DNA from: Nitrososphaerales archaeon
GTDB lineage: Archaea > Thermoproteota > Nitrososphaeria > Nitrososphaerales > UBA213
Reading direction: 5' to 3'
Length of the DNA stretch: 64,000 bases
Assembly: GCA_965197925.1 (NCBI GenBank)
Contig: CBDAOC010000014.1
Coordinates: forward strand, 2,271-66,270
Positions within the stretch are counted from its first letter, which is position 1. The number at the start of each line of letters is the position of its first letter. The translations under genes and the position numbers were made by a program. The notes under the pieces were generated by a model. The model was not told where the DNA came from. It worked only from the letters and a program-made list of their open reading frames with translations, and did not search any database. Below are positions 1-64,000 of the stretch, one piece after another.

Positions 1-1
1 G

Positions 2-985
2 ATTGTAACTCAAGGAAGTCACACAGTCCTTGCACTTCGTGAAGTTGGAGAACACTTTGACGATGATACAGAGATGGAAGTGTTCTATGCAAAGATTGAT
101 GGTAAAGTTGCTGAAGGCAAAGACGATGCTAAATGGTGTGCTGCACAAGCTAACAAGAAAGGTATTGATTTTACTCCTGAAAATAAGTCAACAGCAATCA
201 ATTTTCTGTTAGACCAGATGCATCCTTTCAATGATAAAGATATGAAGTCAATGGGTATAGAGAAAGAGCTGCATAAGCGTGACTTTATCACTGAAAGACC
301 ACTTGCTGTAATGGTTGGGTGTTCTCGGACGCAAGTTAACAGAGTTCGTGATGAGTGGCATGTCAAAAATGGATACAAAATTGAGGAAACTAAGGAAGAC
401 GAGAAAGGTGCTGAAGCTGGAGAAGAGAAAGCTGATGAAGGAAAAGAACTTACTAAAGAGGAAAGACTTGAAAAGAAGCTGCAGGAAGCTAAGGAAAAAG
501 GTAAGAAACCTAAAGCTAAAAAGCCTAAGGATCACCAGCCAAACCTTGATGAAGATATTGATGACCTTAATAGCTTTGATGCTTCCGAAGAAGGCGATAC
601 TCCCGAAGTCAATCCAATGGACTCCGATACTGTAACTGAGGTAACTGATGCCCCAGATCCAAATGTATCCGAAGATGATATAGATCCAGGTCTTGACGAA
701 GGCGATGATGATATTGATCTTGATGAGGATATGAGAGAGAAACACCTTACTCAATTTGATGACAGACTATCTGAGATGCTTGAAGAAGACCCAGACATGA
801 ATATATTCTCTGATATTGAATTCCTCATTGCAGGAAAGGATAGTCAAGACAAAGGTGTTTTAAGAGATCACCTCAAGGACTATAGTTCTGAAGAAGTTGA
901 AATGGCTATTGGCTTCATAAAATGGGCAGTAACGTCTGTATGTGATGAACTTGCTGGTGAAATACCAGAAGATGATGAAGAATAA
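2..985 (+). CDS. ParB/Srx-like N-terminal domain + HTH protein with long acidic tail (5'-truncated)
   Basis: Frame is open from position 2 (IVTQGSHTVLALREVG, resembling the ParB GxHR region). HTH-like TERPLAVMVGCSRTQVNRVR, then a D/E-rich C-terminus. Confidence 0.5.
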   Translation: MVTQGSHTVLALREVGEHFDDDTEMEVFYAKIDGKVAEGKDDAKWCAAQANKKGIDFTPENKSTAINFLLDQMHPFNDKDMKSMGIEKELHKRDFITERPLAVMVGCSRTQVNRVRDEWHVKNGYKIEETKEDEKGAEAGEEKADEGKELTKEERLEKKLQEAKEKGKKPKAKKPKDHQPNLDEDIDDLNSFDASEEGDTPEVNPMDSDTVTEVTDAPDPNVSEDDIDPGLDEGDDDIDLDEDMREKHLTQFDDRLSEMLEEDPDMNIFSDIEFLIAGKDSQDKGVLRDHLKDYSSEEVEMAIGFIKWAVTSVCDELAGEIPEDDEE

Positions 986-995
986 GGAGTAACAC

Positions 996-1223
996 TTGAT
1001 TACCAAAGAGTTTTTTAACAATCTTATACAGATTGAGCGAAATGCTCAAGATGAGAAGTGGGGAAAACAGAACCACAGCGATGAAAGGTGGGTATGTATA
1101 ATACTTGAGGAATTGGGTGAAGTCTCTAAAGCAGTAATTGATAGAGACGAGGAGGGCATACTTGAGGAAACAGTCCAAGTTGCTGCGCTCCTACAGAATT
1201 GGATGACATCGCGAAATGAGTAG
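996..1223 (+). CDS. MazG-like nucleotide pyrophosphohydrolase
   Basis: EELGEV...EETVQVAA acidic helical motif of the all-alpha NTP-PPase family; RBS AAGGAG upstream. Confidence 0.7.
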   Translation: MITKEFFNNLIQIERNAQDEKWGKQNHSDERWVCIILEELGEVSKAVIDRDEEGILEETVQVAALLQNWMTSRNE

Positions 1224-1238
1224 TATTCCACTGCTATA

Positions 1239-1272
1239 AAGCGGAGACTTTAAAGTCTCCGCTTATTTTTTT
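1239..1272 (+). terminator. Intrinsic terminator
   Basis: AAGCGGAGACT-TTAA-AGTCTCCGCTT hairpin followed by a T-tract. Confidence 0.75.
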
Positions 1273-1283
1273 GAGGCAAGATT

Positions 1284-1619
1284 ATGAACATTGAAAATAT
1301 GCATGATACAAGCATATGTCGTAAAATAACTATTATCCAGCTTTTTGACGAGATTGATAATACAGACAATAAGAAGCTTAAAAGTCAAATTCAATGGATA
1401 TATGACAACGATAGTGTAGAGTATGTTGTAGCTTTTTATGATAAAGATGAAAATATAGTTGCTTCGCAGATATGGACAAAAGATAGCACTTATATTACAT
1501 ATCAGCATCCTCTTATTGGATTGATATTAACTCGTGGATTAAGGTATCCTCCAACACATGACCAGATAGAAGATCTAACAATGCGATATGAAGAGTCTAC
1601 TGATATCGCAAAAGTATAG
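1284..1619 (+). CDS. Hypothetical protein
   Basis: 111-aa ORF in the + strand gene run. Confidence 0.6.
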   Translation: MNIENMHDTSICRKITIIQLFDEIDNTDNKKLKSQIQWIYDNDSVEYVVAFYDKDENIVASQIWTKDSTYITYQHPLIGLILTRGLRYPPTHDQIEDLTMRYEESTDIAKV

Positions 1620-1632
1620 AGGGATAGTATTT

Positions 1633-2421
1633 ATGAAGGTAGCATATTTGACTGCTCAATCACGAACTGACGATTTAGATAACCCGATACTTTCTTATGC
1701 AGCAGTAAAAACTCAAGTTTGGGAGCCTCCATCAGAAAATGTTTTCACACTAATACCTAAAGATGAAAGTGATATAAACATTTTCAGATCCAGAGATGTT
1801 GACGGATTATTTGAGTTATTGAGAACTGTAAATCTTATAGTTTTATTCGGTATTGACTATCACGGAAACGTTCTTGATCCGCATCATAAATCAAATCTTT
1901 ATATTGACTTTGGCATATTTGATATATCAGATATGCTTTATGGAGAGCTTGAGTATTATGTTAAGCATGATACTATAGCTAAGTCTGTAGGTCTATCAAG
2001 ACTTGTAACAAGCGGGATGTCTTATATTAAATGGTGGAAAGACGGAAAGGTTGGATTGATAAGCAGAGGAATGAAAAGAGATGTTGAAATAATCCAAAAG
2101 GCTTTCAAGCAAGTTATGATGTGTAAACAGTGGAAGTTGGATCACCCGTTCACAGATGAACATGTCCTTTTAGACATTAGATTATGGAGAGATGTAGCTC
2201 GTGAAAAATCTCTTTTACCATTCAATACCAGAGTTGATTCGTCTGTCAAATTATACAAGAAGCTTGCAGAAGATACTGGAGATGGTTTAGAACGTTTATG
2301 GGATTGTTCTATTGATGATTTTTGCTTGGATAAAGGGTTGCTTGAGAGTTATGTAAATGACAAAGGTAAGACTGTTATATTTCATCCAAGTATAACTGTA
2401 GATGATATGCCACTTGATTAG
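1633..2421 (+). CDS. RNase H-like (RNase_H_2/YprB-type) domain protein, catalytic acids apparently degenerate
   Basis: HDTIAKSVG...SGMSYIKWWKDGKVGLISRGMKRDVEII resembles the RNase_H_2 C-terminal motif. Start set at MKVAY after GAGG. Confidence 0.45.
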   Translation: MKVAYLTAQSRTDDLDNPILSYAAVKTQVWEPPSENVFTLIPKDESDINIFRSRDVDGLFELLRTVNLIVLFGIDYHGNVLDPHHKSNLYIDFGIFDISDMLYGELEYYVKHDTIAKSVGLSRLVTSGMSYIKWWKDGKVGLISRGMKRDVEIIQKAFKQVMMCKQWKLDHPFTDEHVLLDIRLWRDVAREKSLLPFNTRVDSSVKLYKKLAEDTGDGLERLWDCSIDDFCLDKGLLESYVNDKGKTVIFHPSITVDDMPLD

Positions 2422-2429
2422 GAGATGTT

Positions 2430-2612
2430 ATGTTCTATCAGTATAAATGCACTATATGTAATAACAAGAGCAAGGTATACAGCATGATTGATGACTGTAT
2501 AAGGTATGCTCAGCGCCATGCTAATAAGCATAATCACATATTAAACATACTTTTCAGAGGTAAATATAGCAAGTCTGTATTTCCTGAGAAAAGAAAAGGT
2601 TTTGAGTTTTGA
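2430..2612 (+). CDS. Small C2H2-type zinc-finger protein
   Basis: YKCTIC...AQRHANKHNH; RBS GGAG. Confidence 0.5.
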   Translation: MFYQYKCTICNNKSKVYSMIDDCIRYAQRHANKHNHILNILFRGKYSKSVFPEKRKGFEF

Positions 2613-2619
2613 ATAGAAT

Positions 2620-2661
2620 AGAAAAACAGGCTATCTATTAAAGACGATAGCCTGTTTTTCT
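2620..2661. terminator. Bidirectional terminator between convergent operons
   Basis: AGAAAAACAGGCTATC...GATAGCCTGTTTTTCT inverted repeat. Confidence 0.8.
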
Positions 2662-2695
2662 CTTTAATACCAAGCGAGGAGTCAACACAATGGTA

Positions 2696-3391
2696 TTAGA
2701 AGTTGATTGACAATACCGCACTATTCTCTGTGAAGAATAAGTCTCCAGTGTGGCTATCGTCATGATATTTGATTAGACTTCTCCAGCCTAAGCTTGAGTT
2801 TTCTCCAATCCCCATATTTAAACCTACTTCCAAAGTGCCTTGTAAGTCTTCAAACTTCGCATGAGGAGTCCCTTTAAGTTTAGCAAACCCAGAAAACTTA
2901 TCAGAAAAGTCTCTTTCAGTAGCTAATCCAAAATACCAACGAGAAGTAGTAATAGCGTTAGTATCAGTTTCAGTATCTACTTTTACACTTTCCGCATAGT
3001 TTCCAAAACTGAAGATCAAAAAGTTATCTCCGACCGCTACAACCTTTCGGAAATAACCTCCGCCCTGCAACTGCATATCAATCTTCTGTATAATGTTTTT
3101 CTCAACATTAGCAAAAGCTTGGATCTCAACAATCCCAAAGTCGTGTCCGCCCTGTGCATGAGCTTTAAATGTCTCTGAATGAATCTCTGCTTCGGATGCT
3201 ATCTGTGATGCGTGCAGACCTACCCACACCTGCTCCCAGCCTTTAACTCCTGTAATACTGAAAGATCGTGCTTTATTGAATACGCCTCCGAAGTCTACAC
3301 GAGTAACGTTGTGAGGCAGTTCTTCCCACTGAGCCACGCACATAGAAACTAAAAAGAACATCATAGCTAAAATACTTGTAAATAACTTCAT
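2696..3391 (-). CDS. Outer-membrane beta-barrel protein with signal peptide
   Basis: N-terminal signal peptide, alternating amphipathic strands, and C-terminal aromatic BAM-type motif (AVLSINF). Confidence 0.65.
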   Translation of the reverse strand: MKLFTSILAMMFFLVSMCVAQWEELPHNVTRVDFGGVFNKARSFSITGVKGWEQVWVGLHASQIASEAEIHSETFKAHAQGGHDFGIVEIQAFANVEKNIIQKIDMQLQGGGYFRKVVAVGDNFLIFSFGNYAESVKVDTETDTNAITTSRWYFGLATERDFSDKFSGFAKLKGTPHAKFEDLQGTLEVGLNMGIGENSSLGWRSLIKYHDDSHTGDLFFTENSAVLSINF

Positions 3392-3401
3392 CTTTAATCT
3401 C

Positions 3402-3698
3402 CTATAAAAGTTTTGAAAAGTCTGGATTTTCCATTTGATCTTGATTGATGTAAAACTCTAATATCCCGTCTGAACGTTTTACCTTGCCGATTTTACCTTC
3501 TGTAAGTAGTTCATCTAAAGCGCATCCCATGTCGTGAAGTCCGCCTATACCAGTATCATGCATTATCTTCGCCTTAGTATTCATAACTTCATCTTCAAGG
3601 TACGCGATAATACGAGTTTTAGGAGAACCAGATCTATATCTGGGAATGTCTACCCTTGCGTCTGGGTCTGAACGATATCCACATCTTGAGCACTTCAT
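3402..3698 (-). CDS. Zn-ribbon + winged-helix-like protein
   Basis: MKCSRCG start with GGAG RBS; KTRIIAYL...ALDELLTEGKIGKV wHTH pattern. Confidence 0.45.
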   Translation of the reverse strand: MKCSRCGYRSDPDARVDIPRYRSGSPKTRIIAYLEDEVMNTKAKIMHDTGIGGLHDMGCALDELLTEGKIGKVKRSDGILEFYINQDQMENPDFSKLL

Positions 3699-3708
3699 CT
3701 TTAATCTC

Positions 3709-4515
3709 CTAATGTTTATCAAATGCATCACTTTTACCAGAGTGTATAACAACTGATATGTCGTGATACCTTAGTATATGCTTGCGTGCAGCTTGTGATA
3801 GCAATACTTCAGCCGCAGCTCTTTTCCAGTCTAACTTCTTTACCGCATCTATAAAATCGTGAAATGTTTTGAAATGCGGAAGCCCAAGATTAAATAACAA
3901 GTTAACAATAGCCTCTTGTCTTGCGTTGTTGATCTGTTCCCATACGTCCCTGAATAGAACAGATGCTTCATACTTGACTTCTTTTAAATCAGCGCTTAAC
4001 AAGAGGCTTATATCCTCGTCTTGTAGAGGATTCGTAAATATCTTATTAGCTACATCAAGATAGTGTATGTATATCCTATGGTCAACAATGGAACACTCTT
4101 GGACTATTACTTCATAATTTGGTTTAGAAACTATAGCTATAAGCTCATCAACGGATATGCCGTGAGTTTGTAAGCTTCTACCTACACCTATCGTAACTTT
4201 GTCGGATGTGTCAAGATATGGAATAGATTTTTTACCTTCATAGTATGTTATGTGAGATACTATGTTAGAAAAAGACATTCCAGATTCTTTATGTATCTGC
4301 TCTATCTGCGTGCTGTGGTCTTTAACTTCGGTCTTTACAACTGGAGATTCTACAGATTCCATAACCTTATCTATGACAGGCTCTTTTACATAGTCAACTA
4401 TATGTGATACTCTATCATTTAACTCGTGCAGAAATAAAGATAGTCCAGCTATAGATATAAGACACAAAGACATAACTACGATTGATAGAATATCTCTCTT
4501 ATTAATCAAAATCAT
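3709..4515 (-). CDS. Endolysin, T4-lysozyme-like (GH24) with N-terminal transmembrane segment
   Basis: YEGKKSIPYLDTSDKVTIGVG (E-8-D-5-T triad) and ARQEAIVNLLFNLG...WKRAAAEVLLS. Confidence 0.85.
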   Translation of the reverse strand: MILINKRDILSIVVMSLCLISIAGLSLFLHELNDRVSHIVDYVKEPVIDKVMESVESPVVKTEVKDHSTQIEQIHKESGMSFSNIVSHITYYEGKKSIPYLDTSDKVTIGVGRSLQTHGISVDELIAIVSKPNYEVIVQECSIVDHRIYIHYLDVANKIFTNPLQDEDISLLLSADLKEVKYEASVLFRDVWEQINNARQEAIVNLLFNLGLPHFKTFHDFIDAVKKLDWKRAAAEVLLSQAARKHILRYHDISVVIHSGKSDAFDKH

Positions 4516-4684
4516 CTTCCTTGATCAAGTGCTTGTGGTCACTATGATGTTTATCAACTACTTCTTTTAAGCTGTGGGATATATCGTAAATCTCTTTTAA
4601 CACTTTGACATCCGCTCCGACATCATGAAGTTGCATTGCTTTTTTAATCACAACAAGCAGTATCTTCAATATAGTAACGATCAT
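4502..4684 (-). CDS. Small protein upstream of endolysin (possible holin/lysis accessory)
   Basis: Hydrophobic N-terminus, AAGGAGG RBS, overlaps the endolysin start. Confidence 0.35.
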   Translation of the reverse strand: MIVTILKILLVVIKKAMQLHDVGADVKVLKEIYDISHSLKEVVDKHHSDHKHLIKEDDFD

Positions 4685-4715
4685 TTTGAAACCTCCTTAT
4701 GATAAGATTATGAAC

Positions 4716-4845
4716 AGGTTGGGGAAGCAGTGAGGGCAGTGTAGCTTCCTTACACCAGTTAGAACTACACAGCAGGCGTCTATGACTACGCCAAATAGAG
4801 GACACGACCCTTGCCCTCTGTATCTAACTCAACAATCTCAACCTG
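4716..4845. ncRNA. Candidate structured ncRNA immediately 3' of the tRNA
   Basis: Closing stem CAGGTTG/CAACCTG encloses three hairpins (AGAGGGCA/TGTCCTCT, GGCGT/ACGCC, GTGTAG/CTACAC, read on the - strand). Confidence 0.45.
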
Positions 4846-4919
4846 ATTGCAGGCAGTGGAATTGAACCACTCTTTAGAGGCTTATGAGTCCTCTGATAAC
4901 ACCAGTTATCTTGCCTGCC
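4844..4919 (-). tRNA. tRNA with CAU anticodon (Met or Ile2), non-canonical
   Basis: Cloverleaf: GGCAGGC acceptor, GATA/TATC D stem, loop CTCATAA, T arm AGTGG-TTCAATT-CCACT; ends ATCA. Confidence 0.75.
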
Positions 4920-5043
4920 ACAATGAGAGGCTCAATGCCTCTCATTGCTCATAGAACATTTCGGCATGGCACACTATGCCTAATCAATCTCGGCAACCAG
5001 AGAGGATTCTCCTTATTAATTAAAACCGAAATTGACTATTAAT

Positions 5044-5072
5044 ATTATACCGCGTGTGAAAAATAATGTCAA
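5044..5072 (-). promoter_or_regulatory. Consensus sigma70-type promoter for tRNA/lysis genes
   Basis: TTGACA-N17-TATAAT on the - strand. Confidence 0.8.
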
Positions 5073-5080
5073 ATTATTTA

Positions 5081-6040
5081 CTAATCCAAGTTTTCCCACG
5101 CTTCGTCTTCTGTGTCGCCATCTACTATTTCAGCATTCTCGGCAATTACAGACCCATCTACAGTTGAAATAAGTGTTCCGTCATCAAGTAGTTCAACAGA
5201 GTTTTTAGGAATAGTGCCGCTGAATGTAAGCACCTCTGGCACTTCCTCATAAATCTTATGACCATCTTCATTAAGTTTAGGTGCGCCCGCAGGTGTCAAT
5301 ACCTGTTTCCGAACAGTCTTACCAGTCGTGACCTGATGTCTATAGGCAACAAATCCTTGATCTGGGTCTTCAAACAGATACTCTTTTCTGTTCTTCTCTG
5401 CCTGTTTAGGGTCAGGAGCGCAATGAAAATTGTCATTGGGATCTGTTTCGCAAGTAACTATTGTGTTAACAGTGGGTGCTATAGGGTTAGAAGGATTAGT
5501 TGGTTTAATGGCATCTGAAATCGTATCAACAACATCTTGAGTTGGAATATCGTATGTGTCAACTCCTGTTTGTTCTATTGTTGAGATAATCACATCTGTA
5601 AATACCTGTGTGCTAACGTCTTTATCAGTCCCTATTTCTTTAGCAACTTCTGCTGATACCATAGGAACACTTACCTTATCAGCTTGTTGTGAAACTACGA
5701 GATGATCTATAACTTCTGCAACAACATCATCAAGGTTAACTCCTACTCCGTCATTTCCATCTTTACCATCTTTCCCATCTACTCCGTCATTTCCATCTTT
5801 ACCATCTTTCCCATCTACTCCGTCATTTCCATCTTTACCATCTTGACCAGTTTTACCTGTTTCTCCTGCTATCGCTTTTATACATAGTGTATCAAATCCG
5901 TTTGCAAGACATACAAAATCATCCCCTTCTTCTGTTATCCACCCATTGAAATTATTAGGTCCAAGTGTCCCTGTGTAAGGAGTTTGGCATGATGCAAAAA
6001 TAGATATAGCAAACAAGACGCAAAAAATACGTAAAAACAT
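5081..6040 (-). CDS. Lipoprotein with collagen-like G-X-D repeats
   Basis: Lipobox-like FASC after a signal peptide; (GKDGKDGNDGVD)n. Confidence 0.7.
   Translation of the reverse strand: MFLRIFCVLFAISIFASCQTPYTGTLGPNNFNGWITEEGDDFVCLANGFDTLCIKAIAGETGKTGQDGKDGNDGVDGKDGKDGNDGVDGKDGKDGNDGVGVNLDDVVAEVIDHLVVSQQADKVSVPMVSAEVAKEIGTDKDVSTQVFTDVIISTIEQTGVDTYDIPTQDVVDTISDAIKPTNPSNPIAPTVNTIVTCETDPNDNFHCAPDPKQAEKNRKEYLFEDPDQGFVAYRHQVTTGKTVRKQVLTPAGAPKLNEDGHKIYEEVPEVLTFSGTIPKNSVELLDDGTLISTVDGSVIAENAEIVDGDTEDEAWENLD
5743..5843 (-). repeat. 36-bp tandem repeat (~2.8 copies) encoding collagen-like segment
   Basis: CTACTCCGTCATTTCCATCTTTACCATCTTTCCCAT repeated on the + strand. Confidence 0.9.
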
Positions 6041-6059
6041 TATTGACTCCTATTTTAGA

Positions 6060-7118
6060 TTAAGCTGCTGCAAGTTCTTCTAACTTATTAGCATCGTCAG
6101 AACTCTGGGCAATTGACTTAGCGTCTACAAACACGTTATCAGCCGTCATATTCTTAACTCTGATAACTCCATGCTGGGCGTTATCAAAAAGTATTTTCTC
6201 TTCTGACTCTATAGACCACTTATCTTCATCAGCTAAAAAGTCATAACATCTTGAAATAGTTTCATTACTTTCTAACAAGTTTTGTCTCTGATGAGGATAA
6301 TCAGAGTTTATACCTACCAGAAGTTCATATAAGTCATCAGATGAATTTATACTAAGCATTCTATATGAGTGCTTAGTGCCTGGAAACATCTGAATTCTTT
6401 TATTGTCTTTAAGGTAAGAAAGATTATACAATAAATTATTATCACAGTATATATCAAAGGCGATGTCAAAAGACATAATCTCAAGGTTAGATACTTCTAT
6501 TTGAGCTTTATTTCTATACTGCTCAATCTTATACCATTCGCCTGGAGGTATAGATACCATAACTTTTGTAGTGATGCTATCGGTAGATTCTTTTTCAATA
6601 CCTTTCATTCGCTCATATTCTCCATGAGCTCCTATAGTCGTGGTATTTTCAAAAGAAACACCGCTATATTCTGCTCCGACTTTGAATTCATTCTCAAAAG
6701 ACCAACCTTCTTTTCTTGTCTTAGCTGAAGATTCTTTTGCAGTAAATCCTTTGACGAATTCAACTTCAAAGTGAGCATGTTCATCTCCGTCTCTGTTGTC
6801 ACATTCTAATACGGATGCAAATCCAGGTTCTTCTCCAAGAGTTTCACTCTTACCGCTAAGAAGCTTGCAGTGAGGGATGCGTGCTGGGTCAAGAAAAACA
6901 ACACGATCTCTTGCGTTATTCATGTAATGCCTACTAAAAGAAGTTTTATCTACTTCATGGTAAGGCTTATTATGATACTCATCCCAATTTCTGTGATTTC
7001 TATAATCTCTGCTCTGCAAGTTCACACCTAAGTTCAATGCAAGAATGTCAATTACTGGTATCCATGCATGCATTACTTTGACGTAAGCTTCATGTGGAGT
7101 TTTAGTCTTAAAACCCAT
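6060..7118 (-). CDS. Aerolysin/ETX-MTX2-like beta-pore-forming protein
   Basis: Pre-stem hairpin GWSFENEFKVGAEYSGVSFENTTTIGAHGEY flanked by S/T-rich alternating strands, then VSIPPG, the aerolysin-family layout. Confidence 0.65.
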   Translation of the reverse strand: MGFKTKTPHEAYVKVMHAWIPVIDILALNLGVNLQSRDYRNHRNWDEYHNKPYHEVDKTSFSRHYMNNARDRVVFLDPARIPHCKLLSGKSETLGEEPGFASVLECDNRDGDEHAHFEVEFVKGFTAKESSAKTRKEGWSFENEFKVGAEYSGVSFENTTTIGAHGEYERMKGIEKESTDSITTKVMVSIPPGEWYKIEQYRNKAQIEVSNLEIMSFDIAFDIYCDNNLLYNLSYLKDNKRIQMFPGTKHSYRMLSINSSDDLYELLVGINSDYPHQRQNLLESNETISRCYDFLADEDKWSIESEEKILFDNAQHGVIRVKNMTADNVFVDAKSIAQSSDDANKLEELAAA

Positions 7119-7119
7119 G

Positions 7120-7296
7120 TTAGACTCCTTTATCTTGTGGATAAATCTTTCTAAACTCTATTGTAATACCTACTTTTTCTTCATTGTGAGTTATAGAAGC
7201 AGGCATAACTTTATTGCTATCTAAAAGATCAACAACTTCATGTTGAAGCTTGTTGAAAAGCTTTAAAAGTTCTTCTCTGTCTTTATCAGTAATCAT
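7120..7296 (-). CDS. Hypothetical protein (58 aa, not in ORF track)
   Basis: MITDKDREELLKLFNKLQHEVV... with GGAG RBS; fills the gap in the operon. Confidence 0.55.
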   Translation of the reverse strand: MITDKDREELLKLFNKLQHEVVDLLDSNKVMPASITHNEEKVGITIEFRKIYPQDKGV

Positions 7297-7305
7297 TTTT
7301 GACTC

Positions 7306-7512
7306 CTAAAATATACTATCAACAACATCTGGTAGATATTTCACAGCACGCCAAGCTCCTAAGAGAGCAACTCCGTGATTAACTTCCATTTCAGCAGACA
7401 TCATATTATGCCAAAACAACTCTTCCCCTGCAGTGCTGGTAAGCCACAAAGTAAGACCGATAGTGAAGTTTAGATGTGCATTGTCAATAATCTTTCGGAT
7501 AATTTCTCGCAC
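7306..7512 (-). CDS. Small membrane protein (holin candidate)
   Basis: Two hydrophobic segments. Confidence 0.35.
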   Translation of the reverse strand: MREIIRKIIDNAHLNFTIGLTLWLTSTAGEELFWHNMMSAEMEVNHGVALLGAWRAVKYLPDVVDSIF

Positions 7513-7781
7513 AAGTTATTTCCTCTTAACAAATCAATAGCAATATAGAACTTATTTCTATACTCATACCAAAAAGCAAGACTGTCTTCGCTAACATAAT
7601 CAAAATCTATACCAATCAAACCAGCATCTTCTAACGACTGCATTTCATTTACTGTGTCAAAACCTATTAGTTCAGGTAATTCTTCAGTTTCCACATATTC
7701 TTTTAATATCTTGATAGAATCACTATCAAGATTATCTAAAATATGCTGGACTTCTTTAATTTGCTCTTCTGTATACTGCAA
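7470..7781 (-). CDS. Hypothetical acidic protein
   Basis: ORF in the - strand operon. Confidence 0.5.
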   Translation of the reverse strand: MQYTEEQIKEVQHILDNLDSDSIKILKEYVETEELPELIGFDTVNEMQSLEDAGLIGIDFDYVSEDSLAFWYEYRNKFYIAIDLLRGNNLCEKLSERLLTMHI

Positions 7782-7784
7782 GTT

Positions 7785-8960
7785 TTATGCCCTCGTTATT
7801 ACTACTTTATACTCTGTAGCGGATTGTCCGTCTTGTGAAGTAACAATAACACTTATTGTGTTAGCTCCGACTTCTAAATCTTCTCGTTCATTGAAACTAA
7901 CAGTAGCATATTCATGCGTAGCTTCAGCTTCAAGAGTTACATATTCTATAAAGTTAGCAACACTTCCTGTATACTCCAACACATCAGCGCTAAACTCAGG
8001 CGATAGAGTTACTTCTTCTGTCTGTTCCTGTATAGGAACACTTCCAGTTGTAACTGTTAGACTTTGCAAACTTGAGTCAAACACGTCTGTATCTTGTGGC
8101 ATTCCTATAGCACGTTTAGCGTCATAAATAGAAGATGCTAATCCATATTCAGGAGCGTCTGTAATAGGGTCTGTAGTAGAAGATCGGGCAAGTTTTATTG
8201 TATTCTCTATGTTATCCCAAACATAGACATGCGTTACGTATTCAAAGTTTCTCGCCATTTCTGAAATGGAAGTAGTTGCTCTGTCAGGAAGTCTTTTAGC
8301 AAACTGCTCCCAAGTCACAGGGCTATATCCATTAGTTGCATGAAACCAGTTCCACTTACTATCATCTACCCTATTAGCTGGATTTTGGAATGTGCGAACT
8401 GTATGATAGATAAACAGAATAAAAATGTGTTGCTTGACCGATAGATCCGCTCCACCTAAAGCACGCAGTGAAGTATACAGATTAACAGCTTCTAATTGTT
8501 CTCTTGCCCATCTTATCAATTCATGCCAACGCATCATAGACTTTGAAGGTTTCATAACTCCTGCTACAGTTCCGCCTATTATACCAGCGTGAGACTGTAA
8601 ATAGATGAGATTGTTATCCCACAACTTGCCCTTGAAAAAAGGCGTTATTTCAGGAGTCCAACCTAAGTCACTACCTGTAGTATTTATAGCGTAGTAGCAG
8701 CTACTCATATCTGTTCCCTCCCAATCTATCACAGATATTCTATCGTGAAATACAGAAGGGTAGATATTAACATGTCTGCGTATCAGGTCTTTATGAGCAT
8801 CATCTATATCATCAACTTTTGACGCAGATAACTGCATTAATAACCAGTCATGCGTTATATTTCCACGAGGCGTAGTATGCTCTGCCAACATAGTTGCCAT
8901 GAATGGACTACGCATTTCATCTCTAACTCTACCATGTATCTCTGCCTGAAAAGCGTTCAT
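7785..8960 (-). CDS. Protein with C-terminal cadherin-like beta-sandwich (virion accessory)
   Basis: LSPEFSADVLEYT...LEVGANTISVIVTSQDG...YKVVITRA, a typical cadherin-like beta-sandwich pattern. Confidence 0.7.
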   Translation of the reverse strand: MNAFQAEIHGRVRDEMRSPFMATMLAEHTTPRGNITHDWLLMQLSASKVDDIDDAHKDLIRRHVNIYPSVFHDRISVIDWEGTDMSSCYYAINTTGSDLGWTPEITPFFKGKLWDNNLIYLQSHAGIIGGTVAGVMKPSKSMMRWHELIRWAREQLEAVNLYTSLRALGGADLSVKQHIFILFIYHTVRTFQNPANRVDDSKWNWFHATNGYSPVTWEQFAKRLPDRATTSISEMARNFEYVTHVYVWDNIENTIKLARSSTTDPITDAPEYGLASSIYDAKRAIGMPQDTDVFDSSLQSLTVTTGSVPIQEQTEEVTLSPEFSADVLEYTGSVANFIEYVTLEAEATHEYATVSFNEREDLEVGANTISVIVTSQDGQSATEYKVVITRA

Positions 8961-8969
8961 AATAGTCTC

Positions 8970-10901
8970 CTATGAGGCAGTTCTTAAAATCAGCAAATTA
9001 GGATTCATCTCTATCTCCATGCGAGTTTCTATGATCTGGATAAACGAATCTGGAGACCCTGAATATCTGTGCGTAGCGAATATGAAATCATCTACTCTTG
9101 CATCCCATAATGCAGAAAGAGTGTATGATCTTTCTTCCGCAGGTCCGATGCCTGGCAAAGAGTTTCCTCCGACTACCAGAGGATTTAATGTTCCTCTCTT
9201 ACACCATATTCTTATACCATTCCATGCTCCTATAGCACCATCAGTGGCTTGATTTCTTAAATCTACACCAGCAAGTATGCGAGCGCTACCATTTTGCTTC
9301 ATAGTAATACCTTCCTTGAAGTCAAAATTGGCATACGTGTCTATATCTGCACCTTGCGGGTTTCTTGTAGTTGTTGTATTGCTGAAAGTGTCTAAACTAT
9401 GATGTTGTGGAGTATCATTCGTCTGATATAAAGTATAGTTTCTCGTTCCCTGAGAAAAATATGGTCTGTTTCCAAATCCTACATTGCTATCTGAGTGATG
9501 ATTAACATATCTTCTTGTAGGTATACTTTGGACAACAAACTCTCCATTACCGCTCCTATGCAGAGTTATCCTTACTGTAGCGACTTCGCTTGGGTATAAC
9601 ACTGCAAGCAGATCGCCTACAACATAAATATCTAAATGATGAGATGCAGATCTATTGTGTATAGTCCATAGCGTATCAGTTTCTGGAGATCTGACATGAA
9701 ACTCTGCTTCTCTAAACTTCAAAGCACCGAAAGTGGTCTCAGTCGTGCCGAAATGCAGAGTATCATAAGGAGATGTGAAATCTGGAACATACTTACTATT
9801 TCCAGGCGCACTTACTAAATTGAAAAAATGGATAGTTTCGCCTGCACCTTGTTGAATAGGAACGTAAACTATAGTCCCATCTGGATTTACGACTTTTTTC
9901 CAAAACTTTCCGCTCTCATAAGTTATTCCAGCTCCGTCAGGAAATACGATACCCTTTGTTAGCGTTCTAACATCAAGCGCACCAAAAGTAGGCTCTTGGG
10001 TTACTTCTTCTCCTGTTTCTATGTCTATTCTAATATCTTCAAAGTATCCAGAAAGAGCGTCAGGGTCAATCTCTGCTCCAGACGACCTTGTGAAAAATAC
10101 ACGCCAAAGATAGACATAATGTGTTCCGCCTATAGGGGAAGCTACAGTGCTTAAATCATCAAAACTTAAGACTACATCAGAAGTGCTATCTCCATCAACT
10201 TGGCGAACAGTGATTGTTCTGTTATCAAAAGATGCGTCTGCTGAAGCATCTGTTCCAAAATCTGTTTGGACAAGCGGTTGCTTTGTTCGTAGCCATGCAA
10301 GGAATGCTTTTACCTCTGCGTATTCGTCTAAATCGTCTGGTTCAACTTGTTCTTCTAAAGGTATTGTTAGAGAAAATACTATCTTAGATCCAGACTGGAA
10401 CGACTCAAAACGCTCAAGACTTACTCCTGTGTTAGCTTCGTTTGACATACGCCTCATCGGCTCTATGCCTTGCACTTGTGTTTTGAGAAGTCCGCTACTG
10501 GATACTACACGGGTTTTTTCTCCTCTGGAGAAGTCCCCATCATCTTCTAAAGATTGTATGTAGTTTTCCCAGCCATTAGCATCTAACGGATTCCAGAAAC
10601 CAAACTTTGCGAGAGATTCTGGAGTGTCTCCATGAATCCAATCTCTTATTCTTACAGGGGCAGCATTTCCGTCATCGTCAATAAATCCGCCATGTTCTGC
10701 GTAATGCTCTCTCAAAACAGTCAAAACAGCAAGTTGTGCAGAATCGTCAACGTCCCCAGTTCTTGGAAAATAGACTTGCACATTATCATCTGTATTATCT
10801 ACATATGCAGTAACACTTGAAATACTCGGATCGTTATGATTGTAATTGATAGACACATTACTATAACGAGTTGTTGAGTCTATAGTTGTTAATCTTGCCA
10901 T
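8970..10901 (-). CDS. Putative tail/fibre-associated structural protein
   Basis: Beta-rich 643-aa ORF directly downstream of the giant fibre gene. Confidence 0.5.
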   Translation of the reverse strand: MARLTTIDSTTRYSNVSINYNHNDPSISSVTAYVDNTDDNVQVYFPRTGDVDDSAQLAVLTVLREHYAEHGGFIDDDGNAAPVRIRDWIHGDTPESLAKFGFWNPLDANGWENYIQSLEDDGDFSRGEKTRVVSSSGLLKTQVQGIEPMRRMSNEANTGVSLERFESFQSGSKIVFSLTIPLEEQVEPDDLDEYAEVKAFLAWLRTKQPLVQTDFGTDASADASFDNRTITVRQVDGDSTSDVVLSFDDLSTVASPIGGTHYVYLWRVFFTRSSGAEIDPDALSGYFEDIRIDIETGEEVTQEPTFGALDVRTLTKGIVFPDGAGITYESGKFWKKVVNPDGTIVYVPIQQGAGETIHFFNLVSAPGNSKYVPDFTSPYDTLHFGTTETTFGALKFREAEFHVRSPETDTLWTIHNRSASHHLDIYVVGDLLAVLYPSEVATVRITLHRSGNGEFVVQSIPTRRYVNHHSDSNVGFGNRPYFSQGTRNYTLYQTNDTPQHHSLDTFSNTTTTRNPQGADIDTYANFDFKEGITMKQNGSARILAGVDLRNQATDGAIGAWNGIRIWCKRGTLNPLVVGGNSLPGIGPAEERSYTLSALWDARVDDFIFATHRYSGSPDSFIQIIETRMEIEMNPNLLILRTAS

Positions 10902-10903
10902 TT

Positions 10904-13900
10904 TTACTCCTCAACCATCATAAATCCTTGAATTCCTGATTCTTCGGTGCCATCAAATCGCAATAATTGTATAGAAAACTGCTGCGTTCCATCTGAAGTC
11001 AAAGATTTATACTCCAGATGCACAGTATTCCCTATTGCTGACGCTGCTGGTTCGTCTTCATCTGTAACTATCTCGTCTTCCGCTGTTGAGCTTGATGTGG
11101 ATTCTTGAAGTAAAATATCATCTGTTCCAGATTGAACTCTCACAAGCCTTGCTATAAAATCTTCATCGTCATCAGCTCTTGTATGTGCTTGGAATTGTAT
11201 ATCTACTGTTCCGTTTACAGTGAAAAATTGATTATCTTCAAACGTTTCTCCTGTTCTAACAATATCTGCGTTTGCGTTTACATCGCCAGATGCTACCATA
11301 GAAACTATATTACCTATTCCGCCATGCTTTTCTTCTCTTTGTGTCGGATCAAACCTGAATCTTCTATTTCCTGCTCCAAGTTCAAAAGCCGCTGCGATTT
11401 GCCCGATTCTCTCTGTTTGATTATGTCCCCAGTAGAAAGTCCGTCCAGGCTTGTCTTTGATATAGGCAGGCCTATTCTCGTCTTGTTCGCTCCAGCTACT
11501 CTGTGGATCGTGTTCCTGATCAAAAGTTACCACTACTGTTTCGTTATTCGTGAAAATGCCACTATGCGTATCACGTGTAACTGTCAATGTAGCATCATCT
11601 CCAGACTCTGTCACAGAATCCAGAGTATACCTACTTCTCGCACCAGAAGTTAGGCCGTGCATATTTATTTCTGCACCGACTGGGAGATCTCCAAGCCATT
11701 CATCATCTATGTCATTATGAATGTTTAGATTTATAGTTGTAGCGTCAAACCTAATATCTCCACGTTGCAGAGTTCCTGCACCAACTATGTTTCGTCTACG
11801 GATAGTGTGTCGGATACGCTCCGTTACGAAGTCTAATACTTGTTCTTCTGTCATTCCGCCTGCAGCACCACGTGAGAAGAAAAGCTTACTTCCTGCAACG
11901 ATTGTGAAAATAGGTGTGCTACTACCTGTTAGACTTGGAATCCTTTCAACTGCCAGCTTGATAGTCGTGTTATCTTCTGGGATAATAAGATGCCCTGATG
12001 CAGTAAAATGTTCACCTGTGCCTGTAGCTCTAAAATATGTTGCATCTATTCTTACTATAGGTTCATCTGTTCCTATTGTGTCTCCGCTACGATAAACCGC
12101 TAATCTTGGAATAGCTCGTGCAACAGAAACATCCATTGTGCCTATCCAGTCTATATCATATACGTCTGCTCTAAGGACATTGATTACACTTTGTCCACCT
12201 GTTACTGATAAGATATTTGCTACGCCTTCTCCAAACTCAACAGCAATTGGGCTTGTTGCCGCCGAAAAAAGCTCTGCATCATTTACTGTAGAAGAAATTG
12301 CACCTGAACTTTGCAAAGTAACGCTTTCTGATCTTGCTCTCGGTAGAACTTGTAAATCAGTTCCAATACCAAATGCAAGTTTTGCTGCTGTGACAGATCC
12401 ATCACGATACTTTGCAGTTGTTAGAGAGTCATCAGGAACTCCTCCAATAACTTCTAATACCCATCTGTCATTTGATCCAACTGTAGTAAACTTAAAAACA
12501 TCGCCTATGTTAGCAGAAGTAACAAACTGTGATGCTGTATTATTTACAGTATTAGTAAGACCAGTTGCAGCTGCATCAAAAATATGTATATCGCCTAATG
12601 AAGGAGATGCTGGGAAAGCCGCACCTGTCGTAAGGGTTGTTCCTCCAAGATTAACGCTACTTGCGAACTTTTCTTGAGTAATAGACCCATCGGAATAATG
12701 GCGATTTTCTATCGCATTCGTTTCAATCTTACTTGGAGTAACAGCATCTGGAGCAAGATGTGCAGGGATAATAACACCAGCGTCAATCTTATCTCCGTTA
12801 ATTGCACTATTTGCTACTTTAGCTCTCGTTATAGACCCATCAGGTATTTCAAATGGAGGTCTAACATTCGTTCTCCATCTATCAACAGTATCATCATAGA
12901 ATGCTATAACCAGTTTGCCTACAGTTATCTCTCCTCCAGTGAATGCAGTATCATCGTTTCTTCGTGCAACTGTCGTTGAAAGTGTATTAACACCTATAGC
13001 CACAGCTCCAGTGTTAGCGTTCTCTGCTATAAATGCTACTTCTAAACCATCTTCGTAAGTTTGAACTCCAGGTATAGTAAGAGTTACAGAGTTTGTCCCT
13101 GCTATAAGTGCTGGATCGCTGATGAAGTGTATCTGCTCTCCGATACGCTCATCTTGCAGTGATGATAAATCTTCTGTTAACGGATCAAGTCCGCCTGATC
13201 TCATGAGCGTTAAAACTCTTGTAGTAGTATTAAATGCTACTCCAGTAACAACTCCGTCAGTCGTGCCTGGAGTTGACGGTAATGTTAGCTGTGTTGTGCC
13301 TCCATCTTCATGAGTAAAGGTCAAAACAGTCCCAGATAAAGATGCAGCTATAATAGTTTCCTGTTGTTCAGCTGCAGTAAATCCAAGCAATGTTCTTATT
13401 TCTGATGCAGTTTGATCTGCAGTTGCTCCAGTTTCTATACCTGCTAATTTATTATAGAGATTAGAAGGCATTAAACCTGCATTAGAAGGCCCAGCAAACT
13501 GTGTATTAGGCACATCCAGTTTTTGCTGTATAGCAGCTTGTTCATTAACAGATAGAGCTTGATCCAAATTACCGAGATCGTCATCTGCCTTACCAGATAT
13601 ATCCTGCCGAACATAGATATTACTACGCCACGTATTACTGCTTGCTTGGTAAAATGCTATGACTAATCTTCCTATTGCTATTGCGTTCTGAGTCAATATA
13701 TTCCCGTTTATATCTCTTATACTTCTAAAAGGCAAGGTATTAACTCGTAGAGTCATAGCACCTGAGTTTGATGTTTCTGCTACAAACGACACACCCATTC
13801 CGTCTCCATAAGCAGTAACTCCATCTATTACCCCTGTTAACGCATTAACACCTGAAAGACTGCCAGGCGGAATATACTCTATAGATCGCTCATCTGCAAA

Positions 13901-16900
13901 CTCATCTACTAAATCAGATAAATCAACAGTTAGTGGAGTCAGAGTTCCAGATCGTGTAAGTGTGAGAACATTAGTAGCTGCATCATAAGTCGCATCAGTT
14001 ACAAGTCCGTCTGCTCCACTCGGCAAGGTTATCGGTATAGTTGATCCGTCTTCCTGTGTGAACGTCAATATACCTGCAGCTAATACTGCATTTATGAGAG
14101 TGTCGCTTTGTTCTGCAACTGTGAAACTTAATAGAGTTCTTATCTCTGCTTCAGTGCTAACACCTGTTGATCCTGCTTCAAGCACTTCTGACCAAGTCGG
14201 TCTTTCATAAGCAGGGACTTCGGCAACAGACCGAGTAAATGCAGTTACTTCGTCTATTGTGCCGTAGTTAGGAGCAGTATAACTACTAACATATCTTAGT
14301 TGATTGTTATTAGTATCAAAATATACAAGTGGAGATCCAGAATTGTATGAAATACTCCCGTCTGCTATCGCTTGATAAATCTCTGCTATGGTATATTCGT
14401 AGTCTTGTTCATAAGGTCCGTCACCTGTTCTACCTGCCCAAGTATATCCTACAGAAGGAAAGAATATGTCTAAAATGACATTACTTGCAGCGATAAGCCA
14501 GATTTTATTTCCACCAGATGTTGCAACATACTGTAGTTGACGTGTAGTAGTATTATACCACCAATCGTGGACATCTAAGCCATCAGCATTTGGTCTTTCA
14601 GCAGATGTTCCTTCTCCTTGAAAACTTGATGATTGTGAACTTGTAAATCTTGGAGAAGTCCCAGTAGGAATTGTAGCGTTTATCTGGTTATGGAAAAAAT
14701 AAGTATTAGCAGCATTGTAGTTGCCTGCCATGTCCAGATAGGATTCAACGTCATCAGGTTCGTCAAGATTTTCTGTTCCTGCTAATCCGTTGTCTCCTAA
14801 AAACAAAACACTATCACTATTCAATACCCAGTCTATATCTACATCTTCCCAGTTGTTTGCTAACTGATAATCGCCTCTATAGAGTGTTCCATTTGAATTA
14901 TAGTAGTAATACTCTAAAGACGCATCTGGAGGGTTAGCCACAAAATAATCTCCAAGAGTAGACAGAGTCATTACATTTTCAGAACCAGTCTCACCATGAG
15001 TTGGTCCTAACCATCTCCTGTTAGTCCCAAAGAACTCTTGGAAAGTCAACGCATTTGTTCCGCCCAACTGTCTAAATACAGAATCAGGATCGTCCCAATA
15101 CTTAATACTATCAGAATCTGTCTCATAATAAAAAGCATCTACAACATCTGCGTTTCCAGTTATAGCAGCAAAAGTGCCAGCAAAAACTCCGAAGTATGTC
15201 TTACCATTTATTGTTGTTCCTACTCCGATAGTATCATTTACAGCTCTATCTATTGGTATGACTCCGCCAGCATCTAATTTCCTAAATCTGTTAGTCATAG
15301 TATTGTAATATACTATAGCAACAGAAGAAGATGTAGTCGCAGGGTCTCTACCACTTGGATTCTGATAAGAATATCCCGTGCGTATAGAGCTAAGAATCTC
15401 ATGCGTCAAAGACGCAGGAACTGCAGGGACAGCAGCCACTGTTTGAGACAAGATTTTCCAAGCAGTATTGTCTGATGCTCTGAAATGGACTTTATCTTGT
15501 ATATCAAAACTGGCATCGGGTAGTGCTAATCTATGATAATCAAAATCTCCGCCTTCTAATGCCTCTTCCCAAATAGGCATTTCATATGACGGAACTTCAG
15601 GAACTGTCGGAGTAAACGAGTCTACTTCGTGTATTCTACCATACGCAGGATATGTGTAATCTGTGATATATCTCAACTGATTGTGAGTTGTATCAAAGTA
15701 TACAATAGGGGAGTTTGGGTCATATTCTATATTCCCATCTGCTATAGCTTGGAATAACTCTGCAGACGTATATTCATTTAATTCAACTATGCTTATATCA
15801 CTTTCGCCTACCCATGTATAACCTACAGATGGGAAGAACAGATCAAGTTGAGTAGAAGTAAGAGGTATATTCCATGCACCTGATATAACTACCTCAAGTT
15901 CATGGGAAGTCGTATTATATCCCCAATCGTGTTCACTTAGAGCAGAAGCATCTGGTCTTGTAGTGCTTGTATGCTCACCTTGATAGCTTGATGACTGCGT
16001 GCTTGTAAATCTCGCAACAGTTCCACTTTGGTCAGATCTATTCGTGTCATTATGAAAAATATAAGTCTTGGTAGGATCGTAATTATCTTCTGTGTCTAAA
16101 TATGTTTCAACTTCATCAGGTAAGTCTATGTCTCCTGTTCCTTCAAGTCCATTTATACCTAAGAACACAGCGTTTGGATCATTCAATATCCAGTCTATAT
16201 CTACATCTTCCCAAAAGTTTGCAGGAAGCCATGTTGATACATTGAATTCTGAAGTAACTGTATTATACCAGTAATATCTTCTTGCCGTATTTCCATTATT
16301 ATTATCAAAATAGTCATCAAGGTCTGATGGCGAATGAACTGACTGTAGCCAGATAAAGTTAGATCCGAAATAGCTGGGGAAGTTAAGAGCTCCTACTCCT
16401 CCAACTTGTCTGAACGTGTTATCAACATCATCCCAGTAATGTAGTTGATTAAGGCTTATATGATAAAACCATTGATCTGCTGCATTAGCACCAGCGTTTA
16501 GTGCGGCTTGTTGATTCTGGAAACTACCTGCAAAGGTTCTTCCATTAACAACAGTATTAGTAGTGAGTTCATTGGTATCAGTGCCTTGAAAAGCACTAAA
16601 TGCTCCAGCATCTAACTTCCTAAATCTATTTCTCGTAGTATTGAAAAAGATATATCCTGTAGTAGCAACAGTCGGGATAGGATCTCTGTTAGATGGATTG
16701 AGAAAGTTATACCCTGTTCTTATCCCAGAGTTAAGCTGAGAGTGCGTGAATACAGCAGGGACTTCAGGAACAGCAGGAACAGTCTGTGATCCTATTTTCC
16801 ACGCAGTATCATCAGACGATCTATAGTGAACTTTGTCTTGAAGTGAAAAAGCAGCATCAGGCAAATCATCGCGATAGTCAAAATCGCCTGCTCCGCTTCC

Positions 16901-16933
16901 TCCTCTTGGTAAAAATGCTTGTCTATATGTCAT
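10904..16933 (-). CDS. Large tail fibre / adhesin (2009 aa) with internal duplications
   Basis: Fibre motifs KLAGIETGATADQTASEI and DGSITRAKVANSAI/DGSVTAAKLA; duplicated ~450-aa N-terminal module. Confidence 0.75.
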   Translation of the reverse strand: MTYRQAFLPRGGSGAGDFDYRDDLPDAAFSLQDKVHYRSSDDTAWKIGSQTVPAVPEVPAVFTHSQLNSGIRTGYNFLNPSNRDPIPTVATTGYIFFNTTRNRFRKLDAGAFSAFQGTDTNELTTNTVVNGRTFAGSFQNQQAALNAGANAADQWFYHISLNQLHYWDDVDNTFRQVGGVGALNFPSYFGSNFIWLQSVHSPSDLDDYFDNNNGNTARRYYWYNTVTSEFNVSTWLPANFWEDVDIDWILNDPNAVFLGINGLEGTGDIDLPDEVETYLDTEDNYDPTKTYIFHNDTNRSDQSGTVARFTSTQSSSYQGEHTSTTRPDASALSEHDWGYNTTSHELEVVISGAWNIPLTSTQLDLFFPSVGYTWVGESDISIVELNEYTSAELFQAIADGNIEYDPNSPIVYFDTTHNQLRYITDYTYPAYGRIHEVDSFTPTVPEVPSYEMPIWEEALEGGDFDYHRLALPDASFDIQDKVHFRASDNTAWKILSQTVAAVPAVPASLTHEILSSIRTGYSYQNPSGRDPATTSSSVAIVYYNTMTNRFRKLDAGGVIPIDRAVNDTIGVGTTINGKTYFGVFAGTFAAITGNADVVDAFYYETDSDSIKYWDDPDSVFRQLGGTNALTFQEFFGTNRRWLGPTHGETGSENVMTLSTLGDYFVANPPDASLEYYYYNSNGTLYRGDYQLANNWEDVDIDWVLNSDSVLFLGDNGLAGTENLDEPDDVESYLDMAGNYNAANTYFFHNQINATIPTGTSPRFTSSQSSSFQGEGTSAERPNADGLDVHDWWYNTTTRQLQYVATSGGNKIWLIAASNVILDIFFPSVGYTWAGRTGDGPYEQDYEYTIAEIYQAIADGSISYNSGSPLVYFDTNNNQLRYVSSYTAPNYGTIDEVTAFTRSVAEVPAYERPTWSEVLEAGSTGVSTEAEIRTLLSFTVAEQSDTLINAVLAAGILTFTQEDGSTIPITLPSGADGLVTDATYDAATNVLTLTRSGTLTPLTVDLSDLVDEFADERSIEYIPPGSLSGVNALTGVIDGVTAYGDGMGVSFVAETSNSGAMTLRVNTLPFRSIRDINGNILTQNAIAIGRLVIAFYQASSNTWRSNIYVRQDISGKADDDLGNLDQALSVNEQAAIQQKLDVPNTQFAGPSNAGLMPSNLYNKLAGIETGATADQTASEIRTLLGFTAAEQQETIIAASLSGTVLTFTHEDGGTTQLTLPSTPGTTDGVVTGVAFNTTTRVLTLMRSGGLDPLTEDLSSLQDERIGEQIHFISDPALIAGTNSVTLTIPGVQTYEDGLEVAFIAENANTGAVAIGVNTLSTTVARRNDDTAFTGGEITVGKLVIAFYDDTVDRWRTNVRPPFEIPDGSITRAKVANSAINGDKIDAGVIIPAHLAPDAVTPSKIETNAIENRHYSDGSITQEKFASSVNLGGTTLTTGAAFPASPSLGDIHIFDAAATGLTNTVNNTASQFVTSANIGDVFKFTTVGSNDRWVLEVIGGVPDDSLTTAKYRDGSVTAAKLAFGIGTDLQVLPRARSESVTLQSSGAISSTVNDAELFSAATSPIAVEFGEGVANILSVTGGQSVINVLRADVYDIDWIGTMDVSVARAIPRLAVYRSGDTIGTDEPIVRIDATYFRATGTGEHFTASGHLIIPEDNTTIKLAVERIPSLTGSSTPIFTIVAGSKLFFSRGAAGGMTEEQVLDFVTERIRHTIRRRNIVGAGTLQRGDIRFDATTINLNIHNDIDDEWLGDLPVGAEINMHGLTSGARSRYTLDSVTESGDDATLTVTRDTHSGIFTNNETVVVTFDQEHDPQSSWSEQDENRPAYIKDKPGRTFYWGHNQTERIGQIAAAFELGAGNRRFRFDPTQREEKHGGIGNIVSMVASGDVNANADIVRTGETFEDNQFFTVNGTVDIQFQAHTRADDDEDFIARLVRVQSGTDDILLQESTSSSTAEDEIVTDEDEPAASAIGNTVHLEYKSLTSDGTQQFSIQLLRFDGTEESGIQGFMMVEE

Positions 16934-17242
16934 TTATCTTGCTCTTGGATCAATAGTATTATCAACAAGGTTATTCAACCACATCCATACACCTGAAGTA
17001 GAAGCTACAACTCTGTATATCCGACCTCTAACAAGATACCTTTGCAGTGAGCTTTCTGAAGAAAATGTATGCAAAGTCTTCCAAACAGTCTCTTCACCTG
17101 GAATAGGAGATCGGATATCAAGATTCACCGTTAATCCAGTTGGCCACGCAGCTCCCATAGGAGCTGCAGTCTCAAATTCATGAAGACCTTCTCCATAAAC
17201 TTTATCATTTGATTCTTGATCTGATTTCAATATCTGTGGCAT
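16934..17242 (-). CDS. Hypothetical virion-associated protein
   Basis: Abuts the fibre gene with no gap. Confidence 0.55.
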   Translation of the reverse strand: MPQILKSDQESNDKVYGEGLHEFETAAPMGAAWPTGLTVNLDIRSPIPGEETVWKTLHTFSSESSLQRYLVRGRIYRVVASTSGVWMWLNNLVDNTIDPRAR

Positions 17243-17887
17243 CTAATGATTCTCCGAACTGTGACCTTCTTCTATCTGGGATTTATATCCATCAACCTCA
17301 GCTTGTAATATACGAATATGCTCTTCTTTGTCTTCAACAATGTTTTCAGCTACGGTAAGCTTATTCTGAAGAATAGTAGCATTACGTTTAGATAAAGCTG
17401 TTTCTTTCCTAAGCTTATCAAGTTGAGCTAAGTCTTGAATATCAACCATTTGCTGGTCATACAAATCTTTCAATTCTGAATATGATTCATCAGATCTTCT
17501 TAATTTATCCTCATAAATCCTAATCTTTACACCAGATTGCCCGTTCAATCTCTTTGTTTCACCTAATTCTTTGTGGAGGCTTTCATTTCGCTCTCTCGCC
17601 TGTTCTACATTATCAGCTAAGCCCTGTTCAATTTTGATTCTCGCTTCATTCGTAGCATCATACTTAGCTGATATTATACCATACCCATTTGAAAACTCTG
17701 TGAATAGAAACCTTACACGAGATTCAGTCTCGCTATATCCAGTGAAAAAAATCTTTATACGCTCAATAATACCTATTTTTCTATTAAAGCTTCCAATATC
17801 TTGGTCACCAGAGAAAGGAGGCTTCCATTCTCCGTCCATGCTACGACTTTTAACTTCTTTATCTTTCAACAATTTACCTTCACTCAT
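17243..17887 (-). CDS. Coiled-coil protein
   Basis: Heptad-rich C-terminal two thirds; AAGGAG RBS. Confidence 0.6.
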   Translation of the reverse strand: MSEGKLLKDKEVKSRSMDGEWKPPFSGDQDIGSFNRKIGIIERIKIFFTGYSETESRVRFLFTEFSNGYGIISAKYDATNEARIKIEQGLADNVEQARERNESLHKELGETKRLNGQSGVKIRIYEDKLRRSDESYSELKDLYDQQMVDIQDLAQLDKLRKETALSKRNATILQNKLTVAENIVEDKEEHIRILQAEVDGYKSQIEEGHSSENH

Positions 17888-17948
17888 AATAGACTCCTTA
17901 TTATGAAATCAAATTCATCGGTTGTGAAAATTGATACGACATAACCAT

Positions 17949-17977
17949 ATTATACAACAAATCAAAAATAATGTCAA
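17949..17977 (-). promoter_or_regulatory. Consensus sigma70-type promoter for the fibre operon
   Basis: TTGACA-N17-TATAAT; shares TTTGACATTATTTTT with the 5044-5072 promoter. Confidence 0.8.
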
Positions 17978-17983
17978 ATCATG

Positions 17984-19468
17984 TCAAGCGCTTGCGTATC
18001 CTGCCGACTGCGCGTTAAATGCAGGCGTGTGTATAGGGTAATAATCATTCTCATGCTCTGTTCCCATAATGTAATATCTCATACTATCCATTCCATGATC
18101 TCCATATTCTATAGGGTATTCATCTTTCTGTGTAAACGTTCTTTGATCTTCTCTGCGATATGCATACACACCCAGCTCATCTCTCAAGCATTTAGGATGC
18201 CCAAAAAGGTTTTGATCTTCACCTTCTTTTTCAAATCTTGTCAAAGCAAACTTGTTAAACTTTAGAGTCCCAGATTCCAAATGATTCTTTACAGCATCAA
18301 TACCTGGAAGAACATCTTTTTCAGCAAGGTTTACTGGAAAGCCTTGGCGCATCATCTCATCATTGTGCTCTGCGTTATGATCACAAAACATATTTTCAAC
18401 TTCAGGAATATTCCACTGCCCTCTAACAGTATGTATTCTTTCAATAAACTCTTGCAATCTTATTTTACTTCTGTATATCTCTTTGAAATGATAGTGAACT
18501 CCATTAGGGTCTAATGCCCAGAAGTTACATGAATACGGGCGGGAATGCCCATAGTCAACAGATACATTCCACCTTGTATCAGAAGAAAACTGATCTGTAT
18601 TTGGTATTTCAACATCATGTAACTCTGAAAGATACATATCATACACGACACCTTCTTGAGCACACCACAAACCAAGATATCCTCTTTTATACCTTGTTCC
18701 TTTCATTCGCTGAAGCTTTGATATCTCCAATTCACCTTTTTCCGTCCAGCATTCATTATCTCTATCCCAGTATTCAGGATTCTCTTTATGAGTCATCTTA
18801 TATCTGAATATATGCGGGGAGTTATTAAGGAAGTGCTGCTCAAAACTTGGATTGACATCACCAAACACTTGAGTTCTCTGTCCGCTACGAGTTCTTCTTG
18901 ATACGAGTTCCCAGTGACTTTCGGTAAACTCTTCTGCTTGAGGTATGCCCATCGCATGAAACTCTGTAGATAAGAAGTCGTCTGGGTGATTCATTCCCAA
19001 AACATCTACACGAGATCCATTACGATATAAAAACCTTTGTGGGTTCTCACCGCCATAACCTATTACATAATTAGTCTTGCTAAGCGTTGGATTGTATCCA
19101 AGTATCTTATAGTATGTTGGTATAATAGAACCTTTAACAGACTCTTTTGTAAGTCGCAGAAAACCACATCTACTTCCAGGCTCGCTGAGGCATTTCCAAT
19201 GTATCTTGAAAGCAAGTATCTGTGATTTTCCAACAGCAAATGGGCCTTCAACAAAAGACTCATCAGATGCATCACGAATAAAATCCCAGCCTGGAGTCCC
19301 TTCTGCAGGAAAGAAGAATCCTCTGATGTCTCCAGCATCATTAAAATGACCTTTGAGCCACCTTGCAGGGTATACTCTATCCTCTATAGGATCAGGACTC
19401 GTCAATCCCGCTATCTGCTGTTGCAATTCGTCTGTTAGTATTGACGATTTCGGCTTCTTGCTCATCAT
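17984..19468 (-). CDS. terL: Terminase large subunit
   Basis: Walker A GPFAVGKS, coupling motif GDVNP, nuclease VSVDYG and DHGMDSMRY. Confidence 0.9.
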   Translation of the reverse strand: MMSKKPKSSILTDELQQQIAGLTSPDPIEDRVYPARWLKGHFNDAGDIRGFFFPAEGTPGWDFIRDASDESFVEGPFAVGKSQILAFKIHWKCLSEPGSRCGFLRLTKESVKGSIIPTYYKILGYNPTLSKTNYVIGYGGENPQRFLYRNGSRVDVLGMNHPDDFLSTEFHAMGIPQAEEFTESHWELVSRRTRSGQRTQVFGDVNPSFEQHFLNNSPHIFRYKMTHKENPEYWDRDNECWTEKGELEISKLQRMKGTRYKRGYLGLWCAQEGVVYDMYLSELHDVEIPNTDQFSSDTRWNVSVDYGHSRPYSCNFWALDPNGVHYHFKEIYRSKIRLQEFIERIHTVRGQWNIPEVENMFCDHNAEHNDEMMRQGFPVNLAEKDVLPGIDAVKNHLESGTLKFNKFALTRFEKEGEDQNLFGHPKCLRDELGVYAYRREDQRTFTQKDEYPIEYGDHGMDSMRYYIMGTEHENDYYPIHTPAFNAQSAGYASA

Positions 19469-19946
19469 AGTTCATCAAAGCCTCTTTACCTTTTTGTATA
19501 GCTGTCCAAACATATTCCATAGCTTCGCGAGAATCAATGCCATAATATCTTTGAACAAACTTTAGGAACTCATCAGCATTAGCTATGTCTCTTCGTTTAG
19601 CGAAGTTCGGATTTGTTCTCTCAAGATACCAAGCACCAGAACGCCAGTCTTGATCAAGTATTACTTTTTCAAGTTGATGTATTTCAGCTCTTGCTACTTC
19701 CATTACGACTTTACTATAGAATACAGCAAGCAACTTCTCTTCTTCTGTGAAAAGATATTGACCTCCAGCCTTTTCCTCATACTTCAATACCCTTTCTATT
19801 AGTTCTTCAGATTCTTCATTCCATCTATTATATCTTCTTCTCGGCAATCCACAAGCATTACACAGCCTTGTAATATCACCACCACAAGATTTAGCATATC
19901 TTATTAAGTCCTGCATAACTACGTTCATACGATATATGCTTGCCAT
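19392..19946 (-). CDS. terS: Terminase small subunit
   Basis: N-terminal HTH (ITRLCNACGLPRRRYNRW) and DWRSGAWYLERTNP motif; directly upstream of terL. Confidence 0.75.
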   Translation of the reverse strand: MASIYRMNVVMQDLIRYAKSCGGDITRLCNACGLPRRRYNRWNEESEELIERVLKYEEKAGGQYLFTEEEKLLAVFYSKVVMEVARAEIHQLEKVILDQDWRSGAWYLERTNPNFAKRRDIANADEFLKFVQRYYGIDSREAMEYVWTAIQKGKEALMNYDEQEAEIVNTNRRIATADSGIDES

Positions 19947-19973
19947 AAAAACCTCCAAACTGAATTTATCATT

Positions 19974-20002
19974 ATTATACTTTAATTAACATTAAAAGTC
20001 AA
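19974..20002 (-). promoter_or_regulatory. terS promoter
   Basis: TTGACT-N17-TATAAT. Confidence 0.7.
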
Positions 20003-20014
20003 ATTGATTTGTGT

Positions 20015-20028
20015 GGCCCATTCGGGCC
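20015..20028. promoter_or_regulatory. GGCCC-N4-GGGCC palindrome (copy 1 of 5)
   Basis: GGCCCATTCGGGCC between divergent promoters. Confidence 0.65.
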
Positions 20029-20043
20029 GAAACACGGTTTAAT

Positions 20044-20072
20044 TTGACAATTTTTTGGTTTTATGTTAAAAT
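20044..20072 (+). promoter_or_regulatory. Promoter of the DNA-metabolism operon
   Basis: TTGACA-N17-TAAAAT with extended TG. Confidence 0.7.
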
Positions 20073-20092
20073 ATATTTAATCAAAATGAAAA

Positions 20093-20341
20093 ATGGGGGA
20101 CATTATCTTGGCAAGACAAAAACTGGAGTTTTCAAATGATGATATGCGTAGAATGCTCGTGCTCTCTATGAGAGGTGTAGAGCGATACCGAATAGCTAAC
20201 AGATTTGACGTAACTCCAAGCAAGGTCACACAGGTTTTGGAAAGCGATAAGATACTAAAACTTCGCAGCCGTCTATGCGATAAAATAGACGGACTTTTAT
20301 TCAATGAAGGAGAAGGAACTACTAATGAACAACCAAGTTAA
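20093..20341 (+). CDS. HTH DNA-binding protein
   Basis: GVERYRIANRFDVTPSKVTQVL HTH. Confidence 0.6.
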   Translation: MGDIILARQKLEFSNDDMRRMLVLSMRGVERYRIANRFDVTPSKVTQVLESDKILKLRSRLCDKIDGLLFNEGEGTTNEQPS

Positions 20342-21026
20342 TAACGAAGTTATGTCTATTGACGAGTTTGTAGATAGGCTTGATGAATGGAATATGGCTC
20401 AGTATACCCACGATATACAAGGCACCAAGATGCTTGGAATTCAAGGAGCAAACTTTGTTGCGTATAAGTGTGGTATATCTGTTGATTCTGATACTATAGA
20501 AGAAACAGATACATATATTGAGTCTATGGCAGTTGCGAATTATCGTGGAACAACTGGTAAAGGCACGAAACGCCAAGTTAAAAAAGGTTCTAACGCACCT
20601 CTTGAGATGTCTCATCAGAAAGCGAGACGTAACGCTATATGCAACTTGATACCAGAAGATGTAATAATAGGTTCTGCTGAAAAACCGCCTGTTCAGTCTC
20701 CATACATTAAAGCTGCTAAAGCAATTAAAGAAGCACATTCACTTTCTCAGGAAGCTGCAAGAGACGATGCGGTGAAAGCAGATCTTACAGAACTTGGTAT
20801 AGATGTAACGTATGTGCTTGAAAAAGCAAAAGAGAGCAATGGTGACGATACCACAATCTGGGGAGTTCTTGACTGGCAGAGATTAGAGCATATGTTGAGA
20901 AACCCGAAAGAGTGGGGTCTTTCAAAAGGTGTGTTAGTTGACGAGTCTGATGCAACTGATGTAGTTGGTGAGACTGAAAAGGTTGATGAACTTGATACAA
21001 CTGACGTAATTAAGGAGGAAGATTAG
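20325..21026 (+). CDS. Putative single-strand annealing protein (Rad52/RecT-like)
   Basis: GIQGANFVA...EMSHQKARRNAICNLIP resembles SSAP core motifs; lies in the recombination block. Confidence 0.45.
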   Translation: MNNQVNNEVMSIDEFVDRLDEWNMAQYTHDIQGTKMLGIQGANFVAYKCGISVDSDTIEETDTYIESMAVANYRGTTGKGTKRQVKKGSNAPLEMSHQKARRNAICNLIPEDVIIGSAEKPPVQSPYIKAAKAIKEAHSLSQEAARDDAVKADLTELGIDVTYVLEKAKESNGDDTTIWGVLDWQRLEHMLRNPKEWGLSKGVLVDESDATDVVGETEKVDELDTTDVIKEED

Positions 21027-22063
21027 TGTCTCAAGCATTTGAACAGATGAACTTATTTGGTGAAGAAGAACTCCCCATTCAGAAGAAACCTAAGTTTGCT
21101 CCTGCTTATATTGCTGATGCTCAAGAAGAAGACAGCGAGTATGAAGAAATAGAGCAAATAGAAATGGAAGAGTCTGTAACCGCAAAGACTTGGCTAAGGT
21201 ATTTCGGAGGCAAACAAGCTGCTGTAAGAGATATTTTAAAGTTCTTCCCTACAGGTATAACAGATATTGTATCGCCTTTTGTTGGCGGAGGTAGCGTGGA
21301 GCTTGCTTTAGCAGTTCGTGGTGCAAAAGTAATTGCATACGACAAGTTTGATTTGCTTGTGAATTCGTGGAATGCTATATTAGATGATGCTGAGTCTTGT
21401 GCAAGGCTTGCAAGAAGAATATACCCTATGAATCCTGAAAAGATAAGGTATATGGTTAAGAATCATCTATTCTATAATATCAAAGACCCAAAAAAGCTTG
21501 CAGCTTTTGTATGGGTTGCCAACAAGCAGGACTGGAGTGGACGGCTTTTATCTGCAACTGGTTTTGCAGATCATAGACCAGGTATGACTTTAGATAAGGA
21601 TACTGGTCAGGACATATATGAAAGTCGTAGAAAAATAGTCAGAAGAGCTCTTGATCCTATGTTTTGGAAGAACTGGCATAATCCAAACATTGAGGTTAGA
21701 GAAGGTTGCTGGACAAAGTCTTTGAAAGAGTGGCATCCAGATGCGTTCCTATACGCAGACCCGCCTTATGTTGGGCGTGAATATGTGTATGGAGTCTATA
21801 GAACTAAAAAGACTCACCCAGACTATGAGGAATTTGACCATGAGAAGTTCGCAGAACACATGATACAAAGACCTAATGGGTTTGTGTTGAGCTATATGAG
21901 AGACGAACACGGTATGATTGAGGATCTATACAAGGATTTTGAGATAGTTGATATGAGATGGCATCAGGGTTCTGTTGCATCTCGTAAGGTGCGTGATAGC
22001 AAATCAACGAAAGAGATAACTATCATCAAGCCGCCTGCTATAAATCCATTGAATGTAGCATAA
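21026..22063 (+). CDS. dam: DNA adenine methyltransferase (D12/Dam class)
   Basis: LRYFGGK, SPFVGGGSV and YADPPY motifs. Confidence 0.9.
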   Translation: MSQAFEQMNLFGEEELPIQKKPKFAPAYIADAQEEDSEYEEIEQIEMEESVTAKTWLRYFGGKQAAVRDILKFFPTGITDIVSPFVGGGSVELALAVRGAKVIAYDKFDLLVNSWNAILDDAESCARLARRIYPMNPEKIRYMVKNHLFYNIKDPKKLAAFVWVANKQDWSGRLLSATGFADHRPGMTLDKDTGQDIYESRRKIVRRALDPMFWKNWHNPNIEVREGCWTKSLKEWHPDAFLYADPPYVGREYVYGVYRTKKTHPDYEEFDHEKFAEHMIQRPNGFVLSYMRDEHGMIEDLYKDFEIVDMRWHQGSVASRKVRDSKSTKEITIIKPPAINPLNVA

Positions 22064-22075
22064 AGGAGTTAATTT

Positions 22076-22411
22076 ATGAACTTTCTTCCACTAAAGCCTG
22101 TATCTAATAACAAGATGTATTCATCTGCAAGCAGCAAGTGGAAGAGCGCACAGTATCTTAAGTTTGAAAGAGACGCCACGCGAATGATGAAGTTCAAGCC
22201 TATTACTTTACCAAAAAAAGGCGGATTGAAGTTCATTGCTACGTTTGGCGTTTCTTTTAGATTTGACTTAGATAACGCTCTAAAGCCATTTATAGATATT
22301 CTACAAGATGTTTACAAGTTCAACGACAATAGAATATCTATAATTGAAGTTAAAAAGGTCAGCGTCAAAAGAGGTGCTGAGTTCATTGAATACGATTTGA
22401 AGGCAATATAG
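22076..22411 (+). CDS. rusA: RusA-like Holliday junction resolvase
   Basis: PVSNN...DLDNALKPFIDILQ...FNDNRI. Confidence 0.8.
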   Translation: MNFLPLKPVSNNKMYSSASSKWKSAQYLKFERDATRMMKFKPITLPKKGGLKFIATFGVSFRFDLDNALKPFIDILQDVYKFNDNRISIIEVKKVSVKRGAEFIEYDLKAI

Positions 22412-22421
22412 GAGTATATTT

Positions 22422-22637
22422 ATGACTGTCGGTGAGAAGATTAGATTCCATAGGAAATCAAGGAACTTGAGAATGAGACATATTACAAGCACTTCTGGGA
22501 GTTATCTATCTGAGATAGAAAATAATCATGTAAGCCCTTCTGTTGACATTATATTAAAAATAGCAAAAGATATGGGAATACCTGGTTATTGGCTTTTATT
22601 AGGTGTTGACAGAAAACATAACGGAGATATGATATGA
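22422..22637 (+). CDS. XRE/Cro-like HTH regulator
   Basis: GEKIRFHRK...SYLSEIENNHVSPSVDIILKIA. Confidence 0.85.
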   Translation: MTVGEKIRFHRKSRNLRMRHITSTSGSYLSEIENNHVSPSVDIILKIAKDMGIPGYWLLLGVDRKHNGDMI

Positions 22638-22813
22638 TTCTCAACTTCTATTTATCCAAGCGAGTTCCTGACAGTATCCCAACTCCAAGTAGGTATAAGA
22701 GAAAAAATAGCGAGTATGAAAATCACTTGAAGGTATGCAAAAAGCTCGGTATTGATCCAAGTGGTATATCGTATCATAAAGCTATTGAAAAACTCTCAAG
22801 GAGTAAAGTATGA
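22634..22813 (+). CDS. Hypothetical protein (59 aa, not in ORF track)
   Basis: MILNFYLSKRVP...; ATGA overlaps with both neighbours. Confidence 0.5.
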   Translation: MILNFYLSKRVPDSIPTPSRYKRKNSEYENHLKVCKKLGIDPSGISYHKAIEKLSRSKV

Positions 22814-23043
22814 ATTACTGCGATGAGTGTGGAAATAGAATACCTCCATACTATAATTTTATCTACGAATGCACAGAGTGTGATAGCAAGAGTGCTTATG
22901 TTAACACAGAGGATAACAACAAGCATAATGCTAAACATCACTCACGAACTAAGCGACATATCGTAGATATATTTGAAGTTGCACCATCTTATTTACCTAT
23001 AGATAAGATTTATGTAGAAAGCATAAAACCTAATAGGAGATAG
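22810..23043 (+). CDS. Zinc-finger protein
   Basis: CDEC...YECTEC...KHHSRTKRH. Confidence 0.5.
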   Translation: MNYCDECGNRIPPYYNFIYECTECDSKSAYVNTEDNNKHNAKHHSRTKRHIVDIFEVAPSYLPIDKIYVESIKPNRR

Positions 23044-23046
23044 AAT

Positions 23047-23499
23047 ATGAGTAAAGTGAAAGTAGTTAAACCTGAAGAAGGACTTAATGATATGTTTGAA
23101 GACAGTTTATTGAAAGACACTCTTGCTATAACTGTAAACTGCAGAGGTATAATGGGTAAAGGTATCGCTTTAGAATATAAAAAGCGATACCCGAAAGGTT
23201 ACAGGCTTTACAAAGAAAGGTGTCTTTCAGGTCTTGTAAAGCCTGGAGAACCTTTCTTTCAGGGAAACTCGTTTATTATGTTTCCTACCAAAGACCATTG
23301 GGCTTCTCCAAGTAAAATAGAATGGATCAGAAATGGTTTGATGAGGATAAGAGATGCTGAAATCAAACATAGGCTGATATTGCCTGCTATTGGATGTGGT
23401 AACGGAGGTCTGAAGTTTGGAGCTGTATTACCGTTGATACACAAATATCTTGGTCAAGTATCTTATGATGTTCTGGTCTACCCTCCACAGATACAATAA
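23047..23499 (+). CDS. DarG-like macrodomain (ADP-ribose hydrolase)
   Basis: TVNCRGIMGKGIALEYKKRYP, FPTKDHW and PAIGCGNGGL motifs. Confidence 0.85.
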   Translation: MSKVKVVKPEEGLNDMFEDSLLKDTLAITVNCRGIMGKGIALEYKKRYPKGYRLYKERCLSGLVKPGEPFFQGNSFIMFPTKDHWASPSKIEWIRNGLMRIRDAEIKHRLILPAIGCGNGGLKFGAVLPLIHKYLGQVSYDVLVYPPQIQ

Positions 23500-23529
23500 C
23501 ACTTAACATGTGTTAATTAAAGTATGTGA

Positions 23530-23862
23530 ACGCGCTGACAACGGCGCTGACATGCGCGTCAGCGCCGCCGCGCCAATGGCCGCAAGGGTTGGTGAGAACG
23601 GTGCTGATGCTGACACGAGGTCACGCATGCACTCACATGAGATATTTCAAAATCCAAAATACTTAACATATGTATAGTGTAAAAAATTAATTGTGATTCT
23701 TGTCAGCGCGTCAACACCTTCTTCTAAACCCTTATGGCCATTGGTGTGGCGGTGCTGACATTGATGGCCATTGAGTTTGTGCCACGAGCTCACGGCCCCA
23801 TTGACGTGGCGGTGCTGACAACGGTGCTGACACGATGTCAGCACCGCGGCCCAAGCGGGCCG
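23530..23862. repeat. Origin-like region: GCTGACA/TGTCAGC iterons and ~55-bp inverted repeat around an AT-rich core
   Basis: Many (GT)GCTGAC(A) copies in both orientations. 23556-23616 is an imperfect reverse complement of 23701-23760. Lies upstream of the primase-helicase. Confidence 0.6.
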
Positions 23863-24001
23863 CACAAGGAGATGCGAATGAGAAGAAAAATGGATTGGAT
23901 AAGATTAGAGGTTCGTAGATATGGTTTTAGTCAGTATTGCATTAAAGAGGCTATGAAGATTCTTGTGACTTGTCATATTTTAGATTAACCACATCTCTAA
24001 T

Positions 24002-24030
24002 TTGATTTAATTTTCATTGTGTGGTATAAT
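24002..24030 (+). promoter_or_regulatory. Promoter of primase-helicase
   Basis: TTGATT-N17-TATAAT with extended TG. Confidence 0.65.
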
Positions 24031-24077
24031 ATATTATGTGTAGTTGACAATTAATCTTATTTATGGAGACTTATTGA

Positions 24078-26576
24078 ATGAGTTTGAAAAACGCTTTAGA
24101 ATATCTACAAGCCCTCGGTCACGAGACTACAGAAGTTAGAATATCATGTAAAGACAAAAAGGCATTAGGGCCAAAGTCTTTTACTGGAGATATATGTTTT
24201 GGTTATTACAGTTCAGATCAATACGATAAACTGATACTTGATATTGAAAGTTACAATAACTGTGAAAACATTGAGAGTATTTGGGTTACTATACAAGATA
24301 TTGATTCAGCATTGCTTGCAAGATCAGCGAATAGGATAAAGCATAATGCAGGCACTGGAGATACAACATCAATCAAAGACATAACTCATTTCACTCACTT
24401 TCCTATTGACATAGACCCATCACGACCTTCAAAGATCAGCAGCTCACAACTTGAACTGAAAGTCGCAGCTGAGGCAGCTCAAAGAATATGCAAAGAAGCT
24501 TTGTTGGGATATGAAGTAATAAAGGCTATGTCTGGAAACGGGTATCATATATTGATACCTATACATCCATTAGAGAACACTGAAAAGAATTATGAGAGAT
24601 GGAAACGTGTAGGTGATATATTTGCTCACGATGTCATGGGAATAATAGAAGGTATTGATGAAGATACTTTACCTTATTCCAATCCAACACTGAAGTTGTA
24701 TGGAACTACATCACGAAAAGGTGATTCAACTAAAGAAAGACCTCATAGAGTAAGTAGCGTAAAGATTCCAGAAACAATCATACGATATGATTTTGACGCT
24801 ATAGAAACTCTAATACTTGGATATGAGGATAAAGTAAGAACTGGTAGAAGTAAAAGCAAGGCTAAGTCAAGTTTTGATAAAATGACTTTAGAGGATTTTT
24901 TGAGAGAAAACGGAGTTAAACATGCTGTTCCAAAGAATACTCCAGACGGTATTGTATTCCCAATGCAATGCCCTTTTGACGAGTCTCATGGAAGAGATGC
25001 TTTTGCTATTCAAAGATTAGACGGGAAGTGGGGATGGGAATGTTTTCATTCATCATGTGAAGGTAAAGACTGGCATGAATTCAGAGCTCTTGTAGCTCCG
25101 AAAAGTTTAGAATACGGCAGACCTATTGAGGGAAATCAAAAGAGAGGTTATGTTGACGATAACAATATAGTTATTGAAGATATTGAAGATATTGAAGATA
25201 TACCTCTTGATAGATTGGATTTTCCACAAGATGAGTTAATGGACGGGATTTTTGCCTTTATGAAAGCTGCTTGCAAGGATAGACCAGATCTTAGACCAGA
25301 GTTCTTACATGCAGTTACTATGAATAACATCGGAGCTGTTATCGGTAGGCGAATATGGCTTGAAGACGACCCTCCAGTTTTCCCTAATCAGTATACTGTA
25401 ATAGTCGGTCGGACGGGGTTTTCTCGTAAGACAACAGTTACAAAACTTGGAAAGTCTGTTCTAAAGATCGCTGATGAAAATGTTATCAGACAAAATGCCC
25501 TTGCGACTCCTGAAGGTTTGATTGATCTATTCGTGTTCCCAAACGGACTTTGGCCTGGATGCGAGATACCAATAGATTATGAAGAAATATATGAGGAGAT
25601 AAAGTATGAGCATAGAAAAGGAATTGCTAAAAGCCATGACAAGTTTGATGATCTATTGCGTAGTAGAGTTGAGAACTCGGATCACGAAGAAGGTCTTAGG
25701 ATGCAACTTGTTCAGAACGAATTGAGTGTATTATTGAGAAAGAGCAAGAGAAGTAGCGGTATGGGGCTTGTGGAGTGTTTGACAGAGTTTTATGATATGG
25801 AAGATGCAGTTTCAAGCCCAACAAAATCCAAGCCTACTTCAGCACCTTATCCATGTCTATCAGTTATAGGTTCTACTACTATGGCATGGCTTGAGAAAAA
25901 TGTTGATATTGATGATATTCAAGGCGGCTTTGTTAACCGCTTTTCTTTTTATCTTGCTGAAGATATTGATGAGTCTGCAATTAAGATGTTTTATCCTCTA
26001 ATTGATAAAGGTCTTATTCAGAAAGTAGCAAAAATTATCAACGGTATAAGATTGCAGTTTCCTAATCCAACTGGGTTTGATATGAAAGAAGAAGCAAAGG
26101 AGTATGCTGAAGATTGGAATTCAAAGATTGTAAGGGAGGTAGCAGAAATAAAGAATGAGTCTGTTAGAGAATCACTTTCGCGTTATGCTTTACATTTCAA
26201 GAAGTTTTCTCTGATATACGCATTATTTGATAATGCTATAAACGATACGACTATAAAACTAACTTCAGTTAAGAAAGGATGCTTATTGGCAAGTTATCAT
26301 ATAGCAGTTGCTAAAAAGTTATTCGGGAGCTTTACAATATCTGAAGAACAAAGGGCTGAAGATGTAGTTTATCATCTGATTAGGTCTAAAGGGACTCGTG
26401 GAATGACTCCAAGAGAGATTGCGTCATCAAGCAGGCATGTTGCAAGTAGTAAAAAGGCTTTGGAGGCATTAGTGTCTTTAGAAACAGCTGGGTTTGTTGG
26501 TAAGTCAAGTATACAAAACAATCCAGGTAGGTTTAGGTGGCATGCGCTAAAAGAGATTGATCTTGACAGATTATAG
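24078..26576 (+). CDS. Primase-helicase (AEP-like N-term, Zn finger, DUF3987-type ATPase)
   Basis: DID...SGNGYH primase motifs, CPF...H...CFHSSC zinc finger, and VIVGRTGFSRKT P-loop. Confidence 0.8.
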   Translation: MSLKNALEYLQALGHETTEVRISCKDKKALGPKSFTGDICFGYYSSDQYDKLILDIESYNNCENIESIWVTIQDIDSALLARSANRIKHNAGTGDTTSIKDITHFTHFPIDIDPSRPSKISSSQLELKVAAEAAQRICKEALLGYEVIKAMSGNGYHILIPIHPLENTEKNYERWKRVGDIFAHDVMGIIEGIDEDTLPYSNPTLKLYGTTSRKGDSTKERPHRVSSVKIPETIIRYDFDAIETLILGYEDKVRTGRSKSKAKSSFDKMTLEDFLRENGVKHAVPKNTPDGIVFPMQCPFDESHGRDAFAIQRLDGKWGWECFHSSCEGKDWHEFRALVAPKSLEYGRPIEGNQKRGYVDDNNIVIEDIEDIEDIPLDRLDFPQDELMDGIFAFMKAACKDRPDLRPEFLHAVTMNNIGAVIGRRIWLEDDPPVFPNQYTVIVGRTGFSRKTTVTKLGKSVLKIADENVIRQNALATPEGLIDLFVFPNGLWPGCEIPIDYEEIYEEIKYEHRKGIAKSHDKFDDLLRSRVENSDHEEGLRMQLVQNELSVLLRKSKRSSGMGLVECLTEFYDMEDAVSSPTKSKPTSAPYPCLSVIGSTTMAWLEKNVDIDDIQGGFVNRFSFYLAEDIDESAIKMFYPLIDKGLIQKVAKIINGIRLQFPNPTGFDMKEEAKEYAEDWNSKIVREVAEIKNESVRESLSRYALHFKKFSLIYALFDNAINDTTIKLTSVKKGCLLASYHIAVAKKLFGSFTISEEQRAEDVVYHLIRSKGTRGMTPREIASSSRHVASSKKALEALVSLETAGFVGKSSIQNNPGRFRWHALKEIDLDRL

Positions 26577-26586
26577 GAGTTAATTT

Positions 26587-26796
26587 ATGGACTTTTTTGC
26601 TCAATGCATTATATGTGATCAAGGTTTTATGGACTTTGATCAACTTGATGGTCATATGGTATGCGGCCAAAAGAGATGCCAATCTAAGAAGTCTCGTATT
26701 ATAGATATGGTTATTACAGTGTGTAAAGATTGTGGTATCAAGTTTTTGTATGAGAAAGATACATACGAAGAGGAAGTATGTAAACATTGTGAATAG
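26587..26796 (+). CDS. Cys-rich small protein
   Basis: Multiple CxxC motifs; GGAG RBS. Confidence 0.55.
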   Translation: MDFFAQCIICDQGFMDFDQLDGHMVCGQKRCQSKKSRIIDMVITVCKDCGIKFLYEKDTYEEEVCKHCE

Positions 26797-26807
26797 AGGA
26801 GATTATT

Positions 26808-27230
26808 TTGACTAATAATAATGAGACAGTATTGTTTAATCAATGCCCAATTATAGGAGTTCCAAAGTTCCTTTATATTGCCAGCCCTTACTATCATGAG
26901 GATAATGATGTAGTTATAGATCGTGTTGAAAAGGTGACTGAAGTTGTTGAGTTCTTTTCTGTTACTAAAGAGTGGATATTTCCATATTCTCCAGTAATGT
27001 ATGCTCATCCTATTGAACTTAACGGAAAGAGACCTAAGGCAGGTAATATCATGTATGGCTTAGGAGCTTTAAATGTAGCATCTCATATGATGGTATTGAT
27101 GTTAGATGGCTGGAAAAAGTCAGAAGGTATAGCTAAAGAAATTGCATTTTGCAAAGGTAAAGATATACCTATCATATACATGACTTTTGAAAATGTAATG
27201 AAAGATAGCCCAGCATTTAACCATTTTTAA
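26808..27230 (+). CDS. DUF1937 / nucleoside 2-deoxyribosyltransferase-like protein
   Basis: YIASPY...YSPV...LMLDGWKKSEGIAKEIAF. Confidence 0.75.
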   Translation: MTNNNETVLFNQCPIIGVPKFLYIASPYYHEDNDVVIDRVEKVTEVVEFFSVTKEWIFPYSPVMYAHPIELNGKRPKAGNIMYGLGALNVASHMMVLMLDGWKKSEGIAKEIAFCKGKDIPIIYMTFENVMKDSPAFNHF

Positions 27231-27277
27231 TTTTAAAGGTTAGATTTATAGGTTATTGCGTTGTTTGAAAATTAAGT

Positions 27278-27306
27278 TTGACAAAATGTTTGTTTTGTTG
27301 TATAAT
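27278..27306 (+). promoter_or_regulatory. Perfect consensus sigma70 promoter
   Basis: TTGACA-N17-TATAAT. Confidence 0.8.
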
Positions 27307-27363
27307 GTAGTTTGTAAATAAGATTAGTGTTTTTCACACAATTTTCAACATAAGGAGATTTAC

Positions 27364-27966
27364 ATGTTTGAGTATACTAACCGAGTTGGGAATAAATGCA
27401 CGACTGAATTTGGAATTAGTGAATGGTTTGACTATATGATAGCAAATCCGAATAAGGCATTGTTTGTTCAAGGCGATGATACGACAATTGCTGGACATTT
27501 CGGAATCACTAATTATCAGATCGCAGCGCAACTTCGCGAAAGCCCTGAATACCACGCAGAGGCTGATGCTTATGCTGAAGCGCACGGTATTGATGTTAAG
27601 TTACTTGAAAAGAAAGATGTTCAAGCTTCCAGGCCGACTGGTTCTGTCACGAAAGCAGATAGAGAGTCTTTGGGGGAACGAGTCATCGTTGATCTTGAGG
27701 AACTCTTACCAGAAGGTGATGAAGGCGAAGCTTCTCCAGAATGGGCAAAGGAAAACCTCGCAAGCGTATTTGCCAATGCAAAAGAACAGGCGTGGATGCC
27801 GTCTGCAAGACCGATACCGCCCGAGAAGCCAACTACCGCTTCTGCTAAAAAGCAGGCGGAGGAGCGAGTTGCAAAATTGGAAGCTAAGCTTCGTGCAATG
27901 GGTATTGATCCAGATGCTGAAGAAGAGATTCAGGAGAATCTTGTATTTCAGGAGAATGCTGTATAA
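27364..27966 (+). CDS. Hypothetical protein in its own transcription unit
   Basis: Has its own promoter, AAGGAG RBS and terminator. Confidence 0.7.
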   Translation: MFEYTNRVGNKCTTEFGISEWFDYMIANPNKALFVQGDDTTIAGHFGITNYQIAAQLRESPEYHAEADAYAEAHGIDVKLLEKKDVQASRPTGSVTKADRESLGERVIVDLEELLPEGDEGEASPEWAKENLASVFANAKEQAWMPSARPIPPEKPTTASAKKQAEERVAKLEAKLRAMGIDPDAEEEIQENLVFQENAV

Positions 27967-28015
27967 TGAGTAACTGATTAGGGGCGAAAGCATCGTTACG
28001 AGAATTGAAAGTTTT

Positions 28016-28050
28016 GAGGCACCTTGACAAAAAAGGTGCCTCTTATTTTG
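28016..28050 (+). terminator. Intrinsic terminator
   Basis: GAGGCACCTT/AAGGTGCCTC followed by TTATTTT. Confidence 0.75.
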
Positions 28051-28060
28051 AGGTATTAGA

Positions 28061-28366
28061 ATGAGTATTGATAATCTCGGTAAACTTGCAGCTGATAGAG
28101 AACTCAAGGTATTATCATTTATTAAAGAGATGAACGATAATAAAAAGAAAGTTAAGTTCTCTGATATATGCCAACTGTTTTATGATGACAACTATGTTAC
28201 TGTAGCAGCAACAGCACTTGATGACTTACTTGCTATAAAGTTTATAGAAGTTGAAAAGCATTATCTCTATATCAACAGAAGGTCGTTCAGCTACAAAATA
28301 ACTTGGAGAGGTTTAAGAGCTATTCGTGAAACCGAAAACACTGTAAATAATAGCCCTGTGGTTTAA
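28061..28366 (+). CDS. Winged-helix protein
   Basis: KVLSFI...ALDDLLAIKFIEV...YKITWRG. Confidence 0.55.
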   Translation: MSIDNLGKLAADRELKVLSFIKEMNDNKKKVKFSDICQLFYDDNYVTVAATALDDLLAIKFIEVEKHYLYINRRSFSYKITWRGLRAIRETENTVNNSPVV

Positions 28367-28429
28367 CGCACAAATCACTCAAACATGCGTTAGAGAGGCG
28401 TAGAGAGGCACTAACGGTGACGCTGGGCG
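28325..28429 (+). repeat. ~100-bp dispersed element, copy A
   Basis: Imperfect reverse complement of 40624-40723 (core CTCAAACATGCGT..GAGAGGCGTAGAGAGGCACT...GACGCTGGGCG). Confidence 0.85.
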
Positions 28430-28487
28430 TGTTTGATTTATGGCGGCCGCGTGTGTCGGTCGCCATTATCTACATAAGGAGAGCATA

Positions 28488-28928
28488 ATGAATATTCCTG
28501 AATTATACAACTTTCATCAGAAGATGGAAATTGTCAGCAAACATCTTAAGGAAAACCCAAATGAAACAGATAGCGTAATAGCTGAAAAGTGTAACTGCCT
28601 TACTGCTTTTGTTGAAAGACAGAGATCTTTTATTGGAATTCCTAAAAGCACTAAAAATAAAAGAAGGACTCGTGAAAAAGAAAGAGTTGTTGAGGAGATC
28701 ACAGACCCTGACGATTATATTGAGAATAGATCAAATCCAAAACTATCTAAAAACAAAAGGACGAGAGCTGTTACTCGTAAATATGGTGAGAAGATTATCA
28801 ATGAATATATTGATGAAGGTGAGGATATTAAGGATATTAGCGAGAAGTATAAAATAGAGATTAAGGCGTTAATTATGTTTTTGAGACGAAAAGGAGTCTA
28901 TAAAATTAGGTTAAAATCAGATTATTAA
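28488..28928 (+). CDS. Double-HTH DNA-binding protein
   Basis: TDSVIAEKCNCLTAFVERQR and DIKDISEKYKIEIKALIMFLRRKG; AAGGAG RBS. Confidence 0.5.
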   Translation: MNIPELYNFHQKMEIVSKHLKENPNETDSVIAEKCNCLTAFVERQRSFIGIPKSTKNKRRTREKERVVEEITDPDDYIENRSNPKLSKNKRTRAVTRKYGEKIINEYIDEGEDIKDISEKYKIEIKALIMFLRRKGVYKIRLKSDY

Positions 28929-28962
28929 CTTGTAGATATTTTATCTACTAAAGGAGATAAAA

Positions 28963-29346
28963 ATGTTTTGTAATATAGTGTTTGCTTTAGTTTTGAGTAT
29001 AGTTATAGTAGGGTGTGGTCCAGTTCAGCAAATGACTCCTAAATCTGAAAAAGATATAGTAGACGATGCTGTATTAGTCATACCTAATGTAAAGCCTGAA
29101 AGACCAGATGATAAAGTTTTCCATACTGCTGAAGAGTTTTTAGACGACAGCGATTTGTATATCTATTGTATAGAATATACTAACTGGTATAATGAGTATA
29201 AAGAAGAAGATTTTAATTATATCATTATACAGTTTCACGATAATAGTGAGATCCATAGAGTAATAGGCGTATTAAAATATCATAACTTATTTGAAGCTGT
29301 CCTAAGTCCATTTGGAAATGGAGTTATGATACAACCTAAAGAGTAA
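28963..29346 (+). CDS. Lipoprotein
   Basis: Signal peptide ending in the lipobox IVGC. Confidence 0.6.
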   Translation: MFCNIVFALVLSIVIVGCGPVQQMTPKSEKDIVDDAVLVIPNVKPERPDDKVFHTAEEFLDDSDLYIYCIEYTNWYNEYKEEDFNYIIIQFHDNSEIHRVIGVLKYHNLFEAVLSPFGNGVMIQPKE

Positions 29347-31318
29347 CTAATTTCACAGAAGTTTCTAAAGTCTTTAATTGGTGAGAAACTTCTAAAACTT
29401 GACAAGCTCTTGCTAAGTGCATACGATGCGGTATACGTATAGCCATTATATCTAATGATTTGATATAAGGACTTGACTTTAATGTGAGATCAATTATTAG
29501 ATGAATATCTTTAAATCGCTCTAATAACCTATCAGCTATCCATTGTGCCCAATGTCGTTGATGAGAATCTAATGGAACATCAATCTCAAGAAAGTGATTT
29601 CCATGAAGTGTTATACTCTGTTTATCTATTGCGGGTGCTACTTTACCATCTCCATACTTCACTCTAATGTTGTTAGCGAGTTGGTAATAATCATTGTTGA
29701 TAGATATATCGCTTATAGGCACAGCAAGAGTTTGTTCGTCAATTGATATAAAGTGATCTACCCAGTATACCTTATCAGTAGCTGCATGATCACTTATATC
29801 AGTTTTTCTTTGTCCGCGTGATATACCGTGTAGTTGGTCATCGTCTTGGTCAACTGAAGTATAAGATATTAACTCATTACCAATCATTACCATTCCTGAA
29901 TTAGCTATATCAACATCTCTATTGTAATCAGTCACATGAAAGAATGTATCAGAAAGCGCTAAATCATTCAACAGCTTTCCAGAAATAGCGTCTCTTGGCT
30001 TAATAAAAAACTGTTCAAGATCAAACCCTAATATACTTCCCGTCAAGACAGATATATCTCTAAGCACATCATACGGAGTTCTTCCGTTAGTTTCAAGAAA
30101 AGATATTCTCTGGTTTATCTCTTCTGAATACCTAATCCAATTCCAGTTAGTATATCTATCTAAAGGAAACTCCCCTCGCTGATCTATATCATCAAAGTTA
30201 CCGAAACCTGAAACAAGGTTTAATTCTCCTCCATCAAATACTATAGGAGAAGATAAAGCTCCATGCCTTCCGTAGAAATAGTCTGGATCATCTTCTATAG
30301 GATTAGGGTTATCTCCAGTTGATGCGCTTCTCCAGTTTAATCCGAGAGGAATTATACTTGTTGACGGATGATCTATTCTATACAAAAATCCTATCTCTTG
30401 TTTCCAATCGTCAGACAATTGTCTTGGGTCTTGTGTATCTCTAAATATAGCGTGGTCAGAATATGCATAATGAGAACCGTCTATAAAAAACAAAAAATTA
30501 CCTTGTGCTTCCAAAGACCGAGCAGCAGTTGTTATGTCTTTATATGCTTTTATGGTTACAATCTCACATGTATCAGTATTTACTCTAACTAAAGCAGCTC
30601 CTGCTTGAGATGCATTGTCAACAAAAGGCTGATCAGTCAACATATCCATTTCATCAACAGTTTGCCTATGTTTTTGTATTTGGACAACTACATAAAGATA
30701 TTCTGCTATAGAAACACATTCCATACATCCGTTAAAGGCACCTCCAGCGTTTGATCCAAGATGATTCATCAATACAGTGTTTAGTATATTCATATCAACT
30801 ATATTAAAGTCAAATGTGCATACGGAATCAGCACCTACAATGTTCATAGTTGCAACTCTTGTATCAAAAGTGAATATGGCGATTCGCTGTGCGGAATTCA
30901 TAGGAGGACCACTTGTGATTCCATGAAAAGCGGAATCAGATGTAACTGTTATTCTACATCTTGCATTAGTATCATCTGGAACAGATACCTCAATGCTATA
31001 CTCATCTCCTTCTCCCATAAAGTTAGTAGGCGTTATTGTTTGAGATACAATTTCATCTGTGAGACCTATTATCTCAACAGTTATATCTCCAAACTCAAAC
31101 ATAGTAACATCTAAAGCATCACCGCTTGAATCTACCCAATTAAACGTTATGGCGTAGCTTGGTTGTCTTGGGACTGGGTTTCCAGAAGGAGTATCTATTC
31201 TAACGAAAGGTATAATAGGAGTAGGAGTCGGCATACCTGGGACAACAGTTGTAGCTTGCGTCACAGTAACAGAAGTCATTGTTGTTGATTCTGAGTTTTT
31301 TCTACCTCTTAATGCCAT
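29336..31318 (-). CDS. Tail tip/hub-like protein with Ig-like domain
   Basis: C-terminal hub-like motif (NNIRVKYG...DKQSITLHG...) in the tail operon. Confidence 0.6.
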   Translation of the reverse strand: MALRGRKNSESTTMTSVTVTQATTVVPGMPTPTPIIPFVRIDTPSGNPVPRQPSYAITFNWVDSSGDALDVTMFEFGDITVEIIGLTDEIVSQTITPTNFMGEGDEYSIEVSVPDDTNARCRITVTSDSAFHGITSGPPMNSAQRIAIFTFDTRVATMNIVGADSVCTFDFNIVDMNILNTVLMNHLGSNAGGAFNGCMECVSIAEYLYVVVQIQKHRQTVDEMDMLTDQPFVDNASQAGAALVRVNTDTCEIVTIKAYKDITTAARSLEAQGNFLFFIDGSHYAYSDHAIFRDTQDPRQLSDDWKQEIGFLYRIDHPSTSIIPLGLNWRSASTGDNPNPIEDDPDYFYGRHGALSSPIVFDGGELNLVSGFGNFDDIDQRGEFPLDRYTNWNWIRYSEEINQRISFLETNGRTPYDVLRDISVLTGSILGFDLEQFFIKPRDAISGKLLNDLALSDTFFHVTDYNRDVDIANSGMVMIGNELISYTSVDQDDDQLHGISRGQRKTDISDHAATDKVYWVDHFISIDEQTLAVPISDISINNDYYQLANNIRVKYGDGKVAPAIDKQSITLHGNHFLEIDVPLDSHQRHWAQWIADRLLERFKDIHLIIDLTLKSSPYIKSLDIMAIRIPHRMHLARACQVLEVSHQLKTLETSVKLVTL

Positions 31319-32853
31319 TATGATAATACCTTTACAAAAGTTGCTAACCTTGAAGATGTTGTTGATGTGAAAGTCACTGCCCCTTTTAGTGTTGATCCAG
31401 TTATCTCAAAACATATTCCAGCGTGATTTTCTCTTTGATCCCAATCAACCTCTATTACAGAGTCTCCAGCCATAGCTCTTGCTATCCCAAGTTTTTGTGT
31501 TGACTGGTTATAGTATGCATAATATAAGTCGCTATTATGCCAAACTATGTTTCTCCGACTATCTGGCAGCATAGTTGTAGAATAGTTTTTATTAGGTATT
31601 CCGCCTTCAAAATCATTGTTTCCGAGAACGTAGAAATGCGCTAATTGAGGTTTATACTGCGATGTAGTTGATACATAACTGTTACTATATGTGTTTGAAA
31701 TTTGATTCCATAACGCTATAGTGTTTGTGCAACTTAGCTCCATAGCATCATAAGACGCTGCTCCACTTGTTAGTATAGCAAAATTGTCTCCGTCTTTAGC
31801 AAACCTCCAATACTCTATACCTGTTGTAGGAGCTCTGTGTATTCTATCCTCTACCCTTGTGATTTTATTGTATCTTATTATTGAGCTTCTATTTATTACG
31901 TCTCCCCTTATAGCGTTATAGAGAAAATAGTAATAGTCTCCTTCTTGAATAATATCAGTGATATGACCTTCCCAACTAATAGGATTAGAGCTTCCTATAT
32001 TGCCAATGATATTATATCCAGGTCTGCCGTTTGATGAAAAGTTGCTGGAAACAATCTTTTTTACTATTTGTATATCTCTGTTAGAAGCATCAATTCCAAC
32101 TTTGTCTAATACCTTTTCAACAGCATCTAAAACATGTATATGTCTAAATGGAGACTTCATCTCTATCTGTGGATAAGCGTTATTGATATTATTTATTAAG
32201 CCTCCTTCAGACTCAATCCCACTGTCCGATACTATAAAGTTCCGAGAGTCAAGTTCACCTTCTTCTGAAAGCTCATCAACTTGATTGATTTCATTATTAA
32301 AACCTCTGTTAACAATTATAGAATCATCTGATGGAGGTAATACTGCACGAAGTATAGGATATGCTCCATTGGCAGACTCTTGAGCTATTCCAGCCAATAG
32401 CATAAAATGTCTATCTATACCAAAATCAGTTATGTCTCCAGTTGTTAAAGCCCTAAGTCTATCTCCACATACAACATCTATTTGAGCTGATTTTGCAGCC
32501 TGCTTTATTCTGATTATTTCACCTACGAAGATAGTCTCTAAATGATCCACTCCGTCCACTGAAAAACCAGACTTTATCTCAACTGGAGAATGATATCCAG
32601 ATTGTTGCCCTCCATTTCTTACAAAGAAGTTATCTTCATTATTTGCAGCAAAATCTCCGTCTGCATCATTGATAATAAATCCAGACTCTCCCATTCTATA
32701 TTCTGTAAGGTCTGGATAATCAACTCTCTGTGTTATATTTTTTATCTCTTTGATATTTCTGGGCGCAGATATAGATCGTGTTATGTCTTCTCCATGAATA
32801 AACACTTGAACTATAACTGGATAGTTTTGATAACTAAGTTGTTTAAGATTCAT
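31318..32853 (-). CDS. Tail tip protein
   Basis: N-terminal hub-like pattern (VEIKSGF...IFVGEI); position in the tail operon. Confidence 0.55.
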   Translation of the reverse strand: MNLKQLSYQNYPVIVQVFIHGEDITRSISAPRNIKEIKNITQRVDYPDLTEYRMGESGFIINDADGDFAANNEDNFFVRNGGQQSGYHSPVEIKSGFSVDGVDHLETIFVGEIIRIKQAAKSAQIDVVCGDRLRALTTGDITDFGIDRHFMLLAGIAQESANGAYPILRAVLPPSDDSIIVNRGFNNEINQVDELSEEGELDSRNFIVSDSGIESEGGLINNINNAYPQIEMKSPFRHIHVLDAVEKVLDKVGIDASNRDIQIVKKIVSSNFSSNGRPGYNIIGNIGSSNPISWEGHITDIIQEGDYYYFLYNAIRGDVINRSSIIRYNKITRVEDRIHRAPTTGIEYWRFAKDGDNFAILTSGAASYDAMELSCTNTIALWNQISNTYSNSYVSTTSQYKPQLAHFYVLGNNDFEGGIPNKNYSTTMLPDSRRNIVWHNSDLYYAYYNQSTQKLGIARAMAGDSVIEVDWDQRENHAGICFEITGSTLKGAVTFTSTTSSRLATFVKVLS

Positions 32854-32855
32854 AA

Positions 32856-34229
32856 TTAAGCATTCGGATCTTCAAATATAGTTACTGTTCCAAATGAAAA
32901 ATCACCTACGTAAAAATTACCATCGTTATAGTCTATATGTTGATATACTCTGTCAGATGAATTTGCCTGTATCAACTCGCTTTCAGGAGTAAACTCATAC
33001 TGTGTTTGCCTTACTCCGCTTGTATTGTAACATCTAAATAAATACTGAGATGGAGGATCTGAAGATAATAAATAAGTAAAAATGTATATTCTATCATTAA
33101 CATCATCATAGCATATTCCGCTTGGGGTATGAAAAATAGGAATATCTGGATCAAAACTACTTGAAGATGAATGAGAACCAGTTGCTGTATAAGCTCTTAC
33201 TTGATATGTATCATCTCCTCCATCAGCATCATCATCAAAATGTATACTGTATACTCTATTATTTCCAAATGTTATATCTATAGGTTTATATCTTCCGCCA
33301 ATGTTTACAGCTCTAATCCTTGTTGATGGACTAAACCAATCTCTTTCTACAATCCTAATTGTATTTCCAAAGTTAGTAGTAATATAATAGAAATCAAAAT
33401 TAGGAGATCCTTCAGCACATAAACCTCCGCTGTTAAAGGTTCCCAACACATTTTGACCAGATTGTAAAGTAAAATCAACTTCGCTATGAAATTCAAGTGT
33501 ATCAGACCTATACCTCAATAATTGACCATCTCCATCTCTATTTTCATAAAGTATATTGATAAAGCTATACTCATCTCCAGTTTGAATGTTAGCGATTCCT
33601 CCAAATACTGCCATTCCGAAAATCTCCGCATTTCGGGTGTTATCATCTTGTCTAACATCAAATCTTGCATAGTCAAGTATATTGGCAGTTCCAGTTAAAG
33701 TATGTTCTCCTCCACTATTAGTAGCTACTACAGTTATAGTTCCAGAATCAATAGTAAAATCTTTGTCGCTTGGAATATCTCCAAAGATTAATACACCTTC
33801 AGCATTTGTTTCATGATTTAAAAATATCCAAGGCCCAGTTACTTTAACATCTGTTGGATTATTTGCTATATTTATCTGTTGTTCAAATCTTGTTCCTTTG
33901 GAAATTGAAAGCGGCCCAAAACTCTCTATAACTGGAGAAGGTGTAACTACACTATACATTACAGATCTTGTTATACTTTGAGTTCCTTTATTAGCATGTA
34001 TAGTAAATGTATTTTCTACCAAAAGATTTTCTGGATGACCTTCAATATTCAGTATACCAGTAGCACTATCAAAATCTGTTCCAAATCCTTCTATGTCTCC
34101 AGTAATATAAGCTTCATCTGGATTACCAGTTATAGCTACTTGGACAGAAAAATCTTGATCTACAAGCCACATCTGTGCGCTTATAGCACCGATTGATAAA
34201 GTTGATACTTGCCTTGGACCTAAACCCAT
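32856..34229 (-). CDS. Ig-like + beta-propeller tail protein (receptor-binding candidate)
   Basis: Two Ig-like repeats (ITVVATNSGG) followed by propeller blades (PSGICYDDVNDRIYI). Confidence 0.55.
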   Translation of the reverse strand: MGLGPRQVSTLSIGAISAQMWLVDQDFSVQVAITGNPDEAYITGDIEGFGTDFDSATGILNIEGHPENLLVENTFTIHANKGTQSITRSVMYSVVTPSPVIESFGPLSISKGTRFEQQINIANNPTDVKVTGPWIFLNHETNAEGVLIFGDIPSDKDFTIDSGTITVVATNSGGEHTLTGTANILDYARFDVRQDDNTRNAEIFGMAVFGGIANIQTGDEYSFINILYENRDGDGQLLRYRSDTLEFHSEVDFTLQSGQNVLGTFNSGGLCAEGSPNFDFYYITTNFGNTIRIVERDWFSPSTRIRAVNIGGRYKPIDITFGNNRVYSIHFDDDADGGDDTYQVRAYTATGSHSSSSSFDPDIPIFHTPSGICYDDVNDRIYIFTYLLSSDPPSQYLFRCYNTSGVRQTQYEFTPESELIQANSSDRVYQHIDYNDGNFYVGDFSFGTVTIFEDPNA

Positions 34230-34238
34230 AATATACCT

Positions 34239-36335
34239 TTAATTATCAGGTCCTCTTACTGTTCCTGGAATCATAGTTAAATTATATGCACCAGTAATAC
34301 TATCTATATGAGATTGAACGTTTACAAATCTAAATAAGAAATACTTTGAAGGCGTAGTATTGCCATCATCTTCAAAATCAGTATTTTGACCAGCTACTAT
34401 CTCATTTTCATTCGGAGCAACTCCGCTATCTATATCAAGCTTTACCCAGTCTCCTTCTACATCATTCAAGTCATCAGTATTAGGATCTCTTGGATCTCCT
34501 TGACTGTCAGTTAAGTTATTCAAATCAACACTTTGTGGAGCAGGTGATGCATGTATATCAACAATACCAGATCCAATATACCTATAAACCTCTGGATTTG
34601 AAAGATTAGCCCCTTCCTGTATAAACTTTGCCCAAGCTATTCCAGTAACTTCTTCATCATACTCAAAGTATACATCCCAAGCTCCGACAGTTATTGATCC
34701 AGATATTTCGTAATCTACTATATTAGGTATCTTAGTATTATACGGAACTTGTATATCAGCAAATATAGCTTCTTCCATTACAAGTCCGTTTACTTTAGTT
34801 ACTTCACCTATAAATCCAATCTCAAAAACACCTGATCTATCTAATTTAGGTATAAAGATTAGTTTGTAACTTGCACCTGAACCAATTAGATAATACTCTA
34901 AATCTTCTATATCATCTCCAGATATTTTGCTAATAGAAAAGTTTTCTTTGTATAAAAATATAAGAGCTTCTTCAAATACTATATCAACTTCTACTTGATA
35001 CTCTCCAAGATCGTTTTCAACATATTCTATATCAGAAGAATCAATCTGAACTTCTGTTATAGTATCATAAGCTACAGTAACAGCATCAACTATTACATCT
35101 ACTGATACTGGATCTAATGTAACTTGACCAGTTACATCTATAGAAAAAGAACCTTCAACACTATCTGGTATAGTGAAAGTCAATATGTAAGCTAAACCTG
35201 TTCCTGAAAGAACAAAGCTAACTCCTGTTATTCCATTGCCTCCGACAGCAGATATATCAATATCCGCTTCTTCAAGATCAGTTACTTCGTGTGCAAACGA
35301 TAACATTATCTGGAAAGTTCCAGTCTTAGTTCCTGTATGACCTGTAAGATTAGCATTGATACGAGTTATAGTATTATACTCTATATCTAAAGATTCAAAT
35401 GATATATCAAGCGAATTGCCGTCAGCATCAGTTACTGATCCGATTAATCCTAAAGTAAAAGAACCTCTCCGCTCTTCTGGCAAATCAATACTCAAAGTAT
35501 AATCTGTTCCAGAACCAGTAATAGTTACTCCGCCAAAAGATGCGAATGTCGGAGCTATTATTAAAGATGATATATTTATATTAGAAGATGAAAATCCAGT
35601 AATAGATTCTCCAAATCTTATCTCTACAGAAAAGTCATCAGTTTTTAAATTATCTACATAATTAACAAGTGATACATCTACATTATTCTCTGTGTTATAT
35701 TGTATAGTTACTGGATCAAGTGTTACTTCTTCTGAATCACCTCTAAATGATATAGTAGTAGCAACATCACCAGTTAACCCTGACGAGTCTATATTTGATA
35801 CTACAAAATATCTAAAAGCCCCTCCTGAAACTCCAGGTATATTTATTTGAGATCCTTTTGAACTAAACGATACAGTTTGAGTATTAGAACCTTGTTGTAT
35901 CACTATAACTGGATAATCTGTAGCATTGACTGAGTTGATGAAAGTCGCTTCATCTGTTCCAGTCATATAAGCTATAACCAGTATATCAGTAGTTCCTCCA
36001 GTCTGTAAATGATCTACATCATCAACTGAAGTAGCAAATCCTGAAAGACTTACTCCTCCCCATACTCTTGGCAATACTACTTCAGGTGTAACTTCGCCAG
36101 TTATATCAAATGTAAAAGACCCTATAGCATCATCTGGTAGATTTATAGGTATAGTTCTATCTGCTCCAGAACCAGTTATATCTCCAATAGTAACTCCAGT
36201 TATCCCATTGCCAGTAGACGCAACTATAGCAATATCAGAAGCTTCAAAATTAACAACAGCTTCTTCAAAAGCTGCTACTATATTAAAGCTTGATTCTTTT
36301 ATTCCAGTATGTCCAGATAGAGTTACGTTTGGCAT
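34239..36335 (-). CDS. Multi-Ig-like repeat virion protein
   Basis: About five repeats of F.E.V..F...DI....ITGSG..Y...I.LP....GSF. Confidence 0.7.
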   Translation of the reverse strand: MPNVTLSGHTGIKESSFNIVAAFEEAVVNFEASDIAIVASTGNGITGVTIGDITGSGADRTIPINLPDDAIGSFTFDITGEVTPEVVLPRVWGGVSLSGFATSVDDVDHLQTGGTTDILVIAYMTGTDEATFINSVNATDYPVIVIQQGSNTQTVSFSSKGSQINIPGVSGGAFRYFVVSNIDSSGLTGDVATTISFRGDSEEVTLDPVTIQYNTENNVDVSLVNYVDNLKTDDFSVEIRFGESITGFSSSNINISSLIIAPTFASFGGVTITGSGTDYTLSIDLPEERRGSFTLGLIGSVTDADGNSLDISFESLDIEYNTITRINANLTGHTGTKTGTFQIMLSFAHEVTDLEEADIDISAVGGNGITGVSFVLSGTGLAYILTFTIPDSVEGSFSIDVTGQVTLDPVSVDVIVDAVTVAYDTITEVQIDSSDIEYVENDLGEYQVEVDIVFEEALIFLYKENFSISKISGDDIEDLEYYLIGSGASYKLIFIPKLDRSGVFEIGFIGEVTKVNGLVMEEAIFADIQVPYNTKIPNIVDYEISGSITVGAWDVYFEYDEEVTGIAWAKFIQEGANLSNPEVYRYIGSGIVDIHASPAPQSVDLNNLTDSQGDPRDPNTDDLNDVEGDWVKLDIDSGVAPNENEIVAGQNTDFEDDGNTTPSKYFLFRFVNVQSHIDSITGAYNLTMIPGTVRGPDN

Positions 36336-36341
36336 GAGTTA

Positions 36342-37508
36342 TTATAGGTAATAAATACCTTTACCTGCTTTATGAGCATCAACGTGTTCTAAAAGCCTAT
36401 TAAAATAGCCATCATATCTATCAGCTAAAACATCTGTAGAAAAGTTATCCTGCACCCATTTTCTGCAATTTTCAGGTTTTATTTTACCTATATCCTTAAC
36501 TGCTTCTATGCCTTGCTTAAATCCTCTTACAAGATAACCAGAATATCCTTCTTTCACAGTCTCTCGGAATGCTCCCCAATCTGTTGCTATAACTGGAGTT
36601 CCGCAAGCTCCAGCTTCTATAACAGTAAGTCCAAATGGCTCTACATAATGACTCAAAGAAAAAACTGCCATAGCGTTTTTCATTAAGTCGCTTCTTTCTT
36701 TAGGTCCTACTACTCCAAGTAATTCTACATGATCTGGAGGATCATATCCGAAAGTGTTTCTAAAGTTTCCTTGACCAGCTATCTTTAACTTTATTCCAAG
36801 ATGCTGGGATATTCTTATAGCTAACTCAATTCCTTTAACTGGAACTATCCTTGATATATGCAACAAGTAATCTTCTTTTTTATCTTCATATTCAAACTCA
36901 CTCATATCAACTGGGTGTGGAATTATATCATCTTGCCATTTAGTCGCTCCATAAGGGTTGCATGTAGGAGTCCACTTATTCATATCATTTCTATCTTCTT
37001 TTGGAATTTTTTCCCATCTCTCATGAAACTGTCCATACTTAAAGCTCATCCAAGAATTAGATGCAAAAACTCTATTATTAGCAAATATACAATCATAACC
37101 TACAGCTGGCTCTACATGTATCATATCTACATCACGAAGGTCGTTAGATATTTCTATCTGCGTATTACCAGCAAAAAAGCATAGCATATCTCTTGCATTT
37201 GCCCTTTTTCTTATTTCATGAGAAGCCCTTGTTCTAAACATATTATATGCATAGTTTCTATTTCCTATAGCATATAAATGCTCTTGTTCTTCAAAGTCTT
37301 TTGTATAAGTTTCCTCAAGTTCTTTAATTGTCAAAACATCTACGTGTTCTGTGCAATTAACTTCGGATGTTTCTGCTCCATAATGTATAACTTCATGCAC
37401 TTTACTCATCAACATATCAGATACACAAATAGCATTATGAGTGAATGGGCATGTAGAAAACTCTTTTGAAGATATACTTCTTGATAAACCTAATACATGA
37501 ATAACCAC
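36342..37508 (-). CDS. Glycosyltransferase, GT4 (GT-B fold)
   Basis: RIVPVKG and EPFGLTVIEAGACGTPVIATDWGA. Confidence 0.9.
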   Translation of the reverse strand: MVIHVLGLSRSISSKEFSTCPFTHNAICVSDMLMSKVHEVIHYGAETSEVNCTEHVDVLTIKELEETYTKDFEEQEHLYAIGNRNYAYNMFRTRASHEIRKRANARDMLCFFAGNTQIEISNDLRDVDMIHVEPAVGYDCIFANNRVFASNSWMSFKYGQFHERWEKIPKEDRNDMNKWTPTCNPYGATKWQDDIIPHPVDMSEFEYEDKKEDYLLHISRIVPVKGIELAIRISQHLGIKLKIAGQGNFRNTFGYDPPDHVELLGVVGPKERSDLMKNAMAVFSLSHYVEPFGLTVIEAGACGTPVIATDWGAFRETVKEGYSGYLVRGFKQGIEAVKDIGKIKPENCRKWVQDNFSTDVLADRYDGYFNRLLEHVDAHKAGKGIYYL

Positions 37509-37519
37509 TATTTGACTCC

Positions 37520-38200
37520 TTATCTTGGGTAAAGAGGATATACAATATGCTCTGATAAATTAACAGTGCTATCTATAATTATATCTTCATCTGTCAATAA
37601 CCCAGATAATATAAATGTAAGATTATCCGTAGGAAATCCCTCAAGATAATTCTCATTAGTTATATCCCTTTTTATCAGCGAATATCCGTTTGATCTCATA
37701 ATATCAATCAATCTATTAGTAATATAAGTATTATGAGACTCTATAGCAAAACAATCTGGTTTTATTGAAAAACTATAAGATTCTAATATATCTAATTCAG
37801 AACCTTCAACATCCATTACTATAACTTTGACTTTATGGTCTATAGTTTTTAGTAACTTATCAAGAGTTATAGATTTAGAAGTTTCTTTTTCGTTTCCGCC
37901 TATTTTACCGTCTGGTTGTAAATCGTCATGGTATATTATACCATCATTTGTATTATATATCAACTTTCTAATGAATTCACAGTTATTTAAGTTAGAATAT
38001 CTACGACTTACATATTCTATAGACTTTTGGCACATATCAACTCCATAATAAAACATAGGAGAATTAGATCTTATTTGTTTTGGCAAAGTTACATCTTCCA
38101 TTCTTTCATTTAGTATATTATCCATACTACCCCAGTTATTTTGAGTAACATAGATATACTCACAGCATTTAAATAGACCTATTTGAATAAGGCAATCCAT
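37520..38200 (-). CDS. FkbM-family methyltransferase
   Basis: SITLDKLL...VIVMDVEGSELDIL...IESH. Confidence 0.75.
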   Translation of the reverse strand: MDCLIQIGLFKCCEYIYVTQNNWGSMDNILNERMEDVTLPKQIRSNSPMFYYGVDMCQKSIEYVSRRYSNLNNCEFIRKLIYNTNDGIIYHDDLQPDGKIGGNEKETSKSITLDKLLKTIDHKVKVIVMDVEGSELDILESYSFSIKPDCFAIESHNTYITNRLIDIMRSNGYSLIKRDITNENYLEGFPTDNLTFILSGLLTDEDIIIDSTVNLSEHIVYPLYPR

Positions 38201-38201
38201 A

Positions 38202-39479
38202 TTATGTTCCTGTTAAACTATTTAAAGCTGTTACCATAGTAGATCTTGCAGAATTTGAAACTGGTGAAGAAGCTAACTCTGAGAATAACTGGGCTATTCT
38301 ATTTTGAAATTGAGCGTCAGTTGATAAGTCTAATTCAATTACAAGAGTAGTTCCTACAAACCTTTTTCTTGTTCCAACTGCAGTATTTAAGTTACTATTT
38401 AATAATGTTCTAAACTCCGATGGAGATAGATCATTTTCAATATAGTAATCAGATTGTATATTGTTAGTTACTGTTTCATCTATGTAATAGTTATTCTGAT
38501 TAGTTATAGTATTAGTAACTGTTCTGTCAATATAGTAATCTTGTTGATTATTGTTAGTTACTGTTTCATCTATGTAATAGTTATTCTGAAAGTTATTAGT
38601 AATAGTATTAGTTACAGTTTCATCTATGTAATAGTTATTCTGATTAGTTATAGTATTAGTAACTGTTCTGTCAATATAGTAATCTTGTTGATTATTGTTA
38701 GTTACTGTTTCATCTATGTAATAATCTTGTTGGAAGTAGTTATTAGTGGTAACTGTCTCATCAATATAATAATCTTGTTGGAAGTAGTTATTATTAGTTA
38801 CAGTCTCGTCAATATAATAGTCATTCTGTATATTATTAGTAACTGTCTCATCTATGTAGTAGTCGTTCTGGACGTTGTTAGTAACTGTCTGAGTCACATA
38901 ATAGTCATTCTGTATATTATTAGTAACTGTCTCATCTATGTAGTAGTCATTCTGATTAGTTACTGTTTCATCTATATAGTAATCTTGCTGATTATTGTTA
39001 GTTACTGTTTCATCTATATAGTAGTCATTCTGAAAGTAATTATTGTTAGTAATAGTTTCATCTATGTAATAGTCATTCTGAACATAGTAATCGTTCTGGA
39101 CAGTCTCATCTATGTAATAGTCATTCTGAACATAGTAGTCGTTTTGAACATAGTAATCATTCTGTATAACAGTTTGAGCAACTGCTTCCTGCCCAACAAC
39201 AATCTCAAAATAAGTTTTTGAAACCTCCCCGCTACCCTGTGTAGCCGTGAGCTCTATCGTTACTATAACTCTATCTGTTATTTCTCCAGCAGTTATTAGA
39301 AGATCAGTTCCAACTACTGGAGACTCTACAGTCGCATGCTCTGTATTAAGTGAACGAGCGTCTATAGCAGTATCAATAGGATGTAAAAGATACCTTCTTA
39401 TATTAGGAAGCTTATACTCCTCTTGTGATACTAAATTAATTCTTTGTATCTGCTGTGACCACTCGTTTACTAATGCCAT
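38202..39479 (-). CDS. Q-N-D-Y-Y-I-D-E-T-V-T-N repeat protein
   Basis: 19 YY-containing repeats between two non-repetitive domains. Confidence 0.75.
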   Translation of the reverse strand: MALVNEWSQQIQRINLVSQEEYKLPNIRRYLLHPIDTAIDARSLNTEHATVESPVVGTDLLITAGEITDRVIVTIELTATQGSGEVSKTYFEIVVGQEAVAQTVIQNDYYVQNDYYVQNDYYIDETVQNDYYVQNDYYIDETITNNNYFQNDYYIDETVTNNNQQDYYIDETVTNQNDYYIDETVTNNIQNDYYVTQTVTNNVQNDYYIDETVTNNIQNDYYIDETVTNNNYFQQDYYIDETVTTNNYFQQDYYIDETVTNNNQQDYYIDRTVTNTITNQNNYYIDETVTNTITNNFQNNYYIDETVTNNNQQDYYIDRTVTNTITNQNNYYIDETVTNNIQSDYYIENDLSPSEFRTLLNSNLNTAVGTRKRFVGTTLVIELDLSTDAQFQNRIAQLFSELASSPVSNSARSTMVTALNSLTGT

Positions 39480-39481
39480 AA

Positions 39482-39727
39482 TTATTCTTCTGGATCATCT
39501 GTCCTCAAGTCTATAAACTGAAGATTTTCAATAGCAGTTATCTCATCTTGAGCACGTTTAATATAAGATTCAGCATCAACTTTTTCGGTAAAACTTGCTA
39601 AAACATTTCTGTCTTCTGCAAGTCTTCCTGATACAACTTTCCATTCACTATTATCAACATCCTCAATAATGTCTAATTCTTGTAAAGCATATAGATCAGT
39701 TGTTCTTCCATCTAATAAAACAAACAT
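39482..39727 (-). CDS. Hypothetical protein
   Basis: ORF with AGGAG RBS in the tail operon. Confidence 0.6.
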   Translation of the reverse strand: MFVLLDGRTTDLYALQELDIIEDVDNSEWKVVSGRLAEDRNVLASFTEKVDAESYIKRAQDEITAIENLQFIDLRTDDPEE

Positions 39728-39738
39728 ATTATATCTCC

Positions 39739-40611
39739 TTATAGTTCAATAACTGTAAAACTTATTTCCTCCCCAGACGCTTTGAAGTCTGAAAGGAAAG
39801 CCATTAACATCTCTGGATTAGGGAAAGTTGCTGGGTGAACTCGTTCAGGATATCTCGGATATTCTCCACAAAAACAAAAGTTATCTGTAGTTCTATCTTT
39901 AATAAACCCAATCAATCTATTATACAACATCCCATCCAAATTGTCAATTTGCAATTCCGATCCAGGTATTAATGTTCCGTCTTGTTGAAATGGGTTTAAC
40001 TCATCACCTCTAAATGTAGTTTTATACTCAACGTCCCACTTCCATCTGTCGCTATTTATGCCTGGAATCTTTGTAATTCTCTCAGCAATATCCTTTTGTA
40101 ATATACTTGCCCTGTCAGATAATTTATACTGTATCTGTGTAAATCTTCTATCGGCAGACATAACTAATGCTTCATCTAATACCATTACCTCAAATATCTG
40201 ACAAGTTGTCTGTCCTGATATAGGAGTAAATACAATGTTTAGATTTGATGCTGTTCTGCGAGATCCATCATCATTAACTCTGAATAATATATTCTGAAAA
40301 CCGTCAGAATCTATCCTAACATATCTGTTACTTGAATTGAGTATAGTATTGGGAAAATCAAAAGAAGGTATTAGAGTTCCGCTATTAAACGTAATAGCCA
40401 TACTATCTACATATAGAGTTTTCAAAAATATATGAGTAAATCCGCTATTGCGAACATCAATCATAATAGAGTTCAAGTCAGCAAAAGTATTATAGTCGTT
40501 ATCTGCTATATCTGGCAAAGCTACGCCTAATGAAGTCATATTGCGATCTGCTTCACGATAATTTATGGGATACTTCCAAAAAAATGTATTGTGTTTTATT
40601 TCTAACGGCAT
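39739..40611 (-). CDS. Distal tail protein (Dit)-like
   Basis: First gene after the tape measure; beta-rich. Confidence 0.45.
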   Translation of the reverse strand: MPLEIKHNTFFWKYPINYREADRNMTSLGVALPDIADNDYNTFADLNSIMIDVRNSGFTHIFLKTLYVDSMAITFNSGTLIPSFDFPNTILNSSNRYVRIDSDGFQNILFRVNDDGSRRTASNLNIVFTPISGQTTCQIFEVMVLDEALVMSADRRFTQIQYKLSDRASILQKDIAERITKIPGINSDRWKWDVEYKTTFRGDELNPFQQDGTLIPGSELQIDNLDGMLYNRLIGFIKDRTTDNFCFCGEYPRYPERVHPATFPNPEMLMAFLSDFKASGEEISFTVIEL

Positions 40612-40623
40612 ATTGATTCACCC

Positions 40624-40723
40624 CGCCCAGCGTCCCTGTGAGTGCCTCTCTACGCCTCTCAGACGCATGTTTGAGCCGCTTGTGGGTAAAACCACACAAA
40701 CGATTTTTACAGTGTTTTTCACG
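40624..40723 (-). repeat. ~100-bp dispersed element, copy B
   Basis: Matches 28325-28429 in the opposite orientation; adjacent GGCCC-N4-GGGCC at 40725-40738. Confidence 0.85.
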
Positions 40724-40745
40724 TGGCCCATTAGGGCCGAATTTG

Positions 40746-43700
40746 CTATCCACTGCGAGATGTTAGTCTTCTTTCATCTAACATTGCTTGTATTTCATAA
40801 TGAACTTCAGCAGCTACATCTTTTGAGTCCATGCTCACATAAACATTAACTATAGTATCACCTGATCCTGAACTTATATTACCAAGACTTCCTATTAGCT
40901 CATCAAACTTGCCCCTAAAGTTCTTATCAAAGTGACGTTGCTGATCTTCAGCTGATTGAGTTGCTTTAGATTTGATTATATCATATGCCATCTTCTCGCC
41001 ATGTTTACCAGCATACATATCATTCTTATAGCTGTCAAACACTCCGAAGTTTTTGCGTATAGTTTCACTAAAGTCTGATAATAATCCGTCAACACCTCTT
41101 CCGAGCATGTCAACTATTCCGCCTCCAATATCTTTTGACGCTCCGCCTAAGGCGTTACTAAAAGCACCTGGAGCTAATATGCTTGCTCCAGCCATAGCTA
41201 TCCCGCCTCCGCCTAAAGACCCTTTAAACATATTGAATAGACTTTCAATTTGAGATTTTGTTGCTAATGCAGATTGTGCAGTTTTCTGCATAGTCCCGAT
41301 CTGGAATAGTTGAGTTTCAGCCATAGCTGCCTGAACTCTTCTTTCGTTAGATATTCTTATCTCTGTTTCAATATAACTTTGAGCTATTATACGTAGACTT
41401 GATTTGATAAATGCCAATACAACTTCTTTAAAAGTGCTTTTCTGTTCAAATAGTAAGTCAAGAGTAGCCCCAATCATGTCGTTTGCAAACTTACGTTGAA
41501 GATTTGACATTTTCTTAAACTGCTTTTCATATTCCTTCTCTTTCTTATCACGTAGCTTTCTTATAGCATCCCAGCCTTTTTCATTAACCTTGTATTCCCA
41601 ATCTCTCAAATCCTCAGCATGTTTCTTGCCTTTTTCCGCTATATCTGCATCAATACTATCTTGCCGTGCATTTAGAGCTATCTCTTCTGCATGTATCTGT
41701 TCAACAGCATCCTTATGATCCTTTACACGAACTTGTTGATATGAGCGATAAGCTTGAACTTCAGCGAACCACAACTCTTGAGTTTTAGCGCTATACTCTT
41801 TGACTATAGCAAGTTTTTCTGCTTCTGTAAGAGTTGTGATATTATCAAGTCTATTTTGTAAATCACTTGCAAGACTTATTAGCTTTTGATTTCTTTGTTC
41901 AACATCTTTTATTCGCAAAGCTTCTTGGAATTGTTTTACAAATCCTCCTTGTTGATTCTTTAAAGCTCCAGCGATATTCTTACCAGTCTTGTCAAACCCA
42001 TAAGTCATCATATCTCGCTGATTCTCAAACATATACCTCAACATATTAGCAGGGCTATACTTCTCTTGAGCTTCCTTAAAGTCCTTGCTGAAGTCCTTTT
42101 GAGCGTCCTTTTGTATTGTTCTTATTCTCTTAAGATGCTCTTTAGTTCTATCTTCCTCCCATTTGTTTCTATCTTTGACTCCTTTTTCTCTTTCTTTACG
42201 GAAGTCAAGCATTATATCAATCTTATGTTTAGTATATTTTTTGTGAGATTCATAGTCATCATGGTAGTATTTCGTCAAAGATTTATTAAGGTCTTCAGCT
42301 ATATTCCTTATCTCCTCATAATACTTCTGATTTATAGCAAGTTTATCTGACTTAGATAAATCTTCCTGCTCCAGTTCCTTCTCTCTAATTTCCTGAGCAA
42401 GCCTTGCCATATTAACAGCAAGACCTCTCATTTGACCTGGCGAGTCAGATTTTTTGAATGCTCTATCAAGGTTTTGTATTTCATACTCTAAACTCTTTAT
42501 CTCATACTCAAGGTCTCTTGAGGATTGTGCTGCTGTATAGAACTTCTCTGCTATTCCAACAGAGTCTAACGCTGATTTTATTTTCATTAAATCAGATTCA
42601 TATGTTGTATATCTCTTGACTATACTTCTTGCAACTTTACCTTCCTCTACACCTGCATAATTTGCACGCATCCTTTCAAGTATGGATTCAAGTCTATTAG
42701 CTTCCTTTGTAAGAGTTTCAGTCCTTGTAGTAACTGCTGATCTTATTTTTTGTAAGTTACCAGACGTTATATTCTCAATAAAAAGTATCTGCTCAGCTGC
42801 AATAGCTGCAAAATCTTTTCCAGTTCGTGAAAACTCTTGCCCAGCTCTTTTAACTTCGTCAAGTTGGTCTTCAAGGCTTGTTTTTATTTGCTTTAGAGTC
42901 TGCTCAACAAGTATATTTTTATTGATATCTCCTATAACATCTTCAATATCCTCAAGTGCATTCTTAGCTTCCTTTGTAGAAGTTTGCATATTAGCAAATG
43001 CAATACCTAATCCTATCACTGCAGAAGCGGCTATACCTATTATCCCAGCACCTCTTAATAGAGTAATGCTAAGCGCTCTTGCACTCATTTGAGCTGCGTC
43101 AAGAGCTTTCCCAGCTGCTTGAGCTGCAACTGCTCCAGCAGTAAGATTTTTGATATAGTTTGTTACTATATTTAAACCAAGTTTGACATGCCAGATAGTT
43201 ATCAATGCTATAGCTGCAGTTATAGCTCCACTAAATAATGTAAATACGTTAGCAAGACCTATAATAACACCTATTGCAGATTTTACCCAAGTAGGCATTG
43301 ATCTTATTATATTAAGCCACCCTTTCATAGCGTCTGTAATTATCATAACTACAGGAAGCAAGCCCTTACCTATTTCAGCTTTCATTACTTCAAACTGATC
43401 TGTAAGTAGTTCTATTTGTGCTGAGTATGTTGACATATCAGCACCTTGAGAATACTTATGTAAAGTTGTTAATACTTCAATAAGACCTCTTGCCTTTTCA
43501 ACTCCTATACTATCAAGATGCTGTCTAAATGTCTCAATATCACGTATTACGACACCGAATGTTTGAGTCGCTCTTGCCCAAAATGTTGGGACCTCTTCAA
43601 GTATAGGTCTTAAATCCTGAAGAACAAGTTTATTACCAGCTATTGCCTGCGATATCTGTCTTAATACTCTTTCAGCTTCAGCAGTCCCCTTGCCAAGTTG

Positions 43701-46082
43701 AGCAATTGATTTAGTTACTCCAGTAATGATTATATCTACTTCTTTTGCTGAAACTCCAGCTGCGCGAAGTTGAGAGTTGTATTTTATTATGGCTTGAGTG
43801 CTAATACCAACTAAATCTATACCTATCTGTATAAGATGACTTAACCTCCTGTCTCCAGCAGCTGCAGAAGCCTCAGTAGCTCTTACCGTCCGCTCAAACT
43901 TCTCCATTTCTCCAGCAGCTTCAATAATACTTGCAGTCATTCTCCTGATTACACGAGCTGTAGCATCTACGCCAAACTCAAGGTCATGTAATATATTTGT
44001 ATATGTAAAGTATTGGACATTTACTCTGGAAAGGTCTTTGACAAGCTTGCTAAATGTATCAGACTGCTGTTTATTTACTTTTTCAAGTCTTTGAGTTTCA
44101 GCACGAGCTCTTTTTGAAGACTGTCTAAGCTGATCCATCATTGCAGACATTTCTTTAGTGCTTGCTCCAGCTTCACGAGCAGCATTAGCATATCTACGCA
44201 TAGCAATTGCTAATTGTTTCTGATCTGCAATAGCTTTCCCGCCAAACTTAGCTTGATACTGAACAGATAACTTTACTCTCTCAAGTCTTTTCTTTTGAGC
44301 ATCAGCAAGCTGTTTTTCTGTTCCTAAAAGACTTTTATTTTCATCAGACAACTTGCTTATAAGAGAAATTAACTTCTGGACATTTCCAGACTTAACAAGC
44401 TTAGTAATATAATCATCTGATTTAATCATTCCTCTATCATTAAACTTAGCGTCTTTGAATAAAGCTCCTTGAGTATGCTGTTGCCCTCCCATTTTATCTA
44501 TTCTTGATACAGTAGCTCTATACTTCAGAATAATTTGATTTAGTTTTTCTTCAGCTCTTCTAATACGATCTATATTCTTTATTCTTGCCAAAGTTCTTTT
44601 ATCGTTAATATCACGAGCTTTTACAGCAATTTTATTGTCTTGATCTATTTGCTTATTATACGCTTCAAGTTCAGCCTTTCTTTCACGCTCTATAGTTTTT
44701 AATTTATCACGGACTTGCTTATCATTTGAATCTCTTGCAGAAAGAAACCTCTTATTCTGATCCTCTATAACTTGATCTGAATACTTTTGTTCAGCCTTTC
44801 TTTCACGCTCTATAGTTTTTAATTTATCACGGACTTGCTTATCATTTGAATCTCTTGCAGAAAGAAACCTCTTATTCTGATCCTCTATAACTTGATCTGA
44901 ATACTTTTGTTCAGCCTTTATTCTTTTTTGTATATTCTTTAATTTATCACGAACTGTCTTATCATTTGAATCTCTTGCAGAAAGAAACCTCTTATTCTGA
45001 TCCTCTATAACTTGATCTGAATACTTTTTATTAGCTGCATTTAGGGTTTCTTCTGCTTTTATCCTCGCTCTTATACCTTTTATAGCAAGCTTATTATCTG
45101 CTTGTCTTTTAGCATTTCTCTGTTTTTCAATTGCAGCATTAGCTTTTAGTATTGCTTGCTCTTCTTTAGCCTCCTCGTTAATTTGCCTTCTTATATGAAG
45201 CAAAGTCTGCATTTCAGACTGTAATAGCCCCATAGCACCCTGAATTTGCTTTGGATCTCCTGAAGACATAGCGCCAGTGACCTGGGGCATGATTTCAGAA
45301 CCAATTTTCTTATCAATGTCATATCTATGAGCTGTGCCAAGCTTTGATTTTATTGATGTAAGTATGTTGTCATAATCTCGCATCAACCGCAGAAGCCTAT
45401 CTATATCATCAGTGCTTTTCTTAGCTCCAGTTTGTTGAGCTTTATGCTGTTCAGTAACCTCCTCTTTAACTTTCTTAATAACTGCTTTCTTTGCTTTTTC
45501 AGCATCAGATTGTTTATTAGTTACCTCTATTTGATCCTTTCCTTGACTTAAAGCTTCTTTTCCAGCTTCAGTCAAAGCTTTCATAGAATCAGTTTGTTGT
45601 TTTTGATATTGGACTAATCCCTTACTTGCTGCAGCCCAGCCTCCAATACTTTTAATCATTACCTGAGATGCATCACCAGTTCTTTCAAGACCTCTTTCTG
45701 CAATCTTTATAGCAGTGTTCATCTCATCAAAAGTTCGGGTAACGTTAAATTCAAGAGTTTTACCAAGCTTTTCTGCGTCAACTTGTCCACCACTCAGCGC
45801 TTCTCTGATTTTCTTCCCAACTACTGAAGATTCAATTGAAACTTGTTTATACACCTCGCTAAGCCTCTCTGCTTCAGCTTGATTGAGGTTTATAGAGCGT
45901 GTTAATTCCTTAAACCCTTTAATAGTTACATCTAAAGCGTGCTGAACGTCATACTTGTTAGTCTTGCTAAAACCTTCAGCATACCTATTAGCTTCTGTTA
46001 AGCCTTTAATAAGCTTATCTAACACAGCGCTAAATAGATCATCAGCTTCTATGTCAAATTGAATCTTGTCGCCTGCTGGCAT
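40746..46082 (-). CDS. Tape measure protein
   Basis: 1778-aa helical protein; tape-measure motif RVLRQISQAIAGNKLVLQDLRPILEEVP; hydrophobic central segments; follows the tail chaperones. Confidence 0.9.
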   Translation of the reverse strand: MPAGDKIQFDIEADDLFSAVLDKLIKGLTEANRYAEGFSKTNKYDVQHALDVTIKGFKELTRSINLNQAEAERLSEVYKQVSIESSVVGKKIREALSGGQVDAEKLGKTLEFNVTRTFDEMNTAIKIAERGLERTGDASQVMIKSIGGWAAASKGLVQYQKQQTDSMKALTEAGKEALSQGKDQIEVTNKQSDAEKAKKAVIKKVKEEVTEQHKAQQTGAKKSTDDIDRLLRLMRDYDNILTSIKSKLGTAHRYDIDKKIGSEIMPQVTGAMSSGDPKQIQGAMGLLQSEMQTLLHIRRQINEEAKEEQAILKANAAIEKQRNAKRQADNKLAIKGIRARIKAEETLNAANKKYSDQVIEDQNKRFLSARDSNDKTVRDKLKNIQKRIKAEQKYSDQVIEDQNKRFLSARDSNDKQVRDKLKTIERERKAEQKYSDQVIEDQNKRFLSARDSNDKQVRDKLKTIERERKAELEAYNKQIDQDNKIAVKARDINDKRTLARIKNIDRIRRAEEKLNQIILKYRATVSRIDKMGGQQHTQGALFKDAKFNDRGMIKSDDYITKLVKSGNVQKLISLISKLSDENKSLLGTEKQLADAQKKRLERVKLSVQYQAKFGGKAIADQKQLAIAMRRYANAAREAGASTKEMSAMMDQLRQSSKRARAETQRLEKVNKQQSDTFSKLVKDLSRVNVQYFTYTNILHDLEFGVDATARVIRRMTASIIEAAGEMEKFERTVRATEASAAAGDRRLSHLIQIGIDLVGISTQAIIKYNSQLRAAGVSAKEVDIIITGVTKSIAQLGKGTAEAERVLRQISQAIAGNKLVLQDLRPILEEVPTFWARATQTFGVVIRDIETFRQHLDSIGVEKARGLIEVLTTLHKYSQGADMSTYSAQIELLTDQFEVMKAEIGKGLLPVVMIITDAMKGWLNIIRSMPTWVKSAIGVIIGLANVFTLFSGAITAAIALITIWHVKLGLNIVTNYIKNLTAGAVAAQAAGKALDAAQMSARALSITLLRGAGIIGIAASAVIGLGIAFANMQTSTKEAKNALEDIEDVIGDINKNILVEQTLKQIKTSLEDQLDEVKRAGQEFSRTGKDFAAIAAEQILFIENITSGNLQKIRSAVTTRTETLTKEANRLESILERMRANYAGVEEGKVARSIVKRYTTYESDLMKIKSALDSVGIAEKFYTAAQSSRDLEYEIKSLEYEIQNLDRAFKKSDSPGQMRGLAVNMARLAQEIREKELEQEDLSKSDKLAINQKYYEEIRNIAEDLNKSLTKYYHDDYESHKKYTKHKIDIMLDFRKEREKGVKDRNKWEEDRTKEHLKRIRTIQKDAQKDFSKDFKEAQEKYSPANMLRYMFENQRDMMTYGFDKTGKNIAGALKNQQGGFVKQFQEALRIKDVEQRNQKLISLASDLQNRLDNITTLTEAEKLAIVKEYSAKTQELWFAEVQAYRSYQQVRVKDHKDAVEQIHAEEIALNARQDSIDADIAEKGKKHAEDLRDWEYKVNEKGWDAIRKLRDKKEKEYEKQFKKMSNLQRKFANDMIGATLDLLFEQKSTFKEVVLAFIKSSLRIIAQSYIETEIRISNERRVQAAMAETQLFQIGTMQKTAQSALATKSQIESLFNMFKGSLGGGGIAMAGASILAPGAFSNALGGASKDIGGGIVDMLGRGVDGLLSDFSETIRKNFGVFDSYKNDMYAGKHGEKMAYDIIKSKATQSAEDQQRHFDKNFRGKFDELIGSLGNISSGSGDTIVNVYVSMDSKDVAAEVHYEIQAMLDERRLTSRSG
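44670..45028 (-). repeat. 120-bp (40-aa) tandem repeat x3 within tape measure
   Basis: KYSDQVIEDQNKRFLSARDSNDK repeated three times with near-identical DNA. Confidence 0.9.
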
Positions 46083-46109
46083 TAAATATCACCGCCTTTG
46101 ATTCATATA

Positions 46110-46356
46110 TTAAGTATTAATAGAAGATTGTAATTCTTCTTCTGCTTTACGTTTATCTTCATCAATTTTATCAAGTCTATTTTGTTCCTTCTGTGCTACT
46201 AATCCAACATGGAGGTTGATTGCTATGCGAGAATGCCAACAATCAACCTCTGCTGCTATTTCATCAGCTGGAGCAATTTTATATCTGCGGCAATACCAAT
46301 CAAGCATCATCACCTGTTCCAGATTCTCCTTCTCCTCCAACCAAATCAGGAAAAGA
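46110..46356 (-). CDS. Tail assembly chaperone frameshift extension (gpT-like)
   Basis: +1 frame overlapping the end of the chaperone, upstream of the tape measure; lacks a clear own start/RBS. Confidence 0.6.
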
Positions 46357-46854
46357 GTCCACAGAGTCGCCAGACCCCATGACCCCTTTAGTTCCAAAAT
46401 TAAAGATATCGTCTTTTATTCCCTCATCAAGATCATCAACGTCTTCAATTTCAAAATCTTCAGGAAATACAATAGTCATAAATACTGCTTTATTTATCTG
46501 ATCTACCATATCAGATAAAGCATCTTCATCATCAGCCAAAGTTTCTTCTAATTCACTTCTTATTGATTCTTCTTCCTCACCCTCAACAAGCTTTCTTCTT
46601 GCTGATACGCTTGTTTTACCGAATAGACTTCCAAATATCTCTGCAGTCTCTGTAGGAAGAAGTCGTTTCAGGACAAAATCAAACTCCTCACCGTCTTCTG
46701 TCAATACAGTATACACAAAAAGAGCTCTTTTCTTAACAATAGACTTAGTTTGAGCTTTTGTTGGTATATTTAGTTTCCTCTTGACATCCTTATGAGGTTG
46801 AATTACGACAGTGTCTTTTCCACTCTCTTCAAGCTTGGTTATCTTGGACTGCAT
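46300..46854 (-). CDS. Tail assembly chaperone (gpG-like)
   Basis: Acidic protein between tail genes and tape measure; start set at MQSK after AAGGGG. Confidence 0.65.
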   Translation of the reverse strand: MQSKITKLEESGKDTVVIQPHKDVKRKLNIPTKAQTKSIVKKRALFVYTVLTEDGEEFDFVLKRLLPTETAEIFGSLFGKTSVSARRKLVEGEEEESIRSELEETLADDEDALSDMVDQINKAVFMTIVFPEDFEIEDVDDLDEGIKDDIFNFGTKGVMGSGDSVDSFPDLVGGEGESGTGDDA

Positions 46855-47662
46855 ATTGACCCCTTTCTTTTTGTTGAAAAAACTCAACTATAAATATGAA
46901 GTCTGTGATATATTTATCTCTCACAGCACCTAAATTATTAGAACGCTTAATATAAGCGTTCTGTGATCTACTTTTAACCTTCTCAAATCCAGCACGATTA
47001 GAAATAACCGTCATCTCTTGACCATCTGTTGTTATAGTTTGCCCTGCGTAAGTCCTAAACATTTGAGGATCTAACAGATAATCAAGTGCGTCTCTTATCT
47101 TAGAAGACCTGACAGCATTTGACTCAAGGAATCTATAAGGAGAATGAGCTCTTCCCATAACAAGCCGTATGATTATCATTATAGCTTGATTAGAAGCATT
47201 AACATCAGCGCTTTCGCCTTCCTCCATCAGCTCATCAGCTCCAAAATCTATCAATAATGCTGGAGGTTCTATAGTCGCCTCATTATCATATGGGTTATTC
47301 TCAATGTTTAGTATGTTTACATCAGCAATCTTTACAGCATTCATTATTCTTGCATTCTGCAAAGCTTCTATATCCAATTCACCCATCATTATATCTTGTG
47401 TATAGTCAACTGTGCCTCCGTCTTGCCCATAACCGTCAGAATACCCATCATCTCCACTTTCTAATATCAGACGATCTTTATTTATTCTTTTATTGCCTGC
47501 AATTTCAAGCATATCGGCATATTGAGAAGGAGGAAAAGTTTCTGCAAAAATAGTTGGATCTCTATCACCTTTTTTCATATTAGAATTGATAAAATATGGA
47601 TTCATCAATTTCAAGCATTGTCCAAAAGTTCTTGCAAAGATATGAGTTCTGATGTCTAACAT
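46829..47662 (-). CDS. Tail completion/terminator-like protein
   Basis: Position in the neck/tail cluster. Confidence 0.4.
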   Translation of the reverse strand: MLDIRTHIFARTFGQCLKLMNPYFINSNMKKGDRDPTIFAETFPPSQYADMLEIAGNKRINKDRLILESGDDGYSDGYGQDGGTVDYTQDIMMGELDIEALQNARIMNAVKIADVNILNIENNPYDNEATIEPPALLIDFGADELMEEGESADVNASNQAIMIIIRLVMGRAHSPYRFLESNAVRSSKIRDALDYLLDPQMFRTYAGQTITTDGQEMTVISNRAGFEKVKSRSQNAYIKRSNNLGAVRDKYITDFIFIVEFFQQKERGQYAVQDNQA

Positions 47663-47663
47663 T

Positions 47664-48212
47664 CTAACCTCTTCTAAACGTCAATGTTCCTGTTCTTGAT
47701 TTAGAGTATGAAGTTTGGACTCCAACGTGAGATGCTTGTTTTTTACCTTGTTTTATTACACGCTGCACATGCCTTCTGAATACCTTATTATACTGGTTTC
47801 TTAACCCTTTGTCAAGTGTCAATCCGCCAACAACTGGGCGAGCAGGAAGGTTTGTAGAAGATACACCAGTCTCGTGAAGACTTGCGTAATGCACACCTGA
47901 TTTTAATGAGAATGACTTTGGACCTATCTGTAATACGTGGCTTGGATGAGATGAAATTGTATACGAGTCTCTTAGTTCTCCAGTTCTTTCAAGTATACCT
48001 GCACCTGGAAAATGGATATTCTTATAGTGAGCATAAACTTCATTGAGGGCAGCCCAAGGTGGCCTGCCCTCAACTTCAAACATTTTATCAAGGTCTCTTA
48101 ATACTTTAGGATAAATATAATCCTCATAGAAGTCTCTCAAATCCGATAACTTCTCATTAACGTATACTATAGTCGCTATTGGAGCATCTAAAGATATATT
48201 TAGTTTAAGCAT
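47664..48212 (-). CDS. Virion morphogenesis / tail completion protein
   Basis: WAALN..Y...K...ILERTGELRDS...YASLHETG...LPARP. Confidence 0.75.
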   Translation of the reverse strand: MLKLNISLDAPIATIVYVNEKLSDLRDFYEDYIYPKVLRDLDKMFEVEGRPPWAALNEVYAHYKNIHFPGAGILERTGELRDSYTISSHPSHVLQIGPKSFSLKSGVHYASLHETGVSSTNLPARPVVGGLTLDKGLRNQYNKVFRRHVQRVIKQGKKQASHVGVQTSYSKSRTGTLTFRRG

Positions 48213-48220
48213 TAATACAC

Positions 48221-49876
48221 CTATGCAGCTAAGTTTACTACTGGTGAATACGCACTATAGTCACATACAATTCGGAGATCATCTGGAATCGCAAGTCCAA
48301 TACCAGAAACAAATGATTTCATAGATAAAGGCTGGACAAGGAGTCCTTCTGGAGTTTCAATCTCTGGCAAAACTGTAAGCTGTGCGTTCTTGAGAATGAA
48401 TGATTTTCTCCATGCCATTCCTCCGAATGGATAGTGATTAATGTTAATAGCAGCAGCATACGATGAGTTATTCTTGAATATTCTGGAATAGTCATTCTCA
48501 GGAGTTGCTATAGCTTCAGAAGTTATAGTAACATTTCTACGTTGCCTATAAGGCTTTACATCTTCCCAAGGCACTCCAGTAACTGCTCCAGTATTATCAA
48601 AGTTTTGATTGCAGCTGAACGTTGCAGTTCTTACTGGGGCCCTAACTCCGCCAACAATTATATTTCCTATAAGACTTCCGCCAAGTATAAGCTCCGCCTG
48701 CCAACCAGTCATAATCTCTGTTGACGCAGCCACAAGGTTTGATGCATCTGTTTTAATTGCTGACGCTTTATCTCTACCATTCAAATCCCTATACAAGAAT
48801 CCTCTACGACCTTTAAGTGGGACTGTATATTGAATTGCTGTGTTTCCTCTTGAGAACTCAAAGTCCAATCCAGTAGCAAGTACCCCAGTATAGACGTTCA
48901 AGATAGTTCCTTTTGCGACTTCCATTATCCAGAATCTTCTCAGCAGATTATCTTGTGAAGTAAACGTGACGACTTCAGCTGTATCTAAAATAGTAACTGT
49001 AATCTGACCAGCAGAAAATCCTCTACTTTTTATAGATGTAATAGTCTTATAGTGAACATCAGTATAGAATGTAGTAGTTCCGCCAGTTTTAAAGAAGAAC
49101 TCTTCTTTTAGAGTGGTATAAGACTCAGGCCCATACCCACTAAGACATGTTCCTTCAACTTCAATAACTCCAGTCCCTCCAGCTGCTACCGCAGCGTTAG
49201 CATCAAAGGTAATAAGAACTCGTGTTGGATTAACTGGAGAAGCACCTGCAGTAATAATTGTATGATTAACTTCAGCAGTTGTCCCTAAAGTAGCTTGCGC
49301 TACAAGAGGAGAAGCTGCAGTTGCTATAGCTCCAGACCCTACTCCAATTCCAGTTCTTTTAACATGATCAGGATTTAGCGACTGCATCAAATTAGCAAAA
49401 ATAGTCTCATCACCATCAGCAGATGCAGAGAATAGTGTGCTTCCAATGACATCGGTTTCGCCAGCAGCATCTTTAGTATCTCCAGCATTACCTACAAAAT
49501 AAGGGACTGGAATAGTCTCTCCGCTATCCATTATATTGAAATCAACACCGAGAGGCTGAACTGCATGAAAACCTTCTACAATAGTTCCTTCATTTACTGC
49601 TTTTTTAGCTACTCCAAGAAAAGGCCCAGCAGAACCAATTTGGGCAAATCCGTCAAGAAGTCTTCCAAAGTCTCCATTCTGTGTTGCGGCTACAGTTCTT
49701 GCTCCGCCTTCAGACGCAGCCAAGTCTGTTAATCCTCCAAGATAATAATATCCATCTTGAGGGATACCAGGCGCAGGTGTTCTTATATCATTTGTTTCAG
49801 CTATAAGCATCTGACTAATAAAACCTGTAGATGGATTTATCTCACTTATAGGTTTCAGATTTAAAGGTATCGGCAT
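48221..49876 (-). CDS. Major tail tube protein with inserted domain
   Basis: G/A/T-rich structural protein with tube-like C-terminal half; start set at MPIP after AAGGAG. Confidence 0.6.
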   Translation of the reverse strand: MPIPLNLKPISEINPSTGFISQMLIAETNDIRTPAPGIPQDGYYYLGGLTDLAASEGGARTVAATQNGDFGRLLDGFAQIGSAGPFLGVAKKAVNEGTIVEGFHAVQPLGVDFNIMDSGETIPVPYFVGNAGDTKDAAGETDVIGSTLFSASADGDETIFANLMQSLNPDHVKRTGIGVGSGAIATAASPLVAQATLGTTAEVNHTIITAGASPVNPTRVLITFDANAAVAAGGTGVIEVEGTCLSGYGPESYTTLKEEFFFKTGGTTTFYTDVHYKTITSIKSRGFSAGQITVTILDTAEVVTFTSQDNLLRRFWIMEVAKGTILNVYTGVLATGLDFEFSRGNTAIQYTVPLKGRRGFLYRDLNGRDKASAIKTDASNLVAASTEIMTGWQAELILGGSLIGNIIVGGVRAPVRTATFSCNQNFDNTGAVTGVPWEDVKPYRQRRNVTITSEAIATPENDYSRIFKNNSSYAAAININHYPFGGMAWRKSFILKNAQLTVLPEIETPEGLLVQPLSMKSFVSGIGLAIPDDLRIVCDYSAYSPVVNLAA

Positions 49877-49886
49877 TTTGTCTCCT

Positions 49887-50261
49887 TTATAGCTCCACAC
49901 AATTAAGTCGTGTTAGATAGACTCCGATACCAACAGACTTTACATTCAAAACTCTATCTTTCATTGTAAGAATATAGTTATCAAGATCATCTCCACTACT
50001 TGGTCTTCCCAAAACTACCTGATCTCCGCTCAATATGTAATGCGGAGATATAATCTTACCTTTGACATTTATGGCATACTGTTCTTCTGATACATTGATA
50101 CCTGAATCAAAACGAGTAGAGTGAGTTTGATATATTCTTCGCGAAACTATCCCATAAAGAGTTTGATACAATATAATAAAACCAAACTCTGTGCTTTGAT
50201 CTATTCTGCGAACAGCTACAATCTCTTCTCGTTCTTTGAGGTATCCAACTCTTTCAAGCAT
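49887..50261 (-). CDS. Head closure protein (putative)
   Basis: Size and position after the adaptor. Confidence 0.4.
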   Translation of the reverse strand: MLERVGYLKEREEIVAVRRIDQSTEFGFIILYQTLYGIVSRRIYQTHSTRFDSGINVSEEQYAINVKGKIISPHYILSGDQVVLGRPSSGDDLDNYILTMKDRVLNVKSVGIGVYLTRLNCVEL

Positions 50262-50737
50262 TAGTAACAGTTACTTTTTATGTCTGATATCTGAATTGCG
50301 CCCATTAAATTATAGATAGGATCTAACTCTTTACAAATCTCTGGGCCAAGTTCATCTATCTCGTTATTAATTAGTTCAAGTCTGTTTTCAAGTTCTGTTT
50401 CAGCGTATTGAACAGACTCGCCAAACTCAGCAACTCTAACAACAGGTGCATAAGTAGGATTTGATAGAAGTTTAGCACTTGTCCTTAGCAATATGTAGTT
50501 ATAGATAATACTTGCTTTACCTATATGATCAGATGATATAGAATAGTTTCCATCATCATCTGGGCCTTCAAAAAGATCAGGACATAATGCAATAAGTTGA
50601 TCTTCAACTAACTGAAGATAAGAGATGGAATCAATCACTTCACGAGGCAAAATGTCCTCGCCTTTACCGACTCTTTGTCTGGCAACTTCAATATAAGCAT
50701 CATAATTAGTAGTGCCTTCTATTATGATTTTTCCCAT
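50261..50737 (-). CDS. Head-tail adaptor (putative)
   Basis: Helical protein directly after the capsid gene; EFGESVQY motif. Confidence 0.5.
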   Translation of the reverse strand: MGKIIIEGTTNYDAYIEVARQRVGKGEDILPREVIDSISYLQLVEDQLIALCPDLFEGPDDDGNYSISSDHIGKASIIYNYILLRTSAKLLSNPTYAPVVRVAEFGESVQYAETELENRLELINNEIDELGPEICKELDPIYNLMGAIQISDIKSNCY

Positions 50738-50751
50738 CTCTTTAACCTCTA

Positions 50752-52125
50752 TTATTCTAACTCTATAGGTTCAGGATCAACAACATGAGAATCCCAGCCT
50801 ACTAACCAAATGCTATTCGCATCTGGAACAAAAAATCCAACGTCTGTATGGAAGTGTCTGGACATCAAACGAGTTTCTGGATTACGAGCCATTTCATCTT
50901 GCTGTAGACCTCTTCTAAACCATACTTTAATAGTATGTCTCTCATCAAAGGTCATAACATATCGTTGAGCTGAGGCACTCCGTCCAGGCAAGTCTTCATT
51001 TGCAGCTAAGTCTTTAAAGCGATTCTTTTCACGAGATACCCAACCGTAGTCAGGTATGCTTGGCTGATTATTCAGAACGCCTGGATTATTACCTCTACCT
51101 CTTCTTGCGAAGAAGTCCATAGTTACCGTTCTGTTACCGCCTACCCCAAAGTATACATCTTCCCACTCACTTATTGCAGCTGGAGTTCCAAGCATTCTAC
51201 GCATCTGATAATTCTCATAAACTTTTCGGAACTCATTCCAATTGCTTGCGGTAAGTTGTGAATACTTCTTAAAGTGGCTTGATGGGCATTTATCATATAT
51301 CTCACGAATGAGAGAGTGAAAAAGTGATTCACGTCTACGTAGGGCAAGCTTCATAACCTCTTCGCGTATTGCAGCGGCGCGAGTTTGGTTATCCAACAAA
51401 TACTCATCTGTAGCACGAATCGTAGCTCCATATCCTGTGAACTTCAGAGTATCTTTCGAATACCCGAGTTCCACAATTAACGGAGCTACACCTTCGGGGA
51501 CAACTTCCATCTCGTTTACATCACCTTCTTCAGTAGTATTGTATGGAATACGAACTACTGAACGAGATGTATTGTCAACTGAAGCTACTATCCTACGATA
51601 GTCAATCTGAGGCTCCCACTGCTGAGTAAGAATCATAGGTTGATCATCATATGGATTCTCAGCAGAACCTTCATTTAAACCTGATACAGAACTTAGCCGC
51701 TCAGTTGTTCCTTGTGGCATTCTGCTATCAATGTTAACTCTGCCATTATCAAGATCACTCGGAGAACACCCTGTCTGCAGAGTGCGACAAAATGAATCTT
51801 CATTCCATTCCCAGAATAGTTTAGCTTCGGTGGATTTATTAAACTCATCAGATGTAAAGTTTCCAATATCTTCAGCAGCACATGAGCGAGAGTATCCACG
51901 ACCTACTAAGTCAACTTTCTTTTTATGCCACATCATCACTTCTACGACTGATGCCCCAGCTTTACTTCTGTTCTTAGGAGGAATCCTTGTTTCCAAAAAC
52001 TCCATTTCAGAAACACCAGCATTCTTTGCTGCAAGACGATACTTATCTGGATTAGGAAAGTAATCATCAGATAATACAGCGTGATGATCTGGAGCTCCGC
52101 CTGGTTTCCCAGTTCCCTTTGCCAT
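50752..52125 (-). CDS. Major capsid protein (HK97 fold)
   Basis: EVVPEG...GYGATIRATDEYL E-loop/spine pattern; follows the protease and decoration genes. Confidence 0.75.
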   Translation of the reverse strand: MAKGTGKPGGAPDHHAVLSDDYFPNPDKYRLAAKNAGVSEMEFLETRIPPKNRSKAGASVVEVMMWHKKKVDLVGRGYSRSCAAEDIGNFTSDEFNKSTEAKLFWEWNEDSFCRTLQTGCSPSDLDNGRVNIDSRMPQGTTERLSSVSGLNEGSAENPYDDQPMILTQQWEPQIDYRRIVASVDNTSRSVVRIPYNTTEEGDVNEMEVVPEGVAPLIVELGYSKDTLKFTGYGATIRATDEYLLDNQTRAAAIREEVMKLALRRRESLFHSLIREIYDKCPSSHFKKYSQLTASNWNEFRKVYENYQMRRMLGTPAAISEWEDVYFGVGGNRTVTMDFFARRGRGNNPGVLNNQPSIPDYGWVSREKNRFKDLAANEDLPGRSASAQRYVMTFDERHTIKVWFRRGLQQDEMARNPETRLMSRHFHTDVGFFVPDANSIWLVGWDSHVVDPEPIELE

Positions 52126-52169
52126 TTCTTTTCTCCTTTTTGACTCCTTTATTTAGTTCACGTATAAAA

Positions 52170-52682
52170 CTAACCGCCCATGCTATGCATAACGATTACA
52201 TCTGCTTCAGAGTCTGTATTAGCTGGATAAACTCCTCCGCCTTCATCTACATATCCAATGCCTTTCAACGCATTATTGATTGCAGTAGCATTAGCAGCAT
52301 TAGCTACTAAAGGGCTTGGTGCATTAGGAGCAGCTTGGACATATCCATTCTCAGCAGTTCCTCCAGACTCAATAACACGGGTTGCTCCTACAATCTTTGC
52401 TCCTGTTGAAATAGCAGCAGTTCCAGCATTCTTAAACTTTGTTCCAGCAGATTCTACCTTTACTACAGCTTTTCCAGAATTGAAATACTGGAAAGAACCT
52501 TTGATCCTGTCATTTGCACCAGCAAGAACTGCTTTACCATTCTTAATAGTTATAGATCTATCTTTATATCTGATACCTGCATTAGATTCGTCAAAAATGT
52601 GAGCTGCGTTTCCAGTGAAACGATCTCCTCCAGTCTTATCAAAATCATAGAGCCATAGTATCTCATGTGGTCGTTGAGCCAT
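52170..52682 (-). CDS. Capsid decoration/cement protein
   Basis: G/A-rich small protein between scaffold and capsid genes. Confidence 0.55.
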   Translation of the reverse strand: MAQRPHEILWLYDFDKTGGDRFTGNAAHIFDESNAGIRYKDRSITIKNGKAVLAGANDRIKGSFQYFNSGKAVVKVESAGTKFKNAGTAAISTGAKIVGATRVIESGGTAENGYVQAAPNAPSPLVANAANATAINNALKGIGYVDEGGGVYPANTDSEADVIVMHSMGG

Positions 52683-52695
52683 TATTTACCTCCTC

Positions 52696-53955
52696 CTAAA
52701 CAAGTTTGGTATCATTGTCCGCAGGTTCTGGCTCTTGATCTGCAACCCAATCTGGATTACCTGGATTAAGAACTTCATCAAACTCCTTGCGGTCTTCATC
52801 TTTAGTCTTTCTTTCACCGCCCTCAGATTCACCCGCCTTCTTGATAGCAGCAAGATGACTCTTCATCATATCTCGCTCATCCTGAACTTGTGCAAGTGTT
52901 AATCTATCCCACTTGTCTTCCTGCTCACGCAAACTCTCACTTGTAACGTTATTACCTCTCAATTCAATATAAAGCTTCCGAGCCTCACCGACTACACCTT
53001 GCTTCTCAGAATCAACAGTAGTCTTTTTGATTTCTGCCAATTCCGTTTCAAGAGTCGCTTTTTCAGCCTCAAGCTTCGTGAATCTGTCTTCAATAGCTTG
53101 AGGAATTGGAGTATCTGTTGGAGGTGCAGGTGCGAGAGGTGGCGGAGCAGCTGGCGGAGCAGCTAAAACTTCTTTAACGACTTCTCTGATCTGGTCTAAA
53201 TCCGCTTTTTCAAAAGGCATTTGTATGCCTCCTATAATAGTTCTTCCTTGATTACTATCTGTTTTCGCTCTTTGGATGTCAAGGCTCATTCCAAATACGC
53301 GATTGATGTTAAACGCTTGCTTTCTTGTTAGCAAGCCTTCACTTAGATGATCTTCTGCACGAGCAACAATGATTGCATCTGGATTACTTCCTGCATAGCA
53401 TGTGGATACTTCACCCAGTTTAGCGTCTTTGATTTTAGGGATGATCTCAAAGACTTCATCTTTCCCGTCCTTCTTTATTACGATTTTATCTCCAGGCCAA
53501 TGCTGGCAACCTTGTGAGTAGTCAAACATATCTACTTCGCACTTGTTGCACCAATACCAACCATCATACAAACCGACAGATACGGCTTTTATTCTCTCTT
53601 GCTCAACCATATAAATCAAGTTATCCGATGTTCTGTATGGAGCATCAGCATGGACGATTTCAAGACCTCGCTCTATCTCCAAATCACAATCAACCTCAAA
53701 CTTGTCATTCATAACTGCATTTGAAGTCCCACCATAAATAACAGCTTTATTATGTGAGTGGCAGCCTGGAACTCCAGCGTCTGCCATATCTCTACAAGTA
53801 GGAATAGTAGTCTCTTCACATATACTTGTGCGATGACTATCAGCAGTTGGAGATGTTATCCTTACTCTACAGGAATACGGCTTGCTCTTGTCTTCGGTTG
53901 GCGTTTGCCGTGAAGTGATTCCTGCTTCTCTGTATACTGCGATTGGGATTGGCAT
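52696..53955 (-). CDS. Prohead protease with fused scaffold
   Basis: HSH...AVSVG...EVSTCYAGSNPDA protease motifs; coiled-coil C-terminus (possible internal start MPFEK after GGAGG). Confidence 0.75.
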   Translation of the reverse strand: MPIPIAVYREAGITSRQTPTEDKSKPYSCRVRITSPTADSHRTSICEETTIPTCRDMADAGVPGCHSHNKAVIYGGTSNAVMNDKFEVDCDLEIERGLEIVHADAPYRTSDNLIYMVEQERIKAVSVGLYDGWYWCNKCEVDMFDYSQGCQHWPGDKIVIKKDGKDEVFEIIPKIKDAKLGEVSTCYAGSNPDAIIVARAEDHLSEGLLTRKQAFNINRVFGMSLDIQRAKTDSNQGRTIIGGIQMPFEKADLDQIREVVKEVLAAPPAAPPPLAPAPPTDTPIPQAIEDRFTKLEAEKATLETELAEIKKTTVDSEKQGVVGEARKLYIELRGNNVTSESLREQEDKWDRLTLAQVQDERDMMKSHLAAIKKAGESEGGERKTKDEDRKEFDEVLNPGNPDWVADQEPEPADNDTKLV

Positions 53956-54039
53956 TGTTCTTGTTCCTCTTTAGAGAATCGTTGTTTGCCTTTGGCGAGT
54001 TTAGACTTTGTCGCCTTCGGGACACCGCGATAAGTTTCT

Positions 54040-54282
54040 TCAGGATTCATTTTCTACCTCAAAGTTTTGAGCAATAGCCTTCTGAGCCCAAGCTCTTGAT
54101 ATTGTAAGATAGTTTACCATCTTTGTAGCATCAGGACAATCAGGGACAACTTCTGCTAAAGATTCTCCAAGCTCAACAAATAGCTGGCTGGCTTTTATAT
54201 GAGCCTGCTCCTGTTCTTTTGATTTTGTCGGTGAATGTGTCAACTCTTTTCTGACATACTCTTTAAAATCTCTGCCTTGCAT
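54040..54282 (-). CDS. Acb2/Tad1-like hairpin protein (candidate cyclic-nucleotide sponge)
   Basis: LTHSP...ELGESLAEVVPDCPDATKMVNYLTISRAWAQKAIAQN resembles the family pattern FTYH.P...CP.SRE.SLA.T.LE.A.MWAN.AIA.N. Confidence 0.55.
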   Translation of the reverse strand: MQGRDFKEYVRKELTHSPTKSKEQEQAHIKASQLFVELGESLAEVVPDCPDATKMVNYLTISRAWAQKAIAQNFEVENES

Positions 54283-54292
54283 GATAGACTCC

Positions 54293-54508
54293 TTATTTTA
54301 AAACTTCATAGTTTGACTGATGTAGTTGCAACATCTGTATTTCAAGTTTCATACACTCAATGTTAATAGCATCAAGTATTCTTGATAGAGTTTCTGGCTT
54401 TAGATCGTTTTTCAAATCTTCAATAAGAGAATCTTTAAGATCTGAAAGGTGATCTAATTGTTTCCGTATCTCTTTGGCTTGTTCTTCATAATTATTTTCG
54501 TTATTCAC
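54293..54508 (-). CDS. Small helical hypothetical protein
   Basis: ORF with AAGGAG RBS after portal. Confidence 0.55.
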   Translation of the reverse strand: MNNENNYEEQAKEIRKQLDHLSDLKDSLIEDLKNDLKPETLSRILDAINIECMKLEIQMLQLHQSNYEVLK

Positions 54509-54519
54509 TTGTAGACTCC

Positions 54520-55974
54520 TTATTTTACATTCTTGAAAATCATCTGCCCTCTTCTTCTGTCACGCTCTTTTTCCCAATACTCTTGTGCTTGTGCTTCAGA
54601 CATTCTGCCTGTATTCACCGCATCTGTCAACCACATATTCAAACTTAGCATGCTATTATCAAAAGACATGTTAGCCTGTTGAACTTGAATGTTGATTCCA
54701 GCGAGAAGTTTCTCTTCTTCAAATATACTCCTACGAAGTCTAAACTCTACCAGCTGATTAATGTTGCTTCTCATCAAAGCTATATTGCATTGTCTTGTCA
54801 TTGACTCATTGATAGAAGTCTGAGCATGATTGATAAGTAACGCATAGTGATTCATTTCATACATTGCTCTTGTCTCTGTGAATGAATCTGATCCAGAGAA
54901 TAATAACTGATTAGACTTCAATGCCATCATTATCTGTCTGTCAAGTATGTCAATAAAGTCTGGCACGCCTCCGAGATTTGCTTTATTCATACCAGATAGT
55001 AGTTCAGGCTCCATAACCTCACTACCATATGATAGAACTTTACCTGGGCCCATCTCCTCAAGCTCTTTCTTCAACATCGCAAGGACTTCGGTTACAAACG
55101 CTCCTCGCTTGCTTTCGGTCTTTACCATTTCTGCGATAACTTCTCGGTCTATTCGCATCAACAAAGCAGGCCAAACTAATGTTTGAAGGACTTGTTGATA
55201 ACTCTTGAAAAACTCAACAACCATTATCAAATGAAATAGAGCTGCGTCTACTAAAGGTTTGCCGTATGGGTTTCCGACTTGAGCATATAGCGGTTTATAT
55301 TCAATAGTAGGATCAAAGTGAAGAGATACAAATGGCTCATTCCGTTGCCTTTGACCCAACTCAAAAAACTGCCCAGTTTTAGATTCTGATCTTTTGTATA
55401 CTGCCGAATATGGATCTAATCCTACAAGTCGTTTTGGTATGTCGTCTTCATATGCAGACTCATAGAAATATGCACCGTGTAAGAACATTGACTCTGATAT
55501 CTGATCTATAAAACCATCAATGCTTACATCATACAATCCCATATCATCAAACCATCTGTCCAATATCGGATGAGATTCTGGATAAATATCCCAGCCTGGC
55601 TTCACATACTCTTGAAAATCTGTAATAGCTGCAGATACCTGTGGATTAGAGTTTGCCATTACCTGGCGGACTTGATGTGTTGGTAAGTCTGCAAGGTCTT
55701 TGGTAGTTAGTTGTCCGTAACTCTTTATGCCATTTTCAGGTCTACTGACGACATTAGCAAAGCCTGTGAAAGGATTCTCATCAAATACACGAGCTATCAT
55801 ACCGCTTTGAGCTATAGCTCTTTCGTCATACTGTGTTTCGCCTACAGAAAGCAGTTCGCTAAATTCCTCATGCTGTTTTCTTATGTAATTGTCCTGAACT
55901 CTTTTATCTCTCGCTAATACAGCATTGTTATAGCGAACTTGATTATTTAGTTGGATGCTTTCTCGTAGTGCCAT
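54520..55974 (-). CDS. Portal protein
   Basis: MFLHGAYFYE and GNPYGKPLVDAA motifs; first gene of the head operon. Confidence 0.8.
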   Translation of the reverse strand: MALRESIQLNNQVRYNNAVLARDKRVQDNYIRKQHEEFSELLSVGETQYDERAIAQSGMIARVFDENPFTGFANVVSRPENGIKSYGQLTTKDLADLPTHQVRQVMANSNPQVSAAITDFQEYVKPGWDIYPESHPILDRWFDDMGLYDVSIDGFIDQISESMFLHGAYFYESAYEDDIPKRLVGLDPYSAVYKRSESKTGQFFELGQRQRNEPFVSLHFDPTIEYKPLYAQVGNPYGKPLVDAALFHLIMVVEFFKSYQQVLQTLVWPALLMRIDREVIAEMVKTESKRGAFVTEVLAMLKKELEEMGPGKVLSYGSEVMEPELLSGMNKANLGGVPDFIDILDRQIMMALKSNQLLFSGSDSFTETRAMYEMNHYALLINHAQTSINESMTRQCNIALMRSNINQLVEFRLRRSIFEEEKLLAGINIQVQQANMSFDNSMLSLNMWLTDAVNTGRMSEAQAQEYWEKERDRRRGQMIFKNVK

Positions 55975-56026
55975 TTTATGAGCTTTCCATTTAGTTAGGA
56001 TTGATTAGGGATTTATGCTTACATAA

Positions 56027-56055
56027 ATCATAACAAATCATAAAGAAAAAGTCAA
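56027..56055 (-). promoter_or_regulatory. Portal/head operon promoter
   Basis: TTGACT-N17-TATGAT; GGCCC-N4-GGGCC at 56067-56080 just upstream. Confidence 0.6.
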
Positions 56056-56448
56056 GCTATTAATTCGGCCCGCGCGGGCCGCAATAAATGTGAAAGTGGT
56101 AAATACCAGTTAAGTATAATGAAGTCATGGAACTTCATTATTATTTTTTCAGATGTGAGATTTAGCTTTTTTAGTTTTCAATTTCGTAGAATTGGCGGGG
56201 TATAAAATCGCGTCTCTTTTCACGTTTCGGCTTCAGCAAGTTAACGTTATGTTAATACACGCATAAACACGCATAATAGGGGATATACCGAGTCCATGAC
56301 GCTGGCCGCACTCATACCACACAACAGGGTATGAAACGCGCCCAGCGTCATGTGAAGCGGACTAATGGAGGTATGGAGGTGTTGTTAACCCTGCATCATA
56401 ACGTGAAATGGAGGGGTTAACGTAGAGTTAACATGGATAGCATAACTC

Positions 56449-56815
56449 GCGAACCCAATGGGCATGCGGGTTTATAGCATAACTACTACACAAATAATAA
56501 CACATATATCATAACACATGCACAAAAGCGGGCACTTTTTATCCGACTGCACAAAATGGGGCAATCGCTTGCGAACCCAATGGGCATGCGGGTTAGATGG
56601 ACATTGCACAAAAAGGGGCATCATAACTGCACAAAAGCGGGCAGTTTTTAGAACCCTGCAATATAGCGCGCGCGATTATACAATTAACGTTGCGAACCCA
56701 ATGGGCATGCGGGTTAGATGGCTATAACATAATAATAAATATGAAAAATGAAACAATAATTATTATTTTATGGCAAATACTTTACAGTGTTAACCACTCA
56801 CAAACCCAATGGGCC
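56449..56815 (+). repeat. Spaced direct repeats GCGAACCCAATGGGCATGCGGGTT (x3 + partial) with TGCACAAAA..GGGCA repeats (x4)
   Basis: Copies start at 56449, 56571, 56692 and ~56800; second motif at ~56519, 56548, 56605 and 56628. Confidence 0.85.
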
Positions 56816-56983
56816 ACTACGTTGGCACGAACCTTGCATTTATGGTGGCATGCGGAGGTGAGTTGCCTCCGTATGATTTGACATCAAACAACGGAATCAT
56901 AACAATAGCAAACATGATTCCCTTATGTATGGACAGTCCATACAAAATAACACAAGCGAAAGCTTGAAAAGGATTTAGCAAAC

Positions 56984-57637
56984 ATGGCACGTTTAACGTA
57001 TACCAGTGGCACAGCTTACAATCGGAAAGAGTCCATCATGATAACCACACCTTTTGACATTAATGACTTATTTCAAAAAGTTATTGATAATCCTGCCCTG
57101 CCATTAACAGGTAAGGATAAAGGGTTGAATGATAGTGTATACGGTGTTATATCCAAAGGGTTTGACATCAAGTATAATCATGCAAAAGTATGCGAACTGC
57201 TTGAATCAAGCGAGTTCCATAATGAAGTAGATAACCATGTAGAAGCGACTGTGTTGGCAAGGTTAAAAAAGCAACCTCGCGACATAGGCAGTGGCAGTGG
57301 CGGCCCGCGCGGCGGGAATAACGGAATTACCAATGCATTAAAAATTGAGATAGGTGAATTGGTAATCGGAGCATCATGTGTTAAGGTTGGTATAGAACCC
57401 AGTGATGCGAGTGATTATGAAATCACTAAAGAATGGGTTGTTTCTACAATCACAGGGAAGAATGAAAACAAGCCAAAACGGCGCGTTAAGAATGATAAGG
57501 AACGCGTAGAAGAATTGACAGTTAAAGTGGTTATGGCACTCCATAGCGCTGGAATTTCCAATCATGATATTGCGAATGATAATGATATGGATTTGACAAT
57601 TGAGCAGGTTGACGAAATCGTTGGATTTAATCTATAA
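56984..57637 (+). CDS. Hypothetical early protein (C-terminal HTH-like)
   Basis: 217-aa ORF with AAGGA RBS, followed by a terminator. Confidence 0.65.
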   Translation: MARLTYTSGTAYNRKESIMITTPFDINDLFQKVIDNPALPLTGKDKGLNDSVYGVISKGFDIKYNHAKVCELLESSEFHNEVDNHVEATVLARLKKQPRDIGSGSGGPRGGNNGITNALKIEIGELVIGASCVKVGIEPSDASDYEITKEWVVSTITGKNENKPKRRVKNDKERVEELTVKVVMALHSAGISNHDIANDNDMDLTIEQVDEIVGFNL

Positions 57638-57645
57638 GCAATCCG

Positions 57646-57690
57646 AACCTAAAAAACCGTTGACATCAACCGTCAACGGTTTTTTAGGTT
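57646..57690. terminator. Perfect 19-bp hairpin, bidirectional terminator-like
   Basis: AACCTAAAAAACCGTTGAC-N7-GTCAACGGTTTTTTAGGTT. Confidence 0.75.
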
Positions 57691-57692
57691 AA

Positions 57693-57851
57693 GGAAGCGT
57701 AGGAGCGAACCGAACCCCAATGGGAAGCGCAGGAGCGAACCGAACCCCAATGGGAAGCGCAGGAGCGAACCGAACCCCAATGGGAAGCGCAGGAGCGAAC
57801 CGAACCCCAATGGGAAGCGCAGGAGCGAACCGAACCCCAATGGGAAGCGCA
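57693..57851 (+). repeat. 30-bp tandem repeat x5.3
   Basis: GGAAGCGCAGGAGCGAACCGAACCCCAATG units, head to tail. Confidence 0.95.
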
Positions 57852-57853
57852 GA

Positions 57854-57917
57854 GGATACAAGAAACTCTTTTGGGATTATGAAAAGAGTCTCCGAATTAA
57901 CGGACTGATGAGTATCC
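57854..57917 (+). ncRNA. Hammerhead ribozyme, type II (variant with AA insertion before GAAA)
   Basis: GGATAC-AA-GAAA-CTCTTTT..AAAAGAG-TC-TCCG-AATTAA-CGGA-CTGATGA-GTATCC; predicted cut after GUC at 57890. Confidence 0.7.
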
Positions 57918-57988
57918 ATCAGAATCTGCATATCGGATGCGGATTTATGGATTTTCCAGAAATTATGCATAGATAAAAAAGGAAAAAG

Positions 57989-58255
57989 ATGTATAAAATA
58001 GTTCAGGGTGATAGAAAAGACGATTATAGAGTCCCAATTGGGATGCAGTCGGATTATGACGCTGATTCTATTGAATCAGCAATAGAATCAGCAAATAGGT
58101 TTTGTATGGATTCGTATGGAATAACTCTACAATGGGAAGATATGGAAGTAGATAATTCTGGTATGTTCCCAGTTCACGCAAGAGCTTATGGGATAGATGA
58201 AGGCTCTTATCTTGAAATAGAGGTCCGTAGCGGATACCCAGTATTTCCCTCGTAG
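57989..58255 (+). CDS. Hypothetical early protein
   Basis: AAGGA RBS; first ORF after the hammerhead. Confidence 0.6.
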   Translation: MYKIVQGDRKDDYRVPIGMQSDYDADSIESAIESANRFCMDSYGITLQWEDMEVDNSGMFPVHARAYGIDEGSYLEIEVRSGYPVFPS

Positions 58256-58273
58256 CAATCTTACAAACATCGG

Positions 58274-59008
58274 ATGCGGATTATTCCGAATCTGATAAGG
58301 AGTTTACGGATTATGAAACGTCTACGTCCTGAGGAAATACAGGACAGGATCAAACGGCAAGAGGATGCGGAGCGTGAAAGACGTGATATCAAACCAGAGC
58401 ATCGGATAAAGTCTTCGGATGATATCAAACGTAAAGAGAAGATCAACAAGGATCGGATAGAGTCTCGTAAAGCAGAATATGAGAAAAAGAGACCCGATCC
58501 TATTGATCCGAAAACTACATCGGATAACCCAAAGCCGAAAACTGCATCGGATAAGTTTATACCAGCTGGTATCTCTTTATCCAAGCACACTCGGCAGTGC
58601 TTGAAATCAGTCGGAATTGGGAATGAATATCAACTCGGTGTCGTAAGCTTGGAATATCTTGAATCCAAGCATAAAATCTCTCGGATGCCAGACCTTGCGT
58701 ATCAGGAATTCAAGGCGTGGTATATTTGGTATAAGAATGAGCTTGAAATAGAAGAACTTGAAGAGAAGCTTGATGCCAAAGAGAAAAAAGGGATTGAGTA
58801 TCAGGAGAAACTCTCGGGAATCAAGTCCAGTATTGAAATGGAGAAGAATGCTGGAACTTTGATATCGGGCGTATCAATTGACAGATCCAAACGAGGCAGA
58901 AATCGTGGGCTTTATACACCTCCGAAGAAGCACCGTGAGATCGCACTCATAAATCGTTTAGAAGAGAAACTAATGCAACTTGAAGCTAAAAAGGAGTCAA
59001 AATCATGA
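58274..59008 (+). CDS. Charged hypothetical protein (likely start at MKRL, 58313)
   Basis: Long ORF; AAGGAG precedes the MKRL start. Confidence 0.6.
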   Translation: MRIIPNLIRSLRIMKRLRPEEIQDRIKRQEDAERERRDIKPEHRIKSSDDIKRKEKINKDRIESRKAEYEKKRPDPIDPKTTSDNPKPKTASDKFIPAGISLSKHTRQCLKSVGIGNEYQLGVVSLEYLESKHKISRMPDLAYQEFKAWYIWYKNELEIEELEEKLDAKEKKGIEYQEKLSGIKSSIEMEKNAGTLISGVSIDRSKRGRNRGLYTPPKKHREIALINRLEEKLMQLEAKKESKS

Positions 59009-59178
59009 AACGGATAGATCGTATTGAACAAGCTATAGAACAGCTTAGAAGCGATAGCGTGAGAATAGCATTATCGTATCGCAGATGTCTCATAAATCAT
59101 AGTGAAGCATCTCGGATGATATATGATAGGAATGTAATAATCCGAAAACTTCAAAGAGGTGAATATCTTATTAGATAG
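59005..59178 (+). CDS. Hypothetical protein (57 aa, not in ORF track)
   Basis: MKRIDRIEQAIEQL..., AAGGAG RBS, ATGA overlap. Confidence 0.5.
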   Translation: MKRIDRIEQAIEQLRSDSVRIALSYRRCLINHSEASRMIYDRNVIIRKLQRGEYLIR

Positions 59179-59193
59179 CTTTGAAAGTCGGAT

Positions 59194-59263
59194 AAAGGGG
59201 CGGCTTGGTCTGAAGATCACCAGAATACTGGTGTGATTCAGGCTGAGTCGCCCCTTTTTTATT
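59194..59263 (+). terminator. Long hairpin terminator with internal tandem G.A loop
   Basis: AAAGGGGCGGCTTGGTCTGAA-GAT-CACCAG-AATA-CTGGTG-TGA-TTCAGGCTGAGTCGCCCCTTTTTT. Confidence 0.65.
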
Positions 59264-59294
59264 TAAAGACATCTATTACAAAGGAGATAGAATC

Positions 59295-59381
59295 ATGTAT
59301 GAGATATGTAAAGCAGTGGCTACGATCTTAGTCTTTGCCTTAGCAGTAGTCGTGATGCTGGTTGCCTACATAGTCTTGTAG
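59295..59381 (+). CDS. 28-aa single-TM peptide
   Basis: MYEICKAVATILVFALAVVVMLVAYIVL with AAGGAG RBS. Confidence 0.5.
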   Translation: MYEICKAVATILVFALAVVVMLVAYIVL

Positions 59382-59554
59382 GAACTAATTTAGACGCGGC
59401 GGATTAATTATTAGAAATCGCATTATGGATAAAGATCGCGAAGATCTCATAATAATCGGATGCGGATAGTCGGATACTGGAGTCGGATATTTGGCAAAAG
59501 GTATGATAGCAAAGGCAGATTTCAGCTGTAAAGCTACCTTTGCTCGTCTTTTTC

Positions 59555-60205
59555 GGCCCATACGGGCCGCCAAAAGCGGTGCTGACGGTGCTGACGGGAG
59601 CGGACAAAATTTGTGTCAGCACCGTCAAGTCAATGGCCACAAGGCTCCCACTTAACGATGCTGACACTTTTAAGATATTTTAAACTATGTTAAGTTAAGT
59701 AAATACTCATTAAGTATTTTGGAATAAAACACTTATCATAGAATAATATATCTTTACAACTCACTTAACGGATGCTAACCTATTTTAGCAAAACACTTAT
59801 CATAGAATAACAACAATTTGTTGATTAGTCAACTTATGATAACCGTTGAATTGTTTGTGTAGTAAACAGACGATAACCATTGTATGTATTTGTAGTAAAA
59901 TCCCGTCCAGTAAACATATGATAACCTATTTCTATTCTGGCACGCCTCAATAAAAGATATATTTTATCTTTTATTACTTACTTGATAAATATGTTTATTT
60001 ATGGTATAATATGATTAGTAGGTTTGATTAGGGTTTTGGGTGTCATAATGTCGGATGCGCGTCACGCGTCAACAGCGCTTCACGGATGCACGGCCCCATT
60101 GACGCGGCGGTGTCTATGCACGGCCCCATTGAGTTTGTAAATCCGACCTGCGGCCCCATTGGTGTGGCGGTGCTGACAACGGTGCTGACAACGGTGCTGA
60201 CGTTA
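59555..60205. repeat. Second origin-like region with GTGCTGAC iterons, CCATTG boxes and AT-rich core
   Basis: Same motifs as 23530-23862; AAAACACTTATCATAGAATAA occurs twice in the core. Confidence 0.6.
59982..60010 (+). promoter_or_regulatory. Early promoter
   Basis: TTGATA-N17-TATAAT with extended TG. Confidence 0.65.
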
Positions 60206-60286
60206 GCATAGAATAAGTATTTTATGCTAACTATATTGAGAGTATGAAACTTATGATATAATAACCTATAGGAGATAATAGCAGTT

Positions 60287-60535
60287 ATGAAAGAGCAAAA
60301 CGAGCGCAGATCAGAGGATATAAGCATTAGGTTAGTCCAAGACCTTGTAAACTATGGTCATATGGAAATACAAGATGACTTGTCCATCTTATGGATTGGC
60401 GAGATTTGGCTTCCTTCAATAGGATGCCTTGATGTTATTGAGAGAATGAAGAATGGAGAGAACTTTGAGAGAAAGAACTTTAGTATTAGAATGTATGCTG
60501 ATGACATATATTCAATTGATATATTAAATCTATAA
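60287..60535 (+). CDS. Hypothetical early protein
   Basis: ORF with AGGAG upstream. Confidence 0.55.
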   Translation: MKEQNERRSEDISIRLVQDLVNYGHMEIQDDLSILWIGEIWLPSIGCLDVIERMKNGENFERKNFSIRMYADDIYSIDILNL

Positions 60536-60546
60536 GGAGACATATA

Positions 60547-60822
60547 ATGCAAGGTATCATTGAACGAGGTGAAAATGGAGATTTCAGGCTTGATGTGGTC
60601 AAAGATGAGCATATTGTCAGATCATACAGAATTGTTGGAAGCTCTATAGACAAAAATGTTAAGATGATGGTTGGTAGATATGATGGCAATTTGGAAGTCG
60701 GTGAAGAATATAAAGAGCGAGTATTGGCAACTGGGACACATAGAGAAATGTATTACAAAATGCTAAGTATAGCAGCAGATGCTAACACAAGCATGGGTGT
60801 TATTGATATATTAAATCTATAA
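60547..60822 (+). CDS. Hypothetical early protein
   Basis: AAGGAG RBS. Confidence 0.6.
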   Translation: MQGIIERGENGDFRLDVVKDEHIVRSYRIVGSSIDKNVKMMVGRYDGNLEVGEEYKERVLATGTHREMYYKMLSIAADANTSMGVIDILNL

Positions 60823-60932
60823 CATGACAAGATGACTCTTCGGAGTCATCGGAGTATATTAAATGGGCTTATTAACAGAGGTTATACTAAACTAAGCAGC
60901 CTCATTCATGTATCAACAAGGAGATATAGAAT

Positions 60933-61304
60933 ATGTTAGAAAAGCAACAACTGAAACACTTGATGGACACAGGATACAAAGTCCAGCAAGTCAACTTATA
61001 TTTCACTGCTGATCCAGTCCCTGATAAGACTAAGATAGCAGCAGATATTAAGTCTTGGCGGATAACGATGCATATCTCATCCTTCAATGACTATTCAGCA
61101 ATGGCGAATCATCTTGAAAGATTAGTTGAAAGCTATTTAGATGCTAATCTTTACATAACTGATGTTAAAGCAGTTCGTATCGGTTTGATATGGGAAAGAA
61201 AAGAAGAATATGGAACATCAGTTGAGTTCTGTGATTGTATCGTCCGTTCATCTTCGGAAATGTCCGAAGTATCAGATCAAATCATTAACCTTAGTTGGTT
61301 ATAG
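60933..61304 (+). CDS. Hypothetical early protein
   Basis: GGAG RBS. Confidence 0.6.
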   Translation: MLEKQQLKHLMDTGYKVQQVNLYFTADPVPDKTKIAADIKSWRITMHISSFNDYSAMANHLERLVESYLDANLYITDVKAVRIGLIWERKEEYGTSVEFCDCIVRSSSEMSEVSDQIINLSWL

Positions 61305-61349
61305 GTAAGATCAATCCACCTGTATTCAGGTGTCAAGGAGTATTAAAAT

Positions 61350-61517
61350 ATGTTAGATCAAGCTACGTTAGACCTGATGGAAAAGAACTTTGGCGCGAAT
61401 GAAACTAAGATGTCTCAAGACAGATTTCGTAGATCTGATATTGATGAGAAAATGCGTATTAAGCGCAAGAACAACCGCAAGCAAGCTAAAAATGCTCGCA
61501 GACGTAATAGGAGATAG
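61350..61517 (+). CDS. 55-aa protein with Arg/Lys-rich C-terminus (not in ORF track)
   Basis: MLDQATLDLMEK...KRKNNRKQAKNARRRNRR; AAGGAG RBS. Confidence 0.55.
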   Translation: MLDQATLDLMEKNFGANETKMSQDRFRRSDIDEKMRIKRKNNRKQAKNARRRNRR

Positions 61518-61522
61518 TAACT

Positions 61523-61825
61523 ATGGAAACTCGCAAGTATATCCTAACAGTAAAATGTAAGGATGAAGAACATGCTGACTGTAACTTCAACGACTTAGAA
61601 GAACTGCTTACTGACCTTCGTGACGAACACAAAGTCATTGAGGGATATAAGCTTGAGATAGTTGAAGAGGAAGAGGAAACTATGTATTGCACAATGACTT
61701 ATGAAGAACAAGAGCATTATGGGCAATGCGTGGATCCTCAATGTCCATACTATCAGAATATGAGTGAAGAAAAGAGAGTTAATGCTATTAGAATGGGTAT
61801 GATGAGTAACTCTAACATTCAATAA
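61523..61825 (+). CDS. Hypothetical early protein
   Basis: AGGAG RBS; acidic, with Cys/His clusters. Confidence 0.6.
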   Translation: METRKYILTVKCKDEEHADCNFNDLEELLTDLRDEHKVIEGYKLEIVEEEEETMYCTMTYEEQEHYGQCVDPQCPYYQNMSEEKRVNAIRMGMMSNSNIQ

Positions 61826-61852
61826 CTAAGCAACTCACATATAGGAGATATA

Positions 61853-62140
61853 ATGCCAAGATCAACTTACGAAGTAACTCAAGATTTGATTGATAACCCT
61901 AAAGTTGAACCTCATATTGGTTGTGATTGTTTTCTACATCATACACTGAAACCTCACTTTGGTGACGATGTAGTTTTTGGATTTGAAATTGCTAATATCA
62001 ATGATTACGAATTTAAAGTTCTCAAAAACCTTAGGTTGTGGCAGATCAGAGCATTTCAATATGAGCCAATAGAACCTATCACTATATTTGTTGATACAGA
62101 TGATCACACTATAGGTATAATAGGAGAAGACGATGCCTAA
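61853..62140 (+). CDS. Hypothetical early protein
   Basis: AGGAG RBS. Confidence 0.6.
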   Translation: MPRSTYEVTQDLIDNPKVEPHIGCDCFLHHTLKPHFGDDVVFGFEIANINDYEFKVLKNLRLWQIRAFQYEPIEPITIFVDTDDHTIGIIGEDDA

Positions 62141-62426
62141 AGCAGCTTTTTCAAACTATCAAACAGCCCCTGCTTATGAAAACATTGATATTGATGAGAT
62201 GGTAATCCACGTTATAGCTCCTCAAGAATGTGATAATCCAATTGTATACAATATAATCTCTAAAGAAGAGTTTATATCTGTTCAAGAAGAAGATTATCAT
62301 GTGGATCTCATCATAATATCGTTTACATCCATAGATCACGGAGGGTCATCTTGGTTGTATTACAATCATTTTGAGAGCTGGAAAGACTTTATAGAGTTTT
62401 CTAAAACTGTAAAGTTTGGTATGTAA
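62133..62426 (+). CDS. Hypothetical early protein
   Basis: AGGAG RBS, overlapping the previous stop. Confidence 0.6.
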   Translation: MPKAAFSNYQTAPAYENIDIDEMVIHVIAPQECDNPIVYNIISKEEFISVQEEDYHVDLIIISFTSIDHGGSSWLYYNHFESWKDFIEFSKTVKFGM

Positions 62427-62430
62427 ACTA

Positions 62431-62496
62431 AGCAACACGAAAGACCTGATGCTCAATCAGGTCTCGGAGGCATAGCCTTCCTGATGAGTAGTTGCT
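62431..62496 (+). ncRNA. Hammerhead ribozyme, type II
   Basis: AGCAAC-AC-GAAA-GACCTGAT-GCTCA-ATCAGGTC-TC-GGAGGC-ATA-GCCTTC-CTGATGA-GT-A-GTTGCT: complete core and three stems; predicted cut after CUC at 62465. Confidence 0.85.
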
Positions 62497-62566
62497 AAAA
62501 CGTGAATACACGTTATCTTTTCATTAGCTGAAATAACTTTGACATATAGAATAGGAGAATTATCTA

Positions 62567-62980
62567 ATGAGTGAACAGACTAATCCCGCTCCGAGTAATT
62601 TTCATATTGATGAGTATGCTACATGGATAAAAGAGTGTAAAAAGACTTTCCACAAGCAAGTTAGAAGCAATGCTCGTGGAAGAGGTGAGAAGGTATTCAA
62701 ATCCTTTCACGGATTTGATGAAGACGGAAATTCCGAATTTGCTTACTTTCACCTTGAGAAGTGTAGTCCAACTCACTATAACATTCTTATATCAGCACCT
62801 TATCTCAATGACGATATAGATTTAACCAGTGTAAACTATACATCAAGAGGATTCACATATATTGCAGCTCTTGAAAAAGGTTTACGGTGGGACGGTGGCA
62901 GAATAAGGCATAAGATTGAAATGGCGATCACTGGTGGCGATAGAGATGATGTAGATATGTTTGAGGAGGACAGTGTATAA
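62567..62980 (+). CDS. Hypothetical early protein
   Basis: AGGAG RBS; follows the hammerhead. Confidence 0.6.
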   Translation: MSEQTNPAPSNFHIDEYATWIKECKKTFHKQVRSNARGRGEKVFKSFHGFDEDGNSEFAYFHLEKCSPTHYNILISAPYLNDDIDLTSVNYTSRGFTYIAALEKGLRWDGGRIRHKIEMAITGGDRDDVDMFEEDSV

Positions 62981-63318
62981 TGTATTTAGAATGGAGTAAG
63001 GAAACTAATCAATTATGGATCAACGGAGTCCATCATGGGCCTCTGCATGTAGTTAGAGTTGACCACGATAATCAACTTCTTATTCTTAAAGCAGATGGTT
63101 ATCAAGTAGATGGATACTATATGACAACTGAGTTTCAAGTATGGAAGATCAGTCAGTTTGTCGTAAACGAGAATTTCATTAACATGCAAGGCGATCAGCT
63201 TATTATCTTTCCTTCAAGAAGTATGACTTATTGTAATGCTTCTAATATCATAGAAAACACCAAAGATTATGAAGATTACTTGAAATACTCTCAAATGGAG
63301 GTTATAGTCAACGTATAA
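62980..63318 (+). CDS. Hypothetical early protein
   Basis: GAGGAGG RBS, TAATG coupling. Confidence 0.6.
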   Translation: MYLEWSKETNQLWINGVHHGPLHVVRVDHDNQLLILKADGYQVDGYYMTTEFQVWKISQFVVNENFINMQGDQLIIFPSRSMTYCNASNIIENTKDYEDYLKYSQMEVIVNV

Positions 63319-63482
63319 ATAACAAAGCCCCACTCAACGACAACCTGTATGCAGGTTTTCCATAAGTGGGGCTGGGCGAGAGGCAGGGAAGCGAAGATGA
63401 GGGACTCGCCAACGAAGCCCCCTCAGAACAGAGTGATGCACACTCAGAAACTCGCAGACTTCTTGGATTGGGAGATGATGAT

Positions 63483-63857
63483 ATGTCTGAATTAGAAAAG
63501 TATCAAGACGAATTCCCGTCAACTGTTGATACGAGTAGAACTCCAGTTGAAGAACAAATTGTTTCATATCTCCAAGATCATCCAATCGGATACGCTTTTT
63601 CAAGTGAAATATCCCAAGTTATCCGTATACGAGAAGAGGACGCATATGAGATATGTAATGAATTGGTAAGAAACAGAAAGATTAGCTCATTCAACATTAT
63701 AGTTTCGCTTATTGGTGATATCTACGCTTGGTATATATCAACTAATCGCCAAATCCCTTTGAATGATGACGGAACTCTCGGTTATGAGGAGTTTCATAAT
63801 TCAATCGCACAAGCTGTATCTAATCAAGATGCAGCGGTCGGAAGGCGTGGGGAATGA
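63483..63857 (+). CDS. Winged-helix-like protein (start uncertain)
   Basis: EEQIVSYLQDHP...SSEISQVI...AYEICNELVRNRKI; GGAG precedes MSELEK. Confidence 0.5.
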   Translation: MSELEKYQDEFPSTVDTSRTPVEEQIVSYLQDHPIGYAFSSEISQVIRIREEDAYEICNELVRNRKISSFNIIVSLIGDIYAWYISTNRQIPLNDDGTLGYEEFHNSIAQAVSNQDAAVGRRGE

Positions 63858-64000
63858 CGAGGCATCCGACAACGAAGCAGCCTCTAAACAGAGTGACGCA
63901 CACTCACAACAGAGATATCCAACAGCTGATGAACTTGATCATAAGGTTATTACTCTACTATCAAGAGAATCTGACAGATTAACATTGCAAGACATTTTAG

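Follow-up and report, generated by a model that had tools for sequence, protein, structure and literature searches.

Perreault et al. 2011 (PMC3088659) describe multiple hammerhead ribozymes that flank genes in prophages, and hammerheads have also been found beside small non-conserved ORFs (PMC6155905). Both the placement of hammerheads around small phage ORFs and the hypothesis that they process mRNA were already published in 2011 (PMC3088659), and the role of the abundant hammerheads of phage genomes is still treated as unsettled (PMC6765202, PMC6155905). In the bacterial and prophage type II (PMC3088659; RF02276), as in the motifs analysed here, stems I and III are capped, stem II is open and the core letters are the same, and in both cases several copies lie beside single genes or beside short groups of small phage ORFs that are not conserved. 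In the type II consensus, stem II has 2 pairs, and loop I forms a pseudoknot of 4 or more pairs with the 3' tail just 3' of stem II; this pseudoknot is carried by 'a majority' of type II hammerheads, not all (PMC3088659).

Another close counterpart is the hammerhead of the haloviruses HF1 and HF2 (HHphage), located 13 nt upstream of the start codon of the helicase gene; a 5' end mapped in HF2 is no more than three nt away from the cut (PMC3088659). Like the motifs described here, it is a variant located in an early polycistronic region of an archaeon-linked tailed virus, a few nt before a start codon. However, HF1/HF2 carry a single copy and come from a hypersaline host that is established as archaeal (PMC3088659), whereas our contig carries a spaced series and its archaeal host is putative.

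We analysed a window of 64,000 nucleotides (the whole stretch of DNA under study) from a contig that represents a tailed-virus genome of 74.7 kb and was binned with an ammonia-oxidising archaeon. The ammonia-oxidising archaeon is a putative host, proposed from the binning of the contig, and a host of another domain is conceivable. The initial annotation had placed two hammerheads among the early genes of a phage and compared them with the RNase III processing of T7; these labels and this analogy are inferential. In T7, RNase III cuts the early transcript at intergenic hairpins, producing defined mRNAs with structured ends; the enzyme is a host protein and leaves 5'-phosphate and 3'-OH ends. 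A hammerhead, in contrast, works without protein, and its products carry a 5'-OH and a 2',3'-cyclic phosphate.

Anatomy of the hammerhead set

The second motif of the window, HH2 (62431..62496, + strand), has a canonical type II hammerhead core, both by direct sequence reading and with a strict descriptor. Its layout is AGCAACAC/GAAA/GACCUGAU-GCUCA-AUCAGGUC/U-C(62465)/GGAGGC-AUA-GCCUUC/CUGAUGA/GU(A)GUUGCU, with 6, 8 and 9 pairs in stems I, II and III and one A bulged in stem II. This A comes after the first two pairs of stem II and agrees with the consensus CUGAUGAGcAG in the RF02276 alignment. The canonical reading with a cut at 62465 held, as the core is full, C17 is 62465, and the pairs A15.1-U16.1 and G10.1-C11.1 are present. 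HH2 has a paralogue, HH3, which lies 4.3 kb downstream in a part of the contig beyond the window; HH3 is 77% identical and has 3, 10 and 9 pairs in stems I, II and III. In both copies, the conserved core of the hammerhead clan CL00010 (C3 U4 G5 A6 N7 G8 A9, G12 A13 A14, A15.1-U16.1 and H17, not G) is complete and insertion-free. They share stem II, including the bulged A, as well as identical flanking stretches of 16 nt and 19 nt, and their stems III differ by two compensatory changes (G-C to C-G and A-U to C-G).

The first motif, HH1 (57852..57919, + strand), is type II hammerhead-like according to its sequence, a relaxed descriptor, its minimum-energy fold and a covariance model. Its layout is GGAUAC-AA-GAAA/CUCUUUU-GGGAUUAUG-AAAAGAG/U-C(57890)/UCCG-AAUUAA-CGGA/CUGAUGA/GUAUCC, with 4, 8 and 8 pairs in stems I, II and III. 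The annotated GUC cut at 57890 stands as the predicted site, but the motif is not canonical, because two extra A's (57860-57861), which had been overlooked, separate stem II (C11.1) from G12; all core letters are present. The same two A's before G12 set HH1 apart from the type II consensus. The HF1/HF2 core also has a short insertion, but near C3 and stem I instead of at the stem II/G12 junction (PMC3088659), and no tested precedent for a 2-nt insertion at this junction was found in the portions of the hammerhead literature consulted. Judged from the position of the two A's beside G12, HH1 is probably slower or inactive.

A fourth motif (HH4) is split, with its halves on opposite ends of the 74.7-kb contig, outside the window. 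One contig end carries GAAA, the A-U pair and A17 and the other carries CUGAUGA, and stem I is absent; alternatively, the two pieces may derive from separate copies, half of each. The predicted cut sites of the set lie at contig positions 60160, 64735, 69044 and 74691. The three complete motifs and the split one all have + orientation and lie, at a spacing of 4.3-5.6 kb, in the gaps between small ORFs that have no annotation, on the coding strand of a ~20-kb small-gene block of the viral genome. HH2, HH3 and the split copy start 0-5 nt 3' of a stop codon, while HH1 follows a repeat array instead, and a Shine-Dalgarno (SD) site with ATG lies ~25 nt beyond the end of HH3 and of the split copy.

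Two hammerheads had been annotated in the window, and both are real and correctly located, but the count was too low for the contig, given HH3 and the split copy. Direct sequence reading also bore out the type II topology, with stem II open, in both. The stems had been described as sharing no sequence, which is true for HH1 versus HH2; however, HH2 has its close paralogue in HH3. In HH1, HH2 and HH3 the G10.1-C11.1 and 1.1-2.1 pairs are intact, and the four stem III sequences, including that of the split copy, are mutually different, each being paired. Across the helices, HH1, HH2/3 and the split copy have stems of unrelated sequence that nevertheless pair, a covariation seen among four paralogues of one contig.

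None of the ORFs next to HH1 or HH2 that follow has a family match. Past HH1, the first gene is an 88-aa ORF (57989..58255, + strand); HH2 is preceded by a 97-aa ORF (62133..62426, + strand), with 5 nt between the stop codon and the motif, and followed by a 137-aa ORF (62567..62980, + strand) as the first gene. The distance from the cut site to the next ATG is 99 and 102 nt, in agreement with the annotated ~100 nt. The array upstream of HH1 (57693..57852) is a perfect, G+C-rich 30-nt repeat that abuts the 5' end of the motif (Tandem Repeats Finder: period 30, 5.3 copies, 99% matches). Further upstream, 3' of a 217-aa ORF, alignments revealed a strong hairpin (57651..57686, AAAAAACCGUUGAC...GUCAACGGUUUUUU), also seen as an inverted repeat, which has A-run and U-run flanks and is terminator-like in both directions.

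Covariance models, pseudoknot and controls

The Rfam hammerhead models, proposed as a check in the initial annotation, gave no match at the gathering threshold in the window or in L007. An 80-nt slice with HH2 gives an end-to-end alignment to RF02276, but at 13.8 bits (E = 1) against a cut-off of 37; HH1 matched RF00008 only partially (14.9 bits) and RF02276 not at all, and the motifs were absent from the matches listed in a whole-genome RF02276 search. In contrast to the type II consensus, the 3' tail in the contig motifs pairs with the 5' flank, which gives a stem II of 8-10 pairs in the place of the usual pseudoknot, and loop I has 3-6 nt. For HH3, the loop UAAC could pair with GUUG right after G-U-A (4 pairs including one G-U), in competition with the long stem II. 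For HH2, the loop I pseudoknot is weak, with 4-pair options only, each of which requires the opening of stem I, and the loop of HH1 has no pairing option with the 3' tail.

Most type II hammerheads rely on this pseudoknot to cleave fast; with at best 4 pairs in HH3, a weak form in HH2 and none in HH1, the contig motifs may resemble slow 'minimal' hammerheads at the Mg2+ level of the cell. The minimal hammerheads treated in PMC6155905 likewise consist of the core and three simple helices and show no obvious loop-loop or pseudoknot contact. However, those are engineered for use in vitro and efficient only at high Mg2+ (PMC6155905), whereas the contig motifs occur naturally and would act in cis within an mRNA, and in HH3 the 4-pair loop I contact may still form.

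As a test against chance, the relaxed descriptor was run on 400 dinucleotide shuffles of the whole contig. The shuffles contained 246 relaxed sites with at most 18 summed stem pairs, so that 0/246 reached 20, and the observed values are 20, 22 and 23. In the window, our own descriptor found HH1 and HH2 alone. A strict scan of the 2.9-Mb genome, covering all three hammerhead types with at least 13 summed pairs, listed 14 sites, with HH2 and HH3 at 22-23 pairs and the other 12 at 13-17. The descriptor gave 2 matches in 800,414 bases from 80 distantly related viral loci, one of which is the positive control (L123/G405), a type II hammerhead that is Rfam-positive at 37.3 bits; the descriptor therefore finds accepted hammerheads. 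With a covariance model built from HH2 and HH3, HH1 was the next best match (21.6 bits, E 0.0013), and the following one had an E of 0.15. The minimum-energy fold is the hammerhead three-way junction for HH1, HH2 and HH3 (z of -2.6, -4.46 and -5.3, respectively). HH1 and HH2 are thus confirmed as real hammerhead self-cleaving ribozyme motifs, far beyond chance.

Proposed transcript processing and alternative readings

We consider it most probable, at roughly 60%, that the motifs form a type II hammerhead set whose co-transcriptional self-cleavage would divide a long viral transcript. The processing of polycistronic mRNA, as put forward in the initial annotation, is partly supported by the anatomy, in that the motifs lie on the gene strand, between genes and at regular spacing. 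Each motif would fold as RNA polymerase passes and would then self-cleave 3' of C17, or of A17 in the case of the split copy, splitting the long transcript into pieces of 4-6 kb. The upstream piece would end in the stem III hairpin of 8-9 pairs with a 2',3'-cyclic phosphate, and the downstream piece would have a 5'-OH at its start, followed by the stem I hairpin. In this second piece, the CUGAUGA box would then re-pair with a complementary stretch further downstream, and this re-pairing would open the long stem II, free both pieces and leave the Shine-Dalgarno site and AUG accessible. When the predicted 3' products were folded, all of them had the stem I hairpin and, 3' of it, a helix in which CUGAUGA is sequestered. 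In length, this helix exceeds those around 648 other CTGATGA sites in the genome (combined p 0.007, post hoc).

Among the alternatives, the motifs may serve mainly at the DNA level as conserved module boundaries, short shared sequences at which related strains recombine and exchange cassettes, with ribozyme activity that is weak, vestigial or incidental and with HH1 decayed. Strain variants exchange the flanking genes, a pattern that also fits the self-cleavage reading, and their joints lie within a few tens of nt of HH1 and HH2. For example, co-occurring strain variants have ~24 nt in place of the 88-aa ORF (joint 4216 to 4528 in L007 coordinates), and a strain variant skips the 137-aa ORF with a joint that begins right after HH2 (8767 to 9251, L007). 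Variant contigs in public runs have further joints (8366 to 8729 and 8095 to 8694, L007 coordinates), with neighbouring ORFs replaced, and in one run the main variant is without a 3.5-kb block that includes HH2, which is therefore dispensable, a point against the self-cleavage reading. This branching at or near HH1 and HH2, the identical flanks of HH2 and HH3, the weak or missing tertiary contact and the core-adjacent insertion of HH1 all favor a boundary function. However, a recombination site needs neither a 13-nt catalytic core nor three helices whose pairing is preserved by compensatory changes, and we regard this explanation as unlikely, although it and the ribozyme reading are not exclusive.

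Alternatively, the ribozymes may be active in a role other than mRNA segmentation, which we consider quite improbable. An RtcB-type ligase could circularise or splice the ends, since successive same-strand hammerheads 4.3-5.6 kb apart would yield pieces with ligatable ends, or HH1 could provide 3'-end trimming for a non-coding RNA that consists of the repeat array, which stops exactly at the start of HH1. Spliced or circular products were proposed as a possibility by Perreault et al., who report that they could not detect them (PMC3088659). In addition, pieces of 4-6 kb that are rich in ORFs with SD sites resemble ordinary mRNA, and Pfam and PHROG scans, which covered part of the ORFs, recognised no ligase gene on the contig.

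The elements may also mark transcript ends, either through cleavage that trims 3' ends or as a fail-safe against read-through. Terminator-like hairpins with U-rich tails follow 3 nt past HH1 (10 pairs; 57922..57946, + strand; L007 4193-4217) and 3 nt past HH2 (6 pairs; 62499..62514, + strand; L007 8770-8785), so that transcripts might simply stop there. However, a hairpin of this kind is missing after HH3 and after the split copy, where the SD site and ATG follow closely. The terminator-like scan found 14 sites versus 8.8 +/- 3.1 expected in shuffles, and such sites therefore barely exceed chance. Both hairpins moreover nest, in the predicted 3' products, within the helix that sequesters CUGAUGA, which for HH2 is the CUGAUGAG/UUCAUUAG pairing, and a role as transcript ends is very unlikely. 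Finally, chance resemblance of AT-rich intergenic hairpins that contain CUGAUGA and GAAA would suit the sub-threshold Rfam scores but is effectively refuted by the shuffles and the genome-wide strict scan, with three complete copies and a split one on a single strand of a single contig, none comparable in the other 2.8 Mb, and compensatory changes between HH2 and HH3.

Significance for viral operons

A more specific form of the self-cleavage reading, which we offer only tentatively and regard as improbable in full, is that the motifs are a type II subclass without pseudoknot, missed by Rfam and equipped with a one-way switch, that divides a 20-kb transcript of an archaeal virus. In this joint proposal, the long stem II built with the 5' flank would substitute for the loop I pseudoknot, and the downstream complement of CUGAUGA would strip stem II after cleavage, making the cut irreversible. 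The new 5'-OH end would be capped by two hairpins, and the virus would be one of ammonia-oxidising archaea, in a host without RNase III/E-type processing.

Current understanding is not overturned by these motifs. The arrangement of spaced hammerheads was already described for phages. Type II hammerheads that are well formed but have no clear pseudoknot escape the curated covariance models, and surveys of viral genomes therefore probably undercount hammerheads. We believe that the contig is a clean test case, with 3-4 regularly spaced copies on the same strand, each beside a stop or start codon, and with natural strain variants that retain the ribozyme while the neighbouring genes swap. If the host is truly an ammonia-oxidising archaeon, ribozyme-punctuated viral operons would extend past the haloviruses among archaeal viruses.

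Hammerhead elements on the viral contig

HH2, the type II element (stems I and III capped, stem II open) at window 62431-62496 on the + strand, was read directly from the sequence and has the canonical core of the initial annotation, complete and with no insertion. Its parts follow in the order stem II 3' strand (AGCAACAC), GAAA, stem III, C17, stem I, CUGAUGA and stem II 5' strand (GU(A)GUUGCU). Stem III contains 9 pairs with A15.1-U16.1 as the closing pair, C17 lies at 62465, and stem I has 6 pairs and the loop AUA. HH1 (window 57852-57919, + strand) has the same order of parts, with stems of 4, 8 and 8 pairs and C17 at 57890. The annotated layout and cut position of HH1 were borne out, but two extra A's (57860-57861) between C11.1 and G12 had been missed. 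With the strict descriptor, only HH2 was found in the window, and when 0-2 inserted bases were allowed at the C11.1/G12 junction, HH1 was also found and nothing else. A type III reading of HH1 was rejected, as there is no GAAA/stem III partner 3' of the downstream hairpin, and no alternative register of stem II that takes up the extra AA was found. A viroid hammerhead has one additional nucleotide in the opposite strand, located between A9 and G10.1. According to PMC3088659, several core insertions reduce hammerhead activity. The activity of HH1 is doubtful. The spacing of about 100 nt to the start codon also holds, with 99 nt for HH1 and 102 nt for HH2 between the cut and the next ATG.

Both annotated hammerheads are real matches to the motif, and their total on the contig is larger, at three or four copies. 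Searching the bin at the DNA level gave a copy of HH2 with 77% identity at contig 69006-69070, on the same contig outside the window, and the descriptor placed this third copy, HH3, at contig 69008-69071 (+ strand), where its stems contain 3/10/9 pairs and the predicted cut follows 69044. Stem II including its bulged A and both flanks are identical in HH2 and HH3, two pairs of stem III differ, each altered on both sides (G-C to C-G and A-U to C-G), and stem I is remodelled from the 6 pairs of HH2 to 3 pairs with the loop UAAC. A split copy, HH4 (contig C14 74654-74696 and 1-35, + strand, outside the window), has its halves on both contig ends, and stem I is missing. The final 43 bases of the contig hold a stem II strand, GAAA, a 9-pair hairpin closed by A...U, A and GAGGU, and the opening 17 bases hold C, CUGAUGA and a strand which pairs at 8 of 9 positions with the stem II strand of the other end; an SD and then an ATG at position 33 follow this second half. 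We read the two halves as a fourth hammerhead which was cut by the assembly and lacks stem I, and they could also be parts of two copies with a common stem II, like HH2 and HH3. If HH4 is one hammerhead split by the assembly, C14 would be an almost complete map, circular or circularly permuted; the complementary halves point to a nearly closed virus genome of 74.7 kb, either circular or permuted. The predicted cuts at contig 60160, 64735, 69044 and 74691 (spacings of 4575, 4309 and 5647 nt) are all on the + strand, within one + strand gene block.

Such elements are not expected by chance. A relaxed descriptor, run on 400 dinucleotide-shuffled versions of the contig, gave 246 sites; their summed stem pairs were 9-18, and none reached the observed totals of 20, 22 and 23. 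A search of the whole 2.9-Mb bin by strict type I, II and III descriptors produced a list of 14 sites, each of 13 or more pairs, and the 12 sites other than HH2 and HH3 have 13-17 pairs in total. No descriptor match except copies of C14 was found in 312 kb of other loci, and 800 kb from 80 distantly related viral loci gave two, one of which is a textbook type II hammerhead with an Rfam score of 37.3 bits, just above the cut-off. This canonical element (stems 8/2/9) lies on the - strand of L123, an IMG/VR contig, at 7662-7721 (G405:C1:7660-7730); the terminase of L123 is ~29% identical to that of the C14 virus, and its hammerhead was the sole Rfam match among 5 records searched whole. Using a covariance model built from HH2 and HH3, the next match was HH1 (21.6 bits, E 0.0013), and the best unrelated match reached 14.9 bits (E 0.15). 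The minimum-energy structure was a three-way junction for all three complete copies.

Long stem II and predicted cleavage products

The Rfam hammerhead models, which the initial annotation had proposed as a check, did not recover the elements: there was no match at the gathering threshold in the whole window or in L007, a stretch of C14 with its own coordinates. At E <= 10, slices of 351-501 nt gave no hammerhead row, weak rows came only from 80-nt slices, and in the genome-wide RF02276 search the hammerheads of C14 were not among the matches listed. The 80-nt slice of HH2 aligned end to end with Hammerhead_II, with all core letters matching, at 13.8 bits versus a cut-off of 37. This model is built for a stem II of 2 pairs and for a larger loop I to which the 3' tail pairs as a pseudoknot, the majority form of type II according to PMC3088659. 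In contrast to the majority form described there, the tail of the C14 copies pairs with the 5' flank, which gives a stem II of 8-10 pairs. In HH3, loop UAAC could form 4 pairs with GUUG, in competition with the long stem II; the pseudoknot option is weak in HH2 and absent in HH1, and HH3 is the only copy keeping a possible contact. The curated models therefore miss the C14 copies because the long stem II replaces the pseudoknot, together with a possible post-cleavage switch. Since there is no strong pseudoknot contact, the C14 hammerheads may cleave slowly at cellular Mg2+, by analogy with the minimal hammerheads treated in PMC6155905.

The predicted 3' cleavage products have a common design. 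In all four copies, the stem I hairpin stands at the 5' end and is followed by a helix between CUGAUGA and its complement on the 3' side, and in the products of HH3 and HH4 the SD/AUG is predicted to be unpaired. The complements at the four copies (6, 8, 9 and 7 pairs) exceed the length at most of the bin's 648 other CTGATGA sites, with a combined p of 0.007 which is only suggestive because this post hoc test was picked after the pattern was seen. From these modelled folds, a post-cleavage switch in the C14 copies is possible. HH2, HH3 and HH4 start 0-5 nt past the stop codon that ends the preceding ORF, an SD and ATG lie ~25 nt past the end of HH3 and HH4, and HH1 and HH2 each have a hairpin with a U-rich tail 3 nt downstream.

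The 5' side of HH1 is directly abutted by a perfect tandem repeat (30 nt x 5.3, window 57693-57852), with a strong two-way terminator-like hairpin upstream of the array. The array has about 60% G+C, compared with 38% for the genome. AGGAG and an ATG in frame are present in every unit, and a 62-aa repeat ORF (57720-57908) thereby enters HH1 and stops in its CUGAUGA box. Possible readings of the array are a set of iterons or operators, an RNA that acts like a sponge, and a repeat peptide.

The virus, its relatives and its possible host

C14 (74,696 bp), one of the 20 contigs of the 2.9-Mb bin, looks like a tailed-virus genome from its gene content, with PHROG matches to a terminase large subunit, a primase/helicase and a tail protein, and Pfam matches to a D12 methyltransferase and DUF3987 and, beyond the window, an SF2 helicase and DUF7007. 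The window covers positions 2271-66270 of C14. Among the small ORFs around HH1 and HH2, 0/10 matched Pfam and 0/10 matched PHROGs. The + strand gene block holding the hammerheads starts near contig 59254, reaches the contig end and, if the map is circular, continues to ~4691. No tRNA was found in the window, and sigma-70-like promoter matches (78 versus 63.8 +/- 8.5 expected) were not above chance.

Several other repeats were observed. A 69-nt direct repeat (97% identical, ~1 kb apart) lies in the same gene block at window 63374-63442 and contig C14 66619-66687, and window 60126-60190 is 85% identical to window 23768-23832 over 65 nt. Long minus-strand ORFs contain internal tandem duplications, at window 38437-39168 (contig 40707-41438; ~500 nt, 69-79% identity) and window 44669-45028 (contig 46939-47298; 120-240 nt, 89-95% identity), which probably encode repeat domains of structural proteins. 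An intergenic element of ~70-100 nt is present in three copies with 80-82% identity, at window 28329-28437 (+), window 40624-40718 (-) and, outside the window, contig C14 1874-1983 (L127, +). Every copy has the same orientation as the genes next to it and carries a doubled TAGAGAGGC. The element has no Rfam match, and only 2 of the 21 pairs in its consensus fold covary. The element may act as a promoter or an operator, or it may be a structured RNA of no known family.

No match was obtained by megablast of an 8 kb query against phage GenBank entries, by DNA search of eight same-family genomes with a 7 kb query, or by IMG/VR searches with three neighbouring ORFs, a 484-aa protein and the helicase; three hammerhead-derived patterns also gave 0 matches each in IMG/VR. 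Three JGI metagenome loci which fitted the HH2/3 pattern (one G+C-rich sequence) were rejected as a chance match, without the A15.1-U16.1 pair and stem I. The helicase query matched 45 of 401 genomes of the class, and the best non-self identity of 35% indicates that this is not the same virus. Aligned terminases from GTDB contigs (14 loci) and IMG/VR (80 retained out of 227 loci) are all at most 35% identical. More informative terminases (58-68% identical, on 72-77 kb contigs) were found only in ENA/Logan assemblies, as was a 99%-identical one on a 128.7-kb contig, which may hold a full or integrated form of the virus.

Strain variants came from three public runs (DNA or of unknown type) of one study, and the joints discussed are those among the variants listed, in L007 coordinates. 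Joint 4216->4528 replaces an 88-aa ORF 3' of HH1 by ~24 nt, joint 8767->9251 skips a 137-aa ORF 3' of HH2, and joints 8366->8729 and 8095->8694 skip ORFs 5' of HH2. In the dominant variant of one run (joint 7102->10619), a 3.5-kb block with about ten small ORFs and HH2 is exchanged for an 18-nt hairpin-forming insert. From these joints, the hammerheads lie at or near cassette boundaries, and since the main variant of one run lacks the block, HH2 is not essential. The 18-nt replacement of window 60831-64348 also illustrates that strains which occur together are mosaics at the level of cassettes.

The bin belongs to an ammonia-oxidising archaeon, as it encodes archaeal AmoA (368.6 bits) and no McrA was found in it; its rRNA scored 1486.8 bits with the archaeal model versus 1107.6 bits with the bacterial one. 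Binning is the only link between the C14 virus and this archaeon, a possible host. C14 has no DNA in common with the other 19 contigs, and therefore no CRISPR spacer match; two of its 124 ORFs have protein matches elsewhere in the bin, both weak, and one ORF (contig 25317-25769) shares 44% identity with part of C16, another contig of the bin. An SD-like motif precedes 24 of the 46 long ORFs of C14 (52%), versus 16-21% on the four largest contigs, and this rate speaks clearly neither for nor against an archaeal host. The motif was also frequent on C2 (68%) and C16 (40%). Both C2 and a part of C16 may likewise be of viral origin or foreign to the archaeon. The estimated contamination of the bin is 5.37%.

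Precedent and meaning

Type II hammerheads were reported by Perreault et al. 2011 (PMC3088659), who also describe prophages in which genes or short gene blocks are flanked by multiple hammerheads, with the proposal that long phage transcripts are converted to operon- or gene-length mRNAs. The same paper places a hammerhead variant of haloviruses HF1/HF2 13 nt 5' of the helicase start, with a mapped 5' end at most 3 nucleotides from the cut site. Later reviews still call hammerhead function open (PMC6765202, PMC6155905). For the C14 hammerheads, the mRNA-processing interpretation of the initial annotation is plausible from their sequence and placement. Given the precedent of Perreault et al. 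2011, this idea is the standard hypothesis, and the locus is a good new example rather than a new type of system. Its structural twist is the long stem II used instead of the pseudoknot, with a possible post-cleavage switch.
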